From assembly GCA_041648335.1 (NCBI GenBank), contig JBAZPG010000001.1:31880-95879 (forward strand): a stretch of 64,000 nucleotides of DNA. The letters are read 5' to 3'. The notes below the pieces were generated by a model. That model had not been told where the DNA came from, did no database searches, and saw only the letters and a list, made by a program, of their open reading frames with translations. Shown here one piece after another: positions 1 through 64,000 of this stretch (positions are counted from its first letter, which is position 1; the number at the start of each line of letters is the position of its first letter). Source of the stretch: Candidatus Micrarchaeia archaeon (lineage in GTDB: Archaea; Micrarchaeota; Micrarchaeia; Norongarragalinales; Norongarragalinaceae). Position numbers and translations under genes: made by a program.

Positions 1-1
1 C

Positions 2-508
2 GTGTTCAACATGCGGGACGAGGCGAGCGGAACCGCATTCTCCATCGAACGCGAAGTCAACGGCATACTGATTACTTACCAGCCGAACCAGCCTTCGGGC
101 GCGAACAAGGTTTACGAGTTCCAGTTCGCTTGCAGCCGCGGGACGCGCGAGTACTATATTTACGGCAAGAGCGACTGGTTCACCCCAGAGAACTTCACGG
201 CGTACCTGACCGCGTTGACGCAGGCGTGCGTGGACTTCGAGGCAATCGAACCCGAACCGTCCGTAGAACCGACTGTCGAACCAACCGTACTACCCAGTCC
301 GTCCATCGAGCCGAGCGCGGAACCTACTGTCGAACCGTCAATTATCCCGTCGCCCACGCCAGTTGCCTCGGTTGCCGCGTCTCCTAAACCCTCGCTCAAG
401 GCTTCGCCCGCACCCGTGGAGGAAGATGATGCGGGCATCGTGCTTTGGGCGGGCTTAGTCATACTCGCGGGCGCGGCGGGCGTCATCTACTACTCCCGCA
501 AGGAATAA
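2..508 (+). CDS. C-terminal fragment (5' truncated by window) of a secreted/cell-surface protein: Pro/Glu/Thr-rich EPxVEPTV linker, C-terminal TM helix, basic tail SRKE
   Basis: ORF open to window start; repeated EPS/EPT linker; hydrophobic stretch GIVLWAGLVILAGAAGVIYY then RKE stop. Confidence 0.45.
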   Translation: MFNMRDEASGTAFSIEREVNGILITYQPNQPSGANKVYEFQFACSRGTREYYIYGKSDWFTPENFTAYLTALTQACVDFEAIEPEPSVEPTVEPTVLPSPSIEPSAEPTVEPSIIPSPTPVASVAASPKPSLKASPAPVEEDDAGIVLWAGLVILAGAAGVIYYSRKE

Positions 509-539
509 GCTTTAAAGAAACCGCTCCCGAAATTGGGTT

Positions 540-1685
540 ATGGGCTTCCTCGACTTCCTTCACAAAAGCAAGCCCAAGGCGCGCTTCAACGACTTACAAA
601 GCTTGGTGGCGCAGGCGCGCGAAAAGGAATTCGAGCGCGAGTTACCCTTCCTCAAGGCCAAGGCAGCCGAAGCGTTCGCCTCCCTCGAGGCGGTGCGCAC
701 CCGCGTGGAAGCAGTCGCTTCGAAACCAGGGGCAAGCGAAGCACGCGACGAGTGGACCCGGCGGATTACGGGTGCGGTGGCGTTGACGCGCGCGCCCGGG
801 GAATCGTTCGACGAAATAAACGCGTTCCATGCCTCGCTCGCAACAATCTCGAACTCGCTCGCAGGTTCGGGCGTGGAGGACGCTTCGGTAGTGAAAGATT
901 ACCCGGACGACTACGCTGCGGTTAGGCAGGCGGCGCGGAACGTTGCCGAAACCGAACGCGAGCTGCGGTTGCGCCTCGAACCCTTGAAGAAACGCGTGGA
1001 CGCACTGGCTGGTTTGTTGCAGGATTCCCGCGCGCTCTACGCCTCGATTGCAATGGCCCAGCGCGCCCACGACGAGGCGGACGCCAAAAAGGAGCGTGTC
1101 GAGCGTGCGGCGCGCGACGCGAGCGAACTCGCAGCACGCCTCGCTGCGAACGCGCCGTTGGCGCAAGCCGCGCGCGAAGGCGGGGAGTACGCCGCGCAGG
1201 CGGAAGCCGAACGCAGGCGACTCGCGGAGGCAATGCGTGGGCTCGTGCGCTCGTTCAGGAAAATGGAGTCGCTTGCCGCCGACCAGACGGTCCGACAACT
1301 CGCATCCAAATTCGCATTCGACCCGGCGGAAGCGTTCCTCGCGCAAGGCGGGGATGACGACTTGTTGAACCTGCTGAAAACACTGGCGACAATGCCGGGC
1401 GAGGAGGCGAACGCGCGCGCGGCAAGCCCGGCGCGCCTGCTCGAGTGCAGGACGCGCTGCCTTGGATTCGCCGCGAAAGCAAAGGAACGCGAACGCGCCA
1501 CCCTGCCCTTGAAGGCGCTTGAGAACGAACTCGAATCCGCAAGGAGGCGCGAGCTCGCGCTCGTGCGCGAGGCGAACGAGGCGCGCGAGCAAGCCGAGCG
1601 CTTCGAGAAAGAGGCAGCCGAGAGGCGCTTCGAGTTGAACGGCAAGGCGCACTCGCTTTTGGGCGTTGATTTGGCGGATGCTTGA
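540..1685 (+). CDS. hypothetical Ala/Glu/Arg-rich coiled-coil protein
   Basis: 381-aa ORF with ATG; heptad-like A/E/R-rich composition; 3' end overlaps next ORF (operon-like). Confidence 0.4.
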   Translation: MGFLDFLHKSKPKARFNDLQSLVAQAREKEFERELPFLKAKAAEAFASLEAVRTRVEAVASKPGASEARDEWTRRITGAVALTRAPGESFDEINAFHASLATISNSLAGSGVEDASVVKDYPDDYAAVRQAARNVAETERELRLRLEPLKKRVDALAGLLQDSRALYASIAMAQRAHDEADAKKERVERAARDASELAARLAANAPLAQAAREGGEYAAQAEAERRRLAEAMRGLVRSFRKMESLAADQTVRQLASKFAFDPAEAFLAQGGDDDLLNLLKTLATMPGEEANARAASPARLLECRTRCLGFAAKAKERERATLPLKALENELESARRRELALVREANEAREQAERFEKEAAERRFELNGKAHSLLGVDLADA

Positions 1686-1923
1686 CTTCCTGCGCGCGCT
1701 GTTCGGTTCGGACGCGGAAGGCGCGGCGAGGCGCGCCGCGCTTTTCGGGGGAACGCTGGATTTCACTTATTACTCCCCGAACAACCGCGAGGTCACCGAA
1801 CGCGGCGTGCGCGTGGCGCGCGTCTGGCGCGAGAACGGGCGCACCTACTTCGAGGGCTACTGCGGGTTGCGCAGGGGTAAGCGCTGCTTCCGCCTAGACC
1901 GAGTCGTAAACATACAATATTAA
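1666..1923 (+). CDS. small WYL-like domain protein (FRLDRV motif)
   Basis: 85 aa; ...GKRCFRLDRVVN resembles the WYL-domain signature; 20-nt overlap with upstream ORF. Confidence 0.35.
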   Translation: MIWRMLDFLRALFGSDAEGAARRAALFGGTLDFTYYSPNNREVTERGVRVARVWRENGRTYFEGYCGLRRGKRCFRLDRVVNIQY

Positions 1924-1954
1924 GAAAAGCAACCAAAAATAAAACGGGGTTAAA

Positions 1955-3388
1955 TTGAAAGAAACCAAAAAGACTGGAAAATTAGCCATATGCCCAAAAG
2001 TAAAGAAGTTTCTCGTTATTGTAATGCTAATGGCTTGTATTTCCAGCGCAGATTCGTATGAGATGAAGGGCGACTGGGAAAAGTTTCACAATCACTTAAA
2101 TAACGACGGATTCAACGCTGGAGTTGCGATAATGAGTCCGATAACGACGAAATGGACGTATCTAGCTGGAGAATACATAACCTCCTCCCCTGCGGTAGTT
2201 AACGGCATTGTATACTTTGGGAGCGGGGATGGAAATGTTTACGCGTTAAAAGCAAGAACTGGAAAAAAGATTTGGAGCTATTTAACGGGTAACCAGATAA
2301 GCTTTTCTTCGCCGGCTGTAAAAAATGGAATCGTCTACATTGGAAGCGTGGATGGAAATGTTTACGCGTTGAACGCGAACAATGGCAGAAAAATATGGAG
2401 TTACTATACTGCCGCAATGGTATTATCTTCACCTGCAGTAAGTGAAGGAATCATCTACTCTGCAAGTGCCGCGAACGATAGCGAACATTACAGTTATGTT
2501 TACGCGTTGAACGCATCAACCGGGAACTTAGTTTGGAAATACGCGACCAATGGCCCAATTCAAACATCCAGCCCAGCGGTAGCCGAAGGAACGGTATACA
2601 TTGGAAGCCAAGATAGTAATGGAACTGGCGGCGATAAATTTTACGCACTCAACGCATACACCGGGAAACGTGTTTGGAGCTGCGACATCGGGGCAGTAGA
2701 CTCTTCTCCCGCAGTAGCTAACGGAATGGTTTACGTTGCGAGTCACGACTGGAACGTTTACGCGCTGAACTCTTCCACGGGAGAAAAAATATGGAGGTTC
2801 AACACTTATAGCGGGGGTATGGGATATGGGGGAATATCGTCGCCCGCGATAGCCGATGGGAAAGTATACATCGGAGAGTGGGGAGGAAACTTTTACGCTT
2901 TGAACGCCAGCAATGGAGAACTCATTTGGAATTACTCTACCAGCGAATCAATAATATCGTCTCCTGCTGTTGTCGGAGGAGTAGTTTACTTTGGCACCCA
3001 GACAACCATCACAAATCCTGTTAGCAGAAACATTTACGCTCTCGACGCGGAAAACGGGCAAAAAATATGGAATTACACCACGGAAGAAGCAATCTTGAGT
3101 TCGCCTGCAATAGTGGAGGGCGTTCTCTATGTAGGAAGCTCTAGCGGCAAAGTATACGCGATTACTCAAGAACCAAATCCCGAACAAAACCCAATTACCA
3201 CGCAAGCTTCAGACTCAAACAACAGCTTTGAAAAAGAAGAATATAATAGCGGACAATCAATAGAAAACCAATATCTCGTAAAATCGGAAAACGCAGGAGA
3301 CCGCGGCGACATGCCAATCATCGCAGTGGCTGCAACGGCTGCATTAATAATACTGGGAGTGTACCTGGCGGCATCAAAAAAATGCTAG
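1955..3388 (+). CDS. PQQ-repeat (BamB-like) beta-propeller protein, probable lipoprotein/secreted, C-terminal TM anchor
   Basis: 8 repeats of the ..G.VY(A/F)G..DGNVYALNA.TG..W.. motif; N-terminal K-rich then hydrophobic LVIVMLMAC signal; C-terminal IIAVAATAALIILGVYLAASKKC; gene markedly AT-richer than surroundings. Confidence 0.75.
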   Translation: MKETKKTGKLAICPKVKKFLVIVMLMACISSADSYEMKGDWEKFHNHLNNDGFNAGVAIMSPITTKWTYLAGEYITSSPAVVNGIVYFGSGDGNVYALKARTGKKIWSYLTGNQISFSSPAVKNGIVYIGSVDGNVYALNANNGRKIWSYYTAAMVLSSPAVSEGIIYSASAANDSEHYSYVYALNASTGNLVWKYATNGPIQTSSPAVAEGTVYIGSQDSNGTGGDKFYALNAYTGKRVWSCDIGAVDSSPAVANGMVYVASHDWNVYALNSSTGEKIWRFNTYSGGMGYGGISSPAIADGKVYIGEWGGNFYALNASNGELIWNYSTSESIISSPAVVGGVVYFGTQTTITNPVSRNIYALDAENGQKIWNYTTEEAILSSPAIVEGVLYVGSSSGKVYAITQEPNPEQNPITTQASDSNNSFEKEEYNSGQSIENQYLVKSENAGDRGDMPIIAVAATAALIILGVYLAASKKC

Positions 3389-3577
3389 TCAGCGCTTCGA
3401 AAGCGCGAAAGAGTAAGCCGCGCTGAACGCAACGGAAGCGAGCAAGCCGCCTAGGAACACCGTGAACGCGAGGTTCCTGTCGAACAACGCGGTGCGGCGA
3501 AAATCACTGCCAAGAGCATGAATAGTTTTCCGGTTGCGTCGTTCGTTTTCCGCCACACGAAGTCGTCGAGTGAACGC

Positions 3578-4276
3578 TCACTTGATGGACTCCCAGAGGA
3601 TTTCCTCCTCGGGCTTTATGGAGAGCCCCCGTTCGTTTATCTCGAGGGGGTGCACGCGCTTGTCGTGGTTCGTGCCCCGCATCTTGCGCACGAAGAGCGA
3701 GCGGTAAGGCGGGTTGAAGAACAGTTGGACTACGCCGTCGCTCAAGAACTCCTCGACCCCGAAGCGGCTCACATCGTACTTCCCGCCCGGCGTCTCGCAC
3801 GTCAGGATGGTGGTGCACTTCAGCTTGCGTAATTCCTCGAGTAAGTTGTATATCGCGTAACGGATTTTCGAGTTCTCGTCCATCCAGAACGAGAACGCGG
3901 TTATAGAATCTATCACGAGGCGCTTCGCGTTCAACGACTTCGCCTTCTCGATGATGCGTTGGGTCTGTTCGTCCAGGTTCTCGCGCATGTCCGCGGTGGG
4001 CTCGAACTTGTATATCCGCAAGAGGTTCTGTTGCTCGAGCGAGAGCAGATCCCATTTGAAGCGCTGGGTGTTCCACCACAGGTTGTGGGGTCCCTCCTCG
4101 AGGGTGATGTACACGCCGGGCTCGTGGAGCTCCTTGGCGCCGTAATACAGGTACTGCATGCAGAAGATGCTCTTGCCGGAACCCGCGCCCCCGCTCAACA
4201 GCACGCTGGATGCCTCGGGAAACCCGCCTTCGGTTAACTCATCCAATCCGGGAATGCCCGTTGGGACGCGGTTCAT
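3578..4276 (-). CDS. KaiC/RadA(Rad55)-like RecA-superfamily ATPase
   Basis: GIPGLDELTEGGFP...LLSGGAGSGKS Walker A; KaiC-type domain architecture. Confidence 0.75.
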   Translation of the reverse strand: MNRVPTGIPGLDELTEGGFPEASSVLLSGGAGSGKSIFCMQYLYYGAKELHEPGVYITLEEGPHNLWWNTQRFKWDLLSLEQQNLLRIYKFEPTADMRENLDEQTQRIIEKAKSLNAKRLVIDSITAFSFWMDENSKIRYAIYNLLEELRKLKCTTILTCETPGGKYDVSRFGVEEFLSDGVVQLFFNPPYRSLFVRKMRGTNHDKRVHPLEINERGLSIKPEEEILWESIK

Positions 4277-4313
4277 ACGCTAGGCGTTACCGCACGGGAA
4301 TTAAAAAAGGCGC

Positions 4314-7004
4314 TCAACGCTTGCGCTTTACGCGGCGGCGCGGCTTGCGCGGCGCAGTGGACGGCTTCCGCAAAACGAAATAGTAGAGTGCAAAGCCCAC
4401 GACTACCGCAAAGGCGAGCGCAACCCACGAGAGCGCGCCGGCGAACAAGCCCGTGTAACCCGCGGGAGCGGGTGCGAGCACGAACGAGTCCAGGTAAGCG
4501 TATTCGCCCGCGTTGATGCGCGTCCACACCGTGGAGTTAGCCTCGGAGGGAGAGGACAGGCGCAACGCGATCTCGCGGCGTTCGCCGGGCGCAAGCTCGA
4601 ACGACTCGACGTCGAATGCGCCGGCCTGCGCGCTCGGGCTGAGCGTCACGGGTGCAGTGCCGTTGTTGGTCAAGAGCAGGCGCACCGCGGTCATCGTAAC
4701 GTTTCCGTCAAGATAGTAGTCCTGGCGTTCGAACTCCACGAGCACGCTGCGGCCCGACACGGAAATGGTTTCCGCGCGTTCCACGAACTTCTCGCGGGCT
4801 ACCGCGCGGAACATGGTGGCGTACGAGCCTGCGGGGCGCACGGGTTCGACTTCGAGCGAAACCACGCGCGATTCCCCGGGTATGAGCGATATCGGGGCGA
4901 CGGACGCGTTGAGTATGCGTAAGTCGTCGTTCTCCACGAAAATAACTATGTTGTTCAAGGGCGCGATGCCGTTGTTCATGAGGGTGAACGAGAGGGTGCG
5001 CGAGGCGCCTTCCTCGAACTCGGCGTTCACCGGTACGGCGAACTCGAGCAGGTAATCCTGCGTGGTGTAGTTCGGGGTCTGGTGGCCGAGGCCGCCCACC
5101 GCGTAAACCTTCGCTTGGAGCGACGCCGAACCGGAGACGCGCTCGTTTCCGGCGTGGAAAGTCAAGTCATAGGTTCCGGGTGCGGTGCTGAAGGGCGGCG
5201 AGAAGAACACGTAAGCGTGCTGGCTTTCGCCGGGCGCGAGGGTGAGCGTGGCAGGCGTTACAAACGCCCAGTTCGGTCCTTCCACGGACAAGTCCAGCGT
5301 TTCAGAGAAGCGCCCGCGGTTCGTGACGAGCAAGTCGAACGTGTTGCCCTGGCAGACCTCGACTTCCTTGAGGGAGTCCGGGGTGACCAGGATGTTGTGG
5401 CACACGCCGTGCTCGAGCACTTCGATGCCGAGCGCGGCCGAGGCAGTGGAACCGTCGCGTGCGAGCACGGTAACCGACTCTTGAGTGCCGTAATCGGCGT
5501 TCCACAGCGCGGCTACGCTCAACGTGAAGCCGGCACTCGAGAGCGCGGGAATCGAGAGCGAGTTCGGCGAAGCGGTGATTTGGAAGTTGGAGGGAACGCC
5601 CTGCAATTCAACAGTATAGTCGTCCGCCTTGGTGCCCTTGTTCTGCAACGTCGCCGCGACGGGGAGCGTTTCGCCCGGACAGATTTCCAGCGAGCCCGAG
5701 GCGAGCGAGAGTCCGGCATCGTAGCACTTCTCCACGGTGAGGCTCACGGTCTCGGATTCGGTTTCGAATTCGTTCGACGCCGTAACGCGCACGTCGTAGT
5801 CGCCTACCGCCAGCGTGCCGGGCACGCTCACCGAGAAGGATTCCTGTTCGTTGACTGCGAGGTTCACGCTCGAAGTGGAGAGCGAACCCACGGTGGTTGA
5901 AAGCGCGTAAGACGCGGCCTTGCCCTTGTTTTGGATTGTGAACGGAAGCGTGGCGGAATCGCCCTCACAGATGGAGAGCGCGTTACCCGCGATTTGCGAG
6001 TCGACTTCAACGTCGTAGAGCTTGGAAACGCAGATGCTCGTCGAGTTCGTGAACACCTTGCCGTAGCGCTGGGAAACCGCGCGCACCGCGCACGAGAACT
6101 GTTGGTTCAAGTGCGCCTGTTCGGGTTGGATGCGAAGCGGGAGCGTTATGTCCGCGCCCGAAGCGAGCGTGACTTCGTCCTGCGTGGTGGTAACGAACGA
6201 GGGGCAGGCGAGCTGGACATCGAACGAGTCCGAAATGCCCAAGTTAGTCAACGTAAAGTATTCGGTGATGTCTTCGCCCGGGTTGACTTCGATGCACGGT
6301 TCGGGCATCGCGACATTGAGGTGCGAGCAGTCGAGCACGTTCAAAACTGCGACTGACTCGCGGTAAGTGTAAAACGAGGACGCATTCAGCTTGAACGGCA
6401 ACGCTTGCGGGGGCATGTTGTTCGGCGTGTCAACGTAGAGTTGGAACTGCCTGGATTCTCCCGCACCGAGATCGAAACCAGAGTTCGCGAGCGAGTAAAG
6501 CGACGGGTCCAAGTCCGTGAACAAACTGCCTGCTTCCGGGAAAAATCCGGCGTTCTCGAGGGTGACGTCGAAGCGCGCCTCTTCACCCGAGCAAACCGAT
6601 TGTTCGGGGGTAAAGTGAAGGAGCAGATAGTGGCACTCTTGGATTGTCGAGGAGCCGCTCGCAACGAGCACGGTTCCCCTCGAACCCACGGCGCGCACGG
6701 TGAACGCATAGGTGCCCGGTACTGCGTCGCAGTGCGGGGTCATGAATGCGATTACCGCGTTCGCGGAGTGCGGCTGGGCGTCTATGGTGGGCGTCACGAA
6801 CGTGGTGAACGTGAGGTAATTCGCCTCGATAGTGAGCGTGAATACCTCGCCGTGAGCCGCGTCGTTCTGCAGGTTCAAGGTGAACTCCTGTGGGTCGCAC
6901 TGGCAACCCGAACGCGTCGAGGGTCCCGCGAAGCCCAGGCTGGACGCTGAAGCCGAGAAGGCAAAGAGCGCGAGGAGCGCGAACACGAACGCATTGTTTT
7001 TCAT
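4314..7004 (-). CDS. large secreted cell-surface protein (896 aa) with signal peptide and C-terminal TM + polybasic tail
   Basis: N-term MKNNAFVFALLALFAFSASASS; S/T/V-rich Ig-like repeats; C-term WVALAFAVVVGFALYYFVL then RKPSTAPRKPRRRVKRKR. Confidence 0.7.
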   Translation of the reverse strand: MKNNAFVFALLALFAFSASASSLGFAGPSTRSGCQCDPQEFTLNLQNDAAHGEVFTLTIEANYLTFTTFVTPTIDAQPHSANAVIAFMTPHCDAVPGTYAFTVRAVGSRGTVLVASGSSTIQECHYLLLHFTPEQSVCSGEEARFDVTLENAGFFPEAGSLFTDLDPSLYSLANSGFDLGAGESRQFQLYVDTPNNMPPQALPFKLNASSFYTYRESVAVLNVLDCSHLNVAMPEPCIEVNPGEDITEYFTLTNLGISDSFDVQLACPSFVTTTQDEVTLASGADITLPLRIQPEQAHLNQQFSCAVRAVSQRYGKVFTNSTSICVSKLYDVEVDSQIAGNALSICEGDSATLPFTIQNKGKAASYALSTTVGSLSTSSVNLAVNEQESFSVSVPGTLAVGDYDVRVTASNEFETESETVSLTVEKCYDAGLSLASGSLEICPGETLPVAATLQNKGTKADDYTVELQGVPSNFQITASPNSLSIPALSSAGFTLSVAALWNADYGTQESVTVLARDGSTASAALGIEVLEHGVCHNILVTPDSLKEVEVCQGNTFDLLVTNRGRFSETLDLSVEGPNWAFVTPATLTLAPGESQHAYVFFSPPFSTAPGTYDLTFHAGNERVSGSASLQAKVYAVGGLGHQTPNYTTQDYLLEFAVPVNAEFEEGASRTLSFTLMNNGIAPLNNIVIFVENDDLRILNASVAPISLIPGESRVVSLEVEPVRPAGSYATMFRAVAREKFVERAETISVSGRSVLVEFERQDYYLDGNVTMTAVRLLLTNNGTAPVTLSPSAQAGAFDVESFELAPGERREIALRLSSPSEANSTVWTRINAGEYAYLDSFVLAPAPAGYTGLFAGALSWVALAFAVVVGFALYYFVLRKPSTAPRKPRRRVKRKR

Positions 7005-7034
7005 TTTTAGGAATTCACCTTTTGTAACAAAAAC

Positions 7035-10000
7035 CTATTTTCCGCTTTCCTCGTTTTCCGCGAGCTTCTTGCGCGCCGAGTAAAGCAAGTATGCGCCGCC
7101 GATTGCGAGCGCTGCTATTGCCGCGAACGCGAGCTCATTCGAGAGCGAGAGCGTGAAGAAGCCGAGCCCGAGCAGGCCCGCTTCGGGCTTCAACTGAACG
7201 GGCACCGTCTTCTGGCGGCCGTCGTTCGAGCGGAGCACGAACGAGGCGGAGTAATCCGCCGCGGGGTCGAAGTCAGGACCCGTGAGGATCGTCACCTTGA
7301 TTTCCGCATTTTCTCCGGGAGCCAACGCGAGGCTCTGCGGTTCCAGCGCATAGTTCCACCCGTCGTGGAGCGCTTCAATGGAGGCGAGCGCGCCCGTGAG
7401 CGCGGCTTCGTTGCTCGAAACCATGAACGAGAACTGGAGGGCGGGGACGCCTTCGAAAGTCGTGGACACGACGGGCGACTGTTGGACCGCGAAGTTCAAC
7501 CCGTCAGCGGACGGGCTCTTCACTATGAAGTCAACCGCCTTGGTGGGCGAAACCATGCTCGGCGAGTCCGCGCGCAGCGAGAGCTGGTAAGTGCCGGGCA
7601 CGGCTGCGTTGCTCTGGATGTAGAGCTGGAGGGTGCGCTCTTGGTTCGGGGCGAGCGAGAACGCCTCGATTGGCGTGATGAACACGCCCGAAGGCAAACC
7701 CGCGATGCTAACCACTACCGAGGAGAGCGAGTAATAATTGTTGTTCTTGACCACGAAGGGCACCGCGACCGTGCCGGTTACGGGCGCCTCGATGGGCGAT
7801 TGGATGATTATCTGGAGGGCGCTCGAAACTGGCGCCTCGTACGACTGGCTGCCGCCGGTGGAGACCACGTTGATGAGCAGGTTGTTCGAGTCGAGCATGT
7901 TGCCCGAGCCGCCCGAGTAGTAGCCGCTCGAAGGCAGGTCGTAATAGGCAATGCTGAAAGTGATCGAGTCGCCTTCGAGCACGGTGTTCGGCGCCGTGGC
8001 GAGGGCGCACCCGCGTTCGGAGTCGTCCCAGGCAACCACGCGCGCACTGGTGCACGCCACGTTGTCGCCGTCGTCGTCTTCGAGTGAGGCGCCCACAGTG
8101 TAGTCGCCTTCGTCATCGTAATCGCAGGTTGCGGTGCACGAGGAGTCCTGCCCGCTTCCGGTGCAGTCCTCGGAGTCGCCGTTCCCGCAGTTTATCTCAA
8201 CATCGGGCGAGGTTATGCCGTTGCCGTAATAGCGCACGCGTACGCTTGAGGAGTCGCCGGATTCGAGGTTGTTGTCGATTACTTCGACTACGCACGAGTC
8301 CTCGCTCCAGTCGTCGCGAACCTGCACGCGGGAAGCCCACGAGTCGCACGAGTAACCCGCGATGGACGCGGTGGGCTCGTAGTAGCCCGCGTCGTCGTAT
8401 TCGCAAGTAACCGTGCAGTAGCCGTCGCTGCCGTAACAAGTACGCTCGAGTTCCTCGCCGTTGTCGCAGTCGAACTCAACATCGCGCGTGTATGAAGAAG
8501 AACCGCCGCTCGAGTGCGTGCCGTGCGCCCAGACCGCGATGGTCACGGGGTAGGCTCCGTTCTGCATGGTGTAGCCGGGTGCGGCGTGTATCTCAACGCT
8601 CGCCTCTTCACCGGATTCGAGCGCGAGCGTGGACGGACTAATGGTAATCGATTGGAAGGGCGTGGAACCCGAGACGCCCACGTCGAACGTTCCGGACAAG
8701 CGTCCGATGTTCTTGACCGTGAGGAACGAGGACGCGCCGTTCCCGCGCGTAACCGTGATGGACACGGGCGAGAGTTGGGAGTACACGAGGTACTCGCCGT
8801 CCACGCGGAAGCATAGGTCGCGTTGGTAGGCGACGGTGCCGTCCGACGCGAGTAGCTCGAAGTCAACGTGGTAGTCGCCCGCCTCGAGGTTGAACGCGTT
8901 CAAGCGGAACCAGATGGTGCGCGCCTCGCCTTCCTCGAAGTTGTAGAGGTTCTCCTGGGTGGAGAGCGAGAGGTCGTTGTCGCCTATGTGCGTGCGGTAG
9001 TCGCCCGAGAGCGCGTTGTTGTTGATTGTAAGGGACTCGAGTGCAACGCTGCTCGAGGAGTCCACAGTGTTGCAGCCGCTCCAGTCGGTTTCCCAATCAC
9101 CCGTCGAGGGCACGCTGAGCGAGACCGTGGTGGAGGCATCGTTGATGGGACTGTCCGCAGTCAACAGGAACGAGTACGAACCGGCTGAGGGCGCTTCTAC
9201 GCAGAACTCGAGGTCGCGTATTTCCTGGGGAGTAATCACGAAGTCCGGCAGGGAGAACGAGTAATCCAAGTCGCCCGAGAACGAAGAGGGCGAGGCGGAC
9301 ATTACAACGGACGCCTTGGCGAGCCCGCGGTTGCGCACGAGGAGCGCATAACACGTTTCCTGTCCGGGGTAGGCGTTCTTCGCTGACTCGAGGGCTTCGA
9401 TTTCCAAGCCGCCACTCTGGCAGGCGGGAAGCTGGACGTTCGCCGTGCACTCCGAGTTCCCGTTCGACAACGAGACGATTACGAAGTTGCCTCCCGCGAA
9501 ATCAGGTTCGATGTAAGAATAAAGATTCACGATGGTGGACGCGCCGCCCGCCAGGTAAACCGTCGCGGGTCCCTGGAGGTTGTCGCTCGAGTAAGTGAGA
9601 TAGATGGTTTGCGCCTCGTCCAGGTTGCTCGTGATTTCGAGCTGGTAGGGCTGCGGCGAAGTGGAGTACGGGCAAGTCGGGGACTTTATTACCTCGACAG
9701 TGAAATCGCATTCCGACGGATTCAGGCACACCGGGACCGTGGTGGTTTCTCCGGCGTTCACAAAAGCGGATACTTGCTCGGGCGCGTAACCCTCGTCCGA
9801 AACATCGAGCGTGTAGCTCGCGGGAGCGAGGTTGCCTATGGTGGCTTGCCCGTAAGCGTTCGTGTAGTAAACCGGGGGCTCGAGGGGAGCCCAGGGTGCG
9901 GTAGTGTACGCGTTGATGCGGGCACCCTGCAACGCATTGCCGGAATCGCAGTCGGTCACGCTCGCGATTATCGTGCCGTCGCCCTCCAAGGGCGCGACTA

Positions 10001-11669
10001 CCTTTGCCACTGCGGTGGAACACTGCTCGCCTTCAAGCGAAGCCGAGAGCGTGTAATAAACCGGATAATCCTGTTCGGTTCCGTAAGCGCACGAGGCAAT
10101 GCACGAGCCGCTGCCCGACGCGCCTTCGCACGACGCCACCGCGGTTGCGCCGTTCCCGCAGTTCACGATGACCGAATCGGGTTCAGGGTCGAATCCCTCG
10201 AAACTAACGGTAGCCACGGCGGACGCTCCGGCGCGCACCGTCGAGGGCGCCACGCTCAACGCGCATTCGCCGTCGCCGAGCGGCTGGAGCCCGACTTCAA
10301 TGTATTCCTCGGAACACAGTTCCGCGGTAACCGTGGTCGACTGGTAACCGATGCGCGAGGCGCGCACCGGATAGTCGCCTTCGGAGTAATCGTAAAAGAA
10401 CGCTTCCCCGTTCTCATCCGTTGATTCAATTGATTCGCCGTCGAACAGCACGGCTGCGCTTTCAATGGGCGCGTCCGTCACCGCGTCGTAAACGAAAACT
10501 ATCGGGTCGCATTCCACGGGTTCGGGGGTGGGTGTGGGCGTCGAGGACTGCACCGCGCTCACGACTGCGTCCGAGCATTGGAGTCCACCTATGATGGCGT
10601 CCACGTTGTAAGTAGTGGGATAGGACTGCGGGTTGTACGAACAGGCGCCGATGCACGAGCCCTGCGAGGCAGTGCCCGAGCACATGGCGGTTACCGCCGC
10701 GCCGTTACCGCAAATCACGCTGGCAGTGAACGGGCGCGAGGCGAGGTTAGCGTAGGAAACGGTTATCGTTGAGGAAGCGGGACTGTAAATCTGGGAGGGG
10801 TTCGTGGACACGGCGCACTGTGCGGGTTGCACGGGCGGCGTCGAGGCTTGCGGAGTCGAAGAAGGCGAAGGCGGCTGCTGGACGCCCACGGCGTGCACTA
10901 CGGTCGGGTTGCAGAACGTCCCTCCCGCGAGCGCATTGACATAGAATACTCCCGGCTGGGGGTACTCGCACGAAGCGTAACACTGCCCGGTCGAACCGTA
11001 ACAGCCGAACGAATAGGCGGAACGGCCGTTGCCGCAGTCCACGAAAACGTTCCAGGGCGCGTAATAAAGATTATAATAACTCACGGTGATTTCGCTCGAG
11101 CTGCCCGCGTAAATGTAGGCGGGGTAAGCGCTCAACGAACAGGACGGGGCGTAAAACCAGCCCGAAAACCAGCCGGACGACCAACCCGAAGACGATTCCT
11201 CTTCCTGCCCTTGCTCCGGAGCAGATACCGTGGGTTGGGCAACGCTTTCAACGCACCAGCTCAACCAGTTTCCGCAGTTCGAACAGCGTCCGGTCCAAAC
11301 CGCGCCGTTCGAGCCGCACGACACACCTGTGGAGCGCCGCGTCGAGGAGGCTGTGTCCGAGGGGCTAGTGCAATAGCCGTTCGACGGGTTTGTATCATAA
11401 GCGCAAACGCAACGCTGGAACGTGGGGGTGCCCGAATAACTCTGGCAGGCAGTTCCGCAAAGCTTCCCTGAAGAAATACCGCATTGGGCTGCCGAACCGA
11501 GCGTAGACGTCGAAGAAGTACAAACGATGCCGTTAGCCGAAGCGTAGTCGCCGCACGCGGCGTCGCTCGAACACGAGGGACCCCAAACCGAGCCCTGCGG
11601 GTCGAACCAAGCGCTCGCTCCCAGCGAGAACAATAGGAAAGCGAACGCGACGAACTTCAAGCTATCCAT
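7035..11669 (-). CDS. giant cell-surface protein (1544 aa) with 5 copies of a Cys-rich ~45-aa module, signal peptide and C-terminal TM anchor
   Basis: N-term MDSLKFVAFAFLLFSLGASAW; repeated CGNG..C.G...C.A.C.Y....Y module; C-term AIAALAIGGAYLLYSARKK; TATA-like GGTTTAAATACT about 44 nt upstream on the minus strand. Confidence 0.75.
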   Translation of the reverse strand: MDSLKFVAFAFLLFSLGASAWFDPQGSVWGPSCSSDAACGDYASANGIVCTSSTSTLGSAAQCGISSGKLCGTACQSYSGTPTFQRCVCAYDTNPSNGYCTSPSDTASSTRRSTGVSCGSNGAVWTGRCSNCGNWLSWCVESVAQPTVSAPEQGQEEESSSGWSSGWFSGWFYAPSCSLSAYPAYIYAGSSSEITVSYYNLYYAPWNVFVDCGNGRSAYSFGCYGSTGQCYASCEYPQPGVFYVNALAGGTFCNPTVVHAVGVQQPPSPSSTPQASTPPVQPAQCAVSTNPSQIYSPASSTITVSYANLASRPFTASVICGNGAAVTAMCSGTASQGSCIGACSYNPQSYPTTYNVDAIIGGLQCSDAVVSAVQSSTPTPTPEPVECDPIVFVYDAVTDAPIESAAVLFDGESIESTDENGEAFFYDYSEGDYPVRASRIGYQSTTVTAELCSEEYIEVGLQPLGDGECALSVAPSTVRAGASAVATVSFEGFDPEPDSVIVNCGNGATAVASCEGASGSGSCIASCAYGTEQDYPVYYTLSASLEGEQCSTAVAKVVAPLEGDGTIIASVTDCDSGNALQGARINAYTTAPWAPLEPPVYYTNAYGQATIGNLAPASYTLDVSDEGYAPEQVSAFVNAGETTTVPVCLNPSECDFTVEVIKSPTCPYSTSPQPYQLEITSNLDEAQTIYLTYSSDNLQGPATVYLAGGASTIVNLYSYIEPDFAGGNFVIVSLSNGNSECTANVQLPACQSGGLEIEALESAKNAYPGQETCYALLVRNRGLAKASVVMSASPSSFSGDLDYSFSLPDFVITPQEIRDLEFCVEAPSAGSYSFLLTADSPINDASTTVSLSVPSTGDWETDWSGCNTVDSSSSVALESLTINNNALSGDYRTHIGDNDLSLSTQENLYNFEEGEARTIWFRLNAFNLEAGDYHVDFELLASDGTVAYQRDLCFRVDGEYLVYSQLSPVSITVTRGNGASSFLTVKNIGRLSGTFDVGVSGSTPFQSITISPSTLALESGEEASVEIHAAPGYTMQNGAYPVTIAVWAHGTHSSGGSSSYTRDVEFDCDNGEELERTCYGSDGYCTVTCEYDDAGYYEPTASIAGYSCDSWASRVQVRDDWSEDSCVVEVIDNNLESGDSSSVRVRYYGNGITSPDVEINCGNGDSEDCTGSGQDSSCTATCDYDDEGDYTVGASLEDDDGDNVACTSARVVAWDDSERGCALATAPNTVLEGDSITFSIAYYDLPSSGYYSGGSGNMLDSNNLLINVVSTGGSQSYEAPVSSALQIIIQSPIEAPVTGTVAVPFVVKNNNYYSLSSVVVSIAGLPSGVFITPIEAFSLAPNQERTLQLYIQSNAAVPGTYQLSLRADSPSMVSPTKAVDFIVKSPSADGLNFAVQQSPVVSTTFEGVPALQFSFMVSSNEAALTGALASIEALHDGWNYALEPQSLALAPGENAEIKVTILTGPDFDPAADYSASFVLRSNDGRQKTVPVQLKPEAGLLGLGFFTLSLSNELAFAAIAALAIGGAYLLYSARKKLAENEESGK

Positions 11670-11750
11670 GACAAAACCCCATCCACCTTTGTTACTACTC
11701 TACCGTAACAAGTATTTAAACCCTTGTTTTAATGCGTCCGGTTAAAAAGG

Positions 11751-11757
11751 TTTAAAT
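11751..11757 (+). promoter_or_regulatory. TATA box (TTTAAAT) with upstream purine-rich BRE-like AAAAAGG for tRNA-Trp
   Basis: located about 30-37 nt upstream of the tRNA 5' end at 11788. Confidence 0.4.
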
Positions 11758-11787
11758 CGGTTGTCGGGGGTAGATAGTGTAGGAAAC

Positions 11788-11915
11788 GGGGTCATGGTAT
11801 AACTTGGCAGAACAGCAGGCTCCAGTATGCGCTGGAGCGCGGAGCGCTTCCCTTTGAAGGGGCGCGATGAAATTGAAGAAACCTGCGGATCGGGGTTCGA
11901 ATCCCCGTGACCCCA
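11788..11915 (+). tRNA. tRNA-Trp (anticodon CCA) with a 55-nt canonical intron (11826-11880) between positions 37/38; no encoded CCA
   Basis: Hand fold: acceptor GGGGTCA/TGACCCC, D-arm GTAT..GAAC, anticodon stem GCAGG/CCTGC, loop CUCCAGA(U33, CCA, G37), T-arm CGGGG-TTCGAAT-CCCCG, discriminator A; anticodon loop CTCCAG pairs with intron CTGGAG (11832-11837) as expected for a bulge-helix-bulge substrate. Confidence 0.8.
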
Positions 11916-12002
11916 TAAAATGCTAGTGGCTGGAGTGGACGAGGCTGGCAGAGGACTCGAAGTAATTCTAGTCCGCCAATAGGCTGTGTCCTCGGTCCGC
12001 TG

Positions 12003-12599
12003 GTGTTATGCGCTTACGCAATAGACGAGCGGGAGCTGCCCGCGCTCAAGAAAATAGGTGTAAAGGACTCGAAGCTCGTCCCCCCGGCTAAGCGCACCGC
12101 GTTGTGCGCGGAACTCCTCAAGCAGGGCGAGGCAATCGTGGTGGAGTGCAGCGCAATCGAAATAACCGAATGGATGCGGAAGGGGCGCTCGCTCAACGAA
12201 CTCGAAGCTAAGGCGATCGGGGAAGCGCTTTCGAAGATGAAAGGCAAGTCCACGAAAACAATAGTGGATTCGCCGGACCCGATTCCCTCGAAGTTCGCGG
12301 GACGCATTCTGAAATACTATCCTGGAAAGGAAGTGATTGCCGAAAACAAGGCGGACTACAACCACGTTGTCGTAGGCGCTGCCTCGATAGTGGCGAAAAC
12401 CGTGCGCGAGGAGCGCATCGCGGAAATCAAGCGCGAAATGGGTGAGGACTTCGGTTCGGGTTACAGCCACGACGAAACGACCATAGCATACTTGAAGCGC
12501 AACATCAACAACCCCGCGCTCCAAAAATACATCCGGCACTCTTGGGAGACCGCGAAGCGCTTGAAGGTAACCCAGGTGCCGCTCGGTGATTGGGTTTGA
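12003..12599 (+). CDS. rnhB: ribonuclease HII, C-terminal 198 codons; the catalytic N-terminus MLVAGVDEAGRG is encoded at 11920-11955 in a different frame
   Basis: PVLGPLV..DSKLV..VDSPD..HVVVGAASIVAK motifs of RNase HII; upstream ATG at 11920 gives MLVAGVDEAGRG then a stop after 8 more codons; see finding. Confidence 0.7.
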   Translation: MLCAYAIDERELPALKKIGVKDSKLVPPAKRTALCAELLKQGEAIVVECSAIEITEWMRKGRSLNELEAKAIGEALSKMKGKSTKTIVDSPDPIPSKFAGRILKYYPGKEVIAENKADYNHVVVGAASIVAKTVREERIAEIKREMGEDFGSGYSHDETTIAYLKRNINNPALQKYIRHSWETAKRLKVTQVPLGDWV

Positions 12600-13459
12600 T
12601 AGTCACCATACTAGGGAGTGGGTGCTCGTGGGGCACGCCCAAGCCCGGCTGCCTGTGCCGCTCGTGCCGCAAGGCGCTCGAAGAGGGCGCGCCCTTCGCA
12701 CGCAAACGGTTCGGCTTGCTCATCGAAGGCAACTGCGGACGGTTGCTCGTGGACGCGGGTCCGGACTTGAAGCAGGCAATGCTCGACGAGGGTTTCTCGC
12801 CACGCGACGTGGACGCGGTGCTCTTGACTCACGCGCATTACGATCACATTTCCGGACTCGGCGAGTTCCGCGGTTACAAGAAACGCGAACCAACGCCGGT
12901 TTACGCTACGAAGCACTGCCTCGAGCGCGCCTTTCACCCGACTACGGGTGGCTACCTTTGCCCGGGCTTCCTGGAGCCGCGCGAAATCCGTTTGCACGAA
13001 CCGTTCCAAGCCGCGGGCTTCAGCGTCACCGCATTCGAGTTGAACCACGATTTCCCGTGCACGGGTTTTGTAATCGAAGGCGAGGGAAAACGCGTTGCCG
13101 TTGCGGCAGACACCAACCTACCAGTGAAGCACGAAACCCAGGAGGCGTTCAAGAACGTTGACTTGCTTGTGGTGGACTCGTTTGCCGGGAATTGGGAGGA
13201 CGTTTACGTAATGGCGAAAAGCGTGTGGGGCGACTACGATGGTGACTCGCTCAAGGAAAACGTGAAAAAAAATTCGGACGCGAAGCGCCTCGTTCACTTG
13301 TTCTTCCCGCAGGCGAAGGCGTGGGCGCGGGAACTCAACGCAAAACAAGCGGTGAGCGTGCACACCACGCACGGCTGCCCACCCCAGGACGAGCTTGAGG
13401 CACTCTACGGGAACTCCCGCTTCCAAGTAGGGTTCGACGGGAAAAAAATACGCCTCTAA
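12590..13459 (+). CDS. metallo-beta-lactamase-fold hydrolase
   Basis: HAHYDHISGL (HxHxDH) motif; 289 aa. Confidence 0.7.
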   Translation: MGLIVTILGSGCSWGTPKPGCLCRSCRKALEEGAPFARKRFGLLIEGNCGRLLVDAGPDLKQAMLDEGFSPRDVDAVLLTHAHYDHISGLGEFRGYKKREPTPVYATKHCLERAFHPTTGGYLCPGFLEPREIRLHEPFQAAGFSVTAFELNHDFPCTGFVIEGEGKRVAVAADTNLPVKHETQEAFKNVDLLVVDSFAGNWEDVYVMAKSVWGDYDGDSLKENVKKNSDAKRLVHLFFPQAKAWARELNAKQAVSVHTTHGCPPQDELEALYGNSRFQVGFDGKKIRL

Positions 13460-13463
13460 CGCA

Positions 13464-14147
13464 TCAGACGATGCGCTCGAAATCATCCATGCGCTTGCGC
13501 GCCACGCTCGCCACGGTGTCCTTCAACCCGAACCCGATAGCTATCGCGAACCCGAGTCCGAGTGCAACCGCTGCCGCGCCCAAGAAGAGCGTGAATGCAG
13601 TGTACAACAGGGTGACGTCCGCGTTCGGGAGCACGAGCGGCAACGCCATGGTGACTGCAGTGTAGAGCACGAAGAACTTGGCGGCTGCGGCGAGGAAGCG
13701 CTTGAACGGCATGCGGGACGCCTTCAAGTAGTTTCCAAGATAGTCCACGCCGAGTAAGGCGAGCACGATTATTACCGCGCCCTGCAGGAACAGCGGCACG
13801 TAACCCACGAACCAGTACACGAGGACCCCGAGGAAGCTGAGGTTCACCACGTCCGCGGCGATGCCGAGGAAAGCGGCGTACGAAAGCAGCTTAACGAACT
13901 TCTCAAGTATGCCGGTGACCGTGAACCCGAAGAGCGCGTCCTCGAGCCCGCGGCGCTTGAGTCCCTTCTCCAGCTTCACGGATTCCAGGAACTTCGCCAG
14001 CGCTGCTGCGAGGAGCTTGCCGGTTATCCAACCGAGTATCAGGAAGAGAACCACGACGAGGGCATCCGCGAGTCCCACGAAGAAATTCTCGGCTACGCGC
14101 GCGAACGCGTCCGACAGCCGCGAAGACAACAAACTCCAAACATCCAT
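13464..14147 (-). CDS. polytopic membrane protein of unknown function
   Basis: 227 aa, 5-6 predicted TM helices. Confidence 0.5.
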   Translation of the reverse strand: MDVWSLLSSRLSDAFARVAENFFVGLADALVVVLFLILGWITGKLLAAALAKFLESVKLEKGLKRRGLEDALFGFTVTGILEKFVKLLSYAAFLGIAADVVNLSFLGVLVYWFVGYVPLFLQGAVIIVLALLGVDYLGNYLKASRMPFKRFLAAAAKFFVLYTAVTMALPLVLPNADVTLLYTAFTLFLGAAAVALGLGFAIAIGFGLKDTVASVARKRMDDFERIV

Positions 14148-14296
14148 TGGTAAACCAACCCCTCGCTAACCGTCACTCACCCGGCATTAAAAAAGGTTCT
14201 CGACGACCGCGCTCTACGTCTAAGACGCAAGCCCATAGGAAGATTTATAAGTGTTCCTACCGGGTATTCTCTTCGTCAACCCGGCAGGAGCAGGAA

Positions 14297-14515
14297 ATGG
14301 AATTCAAAGCGGTTAGGGTAACGGATGCGGGCAACCTCGTCCTCGAACCCGTGAAACACAAGAACGAAGTGCGCGGCAAACTCGCGTTATTCGTGCGCGG
14401 ACGCAAGGTCGCGGTGGTTTTCGACACCATCGCTTCCGTGGAATCGCCGCTCTACTTGGCGAAGCCGCTCGAAGACGGGTTGCTGGGAAAGAAACTCGAA
14501 TCAAAAGGTGCTTGA
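14297..14515 (+). CDS. gar1: H/ACA RNP protein Gar1-like small beta-barrel protein
   Basis: 72 aa; pattern ..AGNLVLEP....VRGK......GRKVAVVFDTIASVESPLYLAKP matches Gar1 (SGNLIV...GKV.D.FGPV..PY..VKP); GGAGCAGGA Shine-Dalgarno-like sequence before the ATG; position immediately upstream of tfb is a conserved archaeal arrangement. Confidence 0.6.
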   Translation: MEFKAVRVTDAGNLVLEPVKHKNEVRGKLALFVRGRKVAVVFDTIASVESPLYLAKPLEDGLLGKKLESKGA

Positions 14516-14518
14516 AAG

Positions 14519-15499
14519 TTGTCGTTGAAAAGTTCGTTGTTGAAAAGCAAGGCTGCAAAGGTTGCAAAGCAGGAGCGGCGCGAAAAGCGTGAAACCGCCC
14601 TGGCCTGCCCCGAGTGCAAGAGCGGGAGCCTGCGCAGGAACGTTGAACGCGGCGAAATCGTGTGCAAGAAGTGCGGGCTCGTAGTCGAAGAGGACATGCT
14701 CCAAGAGGGCCCCGAATGGCGGGCTTTCGACGCGGAACAGCGGGCGTCGCGCACGCGCACGGGTGCACCCCTCAAGTACATGAACCCGAACCGCGGGCTC
14801 GTCACGGAAATCGACCAATACAACCGCGACTCCGCAGGCGGACGCATCGCCCCCAAGCAGCAGGCGCAGTGGTACCGCATGCGGAAGTGGCACAAGCGCG
14901 CCTCGATTTCGAACAGCATCGAGCGCAACCTCGCCATCGCGTTGACTGAATTGAACCGCGTGGCATCCCACCTGGGTTTGAACGAGAGCATCCGCGAGTC
15001 GTCTGCATTGCTTTACCGCAAGTGCGTTGAGAAGGGCTTAATCCGCGGGAGGCAGATTGAGACTGTGGTTTCCGCGGTGATTTACGCGGTTTGCCGCCAG
15101 GCGGGAATTCCCCGGACGTTGGACGAAATATCCAAGGAAGCCGAGATACCCAAGAAGGAAATCGGGCGCACCTACCGGCTCATTGCGCAGGAACTCAACC
15201 TAAAAGTGCCGTTGACGAACCCGCAGTTTTACATCACGCGCTTCGTCACCGAACTAAAGCTCGGCGGCTCGACGCAGAAGAAGGCGAGCGAAATACTCGA
15301 ACAGGCCGTCGGACAAGGCCTCATCTCGGGGCGCGGTCCGATGGGCGTCGCAGCTGCGGCAGTATACATTGCGTCCGTGCTCACGGGCGAGCGCCGCACC
15401 CAGAAGGAAGTCGCGGAAGTCGCGGGCGTAACCGAAGTTACCATAAGGAACCGCTACCGCGAACTCAAGAAGGCGCTCGACTTGAAGGTCAGCATCTAG
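14519..15499 (+). CDS. tfb: transcription initiation factor TFB (TFIIB homologue) with Lys-rich N-terminal extension
   Basis: Zn-ribbon CPECKS..CKKCG, two cyclin-fold repeats, C-terminal TVAEVAGVTEVTIRNRYREL HTH. Confidence 0.9.
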   Translation: MSLKSSLLKSKAAKVAKQERREKRETALACPECKSGSLRRNVERGEIVCKKCGLVVEEDMLQEGPEWRAFDAEQRASRTRTGAPLKYMNPNRGLVTEIDQYNRDSAGGRIAPKQQAQWYRMRKWHKRASISNSIERNLAIALTELNRVASHLGLNESIRESSALLYRKCVEKGLIRGRQIETVVSAVIYAVCRQAGIPRTLDEISKEAEIPKKEIGRTYRLIAQELNLKVPLTNPQFYITRFVTELKLGGSTQKKASEILEQAVGQGLISGRGPMGVAAAAVYIASVLTGERRTQKEVAEVAGVTEVTIRNRYRELKKALDLKVSI

Positions 15500-15998
15500 A
15501 CGCGCGCGCCAAATCCAAATACCCGGCGGTCAAGCCCGACGTCAAAGGCAAACCCAGGCGCTTGGCTGCCTCGCGGATGCTCTTCTTGGAACCCTCGAGT
15601 TCGAGAAAACAACCGAAAGGCAACTCGTCGAGTTCAACCTCGCACCCGGCGAGCGTCCACGTTTCCCTGCGTTTGGAGTAACGCGCGTCAACGCGGAACC
15701 CTAGCGCTTCGAGGGCGCGCTTTGCCTCGCCGTAGTCGGATACCTCGAACTCTATTTCCGCGCGCTCCTTGTAATGCGCGTCGCACGTCTTTGCGAGCTT
15801 CACCGTGAGGCGCGCCCTACCGTCGCGGCGGAGGCGGAGGAGGACGTCGCGCTTCTTCAGCGAACCGTCCGGCAAATCGAATATCTCGTTTTCTTCGCTA
15901 CACGTGCGGCGTACGAGGCGCGCCCCGGCTTTCTTGAGTAGGCTGCGCGCAGCCCGAGCGCTTGCCATGCGGAACTTTAGCTCGATTTCGTTTTTCAC
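15489..15998 (-). CDS. CYTH-domain protein (triphosphate tunnel metalloenzyme / class IV adenylate cyclase-like)
   Basis: N-terminal EIELKF motif and size (169 aa) typical of CYTH. Confidence 0.65.
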   Translation of the reverse strand: MKNEIELKFRMASARAARSLLKKAGARLVRRTCSEENEIFDLPDGSLKKRDVLLRLRRDGRARLTVKLAKTCDAHYKERAEIEFEVSDYGEAKRALEALGFRVDARYSKRRETWTLAGCEVELDELPFGCFLELEGSKKSIREAAKRLGLPLTSGLTAGYLDLARASRC

Positions 15999-17035
15999 TG
16001 CGTTCCCGCCTTTTTTATCGCGCGCTTTATGTCCGCGAGGCGCGCGTCCGTCTTGAACGCGTTCCCCGAATAGTGTGCTCGCACCGCGCGGAAGCCGCGA
16101 CTGCGCAAAACATCTAAGAAAATGGAAATTTTAGATACTTGGAGTCCGAACGATGAAGAGAGCATGTGCAAATCCCAGTGGAACGGCGGTAGGTCGAGTT
16201 CGCCGGAAAGCAAATTGAGGAATCGCGCTTCTTTCTCGGGTGCGGAGGCAGTCATTTTTTTGAGTGTTGTTGCATCGCACAATTCCCCAGTCCAGAGCGG
16301 ACCTGCAACGCGCCAGTTGGGGTGCGCACCTTCGCAACGGTCAAGCGATTTGGAATCGAGCGAGACGAATCCCAGCTTGGCAAGGGAGGCGTCCGCGCCC
16401 GCGCTTGTTTTTTCCAGGAGGGCGATTGTCTTTGCATAGTGCCGCTCGTACCAGGACACCATCGGGGTGAACGAGTAGTCGCGTGCGGCTGCCTCGCGGC
16501 ACGCCTTGCCCGCGATTATGCGTAACGCGAGTTCGTGCGAACAATCGCATTTCACTGGCGCGGCTTGGTATTGGCGTACGCAGACAACCGCGCGCTCGCG
16601 CATGGAGGCGCACGAGTTAGCCAAATCGGTTGCAGTAACCGAGAGGAAGCCGCGCTTGTGCAGGGCGTTTATCGCGGACGAGAGGAAAGGGGTGGGGGAG
16701 CCGAACGGGTCGACTTCCACGAAATCGAATTTTTCGCCGGAATAGCAGTAGTGGTTGAAATCGTCGCGCACGAATTCCGCTTTGACTTTGTTGAGTCGCG
16801 CGTTCGCCTTGGCGCGTTTGAGCGCGACCGGGCTGTAGTCGAGGAAAGTTATTTTGCCCGCACAGCCTTCGAGGGCGTAACGCAAGCCGCGTGCTCCCGA
16901 GGCGCAAAACCCGTCGAGCACTCGTTCGGGTGCGAGTGCTTTTACCGCAAGCGAGGAAACCGAGCGGTTGAACGCCATGGCTGGGTTGTAGAATACGCCT
17001 TCCCCGTCGAGGCGCGTTGCGCCTTCGCGAATCAT
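15995..17035 (-). CDS. trm1: tRNA (guanine26-N2)-dimethyltransferase Trm1
   Basis: LDGFCASGARGLRYALE...FVEVDPFGSP motifs; 346 aa. Confidence 0.85.
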   Translation of the reverse strand: MIREGATRLDGEGVFYNPAMAFNRSVSSLAVKALAPERVLDGFCASGARGLRYALEGCAGKITFLDYSPVALKRAKANARLNKVKAEFVRDDFNHYCYSGEKFDFVEVDPFGSPTPFLSSAINALHKRGFLSVTATDLANSCASMRERAVVCVRQYQAAPVKCDCSHELALRIIAGKACREAAARDYSFTPMVSWYERHYAKTIALLEKTSAGADASLAKLGFVSLDSKSLDRCEGAHPNWRVAGPLWTGELCDATTLKKMTASAPEKEARFLNLLSGELDLPPFHWDLHMLSSSFGLQVSKISIFLDVLRSRGFRAVRAHYSGNAFKTDARLADIKRAIKKAGTQ

Positions 17036-17289
17036 TTCAATTCGATGGAAGTGCCCACTGCCTGGCCGGGCAAACCCTTTTCGAACAGGGCGCGCACGCG
17101 TCCCTTGCCGCCGTGCGGCGCGGTGACCTTGCCCTTGATGGACTTGCCGGACGTGGTTTTCCAGACGACTTGCCTGCCCGTGAGCTTGGCTGCCTTCTCC
17201 TTGGAGTCCACGCCTTCGACTTCGATTATCGCCTGGTTCGGCGTCTGAGTGTGCCTGCCCTGGCGGTAATCCAAAATAACAGCTTTCAT
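17032..17289 (-). CDS. rpl35ae: 50S ribosomal protein L35Ae
   Basis: 85 aa; GKVTAPHGGKGRVRALFEKGLPGQAVGTSIE is typical L35Ae. Confidence 0.85.
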   Translation of the reverse strand: MKAVILDYRQGRHTQTPNQAIIEVEGVDSKEKAAKLTGRQVVWKTTSGKSIKGKVTAPHGGKGRVRALFEKGLPGQAVGTSIELK

Positions 17290-17351
17290 GAGTAATCTAC
17301 CCGGATTAGTTTGGGGGCAACTCTCTTAAAAACGCTTGCGCTACTACCCGC

Positions 17352-17792
17352 ATGGAATACTCGAAACGGTTGTCGTTCTACAAGCCGAACAAACGGGGCA
17401 CGGGCGCCGCGGTGCAGTTCGACTTCAACCCCGAAAAAGAGTGTTTGTTCCTCGAAGCGGCAAAACAGACGGGCGAGCAGGCGTTCGGATGGGACAAGAA
17501 ACTCGTGCTCAAGATAGGGGTGACGGACGCGGGAAAAATCCTCGCGCTCCTCTACGGCAAGACGGAAAAAGTGGATTTGTTCCACGACCCCACCAAGTCC
17601 AAGTCGTCGGACGGGAAGATAAAGAATACTGCGTTGAGCATGCAGAAAGGCGGGTTCGGGTACTTCTTGAAGGTCTCCGCCCAGGGCGCGGACGGTTCGG
17701 TGGACGCGGTCCAACTCGCGTTGAGTGACGACGAGGCAATCGTGCTGCGTTTGATGCTCGAGACCGCAATCCGCCGCATTTACGGCTGGTAA
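17352..17792 (+). CDS. conserved hypothetical protein (146 aa)
   Basis: clean ATG ORF in coding-dense region; no recognisable motif. Confidence 0.45.
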   Translation: MEYSKRLSFYKPNKRGTGAAVQFDFNPEKECLFLEAAKQTGEQAFGWDKKLVLKIGVTDAGKILALLYGKTEKVDLFHDPTKSKSSDGKIKNTALSMQKGGFGYFLKVSAQGADGSVDAVQLALSDDEAIVLRLMLETAIRRIYGW

Positions 17793-17793
17793 T

Positions 17794-18396
17794 TCAACGG
17801 CGGGAAAGGAAGTAGATTCCCAAACCCATCACTGCCACGAGCGCCATCAACGCAACTGGAGTATAGTCGGGCGCAGTTGAACCCTGCGTTGCTTCGGCGG
17901 CTTCAGGCAAGTCCACTGCCGCCGCGACTACGCGCGGGGACTCGAACTCGTCGAGCACTTCTTCATCCAACTCTTTTTCCACGGTGTAGGAAACCGTCTT
18001 GGTTTCGCCGGGCTCAATGTTGTCGAACAGCCACGAAACGACTACGCTGCCTTTCTCGAACGCGTGCGGAACGACGGTGAAGTTCAACAGTTCGGCGGGC
18101 AGCTGGGCAACGCTGTCCGGCACGTGCTCCTTGAGGAAGAAGTCGCGCAACGGCGACGTCTGGTCGTTCCGGAGGAAGAGCGTAATCGTGCTGTAAAACC
18201 TGGTGCGCGAAACACCCGCTTCAACAGTGGTTATGTTGTACACCGCGAGCTCGCGCCAAACCGTGAGGCTCGAAGAGTTCCCACACATTATGGGCGTGTA
18301 ATGCCGCGTGTACACTTGGGTTTCGTTGAACACCACCGAGTATCCGGCAACGGAAAGCGAAACCAGCAATAATGCCAACAAGAGTGCGCGCGCCAT
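17794..18396 (-). CDS. secreted protein with signal peptide and C-terminal TM anchor (ends ..GIYFLSRR)
   Basis: N-term MARALLLALLLVSLSVAGYS; C-term hydrophobic + RR. Confidence 0.55.
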   Translation of the reverse strand: MARALLLALLLVSLSVAGYSVVFNETQVYTRHYTPIMCGNSSSLTVWRELAVYNITTVEAGVSRTRFYSTITLFLRNDQTSPLRDFFLKEHVPDSVAQLPAELLNFTVVPHAFEKGSVVVSWLFDNIEPGETKTVSYTVEKELDEEVLDEFESPRVVAAAVDLPEAAEATQGSTAPDYTPVALMALVAVMGLGIYFLSRR

Positions 18397-18596
18397 AAGT
18401 AAAGTGCGCGTCTTATAAATAATTCCTTAGCGCGGTTACTTGTTGAAGTGCATTGCAAGCAGTAGGAGCGCGATGAGCACGAGCAAGTCGAGTTCCGCCA
18501 AGGCGCGCCCTATCTCGAAACGCAAGTCCGAGGAAACCAGCACCAGCAACAAGAGCACGAAGCCCAGGCTCAAAACCGTTTTTGCCATAACGTAAA

Positions 18597-20252
18597 TCAA
18601 CTCACTCCGGCGTCGGACAGTTTCTTCTGTCCCCCGCCCTTGCGCCCCGAAAGCACTATCACCAGCAACGCGACGAGCACCAGGAAAGCGATGAACCAGG
18701 CGTTCTGGCTCAACGCGTAAGTGACGTAACCCGTGAGTCCCGAAGACGACGCCTTCATTACGGGCAGCTCGCTCGAACCGACTACCACGCCGTTCGACTT
18801 GACTACGAGCGTTCCGCGCGCCTCGCCGTCGCCCGGCTTCACCCAAAGCGTGACTTCGCGCTGCGAGTTCGCGGGCACGTCGAAACCGGATTCCGCTAGC
18901 ACGCTCCAGCCCTCGGGCAGGTTGATTACTTCCACGCTCACGTTCTCGAGCGGGCCGGGGAGCGCGTTGTCCACGCGCGCCACCACCTTATAGTAATCGT
19001 CCTCTTGCGTTGCGGACGCCTCGATTGCCTCCGAACACGGCTGCACGTGCAACGCGACAACGCCTTCGCCGCGCAACGCCACGGGCGCGCCGTCAGCGTT
19101 GATTACGCCCACGTTCATGAACACGGGTGCGGTTCCCGAGGGGACCTTGGACGCGTCTATCTGAATCGAAAACTCAGCTACCTCGCCCGGGGCAACGCCG
19201 ACTTTCGAGGGCGTGACGCTCGCGTACGAGGGCACTATGAAAGAATAATAGTCGTAACGCGTACCCAGGTTCGCAGCCGTGCCCTTGATTTCAGTGGAGC
19301 CGCACGCGAGCACGTTCGCCCCGGCGGGCAGGACGATGCGCGCCTCGAGGGTGTCGGGCACGTCCACGCACACGTCGCGTTCGGTTGCAACCACGCCGTC
19401 ACGGATTGCCTGTAGCGTCATCCAGTAGCGTCCGCCCGCACGCGTGCGCGAGGGCTGGAAGTCGATGAACACTTCTTGGAGTTGGTTACGCCCCAAGCTC
19501 ACGTAATCCTGTCCGAGCACCGCGCCAGCTTCTTCGGTGTCGCCTATCAAAGACAATTCGAACGTGCCGGCTGCGCCAGTGTTGAAGAGCGATAGTTCGG
19601 CGCGCCCCCATTCCCCGGAAGCAATGCTAAGGCACGCGGAATCCCCGTAGAACACCGCTTCTACTTCAGTGGGCTCGTAAAAGCGCGTGAAACTCAGCGA
19701 AGGCGTCTGCTCGTAAGCATAATCGTAAATCGCGCCGTACTCGTCGCATTCTCCGGGCACGCCGCAAATCGCGGGACTCGGGTAATAATACTGTTGGGGC
19801 GAGTACGAACCGTTCACCCAAATCGTGCAATCGTCCGACGGGGTAACCTCGACGACAAGACGCCGGGATTCCGTGCTGCACGCGCCCGAAGCAGTGCACA
19901 ACTGGGCAGTGACGTAAACCGTTTCCGCTCCGTGCAGGCAATCCGGTGAAGTCAGCGTGAGGTAAACCCCTTTGGCTTCGCCCGACTCTAGGTAGCCGAA
20001 CGGCGAATCGAACACCCCGTTGAGCTCCCCGGTGTCAGCCGAGAAAGAAATGAACGCTTCCTCATCCAGCGGGTTAGTAGTCCAATAATAGACGCTCGCC
20101 TGCTGGTCCGAGTACATCACCGCATAGTCCACGGACGACTTCAAGCCGCCAGCGTAAGCGGACGCGCACGCGCCCAGCAACACGGTCAAAGCGAAAATCG
20201 ACAGGAACTTGTTCAAACAATCCACCTTGTTACTATTCTTGAGTGAAAACAT
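18597..20252 (-). CDS. cell-surface protein with lipobox-like signal peptide (..LLGAC) and C-terminal TM + basic tail
   Basis: start taken at MFSLKNSNKVDCLNKFLSIFALTVLLGACASAYAGG (upstream in-frame extension to 20396 would overlap trmB); C-term WFIAFLVLVALLVIVLSGRKGGGQKK. Confidence 0.6.
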   Translation of the reverse strand: MFSLKNSNKVDCLNKFLSIFALTVLLGACASAYAGGLKSSVDYAVMYSDQQASVYYWTTNPLDEEAFISFSADTGELNGVFDSPFGYLESGEAKGVYLTLTSPDCLHGAETVYVTAQLCTASGACSTESRRLVVEVTPSDDCTIWVNGSYSPQQYYYPSPAICGVPGECDEYGAIYDYAYEQTPSLSFTRFYEPTEVEAVFYGDSACLSIASGEWGRAELSLFNTGAAGTFELSLIGDTEEAGAVLGQDYVSLGRNQLQEVFIDFQPSRTRAGGRYWMTLQAIRDGVVATERDVCVDVPDTLEARIVLPAGANVLACGSTEIKGTAANLGTRYDYYSFIVPSYASVTPSKVGVAPGEVAEFSIQIDASKVPSGTAPVFMNVGVINADGAPVALRGEGVVALHVQPCSEAIEASATQEDDYYKVVARVDNALPGPLENVSVEVINLPEGWSVLAESGFDVPANSQREVTLWVKPGDGEARGTLVVKSNGVVVGSSELPVMKASSSGLTGYVTYALSQNAWFIAFLVLVALLVIVLSGRKGGGQKKLSDAGVS

Positions 20253-20337
20253 ATATAAAGGTTGCTGGTGGTTAACTATTACAAAGATTGCGTCGCAGTG
20301 AAAAGTAACCGGTGACGAGTTTAAATAGGTGGATTGG

Positions 20338-21099
20338 ATGAATAAGTCGTGTGGGAATATGGCGCTTAACCCGGGTGTAATGGATTCCCTGCGCAAGCTG
20401 GGATTGAACCAGTACGAGGCAAAGGCGTATCACGCCCTGAATTCTTTCGGAGAGCACACGGCCGGGCAGTTGAGCGAGACCGCGGAAGTCCCCCGTCCGC
20501 GCATTTACGATGTTATCGAACGCCTCCAGAGCAAGGGGTTCGTCGCCATCCAAGCCGGGCGCCCGGTGAAATACCGCGCGCTCCCAATCGCGGAAGCGGT
20601 GAAGACGCTTAAGCGCCAGAAGCAGGACGGACTCGTGAACGAACTCGACCAAATCGAGAAACTCGGCAAGGAGTTGTCCGGACGGTTGACGCCGGGCGAA
20701 GGCACCGCGTCGAGCGAGGAGAGCGTCTGGACCCTCAAGGGCAGGGACGCGATTTACTCGAAGCTCGGCACCATGCTCGCGGGCGCGAAGAACCACATCG
20801 TACTTAATTCCTCACAGGAGGGTTTACTCCAGAAACTCAAGGCGAACGAAGCCGTGCTGTTGAAGGCGAAGAAGCGCGGCGCGAAAATCCACTTCGTTTC
20901 ACCCGAGGCACTCACGGGCGAGGAAAGCAAACTCGCGCACGCTTGTTTCGGCAGGAGCGTGCCCACGCGCATGGCTATCGCGGACGACCAGGCACTCTTG
21001 TTCCTCACGGAAGCGAAAACGAATCCCGAGGACGAGGTAGGCCTCTGGATAAAGAGTCCGCACATCGCCGAGACGCTCAAAAAAATAGTCGGCGGCTGA
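20338..21099 (+). CDS. TrmB-family transcriptional regulator
   Basis: N-terminal wHTH LGLNQYEAKAYHALNSFGEHTAGQLSE..PRPRIYDVIERLQSKGFV; TTTAAATA at 20320 suggests a leaderless start could instead be ATG 20359. Confidence 0.75.
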   Translation: MNKSCGNMALNPGVMDSLRKLGLNQYEAKAYHALNSFGEHTAGQLSETAEVPRPRIYDVIERLQSKGFVAIQAGRPVKYRALPIAEAVKTLKRQKQDGLVNELDQIEKLGKELSGRLTPGEGTASSEESVWTLKGRDAIYSKLGTMLAGAKNHIVLNSSQEGLLQKLKANEAVLLKAKKRGAKIHFVSPEALTGEESKLAHACFGRSVPTRMAIADDQALLFLTEAKTNPEDEVGLWIKSPHIAETLKKIVGG

Positions 21100-21139
21100 A
21101 AAAGCAAAGCCGCTTTTGGAAAGGAATTATTTTCTACGC

Positions 21140-21850
21140 TCAGTCGTCGGTTTCCGCTTCAACTTTTTCTTCCACGGGTGCCGCAGTCTCTTCAACCTTC
21201 GGCTTCGCCTCTTCCTTGACCGGCTCTTCCGCGTTGTCCTGTTTGATTACTTCCTCGGTGTCGAAGAGTTCCTTGAGCTGGGTCTTGTAGATTTCCACAG
21301 TCTTGATGGGCACCGCGATCTTGCGTATCGCGTTCACCGACTCGGCCGAGGTCTTGCCATAGAGCGTGTCGAGGATGAACTCGCCGAACGCCTGCTTGGC
21401 GACCTTCTCGAACACGAACTTGCGCGCGGCGTGCCGGAGCGCGGTCTTCTGCTTGTTGCTGCACTTCTCGGTAGTCACCACCATCAGCTTGACGGTGAAC
21501 TCCACGCCGTCCGCGGACTTCGCGGGGAACACGACTTGGAGCGCGTCCCTGCGGCGGCGCACGAGCGTCCCGAGGTACTCGCGGGCGGTCTCGTGCTTGA
21601 TGAACTTCGTGAACGCCTTGCCCCCGACTATCTCGAAGACGCGGAGGTAGATGTTCGTGTACGTGTGGTTCAAGTCGCGCGTTATCTCCCTGAGCGGGAG
21701 CTTTATCACGCGGTTCATGAGGTGGTCGTCGTCCGTCGCCGGCACCTGGGCCAGCTCGGACTCCCCGAGGAAGCGGGGCGAAATCACCTTGTACCACTTC
21801 TTTCGTTTCCACGAATCGATCTTGGTCTTAGTCACAACAGCCATTTTCAC
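21140..21850 (-). CDS. rps3ae: 30S ribosomal protein S3Ae (S1e)
   Basis: KKWYKVISP..., typical S3Ae length, acidic C-terminus. Confidence 0.9.
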   Translation of the reverse strand: MKMAVVTKTKIDSWKRKKWYKVISPRFLGESELAQVPATDDDHLMNRVIKLPLREITRDLNHTYTNIYLRVFEIVGGKAFTKFIKHETAREYLGTLVRRRRDALQVVFPAKSADGVEFTVKLMVVTTEKCSNKQKTALRHAARKFVFEKVAKQAFGEFILDTLYGKTSAESVNAIRKIAVPIKTVEIYKTQLKELFDTEEVIKQDNAEEPVKEEAKPKVEETAAPVEEKVEAETDD

Positions 21851-22299
21851 TTCACCAACAGAGCCGCGGTTTCGGGTTCGTACTTCCAGTTCGCGGGCAA
21901 CTTGTTGCCGCGGTAGTACCTTACCAACCGCTTAATCTTAGATTCCACGTGAGAGAGCTTGACGCGGTTCAACACGTCGCGCTTGTTGTCGGCGAGGTGC
22001 TTGCGCATGCTCACCGCCCTCCGGATCAAGTCGAGCAAGTCGCTCGGGTACGCGGGAGAGAGCTTCTGCTCCTTGAGTATCGCGCTCATGCTCTTCCCCG
22101 TGAGCGCCTTCACCGAGGGCACCGCGTGCTTGTCGCGGAGTATCTGCCCGATTTGGGATTCCGTCTTGCCCTCCTTCGAGAGGCGCGCCACGAGCTGGAT
22201 TATCTCCTCCTTGGAGAGCTTCACCCACGCCTCCGCCGTGCTCGTGCGCGGCTTGGCGGAGCGCGACTTCCCCCGCTTCCTTGAATGCAACCTTGCCAT
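21847..22299 (-). CDS. rps15: 30S ribosomal protein S15 (S13e)
   Basis: MARLHSRKRGKSRS...SQIGQILRD...VRYYRG. Confidence 0.9.
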   Translation of the reverse strand: MARLHSRKRGKSRSAKPRTSTAEAWVKLSKEEIIQLVARLSKEGKTESQIGQILRDKHAVPSVKALTGKSMSAILKEQKLSPAYPSDLLDLIRRAVSMRKHLADNKRDVLNRVKLSHVESKIKRLVRYYRGNKLPANWKYEPETAALLVK

Positions 22300-22306
22300 T
22301 TGTTTT

Positions 22307-24655
22307 TCACCTGTTTTCGAACTCGAGCGCGAGCCCGCCTGGGCGGGGCCTGAACTCCAAGTTCTTTATTTTTCCGACTGCCGCGATTTCATCCTGCACG
22401 TCCGCGAGCCCCTTGCACACCGCCTCGGGCGCGAGCACTGCGGCGTACTCGAGCTCGGCGTTCAACGCCATCGCGTTGGCTGCCTTGTGCTGGCGAACCA
22501 TCGAGAGGACTTCGTGGAGCCACGCCACGATGTTGCGCGTGTTCTCGTCCGCCTCGTGCACTGCCGCGGGCCACTCCAGCTTTTCGCCCGCATAAATTCC
22601 CGCGTTTATCTCGCGCGAGATGAAGGGGGCGAACGGCGAGAGCATGGCGAGGCAGTCCTTGAGCACCGAGCGCAGCGTCCACTGTGCGGCGAGCTTGTCC
22701 TCCTCGTCCGCACCGTACACGCGGTACTTGACGTCCTCGAGATAGTTGTCGCAGTAGGAGTGCCAGAAGAAATCATAGAGCGCGGTTATCGCGGAATAAT
22801 ACTCGTAAGCGTCCATCGCCTTGGTGACGCGTTCGACGCACCGCGAGCACTCGGAGAGAATCCAGCGGTCGGTCAAACGTAGGCGGTGGCTTTTCGCGGG
22901 TTTGTAGCCTTCGGAGGCGCGCTCGACGAAAGCGGAGGCGTTCCACAGCTTGGTGGCGAACGCCTTGGCGTAGTTCACATCCTTCCAGTAGAACACGTTG
23001 TCCTTGCCTGTGGAGCCGCTTAACGCAGCCCACTGGCGGAGCGCGTCCGCACCCGCCTTTACAATAACTTGTTTTGCCTCAACGTAATTGTCAAGCGACT
23101 TGCTCATCTTCTTGCCGTTCTCGCCGCACACCATGCCGTTCACGAGCACGTCCTTGAAGCACGGCTTGCCCGTGAGCTTGAGGCAGCGGAAAATCGTGTA
23201 GAACGCCCAAGTACGGATTATGTCCGTGCCCTGGGGGCGCAGGCTCGAGGGGTAGAGGCGCTCGTCGAACTTGTCCGGCCAACCCGCCACGATGAGCGGC
23301 GTTATGCTGGAATCCACCCAGCCGTCGCACACACTCGTCTCCCCGATGAGTTCGCCGCCGCACGCGCACTTGTGGGGGGCGGGGTCGCGCGCCGGGTCAA
23401 CGGGCAACGCGGCTTCGTCGGGCACTGCGATTTTGCCGCACGACTTGCAATACCAGAAGGGCAGGGGCGTTCCGAATACGCGCTGGCGCGAAATGCACCA
23501 ATCCCACTCCAAGTTTTCCGTCCAGTCCTTGAACATCTGGAGGGTGTGCGCGGGAATCCAATTCATCTGCGTAGCCGCGTCGAGTATCTCCTTCTTGTGG
23601 GCTGCCACGCGGATGAACCACTGCGCCGAACGCTTTAGTTCAACGGGGCGCTTGCAACGGTCGTGGAGCTTGACGGTCTGCCTGAGGGACTCCTGCTTCT
23701 CGAGCAAGCCGGCGGTGTCGAGTTCCGCGAGTATCTGCTTGCGCGCCTCGACTGCCTTGAGCCCGTCGAACTTGCCCGCGTTTATGAGACGGCCGCGCTC
23801 GTCGAACGCGTCGATAATCTTGAATGAGTGGCGGTGCGTCCAGACAACATCTTGGTTGTCGCCGAAAGTGCACACCATCACGAGTCCGGTGCCGAACTCC
23901 TTGTCAACGTCATTGTCCGCGAGCAAAGGCACCTCGTTCCCGAACAACGGCGTCGTGGTCTTCGCGGGGAGCTTGGAGTAACGAACGTCCGAGGGGTGAT
24001 AGAGCACCGCGACGCACGCGTGCAACAGTTCGGGGCGTGTAGTCGCGACGAGCAACTCCCCGCCGAACTTCACGTAATTCAACTGCGTCTCGCGTTCGGC
24101 TTCCTCAGTCTCCGCTTTCGCGATGGCGCTCGCGCACTCCGGACACCACAGCACCGCGTGCTCGCCGCGGTAGACGAGCCCGTCGGCGTGCATCTTGAGG
24201 AGCGAGGACTGCACCGCGCGCAGGTAGTAATCGTGAATCGTGTAATACTCGCGACTCCAGTCGATTGATAACCCCATGCGCGCCATCTGGGGCTTCATGG
24301 AACCGACCACTTCCGCGGTCCACTCGAGGCACTTCGCGCGGAACTCCTCGCGCGGCAACTGTTTACCCCACTTCTTTTCAACTTTGACTTCAGTGGGAAA
24401 ACCGTGGCAGTCCCAGCCCTGGGGGAAGAGCACCTCGAAGCCGCGCATGCGCTTGTAGCGCGCCGCGAAATCTATGTAACACCAGTTGATCACGTGCCCC
24501 ATGTGGAACTCGCCCGTGGGAAAGGGCGGGGGAGTGTCGATTACATAGAACGGCTTCTCCGCGTCTGCGTTGAACTTGAACTCTCCGCTCGCCGTCCACT
24601 CGGCGGCAAGGCGGGACTCGACTTGTTCAACAGCGTATTTCTTGTCTAGGGGCAA
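22307..24655 (-). CDS. valS: valyl-tRNA synthetase (class I, HMGH + KMSKS)
   Basis: TPPPFPTGEFHMGH, KMSKSLDNY; start placed at TTG 24655 two nt after the L24e stop (the in-frame ATG at 24739 would overlap L24e by about 80 nt). Confidence 0.8.
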   Translation of the reverse strand: MPLDKKYAVEQVESRLAAEWTASGEFKFNADAEKPFYVIDTPPPFPTGEFHMGHVINWCYIDFAARYKRMRGFEVLFPQGWDCHGFPTEVKVEKKWGKQLPREEFRAKCLEWTAEVVGSMKPQMARMGLSIDWSREYYTIHDYYLRAVQSSLLKMHADGLVYRGEHAVLWCPECASAIAKAETEEAERETQLNYVKFGGELLVATTRPELLHACVAVLYHPSDVRYSKLPAKTTTPLFGNEVPLLADNDVDKEFGTGLVMVCTFGDNQDVVWTHRHSFKIIDAFDERGRLINAGKFDGLKAVEARKQILAELDTAGLLEKQESLRQTVKLHDRCKRPVELKRSAQWFIRVAAHKKEILDAATQMNWIPAHTLQMFKDWTENLEWDWCISRQRVFGTPLPFWYCKSCGKIAVPDEAALPVDPARDPAPHKCACGGELIGETSVCDGWVDSSITPLIVAGWPDKFDERLYPSSLRPQGTDIIRTWAFYTIFRCLKLTGKPCFKDVLVNGMVCGENGKKMSKSLDNYVEAKQVIVKAGADALRQWAALSGSTGKDNVFYWKDVNYAKAFATKLWNASAFVERASEGYKPAKSHRLRLTDRWILSECSRCVERVTKAMDAYEYYSAITALYDFFWHSYCDNYLEDVKYRVYGADEEDKLAAQWTLRSVLKDCLAMLSPFAPFISREINAGIYAGEKLEWPAAVHEADENTRNIVAWLHEVLSMVRQHKAANAMALNAELEYAAVLAPEAVCKGLADVQDEIAAVGKIKNLEFRPRPGGLALEFENR

Positions 24656-24657
24656 GG

Positions 24658-24852
24658 CTAGGCACGACCCCCTGCCGACCACTTCCGCTCGCGCGGGTTC
24701 CGCTTGAGCGCCGCGTTCCGCAGGCACTTGCGGGAACAATAGTAAGTGGGGGTTCCGTCCTTGGCGAACCTAGTCGCACCCTCCATCAAGCCCGCGGGCT
24801 TGGAACAGAAGGCGCACTTGCGCGCTGCGAAAGCGAATTTTATTCTAGCCAT
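24658..24852 (-). CDS. rpl24e: 50S ribosomal protein L24e
   Basis: C..C....YYCS.KC zinc-ribbon, 64 aa. Confidence 0.85.
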   Translation of the reverse strand: MARIKFAFAARKCAFCSKPAGLMEGATRFAKDGTPTYYCSRKCLRNAALKRNPRERKWSAGGRA

Positions 24853-24860
24853 ATTTCAAA

Positions 24861-25184
24861 TCACTTCCTCTTTTTCGCCTTCGCGGACTTTATGGGCTTG
24901 GCTTCGCGTTCGGTTTCCGCGAGCACGAGTAAGTCGCCCTTTTTCACGGGTCCCTTGACGTTCCTGCGGATTACGCGCCCCTTGTCCTTGCCCTCGAGCA
25001 CGCGGCACATCACTTGGAGTACTTCACCGAACACGCCCGCGCGTCCGAGAACGTCCACCACTTCCGCGGAGTAACCGTTCTGGTAGAACGCGGGCTTGGC
25101 GGGTGCCGGTTGCACGGGAGCCGGCTGTGCGGGAGCCGGCGGCTTTTCCTTGGCTTCAACCTGGTTGGCCATGTTGGAAATCAC
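24861..25184 (-). CDS. rps28e: 30S ribosomal protein S28e with Pro/Ala-rich N-terminal extension
   Basis: [43 protein letters not shown]. Confidence 0.85.
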
Positions 25185-25651
25185 TCTTCAGCCGTTTCGG
25201 CAGTTTTCTCTGCGGGCGCCTTCTTCTCCTTCTTGACGGGCTTCTCCTTCTTCTCAACGGGCTTCTCCGTCTTGGGTGAGGCACCGCCTGCGATTGAGGA
25301 CAAGCGCTCGATTACGAGCTTGAGCGCGCCTTCTCCCGCGCCGGCCTTGACTATCGCCACTGCGGAAGTACCCACGCTGAGCCCGGCCGCCTTGCCGAGC
25401 AAGGTCTTCTGTGAAACGTACAACAGCGGGGCGTTCTTCTCTTCGCACAAGCCCGGCAGGTGCATCACGATTTCCTCGGGGTCAACGTCCTCTGCGACGA
25501 CGACGAGCTTGGCTTGTCCGCGCTCGATTGCCTTCGTGGCTTCGTTGACTCCCTTGCGCAAGCCGCCCTCGTTGGACGCTGCTTCTACCGCTTCAAGGGC
25601 CTTCGCTTGGAGGTCCTCGGGCGTGGAAAACTTTACGTAACCCTTCGCCAT
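25181..25651 (-). CDS. rpl7ae: 50S ribosomal protein L7Ae (K-turn binding) with Lys-rich C-terminal extension
   Basis: [36 protein letters not shown]...V..K..LG.A.G; conserved L7Ae-S28e-L24e order. Confidence 0.9.
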
Positions 25652-25789
25652 ACCTTACAACACCTCTTTCACGGAACCATCATGGAATTCCGGTTCTCTA
25701 GTCGGGTGCTAAACCCAAAAACTAGCATAGTAAAAACGCTGAAACCGATTTAAATACGTTGCGGAGGGAAACCCTAGTGGTGGTGCGTT

Positions 25790-26836
25790 TTGAACATTAA
25801 GGAACTGCTCGCGGAGATGACTCCCGAAATCGACGCGGAAATCGAGAGGATAGTCCCCCGCAAGTTCGACAACGCAGCAATCGCGCGCTTGTGCGGTCCC
25901 GCAAAGTATGATTACGATGTTGAAACCGCTACCAAAGCCATAGCCGAGCCCTTCTGGGACTTTTTTGACCGCGGCGGAAAGCGCCTCCGTCCGGCATTAT
26001 TACTATTGACCGCGGAAGCGTTCAACGGCGACATGGAGAAAATCAAACCGTTCTGCGTCATACCTGAAGTAGTCCACAACGGCACACTAATCGTGGACGA
26101 CATCGAAGACGGTTCGAAGCTTCGCCGTGGAGAGCCGTGCACGCACGAAAAATACGGATTGGATCTTGGTATAAACCTAGGCAATACTATGTATTACATA
26201 ACCCTCCCGCTATTCCATGAGAGCTCGTTCGACGCTGAAACCAAGAACAAGGCACTGAAAATATATTACGATGAAATGATTCGCGTTTCGTTCGGACAGG
26301 CATTCGACATTTGGTGGCACAAAGGCAACTCAGAACCGAATGAAAACCAATACCTACAAATGTGCTCTTATAAAACGGGGTGTCTGATGCGCATGGCCGC
26401 AAAACTTGGCGCAGTGCTCGCGGACGCGACCCCAGAACAGGTGACGGCGTGCGGCGAGTACGCGGAAAGCCTGGGTGTTGGCTTCCAGATACAGGACGAC
26501 ATACTCGATTTGGTGGGCGAAGAGTTCGCCAAGAAACGCCGCCTCGGCGAAGACGTGCACGAAGGCAAGCGCACCCTCATGGTGATTCACGCGTTCGCCA
26601 ACTCACCCAAGGCGGAACGCCTGCGCGAAATCCTCGCGAAACACACCGAGGACGAAGCCGAGATAGGCGAAGCGATAGCAATAATGCGCGAGGCGGGTTC
26701 AATCGACTACGCGAAACAGAAGGCGCGCTCGCTCGCGTCGGACGCGTGGAAAATCCTCGAACCCCTCCTGCCGAACGGGGAACCAAAGGAGAAACTCGAA
26801 GCATTGACACGTTACCTCGTGGAACGCGAAATATAA
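25790..26836 (+). CDS. idsA: geranylgeranyl diphosphate synthase (trans-polyprenyl synthase)
   Basis: first Asp-rich motif VDDIEDGSKLRRG and second DDILD. Confidence 0.85.
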   Translation: MNIKELLAEMTPEIDAEIERIVPRKFDNAAIARLCGPAKYDYDVETATKAIAEPFWDFFDRGGKRLRPALLLLTAEAFNGDMEKIKPFCVIPEVVHNGTLIVDDIEDGSKLRRGEPCTHEKYGLDLGINLGNTMYYITLPLFHESSFDAETKNKALKIYYDEMIRVSFGQAFDIWWHKGNSEPNENQYLQMCSYKTGCLMRMAAKLGAVLADATPEQVTACGEYAESLGVGFQIQDDILDLVGEEFAKKRRLGEDVHEGKRTLMVIHAFANSPKAERLREILAKHTEDEAEIGEAIAIMREAGSIDYAKQKARSLASDAWKILEPLLPNGEPKEKLEALTRYLVEREI

Positions 26837-26862
26837 TAACGCGCAAGGACGGAATACATTCC

Positions 26863-27921
26863 ATGTTAGCCTGTTTCGCAAGCAACCGCCCCGAACAACT
26901 GGCACGCGCTCTCTCGGCTTACGCGCCCCAGCTCACCGGGCACGAACTCCTCGTGATAGACACGGACGCGACTCACGGAGAGAACGCCGCGAAACTGCCT
27001 GCGAACGCATTGCACTATTCCGAAACCGAGTTCCCTGAAATGTTTCCGGACCACGCGCGGGCGTTCCAAGGCAAGTACGGGGGCGTGCGCAACCAGTGCC
27101 TGGCAGTTGCCGCGGCGCGGAAACAAGGCGCGGTTTTCCTGGACGACGACACCCTCCCGTTGAATGACGTTATCCGCCGCCACGAGAACGCGCTCGAAAA
27201 GGGCTACGACATCGTGTGCGGCAAATACTTGGGACACGCAGGCGGCTCTACGAACCTCGTAATCCAGCTCGTGAACGAGTTGAACCAGAAGGAGCCGCGC
27301 CCCGAGAAAATCAAGAACATATTCTCCGGGTTGCCGGAGGCGACGAACTCGCTCGTGCTCGGCGCGGGAGTGAACGGCGGCAACCTCGGCGTTAGCTTGA
27401 ACGCCTGCCGCACGTACGCGTTCTACCCCACGGCTTACCGCGTGGAAGACGGCACTTACGCTTCACTCAACAGCTACTACCTGGGGGCGGACCGCGTTTA
27501 CAACCCGCAGACGCGCGTGGAAGCCGAATCCTACCTCCCGGTCGTGTTACACAAGATGGCGCCCGGCACCCCGGACGCGTTCCGCAAGAAACTCGTTAAC
27601 GAAATCCAGGGCACGAGCCTCGCACTCGCGATTTACAACCGCCTCGAGAAACGCGAGTCCAACCGAACCGAAAACACGGACAAGAGCTTCCAGGAATATT
27701 TGGTGGCTTACCTCCAGAAGAACTCGGCAGCCAAAAACTATCCCGCACGCATGCCCCCCGAATTAACCGAGGAGAAAAAGGAACTCGAAAAACTGCTCGC
27801 GTTGACTCCCGACGCAATCGCGCTCCCCGAAAAAGAGTACGATGCGGGCGTCGAGCTCTTTTTCGAAACCCAACGCGACTGGAAGGAAACCGTGAAGCAA
27901 GCGGAAAAGAAACTGGGCTGA
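26863..27921 (+). CDS. hypothetical protein, possibly GT-A-like glycosyltransferase (DDD motif)
   Basis: ATG at 26863 chosen because the longer ORF would overlap idsA; FLDDDTLP resembles DxD. Confidence 0.4.
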   Translation: MLACFASNRPEQLARALSAYAPQLTGHELLVIDTDATHGENAAKLPANALHYSETEFPEMFPDHARAFQGKYGGVRNQCLAVAAARKQGAVFLDDDTLPLNDVIRRHENALEKGYDIVCGKYLGHAGGSTNLVIQLVNELNQKEPRPEKIKNIFSGLPEATNSLVLGAGVNGGNLGVSLNACRTYAFYPTAYRVEDGTYASLNSYYLGADRVYNPQTRVEAESYLPVVLHKMAPGTPDAFRKKLVNEIQGTSLALAIYNRLEKRESNRTENTDKSFQEYLVAYLQKNSAAKNYPARMPPELTEEKKELEKLLALTPDAIALPEKEYDAGVELFFETQRDWKETVKQAEKKLG

Positions 27922-27925
27922 CTGG

Positions 27926-29641
27926 ATGCTCCTCGCGCTCTTGTTGCTGGCTTCAAGCCTGGCACTCGGACTCGCCGCCGCTGCGCGCGTAACCGAAAAA
28001 AACCAACTTGCTTACGCGCTTCCCATCGCGCTCGCCGCGGGCGCTTGGATTGTCAACCTGGCTACGCTCGCCCTCGGATTCAACGAAACCGCGTTGTATG
28101 CTGCCGTCGCTGCGCAAACAATCCTCGCCGCCGTGCTTTATCGAAAAACAATTTTCAAACATGATAAAGCCGTGCTCTGCTTGCTCGCCGTCGGTTTGCT
28201 GGCGTTCGCCGGACTCGAGAATGCGCGCATGCACTACGATGCCGCGGGTAACCTCGCGGGCGTGCCCATTGACTTGGGTTTCCACACCGCGATAATCACC
28301 ACGCTCGCGAACGGGAACCAACCGCCCGTGAACCCGTTCTACGACGGGCACCCCTTGAACTACTATTACTTCACGCACTCGTATTCCGCCGCGCTCCTGG
28401 TCGGCGGGTTGAACTTGGAAACCGCAGCCGCACTCCCGCCCGTGCTCGCGGGCGCCGCGTTCCTCGCCCTTGTTTACGAGTTCTGTCGCAAGCGATTCCC
28501 CAAGCGCGCCCCCGCCTCGCTTGCCGGCTTCGCGGTCCTCGCCTGCATTCTCATACTATTCAACGGCACGATGGCGTTTGAAAATCTAAATTATCCTTTT
28601 TTTCACAATCAACTGCGCGATTCTGGATTTCCATTTGAAAATATTTTAATTGACTTTTTTATAATAAATTTCAGTGCTGTTTTAGCATTAACTCTAGCCA
28701 TAATTATTTTGAAACTTATTCTTGAAAAGAAAACAGAAGCAGTTTGGTTAACCTCGTTATTACCAATGATAAATCTTCCAACCTTCTTGATTTTGTTAAT
28801 ACCGAATTTGCTTGAAAAAATTAATATTAAAAAAATAATGCTACCCATTGGATTAGCCATCGTTCAAGTGGCAGTACTACTAATACAAAATGCTGAAAAC
28901 TTCACACCCCACTTGCGTCTTGGATGGCTGTCGACTGAACAGAACTTCGCGTCAATCGCCGCATTCTGGCTCAACAACCTCGGACCCTACCTCGTACTCT
29001 CGTTCATCGGCTTGTACTGGCTCAAAAACAAGGACGCCAACCGAATGTGGCTCGCCCTCCTGCCACCCGTAATCCTCGCGAACATCTTCATTTTCACACC
29101 CTACGCGTGGGACAACTTCAAATTCTTCCTGATATTCTTCATCTACACCGCGATACTCTCCGCCTACGCGATAACCGAAATGTGGCGGCGAGGCGCGCCC
29201 TGGCGCATCCTCGCGGGCGCGCTGTTCGTCGTGATGACGCTCACGGGTTTCTTAAGCGTCGCGACGCTCTTGGAGAACTCGAATACTGCGATTTACACGG
29301 CGGCGGACTTGCGCGCGTGCGAATGGATCCAAGAGAATACGCCAAAGGACGCGGTTTTCTTGATTGATAACGAGATGCATTCGTGCCTGCCGGGAATCGC
29401 GGGGCGCCGCGTGTACTTGGGGTTCGGGGAATGGCTGACGAACCATGGGATAGATTATTCGCAGCAACTAGTGGAAAACGAGCGGATGCTTGCAGGAGAT
29501 TGCGTGTTAATTAAGGAGAAAAATGTGAGGTATGCGTACTTCACGGCGAATGTGAAGCCAACCGAGGAACTTGAAGCGGAGTCAACGAGGATTTACGAAG
29601 ATAACTCCCACGTGATTTTACAAATATGCGTTACGGAATAA
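27926..29641 (+). CDS. polytopic membrane protein, putative GT-C-type (PMT/ArnT-like) glycosyltransferase; contains an AT-rich in-frame segment (about 28560-28900)
   Basis: 571 aa, more than 10 TM helices, large C-terminal soluble domain. Confidence 0.5.
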   Translation: MLLALLLLASSLALGLAAAARVTEKNQLAYALPIALAAGAWIVNLATLALGFNETALYAAVAAQTILAAVLYRKTIFKHDKAVLCLLAVGLLAFAGLENARMHYDAAGNLAGVPIDLGFHTAIITTLANGNQPPVNPFYDGHPLNYYYFTHSYSAALLVGGLNLETAAALPPVLAGAAFLALVYEFCRKRFPKRAPASLAGFAVLACILILFNGTMAFENLNYPFFHNQLRDSGFPFENILIDFFIINFSAVLALTLAIIILKLILEKKTEAVWLTSLLPMINLPTFLILLIPNLLEKINIKKIMLPIGLAIVQVAVLLIQNAENFTPHLRLGWLSTEQNFASIAAFWLNNLGPYLVLSFIGLYWLKNKDANRMWLALLPPVILANIFIFTPYAWDNFKFFLIFFIYTAILSAYAITEMWRRGAPWRILAGALFVVMTLTGFLSVATLLENSNTAIYTAADLRACEWIQENTPKDAVFLIDNEMHSCLPGIAGRRVYLGFGEWLTNHGIDYSQQLVENERMLAGDCVLIKEKNVRYAYFTANVKPTEELEAESTRIYEDNSHVILQICVTE

Positions 29642-29841
29642 GCATTCAAACACTACCGTTGTGGATTGTTTGGTGGCTTTGGCAATCGGGGCAGCCACAC
29701 TTGACATCCGCTCTAGCATAGTAAACGCGGTTCCCAGACTGATTCTGGGTCGTCCAACCGTTCTTTGAGGCTTTAACGCCCTTCTGCTTTGCAATTTCCA
29801 AACCGCGTTCCTGTCGAGATTCCATTTCATTTCACCTTTGT

Positions 29842-29930
29842 TTCTATATAGAATAAGGTGTAAAGGAGATTTAACCCCCTCCATATAGTGGTTCGTTATA
29901 GAAACATATTTATATTAGTTCTATATAGAA
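29842..29930. promoter_or_regulatory. two copies of perfect 12-bp palindrome TTCTATATAGAA (29842-29853, 29919-29930) 77 bp apart upstream of a small ORF + DNA methyltransferase; operator/TATA-like
   Basis: read directly; each palindrome contains TATATA. Confidence 0.4.
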
Positions 29931-29935
29931 CACTT

Positions 29936-30106
29936 ATGGCTAAAATCGCCGAGTATATTGTTAAAATCTATTCTTCTAAAGACAAAAAGAAGCTCAAAGC
30001 AGGTTTGAAGGAATACGAATACGGAACAATCAACATTAGAGACCCCGGACTAAAAGAACACATAGGGGAAACCGTAACCGTCAAAGTCGAAAAGGCGAGA
30101 AAATGA
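29936..30106 (+). CDS. small basic protein (56 aa) preceding the methyltransferase, possible R-M controller/regulator
   Basis: MAKIAEYIVKIYSSKDKKKLKAGLKEYEYGTINIRDPGLKEHIGETVTVKVEKARK; AT-rich codon usage like the island. Confidence 0.35.
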   Translation: MAKIAEYIVKIYSSKDKKKLKAGLKEYEYGTINIRDPGLKEHIGETVTVKVEKARK

Positions 30107-30115
30107 AAACTAAAT

Positions 30116-31075
30116 TTGGATACTAGGGCTGCTAAATTGACTGTTAAAAGTTTAAAAAACGAAACGAAGAACACTAATACGCTTATTCCTAATCTTGCAA
30201 AAAACATAGACTACCTTAACACTCTACCTTCAAAAATAGCATCAATTTCAACCACCCACCGTTTGATTTTTGGCGATGCTAGAAACTTGTCTAAGATTGA
30301 AAATGAAACCGTACAATTAGTAGTAACCTCGCCACCATATTGGACTTTGAAAGAATACAACCAGATTGACGGTCAACTTGGGCACATCCAAGATTACGCT
30401 ATATTTCTTGAAGAACTCGATAAAATATGGACCGAATGCTTTAGAGTGCTAATTCCGGGCGGTCGTCTGATCATAGTGGTTGGAGATGTTTGTTTAAGCA
30501 GAAAAAAACACGGTCGACACCAAGTTATTCCTCTTCATGCAGATATTCAGACCCGCTGTCGTAACATTGGTTTCGATAATCTTGCGTCAATTATTTGGCA
30601 TAAGATTGCTAATGCAAAATATGAAGTCAAAGGTAATGGAAAAGGCTTTTTAGGTAAACCCTATGAACCAAACGCCATAATCAAGAATGATGTTGAATTC
30701 ATTCTTATGGAGAGAAAGCCAGGTGGATATCGCAAACCAACTGATAAAACGAGACTACTTAGTCTTATTCCACAAGAAAAATACAAGATTTGGTTTACTC
30801 AAGTTTGGGAAGGAGTTCGTGGCGCGTCTACGAAGGTGCACCCTGCACCGTTTCCAGAAGAATTAGCAGATAGACTAATCCGAATGTATAGTTTTGTTGG
30901 TGATACTGTATTAGATCCATTCTTAGGAACGGGCACCACTACCGTAGCTGCACTTAAATCTGGCAGAAATAGTCTTGGCGTAGAACTTGATCCCAAATAC
31001 CTCGAATTAGCAAAAAAACGGATTAATGCCACGATTTCTGAATCTAACGCAAATGCAACGTTGTTACTAGAATAG
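30116..31075 (+). CDS. DNA methyltransferase, beta-class amino-MTase (N4-cytosine or N6-adenine; SPPY motif IV before FxGxG motif I)
   Basis: LVVTSPPYW ... VLDPFLGTGTT. Confidence 0.8.
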   Translation: MDTRAAKLTVKSLKNETKNTNTLIPNLAKNIDYLNTLPSKIASISTTHRLIFGDARNLSKIENETVQLVVTSPPYWTLKEYNQIDGQLGHIQDYAIFLEELDKIWTECFRVLIPGGRLIIVVGDVCLSRKKHGRHQVIPLHADIQTRCRNIGFDNLASIIWHKIANAKYEVKGNGKGFLGKPYEPNAIIKNDVEFILMERKPGGYRKPTDKTRLLSLIPQEKYKIWFTQVWEGVRGASTKVHPAPFPEELADRLIRMYSFVGDTVLDPFLGTGTTTVAALKSGRNSLGVELDPKYLELAKKRINATISESNANATLLLE

Positions 31076-31110
31076 GCTTAGTTTTAAACGAGTTTGTTTT
31101 TCGTATTAGC

Positions 31111-31836
31111 ATGCCTATAACCGGCGATAGTTGTATAGCCGAATACTTACAAACACATCAATATCACCCGCGTTCAGATGCGCATGGAAACGAATTGGCG
31201 CGACTTATTGTTAAAGACTTAATGGAAAACTGCAAAGTGTTTAGAGAAGCAGCTTTATCGAAGCGCATTGTATTCGAATTGAATTATACTATCGGAAATG
31301 GTTTTGATAGCTGGAATATGGATTTAGTGGTCGGACCCCCAGAAAACCTCAACAAAATAGAAAAAACAGATTTAAATATTTTTAGAGGAATACCGAAAGA
31401 AATTTGGTTGGCTATTGATGCTAAATCAATTATGACTGAGCATAAGAAAGCGAGAAGAAATCGACAACGAGACCTTAATTCACTACAAGATTTATTACAT
31501 AGAAAGAATTCTAACACAATAGTAGCGGGAATCGTCGTAGTAAATATGTCCAAGAAATTTAAGTCTCCATTGAGGAACGGAGAGATAACTTTACATCCAA
31601 ATGTAGAAAATACCATAACCGAAACAATAGAGATGCTAAAACAAAATTTAAAGCAAGGAAATAACGAAAATGGGCTTGAGGCGTTAGGGGTAATTGTGGT
31701 AGATCATACTAATTTAGTTGATGACCAAACTAAGCTAATTGCTACGCCCCCTGCGCCTTCTTCATCTGACCGAATATTCTATAAAAACTTCATAACCGAA
31801 CTTTGTACTCTTTTTTCAGATAGACATGGGCAATAA
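31111..31836 (+). CDS. putative type II restriction endonuclease (PD-(D/E)xK-like D...DAK)
   Basis: follows MTase by 35 nt; MDLVVG...WLAIDAKS candidate catalytic motif. Confidence 0.45.
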   Translation: MPITGDSCIAEYLQTHQYHPRSDAHGNELARLIVKDLMENCKVFREAALSKRIVFELNYTIGNGFDSWNMDLVVGPPENLNKIEKTDLNIFRGIPKEIWLAIDAKSIMTEHKKARRNRQRDLNSLQDLLHRKNSNTIVAGIVVVNMSKKFKSPLRNGEITLHPNVENTITETIEMLKQNLKQGNNENGLEALGVIVVDHTNLVDDQTKLIATPPAPSSSDRIFYKNFITELCTLFSDRHGQ

Positions 31837-31900
31837 GGAACAAGGGGCTACGCTACTTTTTTTTTAAATATGCGAAAACAATAAAAGATATATGCTTTTC

Positions 31901-32815
31901 TTAGCTTATTTGCGGAGGCAGTTGGCTCAGCAAGCTATTATTTAGATATGATGCGGTAACCAAGCCCGGTATACCTGCAAACGAATCAATCATTCCAATA
32001 ACTTTGTCGGTAGTGGGGTTTATCACCGGACCCCCACTATTACCAAAAGTTACTGCCGCATCTTCTATAGCAAACGTTGGACTTAACGGCGTATTCCAAA
32101 AGTTTGAATTATTGTGAGCTATAGTCCCTACGTTAGCTACTTGTTCAAAAAGTCCATTTGGAGTCTGGGTTACGCCTAACGGATATCCAATAAACGCAAT
32201 ACGCATTCCTTTTGGAATTGAATAACTTTCTGATAAGGTCACGGCGGGCATGTTTACCGTTGCCTTAAGTATTATTACATCGGTGCCGATTTTTAATCTA
32301 TAATCTTCAAATGAAAATCTGGTTCCATCGCGTTTAAACCCAGTTAAGTTCAAGTGAGTGAAATAAGACGTGGGTAAATCAACCATGTGAACCGCAGTAA
32401 TCAAATAACCATCATTTCGTATGATAAAACCGGCGCCTAACGGAACTGGGCGACCTTGAGAATCAGTACCAAACAATTCTATTGTTGATTCAGATAAACT
32501 AGCAATAGATTGGGTTAATGCGGACTCGTTTTGAAGTTCGTTTACTGAATAATTTACGCTATTAATTTGTGTAACGAGTGCAGCCGTAGTATTCGTTTCT
32601 GCTTTCGTTGCTAATTGAAGTTGCATACCTTGAAAACCGGATTGTATTTGCCCGTTAAGCGAAAGATAAGCTCCCACTCCTAACGCCAAAACAACCAAAA
32701 ATCCGGCTACTACCCACCCCGCGTTCATAACTAAAGTTGTTGGGTTATCTCGTATAATAATAACCACTTTTCCGTCAATTGACGGCATTTTGCGGGGTTT
32801 GTTTGGCTTGCTCAT
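31901..32815 (-). CDS. membrane-anchored trypsin-like (S1) serine protease
   Basis: TAVHMV (His), GNSGGPV (Ser) motifs; N-terminal TM helix. Confidence 0.7.
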   Translation of the reverse strand: MSKPNKPRKMPSIDGKVVIIIRDNPTTLVMNAGWVVAGFLVVLALGVGAYLSLNGQIQSGFQGMQLQLATKAETNTTAALVTQINSVNYSVNELQNESALTQSIASLSESTIELFGTDSQGRPVPLGAGFIIRNDGYLITAVHMVDLPTSYFTHLNLTGFKRDGTRFSFEDYRLKIGTDVIILKATVNMPAVTLSESYSIPKGMRIAFIGYPLGVTQTPNGLFEQVANVGTIAHNNSNFWNTPLSPTFAIEDAAVTFGNSGGPVINPTTDKVIGMIDSFAGIPGLVTASYLNNSLLSQLPPQIS

Positions 32816-32922
32816 TTTAGCTCGCCCCCGGGACTTTTTGAGCAGTTTTCAGACATTTTTAGCAACTCCAACTTTTTTAGCAAAGCCACCTAAAGGAAAA
32901 CCGTTAAATTCCCCACGTTTTT

Positions 32923-34050
32923 ATGCTCAGAGGAGGGTGTTGCATTTTGAAGAAAATCTTTTTGCTGTTGACCGCGTGTTTCCTGTTGGCGGGTTGCATT
33001 GAAAGCGAACCGGAACCCTCGTGGGTTCCCGAAACCGGGGTTACGCCCTCGCCGGCAATCGAACCCACGCCGTCGCCTTCGCCAACGGCGAACGCCACGC
33101 CCTCGGTTTTACCGTCGCCCACCATTGCTGCGACGCCGTCGCCGAGCCCGTCGCCTTCACCCGAACCCAGCGAGATGCCCTCGTGCTCCATCACATTACA
33201 ATCGCTTGGAACCGCGCAGAAACGCGTAATCGTCTCGTTCGTGAACATCCTGGAGAACGAAGCCGAAATACGGTGCTCACCCGTCTCGGCATGGCACGAA
33301 TTCGATTTGAACGCCCAGAAAACAGGATACTACGACTGCCAGTACGTCCAAAACGCCACGTCGTTCACTTACACGGCGACCGCGCGCGCGGGAACCGTGG
33401 AATGCCAAGTCGCGATAATCATCGACGCGTCCTCTTACTCGTACGAATGGACGGTCACGCCCTCGAGCGACGCGTTCACGATTGAGAAAACCGTTGGCAA
33501 CACCACGACGCGTTCGTACTCGCTCAACAACACGGGCACCGGAACGCTTGCGAGCGTTAACGCAACGTCCAGCCAAACTTGGGCAACGCTTTCCTCGATT
33601 TCGTCGAGCGTCTCGCCAGCGGCAGTTGGAAGCGCAGGATTCCTGTTCAACGCCGCAAGCTTGAGCGTTGGCACGCACACGGCTACGTTAACATTCTCGG
33701 CGGCTAACGCAGCGAACAAGACGGTTGCGGTAACGCTCACGGTTACGGAAACCGCCACACTCGTGCCGTCGTGCACCACCGCGTCCGCGAGCCCGGCAAC
33801 CGTGAACACCACCGCGGGACCGAACACCTCGGTGATAACAATGAACTACCTTGGTTTCGCGGGAGTGTTAACGCCAGTATTCTCCTGCGGCTTCGGAATC
33901 GCGCCTGTTGGCGCCTGCGGGCTCACGCCCGCCGGCTCGTGCACCGCCACGTGCGATTACGCGGGCGCGCCCGTTGCGGCTTACGCTGCGACGAGCAGCT
34001 TGAACGGAACCGTGTGCTCGGGAAGCGTTGCGGTCACCGTACAGAATTGA
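32923..34050 (+). CDS. secreted Cys-rich protein, lipoprotein-like signal (..LLAGC), PSPSP linker, C-terminal copy of the Cys-rich module seen in the giant surface protein
   Basis: MKKIFLLLTACFLLAGCIES; C-terminal FSCGFGIAPVGACGLTPAGSCTATCDYAGAP.. Confidence 0.65.
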   Translation: MLRGGCCILKKIFLLLTACFLLAGCIESEPEPSWVPETGVTPSPAIEPTPSPSPTANATPSVLPSPTIAATPSPSPSPSPEPSEMPSCSITLQSLGTAQKRVIVSFVNILENEAEIRCSPVSAWHEFDLNAQKTGYYDCQYVQNATSFTYTATARAGTVECQVAIIIDASSYSYEWTVTPSSDAFTIEKTVGNTTTRSYSLNNTGTGTLASVNATSSQTWATLSSISSSVSPAAVGSAGFLFNAASLSVGTHTATLTFSAANAANKTVAVTLTVTETATLVPSCTTASASPATVNTTAGPNTSVITMNYLGFAGVLTPVFSCGFGIAPVGACGLTPAGSCTATCDYAGAPVAAYAATSSLNGTVCSGSVAVTVQN

Positions 34051-34789
34051 ACGCTTGAGAGAGTTCCACGAGCTCTTCCACGGTGAGCGAACGCACCTTG
34101 CGCTCCTTCAACGCGAGCGAGTCCGAGAAATCGGCTAGCTCGCCCTTGCTTTTGGAGAGTTGACGCTCCGAATGGCGCAGGGCGTTGCGCACGCTCTGGT
34201 TCTTGTGCTGGAACAAGGCGTTGACGAGGTTCGCGTCCACGGGTGCGGCTTCGTGGCGTTCGAGTTTCACGATGGCTGAATCCACGCGGGGCTTCGGGTC
34301 AAAGCACTCCGCAGGTACGAAACCGATTGTCTCCGCATCGGCGTAAGCGGCAGTCATCACGGTGAGCCGCGAGTATTCGCGCGAGTCCGGCAGAGCCGAA
34401 AGACGCTGCACGAACTCCTTTTGTAACATGAACACCGCCAGCGGGGTGCGGGACTCGAGGAAGCGGAACAACAGTGGGGACGACAGGTGGTAAGGTAGGT
34501 TTCCGTAGATTGCGTCAAAGCCATCGAAGGAATATTCGAGCGCGTCCCCGCGCATCACGGTCACGTTCTTGACTTTTGAAAAATCGCCCGCGAGCTTTTC
34601 AGCGAGTCGCGAGTCTATTTCAAGCGCGGTGACGTGCTTGGCGCGTTCCGCGAGCTCGCGAGTCAACGCCCCCGCACCAGCCCCGATTTCCAGCACGCGT
34701 TTGCCCTTCAGGGGGATTGCGTCCGCGATTAAACGGGCTATGGCTGGCGAATTCAGGAACACCTGACTCAAGCGCTTGTACTGGCGCAC
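34034..34789 (-). CDS. ksgA: 16S rRNA (adenine1518/1519-N6)-dimethyltransferase KsgA/Dim1
   Basis: QVFL, VLEIGAGAGALT, GNLPY motifs. Confidence 0.9.
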   Translation of the reverse strand: MRQYKRLSQVFLNSPAIARLIADAIPLKGKRVLEIGAGAGALTRELAERAKHVTALEIDSRLAEKLAGDFSKVKNVTVMRGDALEYSFDGFDAIYGNLPYHLSSPLLFRFLESRTPLAVFMLQKEFVQRLSALPDSREYSRLTVMTAAYADAETIGFVPAECFDPKPRVDSAIVKLERHEAAPVDANLVNALFQHKNQSVRNALRHSERQLSKSKGELADFSDSLALKERKVRSLTVEELVELSQAFNSVR

Positions 34790-34793
34790 GGCT

Positions 34794-35357
34794 CTAGTAC
34801 CCGTCTTCCTTCTTTATGGGCTTCGAGAAAAGGTAGTACTTCGCGTCCCCGCCGAGCTCGTGCTCGATGCGCTGGGCGATTAGATCCTCGATGCGTCCGA
34901 GGTGGGGGACGCGCGCGTGCACGTCCGCGAACGACTCGAACGGCTTCTTCTCGCGCTGCTCCAAGAGGACGGTGAGGTGCTTCTTGCCGACTGCAGGCAA
35001 GTGCTCGAGGGAGTGCGAACGGATGTTGATTGCCCCCGCGCGGTTCAGGAACTCCACGAAACGCGGCTCGCGCTCCTTCACTATGCGTAGGAGCTGGGTG
35101 CGGCACTCGTGCTGGGCTGCGTTAGTCAACTCGCGCCAGGTGATGCGCCCCTTGATGCGGTCGATTTTCGGGCGCTCGTCCTTGCCCACGTAAACGGTTT
35201 CGCCGGGCGAGAGCACCACGCCCAACTTAGGGGTGGCTTCGAGTAGGGTGAACTGCGCGTCGCCCAACAGCTGGACTACGGGCTCCTTGCGCGCCTCCGC
35301 GGACTTGCCGTATGGAAGGAAATCCAAAACCAGTGCCTGCTCTTCCCTGCCGAACAT
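34794..35357 (-). CDS. DUF655/COG1491 nucleic-acid-binding protein (HhH)
   Basis: conserved position between rpoF and ksgA; HhH-like FLNRAG..L..LPAVG. Confidence 0.65.
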   Translation of the reverse strand: MFGREEQALVLDFLPYGKSAEARKEPVVQLLGDAQFTLLEATPKLGVVLSPGETVYVGKDERPKIDRIKGRITWRELTNAAQHECRTQLLRIVKEREPRFVEFLNRAGAINIRSHSLEHLPAVGKKHLTVLLEQREKKPFESFADVHARVPHLGRIEDLIAQRIEHELGGDAKYYLFSKPIKKEDGY

Positions 35358-35404
35358 GTTCTTCTAACCCCTTAGTTTTCTTGTTTCCGGGAATAATAAG
35401 GCTT

Positions 35405-35746
35405 TCAGGCTTTCGAGGGCTTGAACTTTTTGATGAGCGCGGTGATTTCCTTCACCTGGTCCTCGGACACAGGATGCTCCGTCTCAACGCCGAGCACTAC
35501 CTTGATTTCCGTGGGCTTGCCGGGCAGGATGTTCACGAGAAGCGCGATTTGCGCTTCCGTGAGGCAGTCGAGCGCCTTGAGTTGTTTCGCGAGGTCCTTC
35601 GCCTTCTTGACGGGCAGGTAAGAGAACTGCTGGAGGTAGTCGAGGGTGTTCTGCTGCTCGTAGCTGAGCTCGCCCTCCTTCTGGCGTTTCTCCATAATTT
35701 CGCGTGCCTCAGCGAGGCTTACGGGCTTTTCCTTCAACGACTGCAT
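35405..35746 (-). CDS. rpoF: DNA-directed RNA polymerase subunit F (Rpo4/Rpb4)
   Basis: 113 aa, conserved L21e-RpoF-DUF655-KsgA synteny, sequence similarity to RpoF. Confidence 0.75.
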   Translation of the reverse strand: MQSLKEKPVSLAEAREIMEKRQKEGELSYEQQNTLDYLQQFSYLPVKKAKDLAKQLKALDCLTEAQIALLVNILPGKPTEIKVVLGVETEHPVSEDQVKEITALIKKFKPSKA

Positions 35747-35753
35747 TTTTCAT

Positions 35754-36035
35754 TCACCGTAAAACCGTCATGTGCAGGTTCGACAATATGAGGAGCTTGC
35801 GTTTGCCGCCGTCCATTACGACGACTTCGTAAGCCTTCCCGCGCTTCGCCTGGATGACGCCCACCTTGTTCTTGAACCGCAAGTTGCTCGGCCGCCCCTT
35901 CTGGCGGGACGGGTCCGGGGTGATGCGCACGCGGTCCCCTTCCTTGAGGACGCGCAGCTGGCGCGTGATGGACGCTTTCCCCAGGCTATTGAAATTCCTG
36001 CCGTGTTTCGAATAAACGCCTTTTGAACGCTTCAA
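35754..36035 (-). CDS. rpl21e: 50S ribosomal protein L21e
   Basis: MKRSKGVYSKHGRNF...GDRV...P...KG.P..RF.GK.G.I. Confidence 0.85.
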   Translation of the reverse strand: MKRSKGVYSKHGRNFNSLGKASITRQLRVLKEGDRVRITPDPSRQKGRPSNLRFKNKVGVIQAKRGKAYEVVVMDGGKRKLLILSNLHMTVLR

Positions 36036-36143
36036 GATAAACCACCTGCTAAAAACCGGTTGACGAAAAACATTTGCGCACGGGATTATTAAAACCTTGT
36101 CCCGCGCGTTTAAAAATACCTTTTTAAACCCCGTGGGGTAAAG

Positions 36144-36151
36144 TTTTTAAA
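36144..36151 (+). promoter_or_regulatory. TATA box TTTTTAAA about 24 nt before ATG 36175 (leaderless transcript likely); second TATA-like TTTAAAAATA at 36109-36118
   Basis: read directly. Confidence 0.4.
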
Positions 36152-36174
36152 GGCATTTGTGGGTGGTCGGTCGT

Positions 36175-36504
36175 ATGGTAAAGAGCAAGGCTCCTAAGAT
36201 GAACGTGAACTTCAAAGTCGAGAACATAGTCGCTAGCGCCGCGTTGGGCGTGGAACTCGACTTGTTCAACATCGCGATGCACCTGAACAACGTGGAATAC
36301 GAGCCGGAACAGTTCCCGGGCGCCATAATGCGCCTCAAAGACATCGGCACCACGCTCCTCCTGTTCAAGAACGGGAAGGTAATCTGCTCGGGCGCGAAGA
36401 GCGAGGCCCAGATTGCGAAGAGCATCCGCAAGGCGTCCGAGATACTCAAGAAGTACGTTAAGAAGCCGGACGCGAAGAAGCCCGAAGTAAAGAAAACCGC
36501 GTGA
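36175..36504 (+). CDS. single-repeat TATA-binding-protein-like protein (one TBP fold repeat + Lys-rich tail)
   Basis: KVENIVASAALGVELDLFNIAMHLNNVEYEPEQFPGAIMRLKDIGTTLLLFKNGKVICSGAKSEAQIAKSIRKA aligns with a TBP repeat (ENIVAS..LDL....EYEPEQFPG..YR...P....LLF.SGK.V.TGAKS); only about 109 aa; the ORF track shows a TTG-extended start at 36157. Confidence 0.7.
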   Translation: MVKSKAPKMNVNFKVENIVASAALGVELDLFNIAMHLNNVEYEPEQFPGAIMRLKDIGTTLLLFKNGKVICSGAKSEAQIAKSIRKASEILKKYVKKPDAKKPEVKKTA

Positions 36505-36537
36505 GAAAGCGTTTTAAACCAGGGCGTCAACAGTACT

Positions 36538-36656
36538 AGCGGACAGCGGTCATAGGAGAGGGGCATACGCTCGTTCCCGTTCCGAACACGAAAGCAAAGC
36601 CCTCTTACGACTTCGCGAGTACTGTCTTATGACGGGAAAGCGGGTTGCTGCTGCCA
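36538..36656 (+). rRNA. rrf: 5S ribosomal RNA (stand-alone)
   Basis: CGGUCAUAG...GGGG.CAUAC...UUCCGAAC.CGAAAG..AAGCCC...GAGUACUG... collinear with archaeal 5S; ends uncertain by a few nt. Confidence 0.7.
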
Positions 36657-36689
36657 CTCTTTGAACTCCGAGCGCGAGCGCCGCTAAAC

Positions 36690-36881
36690 CTACTTTCCGT
36701 ATTTCTTCGAGAGGCGGTTGAGCTCCTTCAAAAGCGGCTTCCGCCAGTCGTCCTCCAACTGCGACTTAATCAGCTTAATCGTTGCTGCGTCTTGTTTTGA
36801 AGGATTCGTTTTTTCAAGCGACTTGCATTTCGACAGGATTTCGACGTCGATTGCAGTCGGCAACGGGTACTTCTTTGTCAT
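36690..36881 (-). CDS. small hypothetical protein (63 aa)
   Basis: ORF only. Confidence 0.3.
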   Translation of the reverse strand: MTKKYPLPTAIDVEILSKCKSLEKTNPSKQDAATIKLIKSQLEDDWRKPLLKELNRLSKKYGK

Positions 36882-37007
36882 AAACGAATGAACCGCGGAT
36901 GGAATTAAACGGTTTGCCCGCCAATTCGGGCGGCTAAGTAAAACTTATTTAAACGGACTCGCGAGCGCCGCGAAGGTTAAAAAGCGCGCGCGGGTTAATG
37001 CTGACTT

Positions 37008-37319
37008 ATGGTGGAGGGTTTGGATGACGCCATTACCTTGGGGTTCGGTTTGATAGCCGTGCTCATGTCCGCGCTCTTCTACTTGCAGACGCACAAGACG
37101 CACGCGGAGTACGACGATCGCTTCAAGGACTACGGCAAGCGGGCGGACGACTTCGACGAGCGCACCACCAAAATCCGCAAGCGCTCGAAACAGATTATGA
37201 TACTGCAGTCCGCCAAGGCGGGAGTACGCGAGGCCGAGAAGCTCTTTTCGCGCGCGACTTCCCGGGCGTTGGCGAAAGTGAGCATGAAAGTGCGCAACAT
37301 CAGGAGGAACAGGAAATGA
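37008..37319 (+). CDS. small N-terminally TM-anchored coiled-coil protein
   Basis: TM helix LGFGLIAVLMSALFYL; overlaps the next ORF by ATGA. Confidence 0.4.
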   Translation: MVEGLDDAITLGFGLIAVLMSALFYLQTHKTHAEYDDRFKDYGKRADDFDERTTKIRKRSKQIMILQSAKAGVREAEKLFSRATSRALAKVSMKVRNIRRNRK

Positions 37320-37579
37320 GTTTCGGTGCAACATCGCTAGGATTGATTCTCGCAACGGTCGTCTTGTTCGTGCTCCTCGCGCGGACGACTTACCAGTACA
37401 AGAAGCAGACGCGCAAGCTCGGCAAGGGCGTCGAGGAAAAACTCTACGCGATAGAACGCAAGCTCTCCGCACTCGAGAAGGACTACGAGAAACTCCTCGG
37501 AGAAACAAACAAGAAGGTTGACCGCAAGTACCTCGAGAACCGCATCAACGGCTTGAGCGAGTTAATCGAACGACCTTGA
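37316..37579 (+). CDS. small N-terminally TM-anchored coiled-coil protein (paralogous architecture to upstream gene)
   Basis: TM helix LGLILATVVLFVLL then coiled coil. Confidence 0.4.
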   Translation: MSFGATSLGLILATVVLFVLLARTTYQYKKQTRKLGKGVEEKLYAIERKLSALEKDYEKLLGETNKKVDRKYLENRINGLSELIERP

Positions 37580-38576
37580 AGTCGACTACCGTTTGAACGA
37601 GTAGCGGCGAGTAGGGACGCACCACGCGCTTCTTGATTATGCGGCACGAGTAACCCGCCTCGCGGCACTTCCTTTTCACGAGAGCCGAAGGCTCCGCGAA
37701 CGGGTTCGCTGACGGGGCGAAACAATAAAAGTGTATTACGCAGTTCTTGCGCGCGCCCGCCAGTGCGACCTCCAGGAAATTCTCGCCGGTGTGCGGGAGC
37801 GGCATCGCGATGCGGTCCGCCCAACGCGCGTAATCGCGCGGCACCACGCGCCGCACGTCCCCACGCACCGCCTTCACCGTGCCCTTGAGCTTGTTCAACA
37901 CAACGTTCTCCTTCAAGAGGCGCGCCGCGTGCGGGTTCAATTCAATCGCAACCACTTTGCACGCAACGCGCTTCGCTATTTCCAACGCGTACGGCCCGAC
38001 ACCCGCAAAAAGCACGAGGATGCGTTCGCCTTTCTTGGCGAGCGAGGCGATACGCAAGCGTTCGGTGGAGAGGCGGGGAGAAAAGTAGTCCTTCGCCAAA
38101 TCAACGCGCATCACGCACTCGTTCTCCCGATACAACGCCTCGGTAGTGCGGCGGCCCGCGAGCCACTTCAGGCGGCGCACGCGGTACTCGCCGAGCATCG
38201 CGGAATCCTTGCGAAGCACAGTACGCACGCGTGTATTCGTCTCAAGAAGGGCGCGCGCGATTAGCTTTTCTTTCGCACGCAGTTCGGGGCGGATTTCAAG
38301 GATTGCGATATCGCCGACAACATCGAATGACGCCGAGAGCGCATCGAGTTCGCGCGCGTTCAACTCGCCGGACAGGATTTCGCGTAGGCTCCCCGCGTGC
38401 GGCTTCACTGCCTCGAAGCTGCACCGCACGAGGACTCCGGGAACGCGGCGTTTCACTGGGAAGTAAACGAATTCCTCGTCGCGCGAGGGGCGGTGCGAGG
38501 CATCCAACGCATCGGCTGCAATCAAGCGCGCCTTCGCCGCTTGTGCCTCGCGTTTGGGAACCTTCAAGCCGAGCAT
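37545..38576 (-). CDS. trm5: tRNA (guanine37-N1)-methyltransferase Trm5/Taw22 family
   Basis: Class I SAM-MTase core ILVLFAGVGPYALEIAK..., Met-10+ like; start set at MLGLKVPKREAQ (Trm5-typical N-terminus) rather than the 13-codon longer ORF. Confidence 0.8.
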   Translation of the reverse strand: MLGLKVPKREAQAAKARLIAADALDASHRPSRDEEFVYFPVKRRVPGVLVRCSFEAVKPHAGSLREILSGELNARELDALSASFDVVGDIAILEIRPELRAKEKLIARALLETNTRVRTVLRKDSAMLGEYRVRRLKWLAGRRTTEALYRENECVMRVDLAKDYFSPRLSTERLRIASLAKKGERILVLFAGVGPYALEIAKRVACKVVAIELNPHAARLLKENVVLNKLKGTVKAVRGDVRRVVPRDYARWADRIAMPLPHTGENFLEVALAGARKNCVIHFYCFAPSANPFAEPSALVKRKCREAGYSCRIIKKRVVRPYSPLLVQTVVDFKVVRLTRSSR

Positions 38577-38613
38577 AATGGTTTTAATGATGGGGCGGTT
38601 AAATCGGTTTCTC

Positions 38614-39405
38614 ATGGACTTCGTGGAAGAGTTCTTCGTTGCCCCGTTGCGCGAGCCGGGGGCTTACGCGCCTTACAACGCCGTGAACACGCTGGCTTAC
38701 GCTGCGCTCGGGCTGGTTGCGGCATTCGTGCTTTACAAAATCCTCAAGGCGCGCGGGATGCGCATCGATTACTCGCTGTTCCTGTGCGTGCTCCCGTTCG
38801 TCGTCTTCGGAAGCGCGTTGCGCGTAATCCAGGACGCGGACTTGCTGCCGCGTTCGATTGACTTGTTTGGCGCCACGGTTTACCCGTTCGTCACGCCGGG
38901 AATCTACTTCGTGACTTTCGCTTTGCTCGTCGTTGCCTTCGCCGCGCTCGGCAAGAGCCGGACGAACGTGCAGTTGGCGGGCTGGACGCTCGCCCTGCTC
39001 CCGTTGGCCGCGCTCTTCCCGCATTTCGCGAACTTCCTGCACGCCGCCGCGATCGCGCTCCTCGCGTTCGCCGCACTCAAGGCGGGCGAGTGGCTCGGAC
39101 GACGGGAGATGCTTGAGAAAGCCGCGTTGCTCGGGCAGGCGTTGGACGGCGCCGCGTCGTTCGTGGGCTTGAGCTTCGCACCTGCGGGAACCGCGTACTT
39201 CGAACAGCACGTTGTCGCCGGCGGCGTAATCGGCTTGCTCACGCCGTTCGGGTTCCTCCTACTCAAATTCGGGTTCGCGCTCGCGGTAATCGAGTTGTTG
39301 AAGCGCGAGGACCCCGAGGAAAAGGCGTTCGTGCTCGGGCTCGTCGCAATAATGGGTTTTGCCCCGGGGTTGCGGGACGCGTTGCGCATACTCGCGGGCG
39401 TCTGA
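38614..39405 (+). CDS. DUF63-family archaeal membrane protein
   Basis: MDFVEEFFVAPLREPGAYAPYNAVNTLAYA..., 7 TM. Confidence 0.6.
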   Translation: MDFVEEFFVAPLREPGAYAPYNAVNTLAYAALGLVAAFVLYKILKARGMRIDYSLFLCVLPFVVFGSALRVIQDADLLPRSIDLFGATVYPFVTPGIYFVTFALLVVAFAALGKSRTNVQLAGWTLALLPLAALFPHFANFLHAAAIALLAFAALKAGEWLGRREMLEKAALLGQALDGAASFVGLSFAPAGTAYFEQHVVAGGVIGLLTPFGFLLLKFGFALAVIELLKREDPEEKAFVLGLVAIMGFAPGLRDALRILAGV

Positions 39406-39562
39406 GTTAAATACGGGTTTCACTCCGAAAAACTAGTGGCAACCGAACTCCTCGTGGCTAAGGTTGGCTTGTGCCTAGCCCTGGGTTTGGAAGCCGAACA
39501 TTATTTCATCCACTTCAAGTTCAAGCTCCCGGAGTGGGAGCGCGCGATTTGCGCGCTCGCGT

Positions 39563-40549
39563 TCACTTTCGTAATCTTTTTATGACGCGGTTCGCCGCGG
39601 CGTCGGCGTCGCGGCACAACAGCACCACGCGGGATTCGGGTTGCTCGTCAGTCACCAGGTAGCCGGACGCGTCAGCGAATTCGCGGGCGAACGCGCGGAC
39701 TTCGTCGTGGGAGAGCATCGCCTCCGCACCAAGGCGCGCGAGCGAGTAACCCACGTGCATGTATGACTTGCATTCCACGAAATCCGGCTTCGCAATGCGG
39801 CAGAGGCGAGCGTAACCCGCCGGGTCGAACGCATTCAAACCCTTCACGAGAGTGAGCCGGAGGGCTTTCCGCGTCTCGAGTGAAGGCAGGAGGGTGAGCG
39901 TCTCGTTCAACTTATCCCAGTTGTCCGGCGACACGGGCAGATTAATTTTTTCGTATACGTCCCGCGTGGGCGCGCACAGTGAAACATAAAGTTGGGTGGG
40001 CAACGCATCCTCGTCTGCCAGTCGTCGCAAAACGTCGGGGCGCGTACCGTTGGTTACGAGGAAAGTGGTATAGCCGCGCGCGCGGAACTCGCGAATCAAC
40101 TCTGGGAGCCGCGGGTAAAGCGTGGGCTCGCCGTCCAGCGAAATCGCGGCTTGGTTCGGCTCCTGCGCCTCGAGCCACTTCCCCTTGTCGGCTTTCGCGT
40201 TGCCCTTGAAACCCGTGAGCAGCTTGCGTTGTCCTGCAACGCAGTCGTCGATTATCTTTCCCGGTTCGTCCGCGGCGAAACTGGCAGGCCAACCCTCTGA
40301 AAATAGCGTGGTGTCCCGCCAGCAGAAAACGCAGCGCTGGTTGCAGGCGGGCATCGCGGGCGTCATCTGGAGGCAGCGGTGCGACTCGATGCCGTAAAAA
40401 CGCTGCTTGTAACACGAGCCGTTCCCGAGCAGGGCGCGCTTCGCCCAGAGACAGACCTTTACTGCCGAATGGTCCCCAGCGAAGCAATAGCCCGCGCGCT
40501 CGAGGCGGGGTTTTGCCGCGGCGTAACGCTCGGCGAATTCTTCAGCCAT
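39563..40549 (-). CDS. taw1: radical-SAM tRNA 4-demethylwyosine synthase Taw1 (TYW1 homologue)
   Basis: GIESHRCLQMTP..CNQRCVFCWR (Cx3Cx2C); neighbour of trm5. Confidence 0.7.
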   Translation of the reverse strand: MAEEFAERYAAAKPRLERAGYCFAGDHSAVKVCLWAKRALLGNGSCYKQRFYGIESHRCLQMTPAMPACNQRCVFCWRDTTLFSEGWPASFAADEPGKIIDDCVAGQRKLLTGFKGNAKADKGKWLEAQEPNQAAISLDGEPTLYPRLPELIREFRARGYTTFLVTNGTRPDVLRRLADEDALPTQLYVSLCAPTRDVYEKINLPVSPDNWDKLNETLTLLPSLETRKALRLTLVKGLNAFDPAGYARLCRIAKPDFVECKSYMHVGYSLARLGAEAMLSHDEVRAFAREFADASGYLVTDEQPESRVVLLCRDADAAANRVIKRLRK

Positions 40550-40587
40550 GCCTTTTCTTGCGGGAACGCGGAATAAATACGCGTTTG

Positions 40588-40866
40588 CTACTTTTTCGCG
40601 TCCTCGCTCATGTGCCCGACGGGCATCTCCACGAAACGCACGCTCTTGCCGTCCGTGGTGTAAATAACGCGTATCACGCCGGAAACGAGTTCCTTGGCAT
40701 CCAACGCGTCCATGAATGCGAGCGTGGAATCGTCCTTCACGCCAATCGCGCCCTCGAACACCGCGTCCACCGGCTTGAAGCCCGCGTCCTCAACAGCCTT
40801 AATCGTCTTCAGAACCTCTTCCTTGATTTTCAATCGCTCACCTGTAAGCCAAAACATACGCAACAT
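40588..40866 (-). CDS. small conserved hypothetical protein (about 92 aa)
   Basis: ORF; start uncertain (40866/40857/40890). Confidence 0.4.
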   Translation of the reverse strand: MLRMFWLTGERLKIKEEVLKTIKAVEDAGFKPVDAVFEGAIGVKDDSTLAFMDALDAKELVSGVIRVIYTTDGKSVRFVEMPVGHMSEDAKK

Positions 40867-40919
40867 ATTTAAATACCTAATCTGAAACAAGCTTTATCGT
40901 AATCGCGATTTTCAGGTGG

Positions 40920-41201
40920 TTGGTAACAATGGTGAAATACGTCATAGCGAAACAACTCGCAGGCAAGAAAATCATAACAACGGACGGCGAAGAGCTCGGT
41001 CGCGTAATCGACTTGTACTTCAACCCCGGCAACGGGAAACTCGAGAGCGTGCTCATTGAACCGAACCCTGAATCCACCCTGGCGGCGCGCAGCCGCACGA
41101 GTGCGGGCGGATTCATCACCATACCCTACGCAGCAGTCCTCGACGTCAAGGACGTCATGGTAGTGGACCGCCGCGAACTCGCGGAAACCTCCTCGATTTA
41201 G
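40920..41201 (+). CDS. PRC-barrel domain protein
   Basis: AKQLAGKKIITTDGEELGRVIDLYFNPGNGKLESVLIEP. Confidence 0.65.
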   Translation: MVTMVKYVIAKQLAGKKIITTDGEELGRVIDLYFNPGNGKLESVLIEPNPESTLAARSRTSAGGFITIPYAAVLDVKDVMVVDRRELAETSSI

Positions 41202-42250
41202 AGCGGTTCCAGGGTAAGTTTCCTTCCGTCCAGCTTGGCTTTCAACCCGTTAGCCTTGGCGAGCTCAGCCAACCCTTCCGAATCTTTGGCACGCGCCTTC
41301 TCGAGCAGTCCCTCAACCAAGTCCAGGTTCGAGGAAATCCAGTCGCCCCCAGCGCGCGCCTCGCCCGCGCGCGCCTCGAACGCCTCCGAGGCAGCGGCCT
41401 GCTGTTGCAACGCGAAAACCAGGCGCTTCGCGGGCTTTGACTCGACTGCGGCGCGCACGGGCGCGTTTGCGGAATAGAACGCATCCAATGCTTCGCCGAA
41501 CGACTTGAATAAGCGCAACCCGGCTTCGGGGCGCGTCAATGCGAACGGCGCGAAACCCCCCTCGAACAGGCGGGGCGAGGGCTCGCGGGAAGGAAGCGCT
41601 TTGAGCGCTGCGACAAGCCTGTTTTTTTCCTCGGCGTTAAGCGTGGACGCGTCTACCTTCGAATCCAAGCCGGCTGCGGCGCACGCCTCCTCCAAATAGA
41701 AGGGTGGCAGCGCCACGCGCTTAGCGAGTCCCGAGGCGAGCGCGCCCTTGAATTCCACTTCACCAACAGTCGCCTGCTGGGGCGCCTTGCGATTCTGGGG
41801 CGGGACCAAGTATGCCTCGCCGCGCGCGATTTTGCGCGCGGAATACTCCCCGCGCTTGAAGGGCAATAGGATGACGTTGTTCGCGTCCAACGCCAGGGCG
41901 TTCCCGTTCTGGAAGAACTCGAACAACAACGAACCAGAACCGCCGAAGCGGAAGCGGATGATTCGGTCGAAATTCACCTGTTCCACGCTTTCGAGGCGCT
42001 TGCCTGCGAAATGCTTGCGCACGAACGAGGCAAAACCCGTGGGCAGCCGGGGCGACTCCGGGAAAGACGAGGCAGGATAACACCGTCCGTTCGCCACGTC
42101 GGCGAGGACGTTCACATTCGTATCGCGGGACTTGAAGCGTAAACGGAACAAGCCGGGCGACAGCTCGTAGAACTGCTCGAGGTGCGAGCCCGCTAGTGCC
42201 GAGAGTTCGGGCAATAGGAAGGCGTAATCGAGGTTGCCCATTTCACGCAT
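41198..42250 (-). CDS. NFACT-N domain-like protein (Rqc2/FbpA-related, short form)
   Basis: N-terminus LDYAFLLPELSALAGSHLEQFYELSPGLFRLRFKS resembles NFACT-N; moderate. Confidence 0.45.
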   Translation of the reverse strand: MREMGNLDYAFLLPELSALAGSHLEQFYELSPGLFRLRFKSRDTNVNVLADVANGRCYPASSFPESPRLPTGFASFVRKHFAGKRLESVEQVNFDRIIRFRFGGSGSLLFEFFQNGNALALDANNVILLPFKRGEYSARKIARGEAYLVPPQNRKAPQQATVGEVEFKGALASGLAKRVALPPFYLEEACAAAGLDSKVDASTLNAEEKNRLVAALKALPSREPSPRLFEGGFAPFALTRPEAGLRLFKSFGEALDAFYSANAPVRAAVESKPAKRLVFALQQQAAASEAFEARAGEARAGGDWISSNLDLVEGLLEKARAKDSEGLAELAKANGLKAKLDGRKLTLEPL

Positions 42251-42314
42251 GGTTAACTTTCGTTCGGGCGGGTTAAAAGAGCTTCACCCAAGCATTATAA
42301 ATCGCTTGAGATAT

Positions 42315-42818
42315 ATGTCTGTTGTGAAACCAAAGCCGTTCGTGAAGGGGATTCTGGGTTTGCTGCTGCTAGTTGAGTTAAAGCAGGCTCCGCAGTCGGG
42401 GAAAGGGCTGGCGGAGCGCGTGAAGCGGTTGACTAACGGCAAGTGGACGCTGAGTTCGGGGACGCTTTACCCAACGCTGCGGCGCCTCGAGGCGCGGAAG
42501 TGCATCAAACCCGTGCTTGGCTGCGAAAATGGACGGCGTGAAATTAAATACACGCTGACAGTAAAGGGAGCGCGGGAAATAGAACGCGACCGGAGCGAAA
42601 TGCTCGACCGTCTTCAGGAGGCGGCATCGGTGATGCTGCCGTTGACAATGAGAATCATGCACGAGTTCAGCGACTGCGAATTGGACGAAATGGCTGAAGA
42701 GATGCGGCGGTTCGACGCAGTCAGGCTGCGGGTGTTCGCGATGCCGCCGGAAAAAAGGCGGCAGTTGATAAAAACGGTTTTCAAGAAGATTGCGTTTAAT
42801 GGCGGCGTGGAAGAATGA
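42315..42818 (+). CDS. PadR-family transcriptional regulator
   Basis: ILGLLLLVELKQAPQSGKGLAERVKRLTNGKWTLSSGTLYPTLRRLE. Confidence 0.75.
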   Translation: MSVVKPKPFVKGILGLLLLVELKQAPQSGKGLAERVKRLTNGKWTLSSGTLYPTLRRLEARKCIKPVLGCENGRREIKYTLTVKGAREIERDRSEMLDRLQEAASVMLPLTMRIMHEFSDCELDEMAEEMRRFDAVRLRVFAMPPEKRRQLIKTVFKKIAFNGGVEE

Positions 42819-43510
42819 ACGTGAAAAAGCCAATCATCAGCCTCAAAGGCGTGAAGAAAATCTACAACATGGGTGAGGTGGAGGTGCCCGCACTCGACGG
42901 AATCGACTTGGACATCTATCCCGGCGAATTCGTGGCGATAATGGGACCCTCGGGCAGCGGCAAGTCCACGCTCATGAACATGGTGGGCTGCCTGGACACG
43001 CCCACGTCGGGCGTCATCCGTTTGGACGGCATCAACATCGCCGAGTTGGATGAGAGCGCGCTCGCCCAGATCCGCGGAAAGAAAATCGGGTTCGTGTTCC
43101 AGAAGTTCAACCTCATCCCGGTGATGACTGCGCTCGAGAACGTGCGGCTGCCCTGCCTCTTCCACGAAGTGAGCGAAGAGGAGCGCGAGAAGAACGCGAA
43201 ACGCCTTTTGGCGAAATTCGGGTTGAGCGAACGCGCCAACCACTTGCCGGGACAGTTGAGCGGCGGGGAACAACAACGCGTCGCAATTTGTAGGGCATTG
43301 ATGATGAATCCGGGAGTCCTGCTCGCGGACGAACCCACCGGGAATTTGGACTCGAAGCGCGGCAAGGAAGTCATGGACCTGCTCTCGGAACTCAACAAAA
43401 AAGAAGGTAAAACCATAATACTCGTGACGCACGACGAAAACCTGGCGAAGCACGCCGAGCGAATCGTGCACTTGAAGGACGGATTGATTGAAAAAGGTGG
43501 TAGGAAATGA
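42815..43510 (+). CDS. ABC transporter ATP-binding protein (MacB/LolD/FtsE-like)
   Basis: Walker A GPSGSGKST, signature LSGGEQQRV, Walker B LLADEPT. Confidence 0.9.
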   Translation: MNVKKPIISLKGVKKIYNMGEVEVPALDGIDLDIYPGEFVAIMGPSGSGKSTLMNMVGCLDTPTSGVIRLDGINIAELDESALAQIRGKKIGFVFQKFNLIPVMTALENVRLPCLFHEVSEEEREKNAKRLLAKFGLSERANHLPGQLSGGEQQRVAICRALMMNPGVLLADEPTGNLDSKRGKEVMDLLSELNKKEGKTIILVTHDENLAKHAERIVHLKDGLIEKGGRK

Positions 43511-44712
43511 ACGGAAAATTAGCATCGCTGTTGTTGCTCGCGGTCCTCGCGCTGCCCCTTGCGGCGGAAAGCGTGAGCGGGGGGTTACTCCAGGTACAGG
43601 CGCTCAAGTACGAGCCCTATCCCGCGGAGCCCGGCTCGTACACCGATTTGTGGCTGAGCGTGGCTAACAGCAAGAGCAGCGTCACCGCGGACAACGTGGA
43701 ATGCCTGTTCACGGAAGGCTATCCGTTCAGCCTCGACTCCTCGGAGCCCGCCCTCAAGGTAATCGGGCAGCTGCGTCCGGGTTACGACGCGATAATAAAA
43801 TACAAGGTGCGCATAAGCGAGAACGCAGTACCCGGCAACAACGAGTTCACTGTTTCCTGCACCTCAACGGGTTATCCCGCGGTCGAACTCAAGGACTACA
43901 TTTACGTGCAGCCCCACGACGCCGTGCTCTCGGTGGCGAGCGTGAACAGCGTGGTGATGCTCCCGGGTGAAACCGCACTCGTGGAACTCACGCTCCAGAA
44001 CCTGGAGGACGTCACCGTCAAGGACGTTTCCGTCAAGCTCGACTTGGAATCCACGAGCACGAAGTTCGCGCCCGTCGGGAGCACGGGCGAGAAGCGCCTC
44101 AAGCAGATTCCGGCGAACGGCGAGGAAACCGTGACGTTCACCGTGATAGCTTACCCGGACGCAACGCCCGGCGTGTACAAGATACCTTTGGAACTCGCGT
44201 ACAGCGACTGGCTCGGCACTGCCTACGCCAAGAGCGAGGTAGTCACCATAACCGTGGATGCACCCGCCAAGCTCGAGGCGCGCCTTGAATCCAGCGAGGT
44301 TTACAAGAACGCCGCGCTCGGGCAGGTTACCATCGAGATAGTCAACCGGGGCTTGAGCGACGTCAAGTTCCTTTCGGTGCGCTTGCTTCCCGCCACAGGG
44401 TACACCGTGACTTCGGCGAGCGAAGCGTACGTGGGCGAACTCGCCTCGGACGACTCCACCAGCGTGGACTACGACTTGTACGTGAACAGCACCTCGAGCA
44501 CGGCTCTGCTGGTGGAATTGAGTTACACGAACGCGTTCAACCGCGAGGTAACGGAAACCCAGAACGTAGTGCTGCCAGTGTACTCGCAAGCAGAAATCAC
44601 GGCGCTCGGCTTGGAGCCCACCGCGCAAATCGGGCTCGGCGTGCTCCTGGTGGGCGGCGCGGTAATCCTCTACTTGGCATACCACGCCTACGGGAGGTTC
44701 AAGAAGAAGTGA
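43507..44712 (+). CDS. secreted ABC-transporter-associated protein with signal peptide and C-terminal TM anchor
   Basis: MNGKLASLLLLAVLALPLAAES..; C-term LLVGGAVILYLAYHAYGRFKKK; translationally coupled between ATPase and permease. Confidence 0.65.
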   Translation: MNGKLASLLLLAVLALPLAAESVSGGLLQVQALKYEPYPAEPGSYTDLWLSVANSKSSVTADNVECLFTEGYPFSLDSSEPALKVIGQLRPGYDAIIKYKVRISENAVPGNNEFTVSCTSTGYPAVELKDYIYVQPHDAVLSVASVNSVVMLPGETALVELTLQNLEDVTVKDVSVKLDLESTSTKFAPVGSTGEKRLKQIPANGEETVTFTVIAYPDATPGVYKIPLELAYSDWLGTAYAKSEVVTITVDAPAKLEARLESSEVYKNAALGQVTIEIVNRGLSDVKFLSVRLLPATGYTVTSASEAYVGELASDDSTSVDYDLYVNSTSSTALLVELSYTNAFNREVTETQNVVLPVYSQAEITALGLEPTAQIGLGVLLVGGAVILYLAYHAYGRFKKK

Positions 44713-45938
44713 CCCGCTTCGCGGACTACGCGCGCCTCTCGTGGAACAACCTAATCCACCGGAGGACGCGCTCGCTCCTCACCATAGTTGGCATATTCAT
44801 CGGCATCGCCGCGGTAGTCGCACTCATCAGCATAGGCGAGGGGCTCCAGAACGCGGTGGTCGGCGAATTCGAGAAGATGGGGAGCGACAAGATAACCGTG
44901 ATGAGTGTGGCAGCCGGCGGAATACAATCCCCGTTCGCGGGCGAAATGTCCGGGAACCCGTTGACCGAGGACGACGTGCGGAACATAGCCAAGGTGCGGG
45001 GTGTGAAACTCGTGGGTGGCGCGCTCATGAAGAGCGGCGTCGTGAAGTACGGGAGCGAAACCGCGAGCTCGTTCGTGATGGGGATACCCACGGACACCAC
45101 CCAGAAGATTTTCGAGGACATGCAGCAGGTTGAAGTCGCGCAAGGCAGGAAACTCAAGAACGGCGACTCCGGAAAAGTACTCGTGGGCAGCTATTTCGCT
45201 GACGGCTTGTTCAAACGCAAGGCGGGTGTGGGTGAGAAGATAACCATCAACGGACGCGACTACCAGATAGTCGGCGTGCTCGCGAGCATGGGCAACAAGA
45301 TGGATGACTCGAGCGTAATCCTCACGGACGACGCCGCGCGCGACTTGTTCAACGAACCCGACGCGGTGTCCATGATTTACGCGCAGACGGACGCGAGCGC
45401 CGAACCCGCGCAAGTCGCCGAACGCATCGAGGAAAAATTGCGGAAAACGCGGCACGAGGAAGAGGGTTCGGAGACGTTCAGCGTTTCCACTTCCGAACAA
45501 TTGCTCAGCAGCTTCAGCTCGATACTCGGCGTAGTCCAAGCGATGATAGTCGGAATAGCCGCGATTTCGCTCCTCGTGGGCGGAATCGGCATTATGAACA
45601 CCATGTATACCTCGGTGCTAGAGCGCACCCGTGAAATCGGTATAATGAAGGCGATAGGCGCCCAGAACAACGACGTGCTCATGCTCTTCCTCCTCGAATC
45701 CGGCGCGCTCGGCGTGATAGGCGGCATCGTCGGCGTATTAATCGGGATGGGTTTGGGTAAAATCACCGAAATAATTGCGGCGCAAGCGCTCGGCTCGGGC
45801 TTGTTGAAGGCGTCGTTCGCCCCCGAGCTCATATTCGGCGCGTTGCTGTTCTCGTTCCTCATCGGGAGCCTGTCGGGCGCGTTGCCCGCGATGCAGGCCG
45901 CCAAGATGAAGCCCGTTGACTCGCTGCGTTACGAATAA
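44709..45938 (+). CDS. ABC transporter permease, FtsX/MacB family
   Basis: N-terminal TM, large extracytoplasmic loop, C-terminal 3 TM FtsX fold. Confidence 0.85.
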   Translation: MTRFADYARLSWNNLIHRRTRSLLTIVGIFIGIAAVVALISIGEGLQNAVVGEFEKMGSDKITVMSVAAGGIQSPFAGEMSGNPLTEDDVRNIAKVRGVKLVGGALMKSGVVKYGSETASSFVMGIPTDTTQKIFEDMQQVEVAQGRKLKNGDSGKVLVGSYFADGLFKRKAGVGEKITINGRDYQIVGVLASMGNKMDDSSVILTDDAARDLFNEPDAVSMIYAQTDASAEPAQVAERIEEKLRKTRHEEEGSETFSVSTSEQLLSSFSSILGVVQAMIVGIAAISLLVGGIGIMNTMYTSVLERTREIGIMKAIGAQNNDVLMLFLLESGALGVIGGIVGVLIGMGLGKITEIIAAQALGSGLLKASFAPELIFGALLFSFLIGSLSGALPAMQAAKMKPVDSLRYE

Positions 45939-45969
45939 AAGCAACCCGCGCCACGGTTAAACCGGGTGA

Positions 45970-46656
45970 TTGCACTTGGTTTTTGGAAGAATGATGCAAA
46001 GGCGAGAAGCAAGACTAGAAACTTCAACTCAAATCAAAACATTCCAAAACCTAGTTGACGAAGCCAAAGCCGCAAAAACACACCCGATTTCCCACGCCAT
46101 GCAAACGCGCGAACCCGGGACGGCGAGCACACTCCTTGAAGGTTACTCCGCTTGGCTCGCAAAAAAGGGCGAAACGAGAAAAATACGCGGCGATCCGCTG
46201 AACACCGCACTCAGGAGCGCCCGCGAGGCGTTGGATTTGGAAATCGAAGCGGGTTTGCCAGAAGGACACGAAATCGCCTGGCGAACCGCCATAAGCAGGA
46301 TGGACGCAGCACAAACGCCACGCGGAAAGCCGGCGCAGTGGGGGACGACTGAAGGCATCGTCGAATCGGAATTAAAGCATTTCATCGAAACGAAGAAAAC
46401 GAATTTGGCTTGGGTTGCCGGCGCGATTGGAGCGGCAAATAAAACACCTAAATTGCTGGACAAATGGTTCCGCGGGAAAGACGTGCCGCCCGAAGCAAAG
46501 GCACTACGGAAAAAAATCCGTGCCGCCAAGTCGGAATATACCCTCGAGTTCTGTCAACAGCTCGTTGGAGACCTGGAATTAATCCGAACGCAGTTGGCCC
46601 AGCATCACCAGACGGGACTGACAGCGTTGAAAAATTATTACACGTCGAAAAAGTAA
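45970..46656 (+). CDS. hypothetical protein, paralogue A of a tandem pair
   Basis: shares WVAGA.GA..K...L..W......PPEA(K/R)AL block with the downstream gene. Confidence 0.45.
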   Translation: MHLVFGRMMQRREARLETSTQIKTFQNLVDEAKAAKTHPISHAMQTREPGTASTLLEGYSAWLAKKGETRKIRGDPLNTALRSAREALDLEIEAGLPEGHEIAWRTAISRMDAAQTPRGKPAQWGTTEGIVESELKHFIETKKTNLAWVAGAIGAANKTPKLLDKWFRGKDVPPEAKALRKKIRAAKSEYTLEFCQQLVGDLELIRTQLAQHHQTGLTALKNYYTSKK

Positions 46657-46734
46657 CCGGAACAATTCCACACACAATTTAGGCTTTGGCGTTCCTTCGT
46701 TACGAATAAAAAGCGCGCGAACCGATAAACAGTC

Positions 46735-47535
46735 ATGGCAATCCAACGCAAGAAACCGGCGAACAACGGACAACCAATGCCCAAACGACAGCCTATAATC
46801 GGTTCGAGTGGTCAACTTGAAGAAGAACCGCTCACTTTAACCGGTCGCGCCCCGGCAAACTGGTCTCCGCCGAAAAGACAAATTGACACCCTAGAACTCA
46901 CGCCAAAACAACGCGGAATGCAGACCGAACGCTTGTTGTTAGCCGAGGAACCGGAGAAACTCCCCGCATTAGTGCTTGAAAAACTTCGGGACGCCAGGCG
47001 CGCCCACTTGAAATGGGTTGCGGGTGCGAGTGGCGCGGTAGGCAAACCCGAATCGCTCAAGAACTGGCTGAACCCCAGCGAGGACATGCCCCCGGAAGCC
47101 CGCGCGCTGGTGCGTTACCGAGCGAATCTGACGCCCAAAAAAATTGAACTAATCAAAATTAGACTGGAAGAAATGAAAAACAGCATTGGTCGTCACCACG
47201 CCGCGGTGCAGGCAGCCCTGAAAGTAAAATACCCGCAGGAAACGCGAGGGAGCTTCACTGGAGAGAACCGTGCGAATTTCCTCGCGCACCCTAAGGTGTT
47301 CGCGGCGTTAACCGCCGAACGAAGGACGCCCGAACAAGAACGGTTCGTTGCGGGAATCCGAAACAAGTTGAAACCGCTGCACAGGAAACCGACTTGGACT
47401 GACGAGGAATACCAAAAAGCGAAGGCAAACCGGAAGCTGTTCGAACACGCGTTGTCCGGAACGATTGACGGCTTGCCCGCGAAAGAACGCGAAAACGCGG
47501 TTAACGCGATAATAAGCTGGTTGCGGACGAATTAA
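46735..47535 (+). CDS. hypothetical protein, paralogue B of a tandem pair
   Basis: see paralogue A. Confidence 0.45.
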   Translation: MAIQRKKPANNGQPMPKRQPIIGSSGQLEEEPLTLTGRAPANWSPPKRQIDTLELTPKQRGMQTERLLLAEEPEKLPALVLEKLRDARRAHLKWVAGASGAVGKPESLKNWLNPSEDMPPEARALVRYRANLTPKKIELIKIRLEEMKNSIGRHHAAVQAALKVKYPQETRGSFTGENRANFLAHPKVFAALTAERRTPEQERFVAGIRNKLKPLHRKPTWTDEEYQKAKANRKLFEHALSGTIDGLPAKERENAVNAIISWLRTN

Positions 47536-47568
47536 ACCGCGAAAAAGCGAACGGATTGGAGTCGCGGT

Positions 47569-47748
47569 TCAGCGCATTACCTTGAGGGGAACCGCGGAGG
47601 CGTCGAACTCGAGCTTCGCGAGCGCCACGGGGCTCAAGTACTCGCTGCCCACATCAACCAGGGGAGGCGCGCCCATCGAGAGTTGGAGCGCGCGCGCACC
47701 TATGATGCGTGCGACTTCGTAAATCGTGAAATCTTTTGCCTTGGACAT
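47569..47748 (-). CDS. rpoK: DNA-directed RNA polymerase subunit K (Rpo6/omega), 59 aa; not in the ORF track (below the length cutoff)
   Basis: own translation MSKAKDFTIYEVARIIGARALQLSMGAPPLVDVGSEYLSPVALAKLEFDASAVPLKVMR matches RpoK (ARIIGARALQ..MGAP). Confidence 0.8.
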   Translation of the reverse strand: MSKAKDFTIYEVARIIGARALQLSMGAPPLVDVGSEYLSPVALAKLEFDASAVPLKVMR

Positions 47749-47766
47749 TTATCCGAACACCTATGA

Positions 47767-48939
47767 CTAGATTAGAGCTCTTAACACCTTTAACAGGGAC
47801 GGGCGCTTTAATAAGATTTTCGCGACCACGGGCTTGAAGTCCGAATCCAGGACCTTCAGCAAATCCGAGTCGCCTATCTCCTTGAATATGTGGTTGTAAT
47901 CGTCATCCGAAAGCATCTCGATGACCTTGCGGAGCTTGAGGCGCTTGTCCTGTTTGCCGCCCTCCTTGGCGCGCCACTCCCGCTCGTAACGCGAGAGCAC
48001 GGAAGCCGAGTAATCCTGCTTTCCGAACGCCTCAACTGCGGTGTCGGCGGCGATTTCGCCCGCCTCGATTGCGAGCGCGATGCCACCCCCGTGAATCGGG
48101 TCCACCTGGTGAGCGGCGGTTCCAATAACCATGAACCCGTCCTTCACGAACGAGTCGATGGGAGCGCCCACGCTTATCACGCCGCCTTTCACCTCAATCG
48201 GCTCCGCCTTGGCGAAGCGCGGATCGCGCGCGATGAATTCATCCAGCAGGCGCTTGGGGTCTGCACCCATCGAGCCGCCCACCCCGATGCCCACGTTAGC
48301 CACGTCATCCCCCTTGGGGAAAACCCAGACGTAGCCGCGCGGCGCAATCGCGTTCCCGAAATACAATTCTATGAAACGCCGGCACTCCACGTTAACCATT
48401 TCGTACTCGTAACAGGAGTCCACGTCGTACAGCGTCGAGACGGCTTTGAAACCCGCCTCGCGCGCCAGCTTCGCCTCCATTCCCTCTGCGGAGACAACAA
48501 GGGGCGCGCGCACTTCGAACGCCTCGCCATCGCGCAGCACGGAGACGCCCGCCGGCTTTCCGTGCGCGTCCTTCAACAATCCGGTTGCCATTGTCTTGGG
48601 GAGGAACTTGGCGCCCTTGCGTGCCGCCTCGATTGCGAGCTGTTTGTCGAAAATCTTGCGTTCCACCACGTAGCCGGTGGTCTCCTTGTTCTTCACCACG
48701 ATTTCCCGCCCGTCCGGAGCGTAAACCGCAGCACCCTCGATTGCGTAGCCCACTCCGGGACCTATCTTGAAACCCAACTCGTCTATCCAATGTCCCCCTA
48801 TGCCTTCCCCGCAGCGCACCGGGGAGCCGAGGTCCTTCTTCTTCTCTATTACGATTACCTTCAAGCCGCGCTTGCTCGCCACGCGGGCGAAACTCGAGCC
48901 CGCGGGTCCGCCTCCGATAACTACCGCATCGCAATCCAT
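47767..48939 (-). CDS. digeranylgeranylglycerophospholipid (geranylgeranyl) reductase, FAD-dependent
   Basis: MDCDAVVIGGGPAGSSFARV... FAD fold; 390 aa. Confidence 0.9.
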   Translation of the reverse strand: MDCDAVVIGGGPAGSSFARVASKRGLKVIVIEKKKDLGSPVRCGEGIGGHWIDELGFKIGPGVGYAIEGAAVYAPDGREIVVKNKETTGYVVERKIFDKQLAIEAARKGAKFLPKTMATGLLKDAHGKPAGVSVLRDGEAFEVRAPLVVSAEGMEAKLAREAGFKAVSTLYDVDSCYEYEMVNVECRRFIELYFGNAIAPRGYVWVFPKGDDVANVGIGVGGSMGADPKRLLDEFIARDPRFAKAEPIEVKGGVISVGAPIDSFVKDGFMVIGTAAHQVDPIHGGGIALAIEAGEIAADTAVEAFGKQDYSASVLSRYEREWRAKEGGKQDKRLKLRKVIEMLSDDDYNHIFKEIGDSDLLKVLDSDFKPVVAKILLKRPSLLKVLRALI

Positions 48940-48940
48940 T

Positions 48941-49111
48941 TTAAAGCCTCAACGCCCGCGCCGGGCAGACTTTCACGCACGTCCCGCAGTTCACGCACTT
49001 CGCCGGGTCGCATTCAAGCTTGTTCTCCGTCAGCGTCAACGCGAGCACCGGGCACACGCTCACGCAACCCGCGCAGCCGATGCACTTCGAGAAATCAACT
49101 TTCACAGCCAT
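48941..49111 (-). CDS. 2x[4Fe-4S] ferredoxin (56 aa); not in the ORF track
   Basis: own translation MAVKVDFSKCIGCAGCVSVCPVLAL..CDPAKCVNCGTCVKVCPARALRL; stop overlaps GGR start. Confidence 0.8.
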   Translation of the reverse strand: MAVKVDFSKCIGCAGCVSVCPVLALTLTENKLECDPAKCVNCGTCVKVCPARALRL

Positions 49112-49152
49112 GTGTTATCAGAAAGGAATACGCTTGAAAACATATAAAACGG

Positions 49153-49782
49153 TTACTGGAAAGCTTCGTAAGCCGAGTCGTCGAACTCGTACAGGCTCCG
49201 CACGAAACGCTTGTCCTGGAACGAGAAACCAGCCAAGAGCTCTTCGGGCGACTTCCCGGTCGCGTTCGCACCGCCCGACGGGTCGAGCAAAGCGCACGTT
49301 TCACCCCGCACAACTACCACCGGGTGCTTCAAGCCCTCCTCGAGTTCCACCACGCGCAACGATGCCTTCAAACCCATTGCCAAGAGCAGGGAGCACAGGA
49401 GCACCGCCTTGTCCATCACGTCTCCGCAGCCCAGCTCCATTACCTCGGAGGGGGAAAGCCAGACCGAGACGCTGATTTTCGAACGCAACAGCGGCAGCGA
49501 CGCTACATAATCGAACGCGGCGACTGCAAAATCCTCGCCAACGGCGAGCTCGTTAGCCTTCCGGCGCACGCACTCGTCAGGGGAAACAATGCGCTTGAGT
49601 TCGGGAATGCTTTTCTCTTCCCCGAACGAGATGACCGAGGAATAGCGTTCGATTACGCGGCGGTAGTATTCCGCGCGGAGCGCATCCCAGCCCTCGACGC
49701 CCGCGGTCGAACACACCTTGCACTTTTTTTCAACGCCGGCGCGCTCTTCCCTGAGGCGGACCAGCAACTCCGACAAAACCAT
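49153..49782 (-). CDS. hypothetical protein
   Basis: ORF; start uncertain. Confidence 0.4.
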   Translation of the reverse strand: MVLSELLVRLREERAGVEKKCKVCSTAGVEGWDALRAEYYRRVIERYSSVISFGEEKSIPELKRIVSPDECVRRKANELAVGEDFAVAAFDYVASLPLLRSKISVSVWLSPSEVMELGCGDVMDKAVLLCSLLLAMGLKASLRVVELEEGLKHPVVVVRGETCALLDPSGGANATGKSPEELLAGFSFQDKRFVRSLYEFDDSAYEAFQ

Positions 49783-49838
49783 GCCAACCAACGAACCGAC
49801 GCGAACAATAAAAAGCGCGCGGTTGTAATCGGTTCGCA

Positions 49839-51140
49839 ATGAACATTGGTTTTTTGGGCGCAGCCGGCGAAGTCGGGCGCTCCTGCATACTCGTCGAGAA
49901 CGGGCGCAAGAAAACCCTGCTTGACGCGGGCGTGAAATTCAAGGAAGGCGAAGCGTTCCCCCTGCTCGAGAACCGCCTCATACCCAAGCTCAACAACGTG
50001 GTATTGACGCACGCACACATGGATCACTCGGGCTACCTGCCCGCGTTGTACGCGCACGGCTACAAGGGGAAAGTCATGCTCACAAAGCCCACGCGCGACT
50101 TGACGCAAGTGCTCCTCGCGGACTACTTGCGCATAAGCCACGACGTGCCCTACGACCAGGCGCACGTGACGAAATACTTACAGCACTGCCAGATACTCGA
50201 CTACGAACGCGAGCAGGCGGGCGTGTTGCTCCGCACCGCGGGGCACATACTCGGCAGCGCCACGGTTACGTTGAACGAGGGCGGGCACCGCATACTCTAC
50301 ACGGGCGACATCAACCTCCGCGACTCCCGCCTCCTCGAGGGAGCGAAGACGGATTACCGCGCGGACACGCTCATAATCGAGAGCACGTACGGAGCGGACG
50401 CGGACCGCCACCTGCCAACGAACGAGGCTACGCGCTACCTCGCGGAATCCATCAAGAAGACGTTCAAGAAAGGAGGGAAAGTCATCGTGCCCACGTTCGC
50501 CATAGGCCGCGGGCAGGAAGTGCTGTTCACCATCGAGAGCCAGATGCGCGCGAAAGCGATACCCAACTCGCCGATTTACATCGACGGGATGATTAACAAG
50601 ATACTGAAAATCTACCGCAACAACTCCATCCACCTGAACAAGGAGATACAGCGCCGGATACTCACGAGCGACCAGGACCCGTTCAAGAGCGAACACTATC
50701 ACGTGCCCGTCCGCAAGGACCGCGGCGACGTATTCCAGCACCACAAGGTAATCGTGCTCACCACGAGCGGGATGCTGAACGGCGGTCCGGTGCTCACCTA
50801 CATAAAGAAGCTGGCGCCCTTCCCCCAGAACAAGATAATACTCGTGGGCTACCAAGCCGAAGGCACGCGCGGGCGCGAACTCCTCGCGGGCGCGGACGAA
50901 CTAACCATAGACGACAGGAAAGTCCCGATAAACTGCGAGATTGACGAAGCCAAGTTCAGCGCGCACTCCGACCAGCACGAGTTACTCGAGCTCGTCAAAC
51001 GCGTCAAGGGCCTCAAGCGCGTCTACATAGTGCACGGCGAGAAAGAGAAGAGCGAAGAGCTTGCTCGGGCAATACAGCGCCGCCATTCCAGCGTGCGCGT
51101 CGAGTTACCCAAACTCGGCGAAGAATTCAAGTTCAACTAG
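49839..51140 (+). CDS. beta-CASP RNA-metabolising metallo-beta-lactamase (aCPSF2/RNase J-like)
   Basis: HAHMDHSGYLP, beta-CASP region, 433 aa. Confidence 0.85.
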   Translation: MNIGFLGAAGEVGRSCILVENGRKKTLLDAGVKFKEGEAFPLLENRLIPKLNNVVLTHAHMDHSGYLPALYAHGYKGKVMLTKPTRDLTQVLLADYLRISHDVPYDQAHVTKYLQHCQILDYEREQAGVLLRTAGHILGSATVTLNEGGHRILYTGDINLRDSRLLEGAKTDYRADTLIIESTYGADADRHLPTNEATRYLAESIKKTFKKGGKVIVPTFAIGRGQEVLFTIESQMRAKAIPNSPIYIDGMINKILKIYRNNSIHLNKEIQRRILTSDQDPFKSEHYHVPVRKDRGDVFQHHKVIVLTTSGMLNGGPVLTYIKKLAPFPQNKIILVGYQAEGTRGRELLAGADELTIDDRKVPINCEIDEAKFSAHSDQHELLELVKRVKGLKRVYIVHGEKEKSEELARAIQRRHSSVRVELPKLGEEFKFN

Positions 51141-51399
51141 TGCCCTTTCCAAGCGACTCGTAACGCTTCTGCGCCGCAGGCGTCAAACACCACTTCACCC
51201 AGCGCACGTAACCCTTCCCCACGCGCTGCACGAGGTGCTGACCCTCTAGGAACGCGAGCACCTTACCCGTGAACTCGTTGTCGCGGGCGATTTCGCGCGC
51301 CACCGCACGCGTGGTCAACGGCAGAGGATAAGAGTCGTAGAGCACGGACAACGCCGACTCCGCGATGCGCTGGAAATTCACTTGGGAAATACAAGACAT
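51133..51399 (-). CDS. small winged-helix-like protein
   Basis: 88 aa ORF. Confidence 0.4.
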   Translation of the reverse strand: MSCISQVNFQRIAESALSVLYDSYPLPLTTRAVAREIARDNEFTGKVLAFLEGQHLVQRVGKGYVRWVKWCLTPAAQKRYESLGKGTS

Positions 51400-52950
51400 T
51401 CAACCACGAAACGCAGCAGAAAATATTAAACTTGCGCTAATGACGATTAAACGCCAAAACCGCGCGTAAGCCCTGTAAAAGCACTGCTAGGGCCTGAAAA
51501 ACCAGCAAACCACAACCTGCAGCACACCAGTTCATTTCAAGCAGAACTACACCTAGGAAAACAAGGAAAAAATCAAAAAACCGGAAAAACCAAGTAAAAC
51601 AAAACGAAAAATTCAGCAAAAAACCAAACACTAACTAGGTTTTTTCATTAACCGCGTTTTTTGGCTCATTTTGAAAACCGACAAATAGTGGAACAAACCG
51701 AATTCCTTAAAACTACCATTTTGGTGTTTTGAAGCCAAAAATAACAACCGAATGTGCGCATCCAGACCGGCAATAAACCGGGCAAAACACAACAAAACCG
51801 AACGAACACAAAATACCATAATAGTATAAACCGCACGCAGAAAAAAGTGTTCGGAACACCATTTAGATGTAGCGAAACTACGGTTTAAGCCAAAAAGCCG
51901 GTTTTTAACGCAGAAATTCGTTTTGAGCCCGACCCAGTGGCTGCTTTTTGTCCCTAAATACCATAGAAATGCAACGAAAGCACACCTGCGGACCGGAGCA
52001 AACGCCAGGCGTTCCCATCAAAACAGTGTTCTCAAAATACCCGCGCACCATAATGGTATGCTGCGCCTCGCGAAAATATTCAACAAAAAGCCGGTTTGCA
52101 AAACCAATGCTCAGGCGTACGTAAACGCCGCACAAAAAACAGTAAAAAAAGCCCGGCAAAAACGAAAAAGAACACAAAGGGGCGGTTCAACGCGGGATGA
52201 ACTAAGCGCGGCTTTTCTTCAATCCGCTTAGGAAAGCCCGCTGTTTTTTGTTGTGTTGCGCCAAAACAAAGCCGATCGCCTCGTCCACACTCACGAAAAA
52301 CCCGAGCCGGGCCTGGAGCTCGCCGGCCAGGATTGCCAAATCCCTATACGTTTCTCCCCGAACGCGAATAACCTTGTCCAAAACAATTTCACCACTATAA
52401 CAAAGTATACAATAGCTATTTAATAGTTATTGTTACACGGTAAAAACGCGCTTGCCCGCGGCTCGGCTTTTTACCGGGCGCCCTCGGAATTTTCCAGTCC
52501 CAGAAAAACTGGGAAATGGGAAAAACGCCAAAAAACCACTGGAAAAAACCAGTGAAAACTGCTAAAAAAGGAAAAATCAAGTGGTTCAAGACAAAAAACG
52601 TGTTTGGTCCGGGGCTAAAACCGAATCCGGAAAACGAAAAATACCGCAACCCCCTGAAAAAATACCGTACGCCGTTGGCTTTGGATGAAAAAACGCTTTG
52701 AAAATGAAAAACCGGTTGGCGCGGCGGGCAATCAAACCGAATTTTGGTGCGAAAACGCGTTAAAACAAAAAACCGAGTGGGTACGCGGGTTTTTCGCATT
52801 GGAAACACTGCAAAAACGAAAAAACGGATTGGATCCGTGGTTTTTTGCCAGGAGGAAAACAAAAAACGCATTGAAAAAACAAAAACCGATTTGAAACAGG
52901 AAAAAACCGTTTGAAAAACGCGAAAAAACCGGCTTTTTTGAAAAACACGT
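51400..52950. other. about 1.55 kb ORF-free, A-rich (plus strand), GC-poor region with phased A5-6 tracts and several A-tract/T-tract-flanked hairpins; function unknown (curved DNA / ncRNA / origin-like?)
   Basis: no credible ORF in six frames; recurring AAAAAACCG / GAAAAAAC motifs; see finding. Confidence 0.6.
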
Positions 52951-53017
52951 GCGGGTGCGCGTTTTACGGGCGCGCATTAAAAAATCAAGCAGCGGAAAAC
53001 AAGAAAGGGCTTTAAAA

Positions 53018-55747
53018 ATGCAGGGTTTACGCAAGGAAGTTGTCGCGGTTGCGCGCGCCAAGGGCTTCGACGACTACACCCCCATCCAGAAAAAGGCCTC
53101 GCCCCGCATCCTCGCGGGGGAAAACCTGTTGGTCACTGCGCCCACGGGCTTCGGGAAAACCGAGGCAGCCATGCTCCCGGTGCTATCGCGCATGCTCGAC
53201 TTTAAGGATAAAGGGCAGCTGGCAGGCATTTGCACGCTTTATATCACACCTTTAAAAAGCCTTAACCGGGACATGCTGGAGCGCCTGACGTTCTGGGGCA
53301 AGGTGCTCGGGTTCGGGGTTGCGGTGCGGCACGGGGACACCAAGCCGAGTGAGAGGCAGAAGCAGCGGGACGCTCCGCCGCACCTCTTGGTTACGACGCC
53401 GGAGACCCTGCAATCCCTGCTCGTTGCGCCCAAGCTCAAGGACGCGCTCGCGAACGTGCGGTTCGTAATCGTGGACGAGGTGCACGAGCTCGCGGACTCC
53501 GAGCGGGGCGTCCAGCTCGCGGCAGGGTTGGCGCGCCTGCGTCTCAAGGCGCCGGGATTCCAAATCATAGGCTTGAGCGCGACCGTGCGGAACAAGGAGG
53601 CGGTCGCGCGCTTCCTGGCGCCCGACTGCGGGGTGGCGGAGCAAGAGCTCGGACGCCTGCTGGACATCCGCGTCGAGCTTCCGGACGGCGGGCGTCCCGA
53701 GTTCAAGGAACTGGGGTTGCGCGACGAAAGCAAGGCAGCGCTTGGGTTGGTGGTCGACTCCATCGAATCCAGCAAGAGGACTCTTGTTTTCGTGAACACG
53801 CGCTTCACGGCTGAGAGCCTGGGACATTTGCTTTCACAGACGCGCGTCGCCAATCAAATTGCAGTGCATCATTCGAGCCTGGCAAAAGAGGCGCGTTTGG
53901 AGGCTGAGGAGGAGTTCAAGCGCGAGGCAAGCAGCCTCAAGGCGATCGTGTGCACTTCTTCGCTCGAACTGGGCATTGACATAGGCGCGGTGGACTTGGT
54001 GGTGCAGTTCAACTCGCCGCGCCAAGTGTCCCGGCTGGTGCAGCGCATAGGCCGGAGCGGGCACCGCAAGAACCTCGTGCCAAAAGGAGTGATAATCGCG
54101 GGCGGGGAGCTGGACTGCCTCGAGGCGCTCGTCTTGAGGGAGAAGGCGCTCGCCGGGGAAATCGAGGAAACCCGCATCCGCTCGAACGCCCTCGACGTTG
54201 CCGGACACCAGCTCGCCGGGCTCGCGTTGGATTACGGGAGCATCACGCTGGCGGACGCGCTCGGGATACTGCGCACGGCGAAGCCGTTCGAAACGCTTTC
54301 ACCCGCTGCCCTCGAGGCAGTCGCGAGGCAGATGGCGCAGGCGAAGTGTTTCGCGTTCGACGGCGAACGCGTCACGGCGTCCAAGCGCACCCTGCTTTAC
54401 TACTACGAGAATTTGGGCACCATACGCGACTCCAAGAAGCGTTGGATACGGGACGCGGTCACCCGCAAGAACGTGGGGTTGCTGGACGAGGCGTTCGTTT
54501 CGGAATATTTGCAGGAGGGCGTCACGTTCATTACGCGCGGGAAAGCCTGGCGGGTGATAAGCGCGGAAGAGGAAATCCAAGTCGAACCCTCTTCGGACTT
54601 GACCGCCGCGATTCCCGAATGGGTGGGTGAAGAGATACCGGTGACCGCGGAAGTCGCGACCGCGGTTGAGGACGCGTTCGCCCGCCTCCCGGAATGCGAC
54701 GCGAAGCTGGGGAAAAAACTCGCGGCGTACGCCAAGGAACAGGCGGGCTTCTTCACACCCTCGAGGGAAAAGTGCTTTGTGGAGGGCGGGGACCGCTGGA
54801 CGGTGGTGCACTCGTTCTGGGGCTCGAAGGCGAACGAGGCGCTTGCGCGCGCGCTGGCGTTCCACTTCGCGTTGACGCGCCGCGAGTCGGTGCGCACGAA
54901 AGCCGGGGCGTACGGCGTGCTCCTCGAGTTCGACAAACACAAACCAGCGGCGGACGTGTGCGCGGCGCTCGACGTTCTCAAAAAGGGGCGCGACGCCCGG
55001 ACGCTCCTGGAAACGCGCCTCCCGGATACGCGCATCTACCGCCGCAAGCTCATAGGCGTCGCCAAGGCAATGGGGCTCGTCTCGAAAACCGCGGACCTGC
55101 AGGAGTTCGGCTTGGCGCGCCTGGCGCGCGCCTTCAAGGGGACGCCCGCGGAGAGCGAGGCGCTTGCGGAAGTGTGGTTCGACGAGCTCGACGCGGACGG
55201 GATGGAGGCGGCGTTGCGGAGGACGCGTTTTGAAACCGTCCCGTTCCGCGAGTCAGCTTCCCCGCTTGCCGCGGAGTTCTTCGATTACGGTTCGTTCAGC
55301 GAACTCATCGTGCCCGGCGCTCCCTCGGAGAAGCTCGTGCAGGCGTTCCGCGACAACCTACTCGAGAAACGCGAGGGGCTGTACTGCCAGTACTGCGGGA
55401 AAACGCACACGCTTTCCCTGGGTGAGGCACCCGAAGAATTGCGTTGCCCGTACTGCAAGTCCAGCCAGCTCACCCGCAAGCGTTACAAGGCCGTGCTCGA
55501 AAAGCGCAAGGCGCGCCGCAAACTAACCGAAGAGGAAACAAAGGAATTGAATGACGCCTACCGTTCCGCGAACCTGCTTTCGGTGAACGGGCGCCGCGCG
55601 CTGCACGCGTTGAACACTTTCGGCGTTGGCCCCGAGACCGCCGCGCGCCTCCTGGGCCGGGCACCCTCGGATGACGCGGGATTCTACGGGGCGCTCCTCG
55701 AGGCGCAGAAGAATTTCATCAAGACCCGTCGCTTTTGGCGGGTTTGA
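53018..55747 (+). CDS. lhr: Lhr-type ATP-dependent DExH helicase with C-terminal zinc ribbon
   Basis: TAPTGFGKTEAA (motif I), DEVHEL (DExH), SAT, helicase C; CQYCG...CPYCK; ATG 53018 follows TTTAAAAA. Confidence 0.8.
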   Translation: MQGLRKEVVAVARAKGFDDYTPIQKKASPRILAGENLLVTAPTGFGKTEAAMLPVLSRMLDFKDKGQLAGICTLYITPLKSLNRDMLERLTFWGKVLGFGVAVRHGDTKPSERQKQRDAPPHLLVTTPETLQSLLVAPKLKDALANVRFVIVDEVHELADSERGVQLAAGLARLRLKAPGFQIIGLSATVRNKEAVARFLAPDCGVAEQELGRLLDIRVELPDGGRPEFKELGLRDESKAALGLVVDSIESSKRTLVFVNTRFTAESLGHLLSQTRVANQIAVHHSSLAKEARLEAEEEFKREASSLKAIVCTSSLELGIDIGAVDLVVQFNSPRQVSRLVQRIGRSGHRKNLVPKGVIIAGGELDCLEALVLREKALAGEIEETRIRSNALDVAGHQLAGLALDYGSITLADALGILRTAKPFETLSPAALEAVARQMAQAKCFAFDGERVTASKRTLLYYYENLGTIRDSKKRWIRDAVTRKNVGLLDEAFVSEYLQEGVTFITRGKAWRVISAEEEIQVEPSSDLTAAIPEWVGEEIPVTAEVATAVEDAFARLPECDAKLGKKLAAYAKEQAGFFTPSREKCFVEGGDRWTVVHSFWGSKANEALARALAFHFALTRRESVRTKAGAYGVLLEFDKHKPAADVCAALDVLKKGRDARTLLETRLPDTRIYRRKLIGVAKAMGLVSKTADLQEFGLARLARAFKGTPAESEALAEVWFDELDADGMEAALRRTRFETVPFRESASPLAAEFFDYGSFSELIVPGAPSEKLVQAFRDNLLEKREGLYCQYCGKTHTLSLGEAPEELRCPYCKSSQLTRKRYKAVLEKRKARRKLTEEETKELNDAYRSANLLSVNGRRALHALNTFGVGPETAARLLGRAPSDDAGFYGALLEAQKNFIKTRRFWRV

Positions 55748-55834
55748 CTTCCTCGAGAAAAACATATTCTTCGGGGGAAGGCGGCGCGCGCTCCTCGAAC
55801 ACCGGCTCTTTCGCTTCCACGACGCGGGGTTTCT

Positions 55835-56308
55835 TCATTTCACAACTATCCTCGGCTTCGCGGGCTTGACGGGAGCATAAAGCGCGTCCGGGTTCGAGAG
55901 GAAGTACGCTGCGGCCTCCTTGTTCAGCGGGTCCGCGGGGTTCGGGTTCGCGAGCAAATGGCGAAGGCTCTTCACGAGTGCGAGCACGGTCTGGTTCTCA
56001 GCCCAGTCGTTCAAGAGCTGGATGCACACCTTGCCATCCGCCTCGCGGATGTTAGGGTGGAAAATGGGGGTGAGCCAGGTTACGTCGATGCCGCCGGGAT
56101 AGGGGTAGCCGCGCAGGAGCTCGATTTTCACGCTGTGGCTGTCGCGCTGGAAGATGCGTCCGGACTCGCGGTAGAGTGCCGGACCCTTCAGGCTCACCAC
56201 GTACTCGGTGAGCTCGGCGTTGGATTCGAAGCGCTCCCCGCTCTCCTGCAATTCCTCGAACTCGCTTTCGAGGCGGCGGCGCCAAATCGGTTCGGGAAGG
56301 GAAGACAA
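55835..56308 (-). CDS. ubiquitin-conjugating enzyme E2 (UBC fold)
   Basis: HPNIREADGKVCIQLLNDWAENQTVLALVKSLRHLLANPNPADP is the canonical UBC active-site signature (HPN...G.IC...L...W.P). Confidence 0.85.
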   Translation of the reverse strand: MSSLPEPIWRRRLESEFEELQESGERFESNAELTEYVVSLKGPALYRESGRIFQRDSHSVKIELLRGYPYPGGIDVTWLTPIFHPNIREADGKVCIQLLNDWAENQTVLALVKSLRHLLANPNPADPLNKEAAAYFLSNPDALYAPVKPAKPRIVVK

Positions 56309-56339
56309 AACGCAGACCTCTTGTTTTGGCGGTTAAACC

Positions 56340-56582
56340 CTAACCGCCCGTCGGGTCGGGCAAGAGCGTGAGCTGGTCCCCTTCCTTTACGCCCGCGTCC
56401 GCGAGGGTGAGCTCGGGGTCGAGTATCTGATTGTTCTTGGAGGCGAGGACGAACCGGTCCTTGAGTTTCAGGTTCTCGGTGAGGACCTCGAGCACGGAGG
56501 CGACCGTAAAGCCGGCTTCGACCGCGACAACGATTTCCTTTCCGGACGTGCTTTGTATTATCGTGATATTGAATTCAACCAT
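56340..56582 (-). CDS. ubiquitin-like beta-grasp protein ending in -GG (80 aa)
   Basis: MVEFNITIIQSTSGKEIVVAVEAG...GDQLTLLPDPTGG-stop; parallels Ub (TLTGKTITLEV...LHLVLRLRGG); the longer ORF-track frame upstream of this ATG is not credible. Confidence 0.8.
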   Translation of the reverse strand: MVEFNITIIQSTSGKEIVVAVEAGFTVASVLEVLTENLKLKDRFVLASKNNQILDPELTLADAGVKEGDQLTLLPDPTGG

Positions 56583-56639
56583 GTGTGCATCGCCCCCTTG
56601 GCGGTTTATTATTAAATCAAGGGTATAAATGTTTTCGGT

Positions 56640-56990
56640 ATGGCGGACGAAGACGGGTTCACTGAAATCGGTTTCCCCGAAGGGGCGGACAACGAAGCGG
56701 GCAAGGACGCGGACAAGCCCGCGGAAGCAGTGAGGAAGCCGCGCATCCTCGAGCCGGCCCCGAGCAAGCCCGCAATCGTTTCGGTAACCCGCCCAACCGA
56801 AATGCCCGAAGTCGCGAGGCACTGGGCAACGCGGGACATCGAACCCATGGAACGCATACCCGCGCCCGCGCAGCTCGAGGGCGAATCGCGGGAGGCGCTC
56901 GTGGAGAACGCGTTGCGTTTGCACGAGGCGCGCGAAGCAGAGAAACCCAAGGGTTTTCTCTCAAGGTTGAAGGGCGCATTTTTCAAGTGA
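56640..56990 (+). CDS. hypothetical acidic/Pro-rich protein, first gene of the JAMM-RING operon
   Basis: 116 aa; 7 nt before the JAMM gene; no motif. Confidence 0.45.
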   Translation: MADEDGFTEIGFPEGADNEAGKDADKPAEAVRKPRILEPAPSKPAIVSVTRPTEMPEVARHWATRDIEPMERIPAPAQLEGESREALVENALRLHEAREAEKPKGFLSRLKGAFFK

Positions 56991-56996
56991 CTTGAC

Positions 56997-57434
56997 ATGT
57001 TCGAGGTTTACTTTGACGCGGAGGCAATGGCTGCAGCCGTACGCGAGTTCGAAGCCGCAGCCGGGCGCGGACGCGAGGGAATCGGGTTCTTCCTAGGGAA
57101 GGTTTACTCCTGGCAGGGCGGCTTGTTCGTGCGCGCAACCGAATTCGTTACCGGTGAAAGCGACGCCACCGCGGTATCGGTGCGGTTCGCGGAGGGCGCG
57201 TTTGCGGGAATCGCGGGCGCGCGGGGGGACGACTTGATAGCGATTTGGGCGCACTCGCATCCGGATTACGGCTGCTTCATGTCCGAACGCGATTTGGAGA
57301 CGCACGAGAATTATTTCGCTAACGACTACAATTACGCACTCGTGGTGGACCCGGTGCGGCGCGAGAAGAAGCTGTTCAAGGTGCGGGACGGGAAATGCCT
57401 CGAGGCATCGTTCGCAGTAGTGGAGAAGAAGTAA
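56997..57434 (+). CDS. JAMM/MPN+ metalloprotease (Rpn11-like deubiquitylase/isopeptidase)
   Basis: E..(30)..HSHPDYGCFMSERD = ExnHxHx7Sx2D JAMM motif. Confidence 0.85.
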   Translation: MFEVYFDAEAMAAAVREFEAAAGRGREGIGFFLGKVYSWQGGLFVRATEFVTGESDATAVSVRFAEGAFAGIAGARGDDLIAIWAHSHPDYGCFMSERDLETHENYFANDYNYALVVDPVRREKKLFKVRDGKCLEASFAVVEKK

Positions 57435-57435
57435 A

Positions 57436-58161
57436 ATGGCTAAACCGAAACTCAAGGCGTTCGACAAGGCGGTCTTTGACGTAATCCGCGCGGGAGTCTA
57501 CCGCACCGAGCACATCGCCTCGAAACTCCACGTGGACGAAGCGGCGCTCAAAGTGCGTTTGGGCGAACTCGCAGTTGCGGGTCTCGTCGTGGTGGATGGG
57601 GAGGGTGTGCGCCTGGGAATCGAGGGGTTCAACGCCTATCCCGCGGCGAAGAAGCGCGCGAAGAAAACAAAGGAAAACGAAAACTCGGCAATCGTTCAAT
57701 TGAAAACCGAGCCAGCTGTTGCGTCGGTTGAACCAGCGAAAACCGAGTCCATCAAACCTGCACCAGTTGCGTTAAAACCAATTGAACCCGAGGCGTTGCC
57801 CGCGCCGGTTACCATGAGCGACTTGCACGAACTCCTCAAACTCGGGGCGCCCACGGGAAGCGCGCGGCAGCCGAACGCGCAGAAAGAAGAGCCGCCGCTG
57901 GTGAAGACCGAGGCGCGTCCGTTGACTAAGGGCGGAGACGAAGTTTGCGAGTTGTGCAAGGGGCGCTTCGCGCTCGCGGTGAAAGGCAAGGGGCACCCCA
58001 AGTTCGGGCACTGCTTCTGCGGGGCAGCCTACCACAAGGACTGCTACGAGGCACTCATTAACGACACGAAGAAGTGCGTGCGTTGCGGGCGCAAGCTCGA
58101 ATTATACCTGGACCGCCGGAGCGAGGAAGCCGTGCACGCCATCCGCGGCGTGTTCGACTGA
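57436..58161 (+). CDS. wHTH + RING/PHD-type (C4HC3) zinc-finger protein, candidate E3 ubiquitin ligase
   Basis: C-terminal CELCx18CFCx4HKDCx10CVRC; N-terminal MarR-like wHTH; Pro/Ala linker. Confidence 0.75.
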   Translation: MAKPKLKAFDKAVFDVIRAGVYRTEHIASKLHVDEAALKVRLGELAVAGLVVVDGEGVRLGIEGFNAYPAAKKRAKKTKENENSAIVQLKTEPAVASVEPAKTESIKPAPVALKPIEPEALPAPVTMSDLHELLKLGAPTGSARQPNAQKEEPPLVKTEARPLTKGGDEVCELCKGRFALAVKGKGHPKFGHCFCGAAYHKDCYEALINDTKKCVRCGRKLELYLDRRSEEAVHAIRGVFD

Positions 58162-58167
58162 AGCAAA

Positions 58168-58917
58168 TTAAACATGCACGGGGCAGCCCTTGCGCTTCGG
58201 GATTCCGTAGAGCGTGAAGCGCGCGTTCAACCCGTCGTAGTAAAGCGATTTCCCGGCGAACGACTCGCGCCCGTGCACGAGCTTGGCGAACTCCGTGGAC
58301 TGTATGCCCGCGATTACGCTCGTGGTGGATGGGAGCGCGGGCATCTTGGGGTCCAGGAAGTCGAGCGCGTCCCCAGTGCACGCGTACTTCTTCCAGAGGA
58401 GCTTGTAGTCGCGGCGGCTCAAGGCGCATTCGAAGCACGACGACGGAGCGTTCACCACGCTCACCCGCCCGTTGAACCCGGTGGTGCCGCCGTCGATGAC
58501 GGGCGCCTTAGCGTAGCACTGCGCGTTCAAGTGGAGGCGCGCCCCCACGTTGTCCAGACAGCCGAACGCGTAGTCCGCCGAGGAAAAAACCGCCTCGTCC
58601 AAGTGCTCCACCCGCTTGAGGATGACGCGCACGCGGGCGTCCGGGTTAATGCGCGTCGCCTCGCGGGCGATTACCTCGGCTTTCTTTCGCCCCACGTCGG
58701 CGTGCGTGAAGAAGCAGCAGCGGTTCAGGTTCGCCGTGACTATTTCGTCGTAGTCCACGAGCGTGATTTCGCGGACGCCGAACTGGAGGAGGTTCTTGAC
58801 GAGTTCGTTGCCGAGCGCGCCCGCGCCAACTACCAGGCAGCGCGCCTTCGAGACCGCGTCCTGGTTCCAACCGTCCACGCGCTTTTGGCGGTCGTACGCG
58901 TCGTCGTCTATTCCCAT
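58168..58917 (-). CDS. E1-like ubiquitin-activating enzyme (ThiF/MoeB/UBA fold)
   Basis: YDRQ..., LVVGAGALGNELVKNL, DYDEIVTANLNR, CFEC zinc motif. Confidence 0.85.
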   Translation of the reverse strand: MGIDDDAYDRQKRVDGWNQDAVSKARCLVVGAGALGNELVKNLLQFGVREITLVDYDEIVTANLNRCCFFTHADVGRKKAEVIAREATRINPDARVRVILKRVEHLDEAVFSSADYAFGCLDNVGARLHLNAQCYAKAPVIDGGTTGFNGRVSVVNAPSSCFECALSRRDYKLLWKKYACTGDALDFLDPKMPALPSTTSVIAGIQSTEFAKLVHGRESFAGKSLYYDGLNARFTLYGIPKRKGCPVHV

Positions 58918-58995
58918 TGGTTTTATTTATCGCGGCGGGTTTTATTTGAGTTATGCCTGTTGTCGTTTACTCCAAAAGCACCAAACGGTTTTCGA

Positions 58996-59784
58996 TTAGC
59001 GTTTGCGGTATACGAAATCAACGCCGCCTTTGCGGGATTCTCGAACGGCCGGTTCTAATCCAAAGGCACTGATTTCATGAAGGGCTAGCTTCGAATCCAC
59101 CAAAAGGTATCCTTTTGGCGCTACTGCGGCTGCAATGGAAGATAAGATTGCTTCGCGTTGTGTTTCGGAGGTATAATGACGGAGCACGTTTAACGAAACC
59201 ACGAGGTTGGGCTGACCGCGCCCCACGGGCAACTCGCGGAGGGCGTTCCCCTTGTAGAAACTTATTTTTTCGAGCACGCTTGGCGGCGGGGTTATGGAAA
59301 CAATCCGGATGGGGTTGCCGTCGACCATGCGCTTCACGTAAGGAATGCGCACGCGTTTCACGGATGGGAAAAAATTGTGGAGATAAAGGGTATAACTTGG
59401 AAAAGCTGTTTTGATTAGTTCGTGTGCGAGCACGGGCTGGGTTTTCTCGGGATGCTGGTACGCATAATCGATGACGCTCACACGGTAATCTGCACCAACG
59501 TTTTCGAGTTGGTTCGCGACTTCGAATGGTTCGGGTGGAAGGTGTTGCCCGCGCAATATTTCGGAATTGGGCGCCCCGCAACCGATTATGAGTGCGTTCA
59601 CCTTTTCATTCCTAGCGAATAATCGGGAAATCATACTCAAGAGTAAGTAACTCCTGCCGAAGCGAGTGTGCGTCGACGTCAGCTTGCCGTCGTACAACGC
59701 CATGTGTTCGCGCCAGGCGATTGCCGCAGCATACTTTTCGGGGCCAGGCATGCTGGGGCGCGCCTTACGCATTTGCACAGCCAT
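58996..59784 (-). CDS. hypothetical protein, possible class I SAM-dependent methyltransferase (..ALIIGCGAP..)
   Basis: weak motif I; AT-richer than surroundings; start chosen at MAVQMRKARP. Confidence 0.35.
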   Translation of the reverse strand: MAVQMRKARPSMPGPEKYAAAIAWREHMALYDGKLTSTHTRFGRSYLLLSMISRLFARNEKVNALIIGCGAPNSEILRGQHLPPEPFEVANQLENVGADYRVSVIDYAYQHPEKTQPVLAHELIKTAFPSYTLYLHNFFPSVKRVRIPYVKRMVDGNPIRIVSITPPPSVLEKISFYKGNALRELPVGRGQPNLVVSLNVLRHYTSETQREAILSSIAAAVAPKGYLLVDSKLALHEISAFGLEPAVRESRKGGVDFVYRKR

Positions 59785-59818
59785 GCGACTTTTATTGAAG
59801 CCCGAATTTAAAGTTGTT

Positions 59819-60535
59819 ATGCCCACGATAGTTTACTCGGAGAAGGATGCTGCGGGAAGCAACATCGCGCGCTTCCTGAACTGCAAGGCGGTGCACCTCA
59901 AGGAAGAGCTCGTGGACTGCAGCCGCGACTTCGGCTCGGACTTGGTGTTGTTCGCCTCGCGCCACGCGAGCGTTTCGGGTGCGCCCTGCCTCGCCGTGCA
60001 CTGCACGGGAAACTGGGGCGCCGCTGGAAAAGGCGGGGCGCCGAGGACGCTTTCGCTGGCAAGCGCACGCGCCTCGAAGTGCGCGCTCGACTGGCTCAAG
60101 GCACACCCACTCAAGGGTTTCGACGTATTCCTGGAAGCAACCCACCACGGGCCGACCCACTTGTCCGCACCCTCGCTGTTCATAGAGGCGGGGAGCACGC
60201 CGAAAGAATGGGCGAATGAGGCGGCAGCCAAGCGCGTAGCCGAGTGCATTGAATTCGTGCGCGACAACTGGACTTCCACGACGGGGACGGTGGCGTTGGG
60301 TTTCGGGGGCGGGCACTACTGCCCGGCGTTCAACTCCCTCAACTACGCGTTCTCGCACATTGCCGCGAAATACGCTCTCGAAAGCGTGGACGAAATCATG
60401 CTGCGCCAGGCAATTGAAAAAACCGTGGAACCCGTGGAGTGCGCGGTAATCGACTGGAAGGGCTGCCGCGCCGCGGAACGCGAACGCGTAACGAAGGCGT
60501 GTGCTGCGAACGGCTTGGACATCGTGCGCGTTTAG
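59819..60535 (+). CDS. dtdA: archaeal-type D-aminoacyl-tRNA deacylase (DtdA)
   Basis: FASRHAS...HCTGNWG..GG, EATHHGPT, GGGHY, VIDWKG all match the DtdA family. Confidence 0.8.
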   Translation: MPTIVYSEKDAAGSNIARFLNCKAVHLKEELVDCSRDFGSDLVLFASRHASVSGAPCLAVHCTGNWGAAGKGGAPRTLSLASARASKCALDWLKAHPLKGFDVFLEATHHGPTHLSAPSLFIEAGSTPKEWANEAAAKRVAECIEFVRDNWTSTTGTVALGFGGGHYCPAFNSLNYAFSHIAAKYALESVDEIMLRQAIEKTVEPVECAVIDWKGCRAAERERVTKACAANGLDIVRV

Positions 60536-61692
60536 TAGTCGTAAAGTTTGCGCTGCTTGAGCACCACGCTGCGCGCGAGGTACTGCGCGAGTGGACGCTT
60601 GAGGCGCGTGGAAACATCGGCGAGCGCCTCGTTCAACGACTGAAATGAGCGGGCGGGTTTCTCGAATGCCTTGCGCACGCTTTCTCTGACCTGCCAGACA
60701 CCGACCGGCAGGCGGTAGCCCTCGTAAATCTCGCGGAAGACAATGGCGCGCGCCTGTTTCCCGAGGCGGGCGAGTCCCTCGGCAACCGCAAGCCGTCCGG
60801 CGTAATAGCCGCCGCCTTCCTCATCCGCGTAATCGCTCCGTCCCCCGTAGGGTTCGTACTCGTGGGCTACCGCGCTCTCGCCGGGGGACCAGAGCGAACC
60901 CTGCCACCACGCTTCGAACTGCTCGAACTCCCAAGGACCCGGAAGCAGGAGTATTTCGTAGTGGTTGTAGAGGTATTCGTTCGAGTACACGAGGTAGTCG
61001 CCGACCATTGGAGAATCCTTTACTTTCGTTAGGTGCTCGTCGCCCACCATGCGGTCGGTTGCGGTAATCGCCCAACGCGTGGGCACCAGTTTTTTCTCGG
61101 CGCCGAGGATGCCCGCGCTCAACAGTTTCTGGAGGTAGTAGTATTCGAAGCCGCCCGCAAGCAGCTCGGAAACCGCCGCGCGCGCCTTCACTTTCTCTTC
61201 CGCGAGCTCGTCCACCTTAGAGGGCACGCACGGGTTCGTAGTCAAACGCAGGGAATCCATTTCCCCCGAGGGGCCGACCGGCTGCATCACGTCCGAGAAA
61301 TTCACGTGGAGGGAGGGCTCGCGTGCGAAGTGCGCCTCCATTCCCACGGTTTTCACGGACATCGCTGCGTCCCGCAGTTCCCCGAGCGAGAACGGGTCGC
61401 GCACGCTCGCGGTCTTGGTGCCGCGCACGAGCCCCTCGCGCGAGGCGATTATTCCGTCGAAATCCATCCCGTAAAGCTTGGAAGGATCGTCCACGGTTGC
61501 GGGGGAAACCGAAATCAGGGGCCCCGCGAAAACACGCGGGTAGCCGTGCCAGCCCACGAACATGTTCGGGGGGCTGTCGCCCGCGACGTCGCGCCCCAAA
61601 CGGAAACCCGAGGCAACGCGCGACTTCTCGAGGATGGGGCATTTAGCCAACCCGCAGAGCAGGCGGCCTTTGCATTGCAGGCACGACACCAT
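60532..61692 (-). CDS. nreA: NreA-family protein (archaeal Nre DNA-repair-associated), N-terminal zinc ribbon
   Basis: MVSCLQCKGRLLCGLAKCPI N-terminus typical of Nre; about 385 aa. Confidence 0.6.
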   Translation of the reverse strand: MVSCLQCKGRLLCGLAKCPILEKSRVASGFRLGRDVAGDSPPNMFVGWHGYPRVFAGPLISVSPATVDDPSKLYGMDFDGIIASREGLVRGTKTASVRDPFSLGELRDAAMSVKTVGMEAHFAREPSLHVNFSDVMQPVGPSGEMDSLRLTTNPCVPSKVDELAEEKVKARAAVSELLAGGFEYYYLQKLLSAGILGAEKKLVPTRWAITATDRMVGDEHLTKVKDSPMVGDYLVYSNEYLYNHYEILLLPGPWEFEQFEAWWQGSLWSPGESAVAHEYEPYGGRSDYADEEGGGYYAGRLAVAEGLARLGKQARAIVFREIYEGYRLPVGVWQVRESVRKAFEKPARSFQSLNEALADVSTRLKRPLAQYLARSVVLKQRKLYDY

Positions 61693-61897
61693 TTGGGAAC
61701 GCAGGGCTTTGCACAAGACAAAATAAAACCTTGCCGAACCAAGCATGTCTTTTACGGCATCTCTTACAACCCATAAATGTCGCTTAAACACCACTTACGG
61801 CTGTGTGGAGGCGTCTTTTATAAGAGACGAATGGCACATAAGTGCAGCTTACGAAAGCAGAAAGCCTTTTATATGCCTCGGATGTTGTTTTTGACGT

Positions 61898-63049
61898 ATG
61901 GTGGAAGTGTTCGAAGCTCGCGTGAAGCTTTTGCAGGAGCTGGGTTGGAGTGAGAACCCGTTCGTGAAGGACTTGCGCGCAAGCGACCGCGACTCATTCT
62001 TGAAGTATTACTGCCCGTTCGAGGGCGCGAAGATTCTCGAGCGCCTGGCGTTCGAGTCGAAAGCATGCCTGTTGTTCGGGCCCAAGGGCGTTGGAAAAAC
62101 GTCCGCGCTCTATTACGTGAGTTACGGTTTGCCGGAATCCGAGTTCGATTGCGTTTTCCTGAAGGAGCCGCCGAAGTCGCTTGATGATTTAGCCGAGGCG
62201 TTCAACTGCAAGCCGTCGGAGAACTGGATTTCGCGGCTGCTCGGCGGGAAGCCAGCGAAGGTTACCCGGAAGGGGCTCGCGGATTGCCTGAAACGCAGGA
62301 GCAAGAAAATCGTGTTGTTCGTGGACGAGGCGCACCTGGTTGAGGATAAGTCCATGTACATGGAGTTCAAGTATCTGTTGGACGACGTGCCGCGCCTGCG
62401 CATGGTTTTCTCCGCGTTGGGAAAAGCGGATTTTCCGGACTCGCTCCTCCAGCTAGTTGGCGAATCGAACTGTTTCCAGCGCCGCGAATTCTCCGAACAG
62501 GAGATGCGGCGCATCATCGAGCACCGCATCGCCGCGGTGGGCGGCAAGGGCTTGAAGCCGTTCCCGGACGCGTTCCTCTCGGACGCGCTCAAGGGGCAGA
62601 ATCTCCTGTCGCCGCGTTATGTTTTCGACGAGTTGAACGCTTTCCTCGCGAAGCTCGCGTTGGGGAAGAGCGAGTGGAAGGGTGCGGTGGAATACGCGGA
62701 CAACCCTATAATCCAGAGCGCCATCCGGGGCGCGCGGGGCGAGACGCTCGCAAAGGGGAACGCTGCGTGGTGGAACCAGTTGAGTCCGTCCCAACGCCAG
62801 ATTCTCGAGTTGCTCGTGCGCAAGGGCGAGGGCGTTGTTTTGAGCGACATACGCAAGGAAACGGGTTTGAGCCAGAACACCGCTTTCAACGCGCTCTACC
62901 AGTTGCGCGGGGACGACAAGGCGGAGTTGAAGCGCAAGCCGGGCGTGCCGTTCCCGCTCGTGCGCGTGGAAGCGCAGATGGTGGGCGGGCGCAAGAGGAA
63001 TGTTTACGTTGCGGTGGAAAAGGTCCGCAACTTGTTCACGTTGCATTAG
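61898..63049 (+). CDS. AAA+ ATPase with C-terminal winged helix (divergent Orc1/Cdc6-like or related)
   Basis: Walker A LLFGPKGVGKTS, Walker B LFVDEAH, C-terminal wH QRQILELLVRKGEGVVLSDIRKETGLS. Confidence 0.45.
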   Translation: MVEVFEARVKLLQELGWSENPFVKDLRASDRDSFLKYYCPFEGAKILERLAFESKACLLFGPKGVGKTSALYYVSYGLPESEFDCVFLKEPPKSLDDLAEAFNCKPSENWISRLLGGKPAKVTRKGLADCLKRRSKKIVLFVDEAHLVEDKSMYMEFKYLLDDVPRLRMVFSALGKADFPDSLLQLVGESNCFQRREFSEQEMRRIIEHRIAAVGGKGLKPFPDAFLSDALKGQNLLSPRYVFDELNAFLAKLALGKSEWKGAVEYADNPIIQSAIRGARGETLAKGNAAWWNQLSPSQRQILELLVRKGEGVVLSDIRKETGLSQNTAFNALYQLRGDDKAELKRKPGVPFPLVRVEAQMVGGRKRNVYVAVEKVRNLFTLH

Positions 63050-63198
63050 AGGTGGGGTTCAAAATGAATGAAAGCGTTTGTGAGGTTCTATCAAAGCTGT
63101 CCGGCTCGCGGACCGCGTACAAGTTCGTGTCCGTGGGGGGCGAAACGCGCCTCGCAGTGGACGGCTTGATGGGCTCGCTTACCCGCCGCGGTGTTTGA

Positions 63199-63405
63199 AT
63201 GGCTAAGGGACTTTCGCTGTTGGACATGGACGCGCTCTTGAGGAGCGCGGGCGCCCAGCGGGTGGGCGAGGACGCGAGCAGGAAGCTGTGCGAGATACTC
63301 GAGGACTCGGCCGAAGAGATAGTTTCACGGGCGCGCGTGTACGCCTTCCACGCGGGACGCAGCGAGATAACGCGCGAGGACGTGCTCCTTGCGGTGGAAT
63401 TCTAG
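63199..63405 (+). CDS. archaeal histone (HMf-like histone fold)
   Basis: LLRSAGAQRVGEDASRKLCEILEDSAEEIVSRARVYAFHAGRSEITREDVLLAV. Confidence 0.85.
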   Translation: MAKGLSLLDMDALLRSAGAQRVGEDASRKLCEILEDSAEEIVSRARVYAFHAGRSEITREDVLLAVEF

Positions 63406-64000
63406 CGCAGTTCGAGCTGTATTTCTATTACTTCGCGCGCCTTCTTGAGGAACGCCGCCTCGGCCTCGCGCGTTTCAGGATAGCTTCCGCCTGCAGCCAC
63501 GCTGTGACCGCCACCCCCGCCGTCCGAGGCAACACCCGCCTTGCGGAGCGCCTCACCCAAGTCAAGCCCTTTCTTGGCGAGCCAGACCGTGCCGCGCGCG
63601 GAAACCTTGACCGTGCCTTTGTCCGAGCTCAACGCGAGCACGGGCTTGGTGCGCGGGATTATGCCCGAAGAGAGGAAGGCGCTTGCAACCACGCCGATTA
63701 TCTTGTCGCTTATCACGCCGCGTCCGTCCACGAGGTAGAATGCGCCCGCATCCATCCAGTTTTCGGAAGCGTAACGCACGCCCGCCTTCACCGCCTCCAG
63801 GTATTCGCGGAGGATGGCGCGCCCGCTTTCAAGCGCGCCCGGTGCCTTGAGGCAGACGTTGATTCCCAATTCCGGGCTGTTGTTCCTGCCGCACGCGTTC
63901 AAGAGCGCGGCGTAATCCTGGGCATCGCTGAGTTCGGTGCCATTCTCCTCCAACGGAAAAGAATACGCCTGGCTCGCCAGCGACTTCACCGCGTCCTCGG
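63402..64000 (-). CDS. DHH-family phosphoesterase, C-terminal DHHA1 domain (RecJ/GAN-like or NrnA-like); 5' part lies beyond the window end
   Basis: GGGGHSVAAGGS DHHA1 motif; ORF open at 64000. Confidence 0.6.
   Translation of the reverse strand, partial: EDAVKSLASQAYSFPLEENGTELSDAQDYAALLNACGRNNSPELGINVCLKAPGALESGRAILREYLEAVKAGVRYASENWMDAGAFYLVDGRGVISDKIIGVVASAFLSSGIIPRTKPVLALSSDKGTVKVSARGTVWLAKKGLDLGEALRKAGVASDGGGGGHSVAAGGSYPETREAEAAFLKKAREVIEIQLELR

Follow-up and report, generated by a model that had tools for sequence, protein, structure and literature searches.

A single-repeat gene at the TBP locus of Micrarchaeota and its possible role as a homodimeric TATA-binding protein

TBP, the TATA-binding protein, is a textbook case of a protein that goes back to an ancient internal duplication. 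That duplication is assumed to have been a single event, fixed since before the divergence of archaea and eukaryotes. To our knowledge, the two-repeat TBP is treated as universal in both groups. Evolutionary analyses likewise assume one TBP duplication with no later homogenization of the repeats (PMC4910066). Across 34 classical species the two repeats are 39.9-61.5% identical in DNA and fall into two separate clades, read as one ancient duplication (PMC4910066). Proteins with a single TBP domain are known from Halobacterium and the Thermococcales. Halobacterium TbpA is monopartite and close to full TBPs; it is one of several paralogues, coexists with them and is non-essential (PMC3597702). 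The monopartite TBP-domain proteins of the Thermococcales, of about 82-136 aa (P. furiosus NP_578195), are diverged, form their own cluster and occur beside a normal TBP (PMC3597702).

We examined a 64-kb stretch of DNA from a Candidatus Micrarchaeia archaeon, hereafter the window, in which a first-pass annotation had proposed a stand-alone gene of about 109 aa encoding one TBP repeat. The gene is real (Table 1). Translated from the ATG at 36175, its product is MVKSKAPKMNVNFKVENIVASAALGVELDLFNIAMHLNNVEYEPEQFPGAIMRLKDIGTTLLLFKNGKVICSGAKSEAQIAKSIRKASEILKKYVKKPDAKKPEVKKTA. Pfam PF00352 recognizes a single TBP domain, with residues 12-94 matching the entire profile (positions 1-85 of 85; E = 7e-29), at 99.9 bits; the cut-off is 22.9 bits, and the protein scores as a member of the TBP repeat family across the whole repeat. 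It holds one repeat only, not the two in tandem in one polypeptide that characterize a canonical TBP. The proposed absence of a second repeat downstream in any frame also held up, as tblastn with the window protein recovered no other TBP-like segment in the six frames of the 64-kb window (next best E = 1.9). The protein ends in a Lys-rich tail, KKYVKKPDAKKPEVKKTA, and, as first described, a 5S rRNA gene found with Rfam follows, beginning 37 nt past the stop codon. Tails of relatives range from 0 to about 12 aa, and basic N-terminal extensions are common. The mechanical ORF begins at a TTG (36157), but the ATG is the likely start because the TTTAAA box at 36146 lies 29 nt before it. The region originally delimited, 36036-36504, does contain the gene, but position 36036 is the start of the intergenic region and not of the gene.

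Table 1. Features of the one-repeat TBP locus, in window coordinates.
Feature	Position	Strand	Evidence and remarks
Divergent conserved block	34034-36035	-	KsgA, DUF655, Rpo4/F, L21e; Pfam; marks canonical TBP locus
KsgA	34034-34789	-	Pfam
DUF655	34794-35357	-	Pfam
Rpo4/F (RNA polymerase subunit)	35405-35746	-	Pfam
L21e	35754-36035	-	Pfam
Two more TTTAAA boxes	36109-36114, 36123-36128	.	Divergent L21e/TBP intergenic region
TTTAAA TATA-like box	36146-36151	+	29 nt 5' of TBP ATG; likely promoter of a putative leaderless TBP mRNA
One-repeat TBP CDS	36175-36504	+	109 aa plus stop; ORF list, Pfam PF00352, one domain
Single TBP repeat, residues 12-94	36208-36456	+	Pfam; holds S1 FKVENIVASA, stirrup EYEPEQFPG, Phe47, Phe64
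Lys-rich C-terminal tail, YVKKPDAKKPEVKKTA	36457-36501	+	Direct sequence reading
TTTAAA box	36513-36518	+	29 nt 5' of 5S rRNA start, 9 nt past TBP stop codon
5S rRNA gene	36542-36656	+	Rfam RF00001, 60.8 bits vs gathering score 38; 37 nt past TBP stop

The divergent intergenic region between L21e and the one-repeat gene is 139 bp long. Two TATA-like boxes had been counted upstream of the gene; there are three TTTAAA boxes (36109, 36123 and 36146). The spacing of the nearest box is the same, 29 nt, for the TBP ATG and for the 5S rRNA start, and judged from this spacing the TBP mRNA is probably leaderless. Close relatives (L003, L007 and L048) also have a TTTAAA box 29-30 nt 5' of the one-repeat gene. 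Boxes of the TTTAAA type are ordinary in archaea. The palindromic hexamer occurs 21 times in the window against about 6 expected, and the sites listed are the three above and those at 36513, 11751, 511 and 31083. Four starts (the TBP ATG, the 5S gene and two further ORFs) are preceded by TTTAAA at 28-29 nt, and a tRNA is preceded by it at 37 nt. From these sites the core of this organism's TATA box would seem to have two-fold symmetry, and the palindromic form might be an adaptation to a symmetric TBP. Other genomes also have the 5S rRNA gene 3' of the one-repeat gene. It is about 0.05-2.1 kb away in 22 group-A loci; in L058, L066, L077 and L078 the distance is about 1 kb. At 17 two-repeat loci, no 5S rRNA gene turned up within 4 kb on either side of the TBP gene.

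An identical protein is deposited at NCBI as MFA4945978.1, 'MAG: hypothetical protein WC607_00340 [Candidatus Micrarchaeia archaeon]'. The name hypothetical was given because one repeat matches just half of each NCBIfam TBP model. Against these models (PRK00394) the window protein scored 58-91 bits, with a best score of 91.4, while the cut-offs are 181-347 bits, and every model failed. With one-repeat proteins named hypothetical, automated surveys will therefore score such genomes as lacking TBP. The annotation and the scores far under the full-length cut-offs would also suit an artefact or a decaying pseudogene, that is, a truncated TBP remnant produced by mis-assembly, frameshift or recent deletion. 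We give this explanation next to no credence. The identical ORF also stands on a 533,585-bp contig at ENA. In another sample, a JGI contig (L002) carries a gene for a 109-aa protein 98% identical to the window protein, and the two genes differ at 9 nt, with 7 synonymous differences and 2 conservative changes in the tail. The gene is moreover conserved in 51 more species with a dN/dS of about 0.08 and saturated synonymous sites, and it has a proper TATA-like box 29 nt upstream. Assembly error was rejected, given the same ORF in independent assemblies and samples and a 98% variant that is mostly synonymous. A second repeat concealed by an assembly or frameshift error, the outcome that the first-pass annotation had said would overturn its reading, is excluded by the independent assemblies, the 98% variant and the 51 further species. 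Neither tblastn of the window nor phmmer on the stop-to-stop ORFs of 82 loci found a hidden repeat.

Other features of the window were recorded. Compared with strain L002, which is 98% identical, the window has about 275 bp inserted at 36685-36959; the insertion is flanked by a 12-bp repeat (CGCGAGCGCCGC) and contains a 63-aa ORF (36690-36881, - strand) that has no Pfam match. The tRNA at 11788-11915 was found with Rfam (43.3 bits, full model) and not with ARAGORN, which reports no tRNA in the window; its span of 128 nt presumably reflects a long intron. Two very large adjacent ORFs of 896 and 1544 aa (4314-11669, - strand) have Ig-like, CARDB, NPCBM_assoc and CarboxypepD_reg domains and are probably surface proteins.

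To find relatives we scanned one genome per GTDB species for the exact peptide words FKNGKVIC and NNVEYEPE, a search that would miss a divergent paralogue. It returned 80 loci, which were read out by translating every stop-to-stop ORF and searching with the window protein. A one-repeat ORF of about 91-122 aa is present at 52 of these loci (L003-L053, L055), all from Micrarchaeota MAGs, several of them labelled Norongarragalinales. They represent 51 species because L052 duplicates the L053 contig. The proteins of these 51 other species are 75-88% identical to the window protein, and none of the 52 loci has a second repeat within 4 kb on either side in any frame. Eleven more divergent one-repeat loci were also found (L058, L064, L066, L068, L069, L072, L073, L075, L077, L078 and L082). 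Normal two-repeat TBPs are encoded at 17 of the 80 loci. In a bootstrapped neighbor-joining tree of the repeats the main one-repeat group is monophyletic (100/100) and two further one-repeat clades are supported (bootstrap 92 and 100), with values of 44-62% at several nodes for the deep order of the three. A search of 1.84 billion cluster representatives yielded only three one-stretch proteins among the best 150 matches: a group-A representative, a clade-2 representative and a one-repeat protein with a K/R-rich tail (P0189). The last, 183 aa long and from a Logan contig of 1164 bp, joins one TBP repeat to a histone-H1-like tail, about 90 aa long and extremely rich in Lys/Arg, which takes the basic tail of the window protein to an extreme.

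Split genes occur in other DPANN archaea. A divergent second one-repeat gene elsewhere in the genome could likewise supply the other half of a split TBP that works as a heterodimer. Such a partner would be missed by the scan if it lacked the two words, and two one-repeat genes per genome can occur, as L072 carries two copies 1269 bp apart. At 97% identity the L072 copies are duplicates rather than halves that have become differentiated. No second repeat is present in the 64-kb window or within 4 kb of the gene in the 51 species, and the only other genome with two apparent copies is a binning duplicate (L052/L053). The unusually high conservation described below also suits a chain that pairs with itself better than one specialized half. 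We thus consider a split TBP improbable.

The word scan showed no second differentiated copy in the one-repeat genomes. The apparent second copy in MAG JAZDKC01 was rejected as a paralogue, as L052 is 100% identical over 4814 bp to the contig of another MAG. This 4814-bp contig is part of the MAG JBDRLB01 contig (L053) and was binned into two species-representative genomes. The copies in L072 (3983-4291 and 5252-5566, 97% identical over 300 nt) lie away from the L21e locus. They could be an assembly duplication, or else the beginning of a return to a two-repeat gene.

The position of the gene on the chromosome bears on what it does. The two-repeat TBP is divergent from L21e-Rpo4-DUF655 in all 19 two-repeat relatives compared (the 17 scan loci, P0001 and P0008). 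The one-repeat gene adjoins the same genes in 48 of 51 species and, since it lies in the same place, is the positional ortholog of the ordinary TBP. Its presence in the place held by the two-repeat TBP in sister lineages points to a secondary reduction rather than a relic. The earlier suggestion that the gene resembles the pre-duplication ancestor is thus borne out for its architecture but not for relic status. As judged from the locus, the one-repeat gene would replace the canonical TBP rather than add to it.

Sequence conservation is high. The 53 one-repeat sequences align without gaps over 88 columns; 53 columns do not vary and a further 10 reach 90% conservation or more, in keeping with the strongly conserved core noted at first. 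Median pN of the one-repeat genes is 0.12 and median pS 0.79 (saturated); over 512 measurable pairs dN/dS has a median of 0.08 and a maximum of 0.28. The median identity to the window protein is 80% for TBP, compared with 42% for L21e, 41% for Rpo4, 56% for DUF655, 47% for KsgA and 43% for Trm5. DUF655 identity was used as the yardstick for organismal divergence. For pairs at 50-60% DUF655 identity, the one-repeat TBPs are 85% identical and the two-repeat TBPs 64%. Evolution slower than that of the two-repeat TBP fits a chain that may be obliged to serve as both halves of the saddle. A gene that is accessory or decaying would be expected to evolve faster, not slower.

These data also bear on whether the protein is an accessory factor derived from TBP, with a normal two-repeat TBP encoded elsewhere and the one-repeat protein modulating transcription, for instance through competition for TATA boxes or TFB, as proposed for TbpA. 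The monopartite TBP-domain proteins described so far all coexist with full TBPs (PMC3597702), and the 64 kb inspected belong to a genome of at least 533 kb, with a scan of relatives that was word-based and non-exhaustive. We nonetheless find an accessory role unlikely, though it is the strongest of the rival readings: the gene sits where sister lineages hold the canonical TBP, and its conservation exceeds that of two-repeat TBPs at equal divergence as well as that of the neighboring ribosomal and RNA polymerase genes. A weak further point is that, among the 120 best two-repeat matches listed, none falls on a contig that agrees in length with a group-A contig. If the one-repeat gene has taken the place of the canonical TBP, the genome beyond the 64 kb read (of at least 533 kb) would probably lack a full-length TBP.

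The motifs by which TBP contacts DNA and TFB are intact in the one-repeat protein. Each TBP repeat gives two intercalating Phe residues, one in QFPG and one in the LIF/LLF strand; the TBP stirrup, E-Y-E-P-E-Q/L-F-P-G, is the docking site of TFB/TFIIB. In alignments with solved TBPs, F47 (QFPG) and F64 (LLLF) of the window protein fall on the Phe residues of both repeats, and they are invariant. The stirrup EYEPEQFPG is invariant in the 53 one-repeat and 99 two-repeat sequences. The window repeat can be aligned gap-free with each repeat of M. jannaschii TBP (2z8u; 65.9 and 65.1 bits) and of P. woesei TBP (1ais; 55.6 and 72.3 bits), and the protein scores 129-132 bits against solved archaeal TBPs. 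Its identity to Micrarchaeota TBP repeats is 50-69%.

An artificial tandem, made of two repeats joined by their own tail, was modelled with an alignment of 99 two-repeat TBPs and reached a pLDDT of 89.5 and a pTM of 0.80. From the single sequence, AlphaFold gave a pLDDT of 41.6. The 44 best PDB matches of the tandem model were all TBPs; for the leading free-standing TBP chains, over the full length, TM was 0.83-0.89 (target-normalized) and rmsd 2.2-3.0 A. As modelled, the repeat sequence is compatible with both positions in the saddle. The model is weak with respect to dimerization because the tandem is covalent and driven by the two-repeat alignment, and it is no proof of a non-covalent dimer.

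We favor the reading that the one-repeat gene encodes the working TBP of its lineage and that the protein acts as a symmetric homodimer, with a probability of roughly 60%. Support for the homodimer is indirect: positional orthology, purifying selection, intact DNA and TFB motifs and the tandem saddle model would all agree with it. We infer that the one-repeat protein dimerizes and binds TATA DNA and TFB. The gene would be the lineage's own TBP, reduced from two repeats to one. Two 109-aa chains would pair via their central S1 strands into a ten-stranded saddle with exact two-fold symmetry, the concave face of which may bind the minor groove of TTTAAA-type TATA boxes. F47 and F64 of each chain would kink the DNA at both ends, and TFB could dock on either of the two identical EYEPEQFPG stirrups. 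The direction of transcription in archaea is fixed by the contact of TFB with the BRE. With a symmetric TBP, direction would be set by that contact and not by TBP. The basic tails might add unspecific affinity for DNA. A broader claim, that an order-level Micrarchaeota clade and at least two further clades run all their transcription on a homodimeric one-repeat TBP without any two-repeat TBP, we regard as evenly balanced.

How the second repeat was lost may be read from relatives that still have two. In 65 outside cluster representatives, the two repeats of a protein have a median protein identity of 39%. In the two-repeat TBPs of Micrarchaeota, the identity between R1 and R2 is 54-82% for protein and 62-80% for DNA, and 87% for DNA in P0001. 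The repeats of P0001 (L083:3577-4125) differ by a single nt over a tract of 64 codons, the flanks differing by 1-3 nt per codon. L061 (P0014) has a 31-codon tract that is DNA-identical between the repeats, again with diverged flanks. By their sequence pattern, both are tracts of gene conversion between repeats. Such tracts in two-repeat relatives suggest a collapse to one repeat by intragenic recombination. The one-repeat state would most likely have arisen by in-frame recombination between repeats already homogenized by gene conversion. Recombination of near-identical direct repeats, if resolved as a deletion, would take out precisely one repeat and keep the reading frame.

R1 and R2 of the same protein also cluster together in the tree (L062, 87% bootstrap; P0001, 62%), and such clustering in several lineages would fit re-duplication too. 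The window repeat is equidistant from R1 and R2 of relatives, with 0.55-0.66 identity to each. It is marginally nearer R2 of outside TBPs, with equal scores for the two repeats of M. jannaschii and a higher one for repeat 2 of P. woesei. Comparison with the repeats of relatives gave no signal of a chimeric origin from the N-terminal part of R1 and the C-terminal part of R2. Separately, two TBP-family proteins have three (P0125, 272 aa) and four (P0124, 376 aa) repeat matches, which shows that the number of TBP repeats can also rise. The first repeat of P0125 is duplicated almost exactly.

If a homodimeric one-repeat protein is indeed the sole TBP of these archaea, the TBP duplication would be reversible. 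The phylum may then cycle through gene conversion, collapse to one repeat and re-duplication, and these genomes would hold natural, living versions of the pre-duplication state. They would offer a natural system in which to ask whether a symmetric homodimer can do the job of TBP, how promoter polarity is achieved without TBP asymmetry, and how duplicated folds are gained and lost.

Within the literature that could be searched, we found no report of a one-repeat TBP in Micrarchaeota or DPANN genomics or in work on archaeal transcription, and neither TBP nor K03120 is listed in the supplement of a paper on Micrarchaeota genomics (PMC12892359). Compared with the canonical archaeal TBP of about 180-190 aa (two PF00352 repeats; PDB 1AIS, 2Z8U, 1MP9), the window protein shares the repeat family, the DNA-kinking Phe pair, the EYEPEQFPG stirrup and the chromosomal neighborhood of sister lineages. 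It differs in having one repeat per polypeptide, so that a saddle would need two chains and be exactly symmetric, and in having basic rather than acidic termini. Like Halobacterium TbpA, it is a single domain that clusters with true TBP repeats (50-69% identity for the window protein), but the gene is at the canonical locus, occurs in at least 52 species and is under more constraint than two-repeat TBPs. With the monopartite proteins of the Thermococcales it shares a small, stand-alone form and one TBP fold; it lacks their strong divergence, as its Pfam match (E = 7e-29) and its 129-132 bits to solved TBPs attest. The hypothetical single-repeat prototype that preceded the TBP duplication (PMC4910066, PMC3597702) would have had the same self-associating one-repeat architecture. 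The window gene differs from it in that synteny and similarity to the two-repeat TBPs of Micrarchaeota indicate secondary loss and not survival of the ancestor. Single-domain TBP proteins are already known, and what sets this gene apart is that a genuine TBP repeat occupies the canonical locus, in a large clade and under higher constraint.

What the first reader, a model, noticed from the sequence alone, without database searches (positions are those of the whole stretch)
51400..52950. 1.5-kb ORF-free, strand-biased A-rich region with phased A-tracts and A/T-clamped hairpins
Between the winged-helix gene and the Lhr helicase there is no credible ORF, and composition departs sharply from the GC-rich background. 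The plus strand carries dozens of A5-A6 tracts (AAAAAACCG, GAAAAAAC) spaced at roughly one to two helical turns, e.g. 52840-52950 AAAAACGCATTG AAAAAAC AAAAACCGATTTG AAACAGG AAAAAACCGTTTG AAAAACGCG AAAAAACCGGCTTTTTTG. This is a pattern expected to give strong intrinsic DNA curvature. Several short inverted repeats are bracketed by an A-run on one side and a T-run on the other, resembling bidirectional intrinsic-terminator-like or protein-binding structures (CCACTGG-A6-CCAGTG at 52536-52554; A5-CGGAT-TGG-ATCCG-TGG-T6 at 52816-52846; AAAAAGCCGGTTTTT at 51893-51907). Possibilities are a replication-origin-like/curved nucleoid-organising locus, a highly structured non-coding RNA, or a decayed mobile-element remnant.
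Basis: seen in the sequence. Interest (0 to 1): 0.65.

Follow-up and report, generated by a model that had tools for sequence, protein, structure and literature searches.

The report
Conserved curved non-coding locus, possible origin
A 1.6-kb A-tract-rich, predicted-curved stretch upstream of the Lhr helicase gene in an uncultivated Micrarchaeota archaeon holds a conserved array of six palindromic protein-binding boxes and one overlooked 59-residue gene, and is best read as a protein-assembly site on DNA, possibly an unusual replication origin, not as an RNA gene.

Summary
The composition claim is real. The region has 37.6% A and 18.7% T, 37 A5+ tracts against 9 T5+, and GC 0.44 against 0.57 for the window. 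Helical phasing (10.25 bp) holds only in the right 500 bp. A wedge model predicts strong curvature.

"ORF-free" is wrong. 52202-52381(-) encodes a 59-aa protein conserved in relatives. The locus is composite:
- a 390-bp non-coding element (51680-52065) with six 15-bp dyad boxes (~ACACCAT-N-ATGGTGT);
- the small gene, with its promoter and oligo-T terminator;
- A-tract spacers, the right one built from degenerate repeats.

The box array, with its spacing, sits upstream of Lhr in six Micrarchaeota species. The spacers do not align between species and flip A/T polarity, yet keep 10-10.5-bp phasing. That points to a DNA-level function.

Rfam, RNAalifold and fold z-scores give no support for a structured RNA. 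There is no similarity to phages, plasmids or viral contigs.

GC skew turns from negative to positive at the locus in all six species. An Orc1/Cdc6-fold gene lies 8.9 kb away. Canonical ORB boxes are absent.

Best reading: an origin-like nucleoprotein assembly site (confidence about 0.4). The main rival is a multi-operator regulatory region.

The parts
51133..51399 (-). Left flank: 88-aa putative winged-helix gene. Its TATA-like box lies about 20-33 nt upstream of the ATG, inside 51400-51440.
   Evidence: Weak HTH_69 hit (E 0.0086, below the Pfam cut-off). 76% identical in L045. The promoter is read from the sequence.
51400..51679 (.). A-tract spacer 1: A 43%, 6 A5+ tracts, predicted curved. 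Contains the conserved inverted repeat AGTTCATTTCAAGCAGAACT at 51529-51548.
   Evidence: Phasing is borderline here (10.0 bp, p about 0.08) but significant in the same slot of L045 and L047 (p 0.007). The slot is T-rich in L047 and L050.
51680..52065 (.). Conserved non-coding element: array of six 15-bp dyad boxes (~ACACCAT-N-ATGGTGT) at 51713-51727, 51813-51827, 51856-51870, 51958-51972, 52015-52029 and 52045-52059. Spacing is 100/43/102/57/30 bp.
   Evidence: nhmmer finds it in the same orientation upstream of Lhr in L045, L047-49, L050 (E 1e-60 to 1e-87), L051 (4e-6) and L057/58 (2e-5). Alignments. The PWM scan puts every site of 10 bits or more inside the element in all six loci. Pattern search: 6 matches against 0.72 expected, 4 of them here. 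Not coding. No consensus RNA fold.
52066..52201 (-). 3' region of the small gene. Read on the minus strand: a GTTCA-N8-TGAAC hairpin (52185-52202) followed by four oligo-T runs (T5, T5, T7, T6), which appear as the plus-strand A-tracts. Likely its transcription terminator.
   Evidence: Sequence. The hairpin is conserved in L045, L047 and L051. That oligo-T tracts terminate archaeal RNA polymerase is established knowledge, not tested here.
52202..52381 (-). Real 59-aa gene (TTG start) for a basic protein with beta-alpha-alpha(-alpha) topology, possibly ribbon-helix-helix.
   Evidence: 64% and 58% identical in L045 and L047; longer homologues in L051, L055 and L058. tblastx is best in the coding frame (88 bits against 50-62). 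An identical protein is annotated in an NCBI Micrarchaeia MAG. The AF2 single-sequence model has pLDDT 78.6, but the fold search is not significant and there are no Pfam, PHROG or NCBIfam hits.
52382..52440 (-). Promoter of the small gene: a TATA-like box (minus strand TTAAATAGC) flanked by the inverted repeat TATAACAAAG / TTATTGTTACA (52396-52438). This is the least stable 60-bp duplex of the locus.
   Evidence: Sequence. The same TGTAACAAAG ... CTTTTGTTACA arrangement occurs in L045 and L047. Duplex stability rank 4 in the window.
52441..52950 (.). A-tract spacer 2: about 23 A5+ tracts phased at 10.25 bp. Built from degenerate repeats: a 30-33-nt A-run/hairpin/T-run unit at 52701, 52762 and 52814, and 20-22-bp tandem units at 52856-52931. 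Has the strongest predicted curvature of the locus (peak at 52553). Specific to this genome's lineage.
   Evidence: There is no alignable counterpart in relatives. L045 and L047 carry a Cys-rich 151/152-aa gene in this slot; L050, L051 and L058 carry other phased AT-rich DNA.
52951..53017 (+). Lhr promoter region: TATA-like CATTAAAAAATC about 35-46 nt before the ATG at 53018.
   Evidence: Sequence. The 909-aa ATG-start form matches the length of the homologues.
53018..55747 (+). Right flank: Lhr-type helicase, the anchor for all comparisons between species.
   Evidence: Pfam DEAD, Helicase_C, WH_Lhr and DEAD_assoc. Homologues.
61898..63049 (+). Context: 383-aa AAA+ plus winged-helix protein with an Orc1/Cdc6-like fold, 8.9 kb to the right. 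It sits in a conserved block with Nre, a histone and a RecJ/GAN-like gene.
   Evidence: AF2 pLDDT 87.6. The top Foldseek PDB hits are Cdc6/Orc1/ORC (8s0e_A 6.8e-9, 2qby_A/B, 2v1u_A). There is no sequence-level Orc1 hit. Synteny.

Best explanation
The locus is a lineage-specific, conserved site where proteins assemble on double-stranded DNA. It is not a transcript.

Its core is a 390-bp array of six 15-bp dyad-symmetric boxes with fixed spacing. The boxes are presumably bound by dimers of an unidentified DNA-binding protein. The core is flanked by A/T-tract DNA whose helical phasing, and hence intrinsic curvature, is maintained by selection even though its sequence and strand polarity turn over.

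Both strands carry many oligo-T stop signals, so the spacers are probably transcriptionally quiet. A small autoregulated beta-alpha-alpha gene sits inside the locus.

The most likely role is a chromosomal replication origin, or an origin-associated organising site. In that model the box array recruits the initiator or accessory proteins, and the curved, AT-rich spacers help wrapping and unwinding. The locus would work with the divergent Orc1/Cdc6-fold protein encoded 8.9 kb away.

Shown here: the anatomy, the conservation, the absence of coding and RNA-structure signals, the phasing and predicted curvature, and the skew switch. Inferred: protein binding, transcriptional silence and origin function.
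For: (1) It is the largest non-coding stretch in the 64-kb window of a compact genome. A 0.8-1.9-kb non-coding locus is kept upstream of Lhr in six species whose Lhr is 50-66% identical.
(2) The box array is conserved with its spacing and is unique to this locus in every 12-64 kb examined.
(3) A/T tracts are phased at 10.0-10.5 bp in the window's right spacer, L050 right, L045 left and upstream of the small gene, L047 left and L058 (p from 0.000 to 0.023). These sequences do not align, and the polarity flips between A and T.
(4) Predicted curvature is above both the window and the shuffles.
(5) Not coding outside the 59-aa gene. No RNA signal.
(6) Mean GC skew is negative to the left and positive to the right of the locus in all six species, although the left-flank genes differ. 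In the window the detrended cumulative GC skew has its minimum at 52673 and the MK disparity its maximum at 53267.
(7) The neighbourhood is replication-related: an Orc1/Cdc6-fold protein, Nre, a histone and a DHH/RecJ-like gene.
(8) The locus is a synteny breakpoint. The right block is conserved and the left block differs between species.
Against: - No canonical ORB or mini-ORB. TTCCNNNNGAA has 0 matches in the locus, and there is only one 3-mismatch match to the Pyrococcus mini-ORB. The motif definition comes from PMC1904270.
- The Orc1-like gene is 8.9 kb away, not adjacent. Its own 100-200-bp upstream region carries a different repeated box, GTCTTTTATA, and could itself be the origin.
- The window shows an equally strong GC-skew switch of opposite sign near 17 kb, so skew is noisy here.
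- The least stable duplex segments of the window lie in a low-GC island, not here.
- More distant Micrarchaeota have a compact Lhr upstream region and no such element.
- A gene sits inside the locus.
- 15-bp palindromes are also typical of ordinary operators.
Confidence: 0.4

Rival explanations
1. Multi-operator regulatory or nucleoid-organising region. The dyad boxes are operators for a small transcription factor: the 59-aa protein, a neighbouring winged-helix protein, or a factor encoded elsewhere. The factor wraps the curved DNA to control the flanking small genes, and possibly Lhr. The A/T tracts act as terminators or insulators and as upstream curved DNA.
For: - 15-bp palindromes with roughly helical spacing are classic dimeric transcription-factor sites.
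- A small winged-helix-type gene always lies just left of the element, transcribed away from it: the 88/100-aa gene in the window and L045, and the 157-190-aa family in L050, L051 and L058.
- In L051 and L058, box 1 sits 26-55 bp upstream of that gene's start.
- TGTAAC(G/A)AAG beside boxes 3 and 4 resembles the half-site of the inverted repeat at the small gene's promoter.
- The A-runs at 52066-52201 are plausibly that gene's oligo-T terminator.
Against: - The left-flank winged-helix genes of different species are not homologous (BLASTP E 5.9), yet the boxes are conserved.
- In the window, L045 and L050 the boxes lie 220-650 bp from the nearest promoter.
- Six boxes spread over 350 bp, plus 0.8-1.9 kb of non-coding DNA, is far more than is usual for an operator in a compact DPANN genome.
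- It does not explain the skew switch.
Confidence: 0.27
2. Domesticated remnant of an integrated plasmid or virus: a CopG-like small regulator plus an iteron-type, curved, AT-rich origin, captured upstream of Lhr in the ancestor of this clade.
For: - Repeated boxes, A-tract curvature and a small beta-alpha-alpha regulator together resemble plasmid replication and copy-control regions (established knowledge).
- The slot between the small gene and Lhr has variable gene content: a Cys-rich 151-aa gene, a 139-aa membrane ORF, and others.
- The element is restricted to one clade.
Against: - No Rep, integrase or att-like features, and no tRNA nearby.
- No similarity to 72,556 plasmids, 50,697 phages or IMG/VR contigs, at either DNA or protein level. 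No PHROG hits.
- The small gene (58-64% aa identity) and the element (about 60% nt identity) have diverged about as much as Lhr (63-66%). They therefore behave as vertically inherited, selected chromosome parts.
Confidence: 0.1
3. One or more non-coding RNA genes, for example a roughly 60-nt RNA running from a TATA-like box over box 2 (51822) to the T-run at 51902-51906, or an A-rich long transcript.
For: - TATA-like sequences overlap box 2 in several species and are followed about 25 nt later by (T)AGTGGAAG or AGTGTTCGG and then a T-run.
- One compensatory A-T to G-C change occurs in box 1 of L047.
- Several hairpins are followed by T-runs.
Against: - No Rfam match even at E of 10 or less.
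- RNAalifold energies are -6.0 and -3.3 kcal/mol, and the predicted pairs merely join half-sites of different boxes.
- Fold z-scores are only -1.35 to -1.83.
- The strand polarity of the spacers flips between species.
- There are 37 oligo-T runs on the minus strand and 9 on the plus strand, which would stop archaeal RNA polymerase repeatedly.
Confidence: 0.08
4. The right-hand 52441-52950 stretch alone is neutral filler. It was left after loss of the genes that occupy this slot in relatives and was then expanded by replication slippage of A-rich 20-60-nt units.
For: - It has no alignable counterpart in any relative. L045 and L047 have a 151/152-aa gene in this slot.
- Degenerate tandem and dispersed repeats make up much of it.
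Against: - 10.25-bp phasing at 0/300 shuffles.
- The same phased A/T-tract character is seen in the non-homologous DNA of the corresponding slots in L050 and L058. That argues for selection on a physical property and against drift.
Confidence: 0.12

Closest known systems
Archaeal chromosomal origins (oriC with ORB/mini-ORB boxes and an AT-rich unwinding element, e.g. Pyrococcus oriC, Sulfolobus oriC1)
   Same: A long AT-rich intergenic region in a compact genome. Multiple short dyad-symmetric repeats clustered at one locus. A nucleotide-skew switch. Replication genes, including an Orc1/Cdc6-fold protein, nearby.
   Different: The boxes (ACACCAT-N-ATGGTGT) lack the TTCC...GAA core that defines ORB and mini-ORB (PMC1904270). 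The initiator-like gene is 8.9 kb away, not adjacent. A protein gene sits inside the locus. The flanks are dominated by helically phased A-tracts rather than a single unwinding element. Origin activity is untested.
Iteron-type plasmid origins with intrinsically bent A-tract DNA and small ribbon-helix-helix copy-control proteins (e.g. CopG of pMV158; bent origins of pSC101 and R6K). Comparison from general knowledge.
   Same: Repeated binding boxes, phased A-tracts and a very small beta-alpha-alpha regulator gene that has its own palindromic operator.
   Different: The locus is chromosomal and vertically inherited. There is no Rep gene. There is no sequence or protein similarity to any plasmid, phage or viral record searched. 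The ribbon-helix-helix fold of the 59-aa protein is not confirmed.
Multi-box archaeal operator regions such as the Ss-LrpB control region (three regularly spaced 15-bp palindromic boxes that wrap DNA). Comparison from general knowledge.
   Same: 15-bp imperfect palindromes, several per region, with conserved spacing, next to small DNA-binding-protein genes.
   Different: Six boxes spread over 350 bp, mostly hundreds of bp from any promoter. The neighbouring regulator genes are not conserved between species, whereas the boxes are.
Accessory origin motifs bound by small nucleoid proteins (the ucm/UBP system of Sulfolobus oriC1, PMC12141716)
   Same: The idea that an origin needs non-ORB motifs bound by a small basic protein.
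   Different: ucm is a single 11-bp motif and UBP has a different fold. No homology is shown here. This is only an analogy.

Membership tests
Archaeal oriC (ORB-type origin) | Clustered ORB/mini-ORB repeats with the conserved TTCC...GAA core | tested here: not met
   TTCCNNNNGAA has 28 matches in the window but none in 51400-53017. The Pyrococcus mini-ORB has one match at 3 mismatches, at 52532. The motif definition is from PMC1904270. The conserved repeats here are a different 15-bp palindrome.
Archaeal oriC (ORB-type origin) | AT-rich, easily unwound intergenic stretch | tested here: inconclusive
   GC is 0.36-0.48 against 0.57 for the window. However, the least stable duplex segments of the window lie in a low-GC island. 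The locus ranks 4th (60-bp window) and 12th-14th (100-bp window).
Archaeal oriC (ORB-type origin) | Immediately adjacent orc1/cdc6 gene | tested here: not met
   The only candidate is a 383-aa protein with an Orc1/Cdc6-like fold at 61898-63049, 8.9 kb away. It is not recognised as Orc1 at the sequence level.
Archaeal oriC (ORB-type origin) | Strand-composition (GC skew / Z-curve) switch at the site | tested here: inconclusive
   Skew runs from negative to positive at the locus in six of six species. The window's skew minimum is at 52673 and its MK maximum at 53267. A second switch of opposite sign near 17 kb, together with the short flanks, limits the weight of this.
Archaeal oriC (ORB-type origin) | Replication initiates there (marker frequency, 2D gels, ARS activity) | not testable with these tools
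   Needs read-depth profiles of the source metagenome or an experiment.
Intrinsically curved DNA (phased A-tracts) | A-tracts repeated in phase with the helix (10-11 bp), beyond what composition gives | tested here: met
   Met for 52416-52950: period 10.25, 0/300 shuffles. Not met for the central element or the region as a whole. Wedge-model curvature is above the shuffles (0/300) and 8 of the window's top 20 peaks lie here. Physical curvature was not measured.
Structured non-coding RNA | Match to a known family, or a conserved secondary structure with covariation | tested here: not met
   Rfam gives nothing at the gathering threshold or at E of 10 or less. RNAalifold gives -6.0 and -3.3 kcal/mol. 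z-scores are -1.35 to -1.83.
Ribbon-helix-helix (CopG/Arc/MetJ) proteins, for the 59-aa gene | N-terminal beta-strand followed by two helices, with family-level sequence or fold similarity | tested here: inconclusive
   The AF2 model shows short N-terminal strands, then helices at 12-26, 32-40 and 45-58 (pLDDT 78.6). Foldseek against PDB gives no hit with E below 1. No Pfam, NCBIfam, PHROG or PDB-sequence hit.
Integrated mobile element or plasmid remnant | Similarity to mobile-element genes or DNA, or integrase/att/Rep hallmarks | tested here: not met
   No match in plasmids, phages or viral contigs. No PHROG hits. No integrase, Rep or tRNA in or beside the locus.

The most novel reading that the evidence does not exclude
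A clade of Micrarchaeota uses a previously undescribed kind of archaeal replication origin. It would be specified by an array of 15-bp ACACCAT-N-ATGGTGT dyad boxes with fixed spacing, not by ORB boxes. The array is embedded in helically phased, intrinsically curved A/T-tract DNA and carries its own small DNA-binding protein gene. It would work with a highly divergent Orc1/Cdc6-fold initiator that sequence-based annotation does not recognise.
Probability: 0.3. Interest if true: 0.7.

Novelty: new variant of a known kind. Interest (0 to 1): 0.5.

Why it matters
As far as I found, no replication origin has been defined in DPANN archaea (literature searches). Their initiator proteins are so divergent that annotation pipelines miss them.

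A conserved, locus-specific box array in phased curved DNA, near an Orc1/Cdc6-fold gene, is a concrete and testable origin candidate for uncultivated Micrarchaeota.

Even if it is not an origin, it shows selection on a physical DNA property. The helical phasing of A/T tracts is maintained across species while the sequence and strand polarity turn over.

It also corrects the annotation. There is a real 59-aa gene in a stretch taken to be ORF-free, and a called 61-aa ORF (52516-52701) is probably spurious.

Tried and rejected
- Rfam, at the gathering threshold on the whole window and at E of 10 or less on 51000-53300: only chance-level hits.
- tRNA scan: none.
- RNAalifold on five species, both strands: almost no consensus structure.
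- Single-sequence folding of the element and the right spacer, both strands: z from -1.35 to -1.83.
- tblastx for hidden coding regions: only the 59-aa gene. The 151-aa minus-strand ORF (52416-52871) and the 102-aa plus-strand ORF (51923-52231) have no family hits and no conservation. The similar-length 151/152-aa ORFs in L045 and L047 are a different, real Cys-rich protein.
- Forty-one more distant Micrarchaeota Lhr loci: no A-rich region and no element.
- JGI metagenome scan with the small protein: only three loci, all L047-like.
- Viral contigs, plasmids and phages: nothing.
- Exact look-ups of the 59-aa protein: not on record.
- Canonical ORB searches: negative.
- Duplex-stability scan: not diagnostic.
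- Gene-orientation-corrected GC-skew regression within the window: two breakpoints of similar weight, so not decisive.
- Fold search with the 59-aa model: not significant.
- Literature searches for Micrarchaeota or DPANN origins: nothing relevant.
- An alignment of all six small-protein homologues was too divergent for locus scanning.
Full report
ORGANISM AND CONTEXT

The window comes from an uncultivated Micrarchaeota (DPANN) archaeon. Every Lhr homologue found is from Micrarchaeota MAGs. The window is identical to part of ENA contig ERZ27249422 k141_467856 (533 kb).

To the left of the finding lie a beta-CASP nuclease gene (49839-51140, +) and an 88-aa putative winged-helix gene (51133-51399, -). 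To the right is Lhr (ATG at 53018, 909 aa).

Further right there is a conserved block:
- a ubiquitin-like E2/Ubl/JAB/E1 cluster;
- D-aminoacyl-tRNA deacylase;
- Nre;
- a 383-aa AAA+/winged-helix protein;
- a histone;
- a DHH/RecJ-like gene.

CHECK OF THE OBSERVATION

Composition is as described.
- The region has A 37.6%, T 18.7% and GC 43.7%, against a window GC of 57.4%.
- There are 37 A5+ tracts against 9 T5+ tracts.
- 18 of the window's 46 A6+ tracts lie in 2.4% of its length.
- Other gaps of the window have 0-1.1 A/T tracts per 100 bp. This locus has 2.9-4.3.

Phasing is only partly confirmed.
- A periodogram of tract centres against dinucleotide shuffles shows a 10.25-bp signal, with a 22-bp harmonic, in 52416/52450-52950. 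The z-score is about 6.6, and 0/300 shuffles reach the observed power.
- The signal is borderline in the left spacer (p about 0.08).
- It is absent in the central part and in the region taken as a whole.
- Part of the signal comes from degenerate 20-22-bp tandem repeats at 52856-52931.

A wedge-model curvature calculation used Bolshoy parameters recalled from memory, so it is only semi-quantitative.
- The region averages 10.8 degrees per helical turn, against 6.0 for the window.
- 8 of the 20 strongest peaks in 64 kb lie here.
- The mean is above all 300 shuffles.

The statement that there is no credible ORF is wrong (see point 3 below).

ANATOMY

Comparison with relatives shows that the region is composite. 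Relatives were found through Lhr. L045/46 has 66% Lhr identity, L047-49 63%, L050 55%, L051/52 52% and L053-59 51%.

(1) 51680-52065 is a conserved non-coding element.
- blastn aligns window 51108-52088 with L045 at 61% identity over 1 kb (E 3e-58), and 51655-51976 with L047.
- An nhmmer profile finds the element, always in the same orientation upstream of Lhr, in L045, L047-49 and L050 (E 1e-60 to 1e-87). It finds it more weakly in L051 (4e-6) and L057/58 (2e-5).
- It finds nothing in 41 more distant Micrarchaeota Lhr loci.
- What is conserved is mainly six 15-bp imperfect palindromes, consensus ACACCAT-N-ATGGTGT. In the window they start at 51713, 51813, 51856, 51958, 52015 and 52045.
- Their spacing is nearly the same in all species: 100/43/102/57/30 in the window, 89/44/102/57/30 in L045 and 99/44/102/86 in L047.
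- A weight matrix built from the boxes (so partly circular) finds every site of 10 bits or more inside the element in all six loci, and nothing above 8.7 bits in the remaining 62 kb of the window.
- An independent pattern search gives 6 matches at 3 mismatches or fewer, against 0.72 expected. Four of them lie within 350 bp.

(2) The element is not coding and not a structured RNA.
- tblastx gives low scores that do not depend on the frame.
- RNAalifold on five species gives -6.0 kcal/mol (plus strand) and -3.3 kcal/mol (minus strand) over about 417 columns. The few predicted pairs merely join half-sites of different boxes.
- Fold z-scores are -1.35 and -1.72.
- Rfam finds nothing.

(3) 52202-52381(-) is a real gene.
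- Its 59-aa product is 64% identical in L045 and 58% identical in L047. Longer homologues occur in L051, L055 and L058.
- Its tblastx score is highest in the coding frame.
- An identical protein is annotated in an NCBI Micrarchaeia MAG.
- Its promoter (52382-52440) has a TATA-like box flanked by an inverted repeat, TATAACAAAG / TTATTGTTACA, which is conserved in L045 and L047.
- Its 3' end has a conserved GTTCA-N8-TGAAC hairpin followed, on the minus strand, by four oligo-T runs. This accounts for the plus-strand A-tracts at 52066-52201 as its probable terminator.
- A single-sequence AF2 model (pLDDT 78.6) has a beta-alpha-alpha-alpha topology compatible with ribbon-helix-helix. The fold search is not significant and no family matches, so the fold assignment stays open.

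(4) The spacers (51400-51679 and 52441-52950) do not align between species.
- The right spacer is specific to this genome. L045 and L047 have a Cys-rich 151/152-aa gene in that slot. L050, L051 and L058 have other AT-rich DNA there.
- The right spacer is built from degenerate repeats. A 30-33-nt A-run/hairpin/T-run unit occurs at 52701, 52762 and 52814, and 20-22-bp tandem units follow.
- The A-versus-T polarity is not conserved. Where the window is A-rich, L047 and L050 are T-rich on the same strand.
- The 10.0-10.5-bp phasing of A/T tracts recurs nonetheless: L050 right (0/300), L045 left (0.007), L045 upstream of the small gene (0.023), L047 left (0.007) and L058 (0.007).
- A physical property of the duplex therefore seems to be under selection. 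A transcript does not.

HOW IT MOST LIKELY WORKS

The evidence favours a site where proteins assemble on DNA.
- It contains a fixed-geometry array of dyad boxes for a dimeric binder.
- The array is framed by intrinsically curved, AT-rich DNA.
- There are 37 oligo-T runs on the minus strand and 9 on the plus strand. These should stop archaeal RNA polymerase in both directions. This is an inference from established knowledge of archaeal termination.

I consider a replication origin, or an origin-associated organising site, the most likely role (confidence about 0.4). Reasons for:
- It is the largest non-coding stretch in the window and is retained in six compact genomes.
- It lies at a synteny breakpoint. 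The right block is conserved and the left block differs.
- Mean GC skew is negative to the left and positive to the right in all six species, even though the left-flank genes differ.
- In the window the detrended skew minimum (52673) and the MK-disparity maximum (53267) fall on the locus.
- The 383-aa protein 8.9 kb to the right has no sequence-level Orc1 match. Its model, built from a 31-sequence alignment (pLDDT 87.6), nevertheless has Cdc6/Orc1/ORC structures as its best PDB matches: 8s0e_A at 6.8e-9, then 2qby_A/B and 2v1u_A.

Reasons against:
- There are no canonical ORB or mini-ORB boxes.
- The initiator-like gene is not adjacent. It has its own repeated GTCTTTTATA boxes upstream.
- Skew in the window also switches, in the opposite sense, near 17 kb.
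- Duplex stability is not uniquely low here.
- The element is absent from other Micrarchaeota.

RIVALS

- A multi-operator regulatory or nucleoid-organising region (0.27). A small winged-helix-type gene always lies just left of the element, and box 1 overlaps its promoter in L051 and L058. However, those genes are not homologous across species, and most boxes lie far from any promoter.
- A domesticated plasmid or virus module (0.10). It is disfavoured by the lack of any mobile-element similarity and by divergence levels that match Lhr.
- Non-coding RNA genes (0.08). It is disfavoured as set out above.
- The right-hand spacer alone as slippage-generated filler (0.12). It is disfavoured by the conserved phasing.

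COMPARISON WITH KNOWN SYSTEMS

The locus works most like an archaeal oriC or an iteron-type bent plasmid origin. It fails the defining ORB test and the adjacency test for canonical oriC, and it has none of the hallmarks of a mobile element. It also resembles multi-box operator regions such as the Ss-LrpB control region, but it is larger and lies further from promoters. I therefore do not file it as a member of any of these. If functional as proposed, it would be a new variant of a known kind.

VERDICT

It is wrong about the absence of genes. The structured-RNA one is not supported. The mobile-remnant one is unlikely for the conserved core.

Interest is moderate (0.5). This is a concrete, conserved and testable origin candidate in a phylum where origins are undefined, together with evidence for selection on DNA shape. 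Function still rests on inference.

Noticed in passing
window 55835-58917: A eukaryote-like ubiquitin system cluster: E2 (UQ_con, 55835-56308 -), a beta-grasp Ubl (56340-56924 -), a JAB deubiquitinase (56997-57434 +), an unknown 241-aa protein (57436-58161 +) and an E1 ThiF (58168-58917 -). It is conserved directly downstream of Lhr in all close relatives.
   Followed up: partly
window 61898-63049: A 383-aa protein that Pfam, NCBIfam and PDB sequence searches do not recognise as Orc1/Cdc6. Sources call it only 'ATP-binding protein'. Its AF2 model (pLDDT 87.6) best matches Cdc6/Orc1/ORC structures. It is 50-73% identical across Micrarchaeota, so it is better conserved than Lhr.
   Followed up: yes
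window 61795-61897; L047 16013-16220; L050 16382-16572; L045 17513-17658: The short intergenic region upstream of the Orc1-like gene carries 3-6 copies of a GTCTTTTATA(AG) box. One of them forms the palindrome GTCTTTTATAAGAGAC. The boxes are conserved in four species. They could be stacked promoters, an autoregulatory site or the true origin.
   Followed up: partly
window 28550-32850: A low-GC island (GC 0.36-0.41; GC3 0.30-0.33, against about 0.75 elsewhere) that starts inside a DUF2298 membrane-protein gene. It contains an N6/N4 DNA methylase (30116-31075), an unknown 241-aa ORF and a trypsin-like peptidase. It is probably horizontally acquired and possibly a restriction-modification unit. 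It holds the least stable duplex DNA of the window.
   Followed up: partly
window 11788-11915 and 36542-36656: A 128-nt tRNA gene, presumably with an intron, is found by Rfam but missed by ARAGORN. A 5S rRNA gene stands alone, with no other rRNA gene in the window.
   Followed up: no
L045 6010-6380: A GC-rich insertion made of several perfect hairpins (e.g. GCAACGCCTGTTGGCGTTGC, GCGGACTCGCGAGTCCGC, GCAGTCCGAACGCGGACTGC). It lies between the box array and the small gene and is absent from the window and from L047. It could be a small mobile repeat or an RNA.
   Followed up: no
L045 6819-7274 (-); L047 7397-7855 (-): A Cys-rich 151/152-aa protein, 44% identical between the two species, with no family match. 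It occupies the slot between the small gene and Lhr and is missing from the window, where the phased A-tract repeats lie instead.
   Followed up: partly
window 52516-52701 (+) and 52949: The public gene call of a 61-aa ORF in the A-tract spacer is Lys-rich read-through of A-runs and is not conserved, so it is probably spurious. The longest Lhr ORF starts at GTG 52949 (932 aa), but homologues support the ATG at 53018 (909 aa).
   Followed up: partly
L050 5952-6425 (-); L051 2835-3332 (-); L047 4945-5424 (-); L058 3640-4212 (-): A 157-190-aa protein family with no Pfam match sits just left of the box array in four species and is absent from the whole 64-kb window. The window and L045 have an unrelated 88/100-aa winged-helix-like gene in the equivalent position.
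   Followed up: partly
L050 7530-7925; L051 4548-4815; L058 6215-6425: A repeated GAAAA(A)CTGCCT(A/G)TT motif, 2-3 copies per species, lies in the AT-rich DNA between the small gene and Lhr or the next gene. The window has only looser versions: GAAAAACTGGGAAAT at 52503, GAAAACTGCTAAAA at 52555 and GGAAACACTGCAAAA at 52801.
   Followed up: partly

Follow-up and report, generated by a model that had tools for sequence, protein, structure and literature searches.

A compact gene cluster of a Micrarchaeota (DPANN) archaeon probably encodes a working cassette for the conjugation of a ubiquitin-like modifier (Ubl) to proteins. The cluster lies in the 64,000-nucleotide stretch of contig analysed here (the window), in which the ORF list and the sequence bear out all seven open reading frames of the original prediction, with their coordinates and hallmark motifs. 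It is far beyond chance, as judged from Pfam matches to UQ_con (2.7e-18) and ThiF (3.1e-50), and its arrangement is recurrent in Micrarchaeota. Comparison of sequences or structures establishes the identities of the Ubl, E1, E2 and JAMM protease, the integrity of their catalytic residues and the conservation of the cluster. No report of such a system in Micrarchaeota or DPANN was found in the searchable literature, and eukaryote-like protein tagging would thereby be extended to these tiny archaea.

We propose that the 80-aa Ubl is synthesised ready for use with its Gly-Gly end free, and that a minimal, probably homodimeric E1 of the ThiF type would adenylate this end using ATP, its Cys180 in the crossover loop then carrying the Ubl as a thioester. 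The modifier would move onto Cys95 of the UBC-type E2 and from there to target lysines, a step in which the protein combining a winged helix with a C4HC3 zinc module (wHTH-ZnF) would probably help as a RING-like adaptor. The tag would be removed by the Rpn11-like JAMM, which in relatives with an extended Ubl would also mature the precursor. The orf116 family, the orf39 family and the E2 tail may all dock through a strand-type KPR[IV]V motif on a single shared partner, which would be the Ubl, by SIM-like binding, or the E1, which has no ubiquitin-fold domain (UFD).

The modifier and its enzymes

The Ubl reading frame (56340-56582, minus strand, 80 aa) closes with LLPDPTGG followed immediately by TAG, and the mature -GG form that had been claimed is confirmed for the window copy. 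Its AF2 model adopts a beta-grasp fold (pLDDT 84.7), whose best Foldseek matches in the PDB were SUMO2/3, ubiquitin (TM 0.86) and Caldiarchaeum Ub (6fno_D, TM 0.85, 27% identity), ThiS and MoaD being absent from the top 50. Orthologues across the lineage share 60-78% identity, with LKDRFV and PDPTGG invariant, and a minority are pro-forms that run 1-27 residues beyond the GG. A predicted ubiquitin/SUMO-fold modifier that is encoded mature with its GG end is thus well supported.

The E1 gene (58168-58917, minus strand) had been taken to encode a eukaryote-type enzyme. This does not hold: the product is a 249-aa ThiF-fold protein with neither a UFD nor a separate Cys domain, and the loop from CxxC to MPALPST measures 23 aa, where UBA3 carries a Cys domain of roughly 80 aa. 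Pfam ThiF covers residues 14-246; PDB sequence matches include Uba1 (1e-28) and E. coli ThiF (1e-23). The GxGxxG and NLNR motifs are conserved, the Zn site (C161, C164, C245, H248) is invariant, and so is Cys180 in the crossover loop, at which thioester chemistry may take place. The assignment as a minimal Ubl-activating enzyme of ThiF fold is well supported. In canonical cascades and those of the Caldiarchaeum type, E2 recruitment falls to the UFD, and the absence of this domain from the E1 counts against the reading of the cluster as a cassette.

The E2 gene (55835-56308, minus strand, 157 aa) starts with TTG, has AAGAGGT upstream and encodes the sequence FHPNIREADGKVCIQLLNDW. Its UQ_con match scores 66.4 bits (cutoff 27). 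The canonical active site anticipated by the original prediction is upheld by the best PDB sequence match, UBE2H (3.5e-16), in which the HPN and Cys are aligned, and by the invariance of H84, P85, N86 and C95 in 19 diverse homologues and 42 Micrarchaeota sequences. All of this lends solid support to a predicted UBC-family E2 with HPN at 84-86 and catalytic Cys95. After Micrarchaeota, its nearest relatives are the E2s of Sigynarchaeum and Bathyarchaeota (94-98 bits).

The JAMM gene (56997-57434, plus strand; HSHPDYGCFMSERD) encodes a protein whose best PDB sequence match is Caldiarchaeum CsRpn11 (6fjv, 2.3e-7), followed by eukaryotic Rpn11, CSN5 and AMSH. Across 39 Micrarchaeota and 75 archaeal sequences, residues E27, H86, H88, S96 and D99 never vary, and a predicted Rpn11-like JAMM/MPN+ metalloprotease is well supported. 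Its scores against Pfam Prok-JAB and JAB fall slightly under the cutoff, which counts against the cassette reading. It had been argued that this enzyme acts only as a deconjugase; the GG end of the Ubl in the window agrees with that role, but the 1-27-residue extensions of some orthologous Ubls suggest that, at the level of the family, the protease is probably both a precursor processor and a deconjugase.

The winged-helix zinc protein

The wHTH-ZnF gene (57436-58161, plus strand) begins 1 nt past the JAMM stop codon, and in nearly every locus the two genes are co-conserved and translationally coupled. In its product, a long linker appears to join a winged helix to a C4HC3 module, and we infer a candidate E3 or adaptor. 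The winged helix foreseen in the original prediction was recovered at residues 1-70 of the AF2 model (pLDDT 86-97), and Foldseek finds this N-terminal domain to be MarR/OhrR/DtxR-like; it may imply DNA-linked targets. The C4HC3 pattern is equally sound, since all eight ligands (C171, C174, C193, C195, H200, C203, C214, C217) are invariant, and their spacing, C-x2-C-x18-C-x-C-x4-H-x2-C-x10-C-x2-C, is of the cross-brace RING/PHD type.

The RING/PHD label itself is supported only indirectly and is the one element of the original prediction that stays at the level of a pattern. In ligand number, C4HC3 order and cross-brace spacing the module resembles the binuclear treble-clef fingers of Prok-RING_1 (PF14446), PHD and RING-variant proteins, and the spacing of the gp78/AMFR RING matches its second half. 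By hhalign it aligns (80.7% probability, E 1.3e-5) with a Desulfurococcales protein scoring above the Prok-RING_1 and PHD cutoffs and encoded near another archaeal Ubl operon. Weak matches point in the same direction: sub-threshold Pfam matches to zf-RING_2 (34 of 41 members, the commonest) and Prok-RING_1 (22 of 41), and marginal top PDB profile matches that are all RING E3s (AMFR, 0.021). On the other side, no member of the family reaches a Pfam gathering score, and the AF2 model gives the finger a pLDDT of just 44-69. In comparison with RING-H2, the canonical fourth-ligand His is Ala197 here, apparently replaced by Cys193. Among 1.84 billion representative proteins the domain is confined to Micrarchaeota, with no relatives outside its own family, which sets it apart from the Prok-RING_1, PHD and RING-variant fingers. 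The sub-threshold scores, low-confidence model and isolation of the finger count against the cassette reading.

A finger that has no relatives beyond its own family could belong to a regulator rather than an E3. The protein would then be a wHTH transcription factor, a MarR-like repressor or activator whose zinc domain is structural or serves in sensing, and would control the divergent operons, while the E2 would conjugate directly or with other partners. The generic DNA-binding character of the N-terminal domain and the position of the gene, one gene downstream of the putative divergent promoter region, speak for such a role, as does the isolated and poorly modelled zinc domain. We nevertheless consider it rather unlikely, given the RING/PHD-type spacing of the ligands, the predominance of RING families among the weak Pfam and PDB matches, the tie to a protein encoded near another Ubl operon, and the coupling with JAMM.

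Conservation and relation to known systems

The order E1 / ZnF-JAMM-gap ORF / Ubl-E2-orf39 was found again in the majority of the 41 species genomes of Micrarchaeota that were retrieved, which indicates that the cluster is core-genome content and not an oddity; the same housekeeping genes (Lhr, DTD2, NreA) flank it in most of them. Such modules had been thought to occur in very few lineages. This view is out of date, as one peptide pattern recovered 237 E2 relatives from a species-representative genome set, distributed over Micrarchaeota, Thermoplasmata, Asgard, Bathyarchaeota and Desulfurococcales.

The Ub/E1/E2/srfp(RING)/Rpn11 operon of Caldiarchaeum subterraneum (Nunoura 2011, PMC3082918; Hennell James 2017, PMC5654768; Fuchs 2018, PMC6043591) is likewise compact and brings together the same five functions. 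The likeness extends to CsRpn11 as the closest solved relative of the JAMM, to the superposition of the Ubl on CsUb, to an E2 that is a true UQ_con member and to a protease gene transcribed separately from the Ubl-E2 unit. However, CsUb is synthesised as a precursor carrying 9 additional residues, but the Ubl here stops at GG; the Caldiarchaeum E1 is described with the Cys and C-terminal ubiquitin-like domains that the Micrarchaeota enzyme lacks; its E3 is a small stand-alone RING-H2 in place of a C4HC3 module with linker and winged helix; disordered KPR[IV]V partners are not described there; and its host is a TACK archaeon.

The colinear E1-Ubl-E2-JAMM operons identified in Thermoplasmata, Methanomassiliicoccales and Desulfurococcales (loci L045-L081) also encode an E1 that is short and UFD-less (median 196 bits against the window's E1), a related JAMM (median 71 bits), a Ubl with the same I/M-PDP-x-GG tail and E2s with P[RK]VV or RRIRIVG on their tails. 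They differ in having four genes in a single co-directional operon; none includes the wHTH-zinc protein, gap ORF or orf39, and their E2s (median 64 bits) are more distant than those of Asgard and Bathyarchaeota. These operons possibly correspond to 'Cluster III' as described by Hennell James 2017. The Asgard arrangement (Helarchaeota locus L070: small RING ORF - Ub - E2 - E1) shares the UBC-type E2 and a RING-like partner, but its E1 exceeds the Micrarchaeota enzyme in length (358 aa in L070) and reaches only 110 bits against it, JAMM and Ubl similarity is undetectable at E<=1e-3, and its RING ORF has no profile similarity to the Micrarchaeota zinc module.

It is improbable that the cluster is an anti-virus defence of the Bil/CBASS/6E type whose Ubl targets the proteins of invading viruses instead of the host's. 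Bacterial E1-E2-Ubl-JAB operons do act in phage defence, and BilABCD and type II CBASS (Cap2/Cap3) share with the cluster a minimal UFD-less E1 with a Zn site formed from crossover loop and C-terminus, an E2 and a JAB protease able to pre-process the Ubl (PMC10557695). The PADLOC E1-E2 and BilD models match the Rossmann part of the E1, and disordered, fast-evolving partners are compatible with an arms race. Yet no PADLOC model, BilA/B/C and Cap2/3 included, matches the Ubl, E2, JAMM or ZnF; the E2 belongs to UQ_con; the housekeeping neighbourhood shared by most Micrarchaeota species genomes fits a core gene set rather than a mobile defence island; identity among the Ubls stays at 60-78% lineage-wide; and no close viral copies were found, giant-virus E2s (27-37% identity) being the sole viral matches.

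That the cluster is an ordinary ThiS/MoaD-ThiF/MoeB sulfur carrier, or an E2-independent SAMP/UbaA system with an incidental E2-like gene, is scarcely credible: weak Ubl matches to Pfam ThiS (6.5e-5) and NCBIfam SAMP1/MoaD (SAMP1 16.6, cutoff 60), the JGI naming of some Ubl orthologues as 'molybdopterin converting factor small subunit', and a MoeB-sized E1 that matches E. coli ThiF are opposed by E1 equivalog scores far below cutoff (ThiF 103.7/275, MoeB 90.5/376, UbaA 85.6/450), by a Ubl model resembling SUMO and ubiquitin, by the co-conservation with the Ubl of an E2 with intact active site and an Rpn11-like JAMM, and by the absence of MoaE, ThiG, rhodanese or other sulfur-pathway partner genes from the cluster and its flanks. 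No sulfur-carrier or anti-phage Bil/CBASS family match reaches its threshold, and the archaeal Ubl-E1-E2-JAMM conjugation module that had been predicted is supported by the Pfam, NCBIfam, PDB and Foldseek comparisons.

Disordered partners and the divergent spacer

Within this cluster, orf39 and orf116 represent two conserved disordered protein families. The first (55719-55838, minus strand) is joined to the E2 stop codon by an ATGA overlap and appears to be a conserved microprotein translationally coupled to E2. The microproteins of its family are 35-56 aa long and combine KPR[IV]V with an acidic PPS...Y/F-x-F segment (consensus of 18 aligned members, MKKPRIVxVKExxxEEREPPSExxYEFVE), and in 25 of 42 loci the E2 gene is directly followed by an ORF that bears the motif.

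The second, orf116 (56640-56990, plus strand), has no match in Pfam, NCBIfam or PADLOC. In 32 of the examined loci, the window's contig included, the slot that it occupies between Ubl and JAMM is filled by an ORF of 100 aa or more; this family varies from 105 to 440 aa while keeping its position. Its members have in common KPR[IV]V, frequently in two copies, together with [DE]YS[LM]L, EQAxRDxxP and a tail of basic and aromatic character at the C-terminus, KKGF[FL]xKLKxxLGF, and the versions in orf116 are RKPRIL, HWATRDIEP and KPKGFLSRLKGAFFK. KPR[IV]V occurs at 5.8 per 1000 aa in gap ORFs against a background of 0.045, an enrichment of about 130-fold. The motif is common to gap ORFs, the orf39 family and E2 C-terminal tails (KPRIV in the window), from which we infer docking on one common partner.

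The divergent spacer between the Ubl and orf116 genes (56583-56639, 57 bp) contains the A/T-rich boxes TTTATTATTAAA and GGGTATAAATG and may serve as an archaeal promoter pair or bidirectional promoter. In most orthologous loci the Ubl start codon is preceded by an A/T-rich box at a distance of 25-50 nt and by a Shine-Dalgarno sequence of the GGTG type at 5-10 nt.

Layout and core components

The module lies at 55719-58917 of the window, and every reading frame of the original prediction was confirmed from the ORF list and the sequence. On the minus strand stand the ubiquitin-like modifier gene (Ubl, 56340-56582, 80 aa), the E2 gene (55835-56308, 157 aa), which opens with TTG behind an upstream AAGAGGT, and the microprotein gene orf39 (55719-55838), joined to the E2 stop codon by an ATGA overlap. 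The plus strand carries orf116 (56640-56990), the JAMM protease gene (56997-57434, 145 aa) and the gene of a 241-aa winged-helix (wHTH) zinc protein (57436-58161), which starts one base past the JAMM stop codon; the E1 gene (58168-58917, 249 aa) is again on the minus strand. The 57-bp spacer at 56583-56639 contains A/T-rich boxes suitably placed for two divergent archaeal promoters, and orthologous loci have an A/T-rich box and a GGTG Shine-Dalgarno ahead of Ubl; a pair of putative divergent promoters is plausible here.

The E2, which contains FHPNIREADGKVCIQLLNDW, is by its sequence a bona fide member of the UBC family. It matches Pfam UQ_con at 2.7e-18 (66.4 bits; the cutoff is 27), among solved structures it matches human UBE2H best (3.5e-16), HPN triad and catalytic cysteine both being aligned, and H84, P85, N86 and C95 are invariant across diverse homologues. 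These features are those expected of a UBC-fold E2 in a ubiquitylation cascade, and they agree with the HPN motif and catalytic cysteine originally assigned to this protein. The Ubl gives weak and mixed beta-grasp matches in Pfam (YukD, ThiS, Rad60-SLD and ubiquitin). The AF2 model obtained from an alignment of 42 orthologues has a pLDDT of 84.7, and its best Foldseek matches are SUMO-2/3, SUMO-1, ubiquitin (TM 0.86), Caldiarchaeum ubiquitin (TM 0.85, 27% identity), NEDD8 and ISG15, with ThiS and MoaD absent from the first 50. The chain ends in LLPDPTGG with TAG immediately next, and the PDPTGG end is invariant among orthologues; the protein combines a ubiquitin/SUMO-type beta-grasp with a C-terminal Gly-Gly, as does the modifier of an archaeal or eukaryote-type ubiquitylation cascade.

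The expectation that the window Ubl is encoded in mature form is borne out, since its ORF runs to GG and then stops. Most orthologues likewise end exactly in GG, and a minority carry 1-27 added residues, so that JAMM probably also matures precursors in those genomes. The view of JAMM as a deconjugase and not a precursor processor may hold for the window, but is probably too narrow for these relatives. Among solved structures, the best relatives of JAMM, which contains HSHPDYGCFMSERD, are the Caldiarchaeum Rpn11 homologue 6fjv (2.3e-7) and then eukaryotic Rpn11, CSN5 and AMSH, no archaeal JAMM structure ranking above Rpn11 in the PDB sequence comparison. Its Pfam score is slightly below the cutoff; the Rpn11-type JAMM/MPN+ motif (E...HxHx7Sx2D) is intact, and E27, H86, H88, S96 and D99 are invariant in 75 archaeal homologues.

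The E1 possesses a complete Pfam ThiF domain (3.1e-50, residues 14-246) and matches Uba1 (1e-28, its active adenylation domain) and E. coli ThiF (1e-23) about equally well. With ThiF filling residues 14-246 of 249, its size leaves no space for a ubiquitin-fold domain (UFD, the E2-recruiting C-terminal domain of E1) or for a separate catalytic-cysteine domain. Orthologues measure 244-304 aa, except for one of 356 aa whose ORF was probably called too long. The E1-like ThiF enzyme of the original prediction is thereby retained, and its eukaryote-type character is not: the enzyme is minimal. In canonical E1s and in Clusters I and II, it is the UFD that recruits E2 (Hennell James 2017, PMC5654768). 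Across 34 Micrarchaeota orthologues, C161/C164 and C245/H248 are invariant, and these residues are predicted to be the usual structural zinc site, to which the crossover loop and the C-terminus both contribute; in this set C67 and C180 do not vary either, and C120 nearly so (0.97). When aligned with UBA3, 23 residues separate the CxxC of E1 from MPALPST, with C180 inside this loop, and the Cys domain of UBA3, of ~80 residues, is inserted at the E1 crossover-loop position. The reactive cysteine of MoeB, ThiF and UBA5 occupies this position, which makes C180 a candidate thioester site.

The Ubl, E1, E2 and JAMM belong to the families named and are conserved together, with intact catalytic residues (for E1, a candidate thioester cysteine), and the best-supported reading of the module is a complete conjugation/deconjugation cycle. 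We propose that E1 would adenylate the free GG end of Ubl and form a thioester at C180, that Ubl would then be handed to C95 of E2 and from there to target lysines with the assistance of the wHTH-zinc protein, and that JAMM would undo the modification.

The winged-helix zinc protein

In the AF2 model of the full protein (41-sequence alignment), residues 1-70 form a winged helix with a pLDDT of 86-97, which resembles MarR, OhrR and DtxR-type DNA-binding domains in Foldseek; some members of the family also match Pfam HTH_24. A low-complexity linker follows, with one conserved short motif, DLxELLKxGAP, found in the window at 57817-57855 (residues ~128-140), mid-linker and in unconserved surroundings, where AF2 places a short helix (130-137). 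Beyond the linker, C171, C174, C193, C195, H200, C203, C214 and C217 are invariant in 41 sequences, and H192 nearly so. Their spacing, C-x2-C-x18-C-x-C-x4-H-x2-C-x10-C-x2-C, is a C4HC3 arrangement with the eight Cys/His ligands and the cross-brace spacing of RING, PHD and Prok-RING_1 modules.

The commonest weak Pfam match of the family is zf-RING_2 (34 of 41 members, best E 0.039), and Prok-RING_1 is weakly matched in 22 of the 41; the best E-values are 0.02-0.04, and no member comes up to a Pfam cutoff. Against the PDB, the zinc-module profile places RING E3s alone on top (AMFR/gp78 at 0.021, then RCHY1, CWC24, RNF24 and RNF4), and the second half of the module has the gp78 spacing. By hhalign, the profile aligns with 80.7% probability (E 1.3e-5) to a Desulfurococcales zinc-finger ORF near a Ubl operon, and by eye all eight ligand positions of the printed alignment are in register; no similarity was obtained by hhalign to a Helarchaeota small RING ORF. 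A HMMER profile search of 1.84 billion representative proteins found no relatives of the zinc module outside the family, all distant matches being to the winged helix. At Desulfurococcales locus L079, positions 11963-12325 (minus strand) encode a 120-aa protein, ~5.5 kb from the Ubl operon, that scores above the Prok-RING_1 and PHD cutoffs and whose core CG..YH..C and C..CGRK recur in the zinc module of Micrarchaeota.

The finger itself reaches a pLDDT of 44-69, and because it was not confidently modelled whereas the winged helix was, Foldseek returned MarR-like matches only. Of the winged helix and C4HC3 RING/PHD finger originally described, the former and the invariant ligand pattern are upheld, while the RING/PHD assignment passes no Pfam cutoff; a RING/PHD-like nature of the zinc module is consistent with the data, although indirectly. 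We consider that the protein is probably the E3 of the module. It could instead be a regulator of the operons, a role which its DNA-binding type of winged helix would suit and from which the RING E3 matches of its zinc module point away; this we regard as a less likely, still credible alternative.

The KPR[IV]V motif and its protein families

The position of orf116 is conserved, an ORF of at least 100 aa occurring between JAMM and Ubl in 32 of the loci examined, the window's contig included. These gap ORFs are 105-440 aa long and of low-complexity composition, with KPR[IV]V towards the N-terminus, in many cases in two copies, together with [DE]YS[LM]L, EQAxRDxxP and a basic/aromatic C-terminal tail, KKGF[FL]xKLKxxLGF. 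The tail ends orf116 in the window (56950-56990) and is found in gap ORFs of the Micrarchaeota loci L002-L039. Directly after E2, 25 of 42 loci have an ORF of 35-56 aa that also bears KPR[IV]V. The family consensus is MKKPRIVxVKExxxEEREPPSExxYEFVE, a few members share the KKGF-type tail, and orf39 is a real conserved microprotein.

The strict motif is found once more at the end of E2 (29 of 42 E2s, the remainder mostly having close variants such as GPR[IV][IV]). In the form KPR[IV][IVL], it occurs in the window within orf39 (55719-55838), the E2 tail (55838-55860) and orf116 (56730-56745), and in loci L002-L042. Six-frame ORFs give a background rate for KPR[IV]V of 9 in 200,639 residues (0.045 per 1000), against 36 in 6,206 residues of gap ORFs (5.8 per 1000), an enrichment of ~130-fold; the whole 64-kb window has six six-frame matches, three of them inside the module. 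In Thermoplasmata the E2 chain closes with P[RK]VV or RRIRIVG, and in Sigynarchaeum and Bathyarchaeota (L043, L044) with an acidic-hydrophobic DDDIL[VI]ID, reminiscent of a classical SUMO-interaction motif.

We take [IV][IV]x[IV] followed by acidic residues to resemble SUMO-interaction motifs and Y-x-x-[LV] behind acidic residues to resemble LIR/AIM motifs, and the KKGF-type tail presumably resembles the MinD membrane-targeting sequence. The mean hydrophobic moment of the gap-ORF tail is 0.55, against 0.40 for the control, the MinD tail itself being low in the same test. KPR[IV]V may, we suggest, serve all its carriers as a docking strand, with either Ubl or the UFD-less E1 as the partner.

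It can be hypothesised, tentatively and as a whole, that Micrarchaeota, and perhaps already their DPANN ancestor, have a self-contained, vertically inherited and self-wired Ubl system. Its UFD-less E1 and UBC E2 would be coupled via the C-terminal KPR[IV]V strand motif, two dedicated disordered proteins would reuse this motif, at least one of their families perhaps acting as a membrane tether through its MinD-like tail, and a RING-like module specific to the lineage would be joined to a DNA-binding winged helix. Were this true, the cascade would be organised by short linear motifs and not by accretion of E1/E3 domains, and ubiquitin-type signalling with dedicated adaptors would predate the Asgard/TACK-eukaryote line or have arisen outside it.

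Distribution, relatives and genomic surroundings

The window belongs to an ENA metagenome contig of 533,585 bp, and NCBI annotation assigns its proteins to Candidatus Micrarchaeia. The close homologues all come from Micrarchaeota/Norongarragalinales MAGs. An E2 peptide-pattern scan with one genome per species returned 237 E2 relatives. Of the 80 best, which were retained, the top 41 are from Micrarchaeota, and the others mostly from Thermoplasmata/Methanomassiliicoccales, with a few from Asgard archaea, Bathyarchaeota and Desulfurococcales and one from an actinobacterium. Within Micrarchaeota, the order E1(+) / ZnF(-) JAMM(-) gap-ORF(-) / Ubl(+) E2(+) small-ORF(+), where ZnF is the wHTH-zinc protein, is nearly exceptionless. 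The Ubl is the most conserved component (60-78% identity among orthologues), followed by E2 (44-71%) and the zinc protein (~30-55%). The module is usually flanked, in most Micrarchaeota genomes, by genes for an Lhr-type helicase (52949-55747 in the window), a D-aminoacyl-tRNA deacylase (59666-60535), the DNA-repair protein NreA (60532-61794) and an AAA_22 ATPase (61898-63049), which may reflect a functional link to DNA repair or conserved gene order alone.

Bit scores show the module to be a mosaic. Outside Micrarchaeota, the window E2 scores highest with E2s of Asgard archaea and Bathyarchaeota (94-98 bits; the Thermoplasmata median is 64, and human UBE2H scores 63), and E1, JAMM and Ubl are closest to short-E1 operons of Thermoplasmata and Desulfurococcales, in which the Ubl tail is likewise PDPxGG. 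The nearest relatives of the window E2 outside Micrarchaeota are those of Sigynarchaeum (L043) and Bathyarchaeota (L044), adjacent to which neither E1, Ubl nor JAMM was detected. Loci L045-L081 are colinear E1-Ubl-E2-JAMM operons in Thermoplasmata, Methanomassiliicoccales and Desulfurococcales MAGs, with Ubl ends of IPDPEGG (RPQGG in Desulfurococcales) and no wHTH-zinc protein; they look like a sister family to the Micrarchaeota module.

An anti-phage defence system similar to Bil/CBASS (Cap2/Cap3) is disfavoured: the PADLOC match of E1 is through its generic Rossmann part alone, the Ubl, E2, JAMM and zinc protein match no PADLOC model, the locus lies in a conserved core-genome context and not in a variable defence island, and a scan of viral contigs found no close viral copies, giant-virus E2s being the sole finds. 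A sulfur-carrier system (ThiS/MoaD-ThiF/MoeB), which the original prediction had set beforehand as its counter-case, and SAMP/UbaA/JAMM1 sampylation are rejected, since they are contradicted by the curated NCBIfam cutoffs (ThiF 103.7 against 275, MoeB 90.5 against 376, moaD_arch 14.4 against 49.5, SAMP1 16.6 against 60 and UbaA 85.6 against 450, every ThiF/MoeB/UbaA equivalog scoring far under cutoff for E1), by the SUMO/ubiquitin fold matches, by the conserved E2, and by the lack of MoaE, ThiG or rhodanese partner genes in the cluster and its flanks.

The ubiquitin-type cycle preferred here belongs to a kind of system, Ub-E1-E2-RING-Rpn11, that has been described for Caldiarchaeum (PMC3082918), where the cascade was reconstituted (PMC5654768) and the protease and ubiquitin structures were obtained (PMC6043591); the wider archaeal toolkit has been surveyed (PMC4327156), and such systems are known also from Asgard clusters. 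Unlike these cascades, the present one has a DPANN host, a minimal E1, a ready-made Ubl, a lineage-restricted C4HC3 module fused to a winged helix, a layout in three divergent units and two motif-sharing disordered partner families. A UFD-less E1 is able to work with an E2 in bacterial Bil (PMC10557695). Some orthologues are already named 'ubiquitin-conjugating enzyme E2' in public annotation. The literature searched, including two Micrarchaeota genomics papers whose MAGs have the locus, contained no report of a ubiquitin-like system in Micrarchaeota or DPANN, an earlier mention being possible.

The archaeal roots of eukaryotic cell biology are traced with markers that include cascades of this type, with a true UBC E2 and an Rpn11-like protease; the literature consulted treats them in Aigarchaeota, in Asgard archaea and in a small number of further lineages. 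Strict synteny across most of the 41 Micrarchaeota species genomes retrieved places such a system in DPANN, archaea with small genomes, often host-dependent and of debated position in the archaeal tree, and this occurrence bears on the age and spread of the cascade. The 80-aa Ubl, 249-aa E1, 157-aa E2 and 145-aa protease offer a minimal test system for the question of how a UFD-less E1 hands over to E2. The wHTH-zinc protein, the shared KPR[IV]V and the two disordered families provide testable hypotheses on targeting before large E3 families.

Elsewhere in the window, 28500-33000 is a low-GC island (0.36-0.42, against ~0.60 elsewhere), probably a restriction-modification island gained by horizontal transfer. 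It encodes a DNA methyltransferase bearing an SPPY motif (30116-31075), next to it a protein of 241 aa (31111-31836), and a further one of 304 aa (31901-32815). The stretch 51400-52950, which lies upstream of the gene for the Lhr helicase, is gene-poor and strongly A-rich (AT skew up to 0.31), with many AAAAACC-type short repeats, tandem repeats at 52856-52931 and no match to an Rfam family. Rfam also identified a 128-nt tRNA (11788-11915), missed by ARAGORN and presumably intron-containing given its length, and a stand-alone 5S rRNA gene (36542-36656), both of which fit an archaeal genome.
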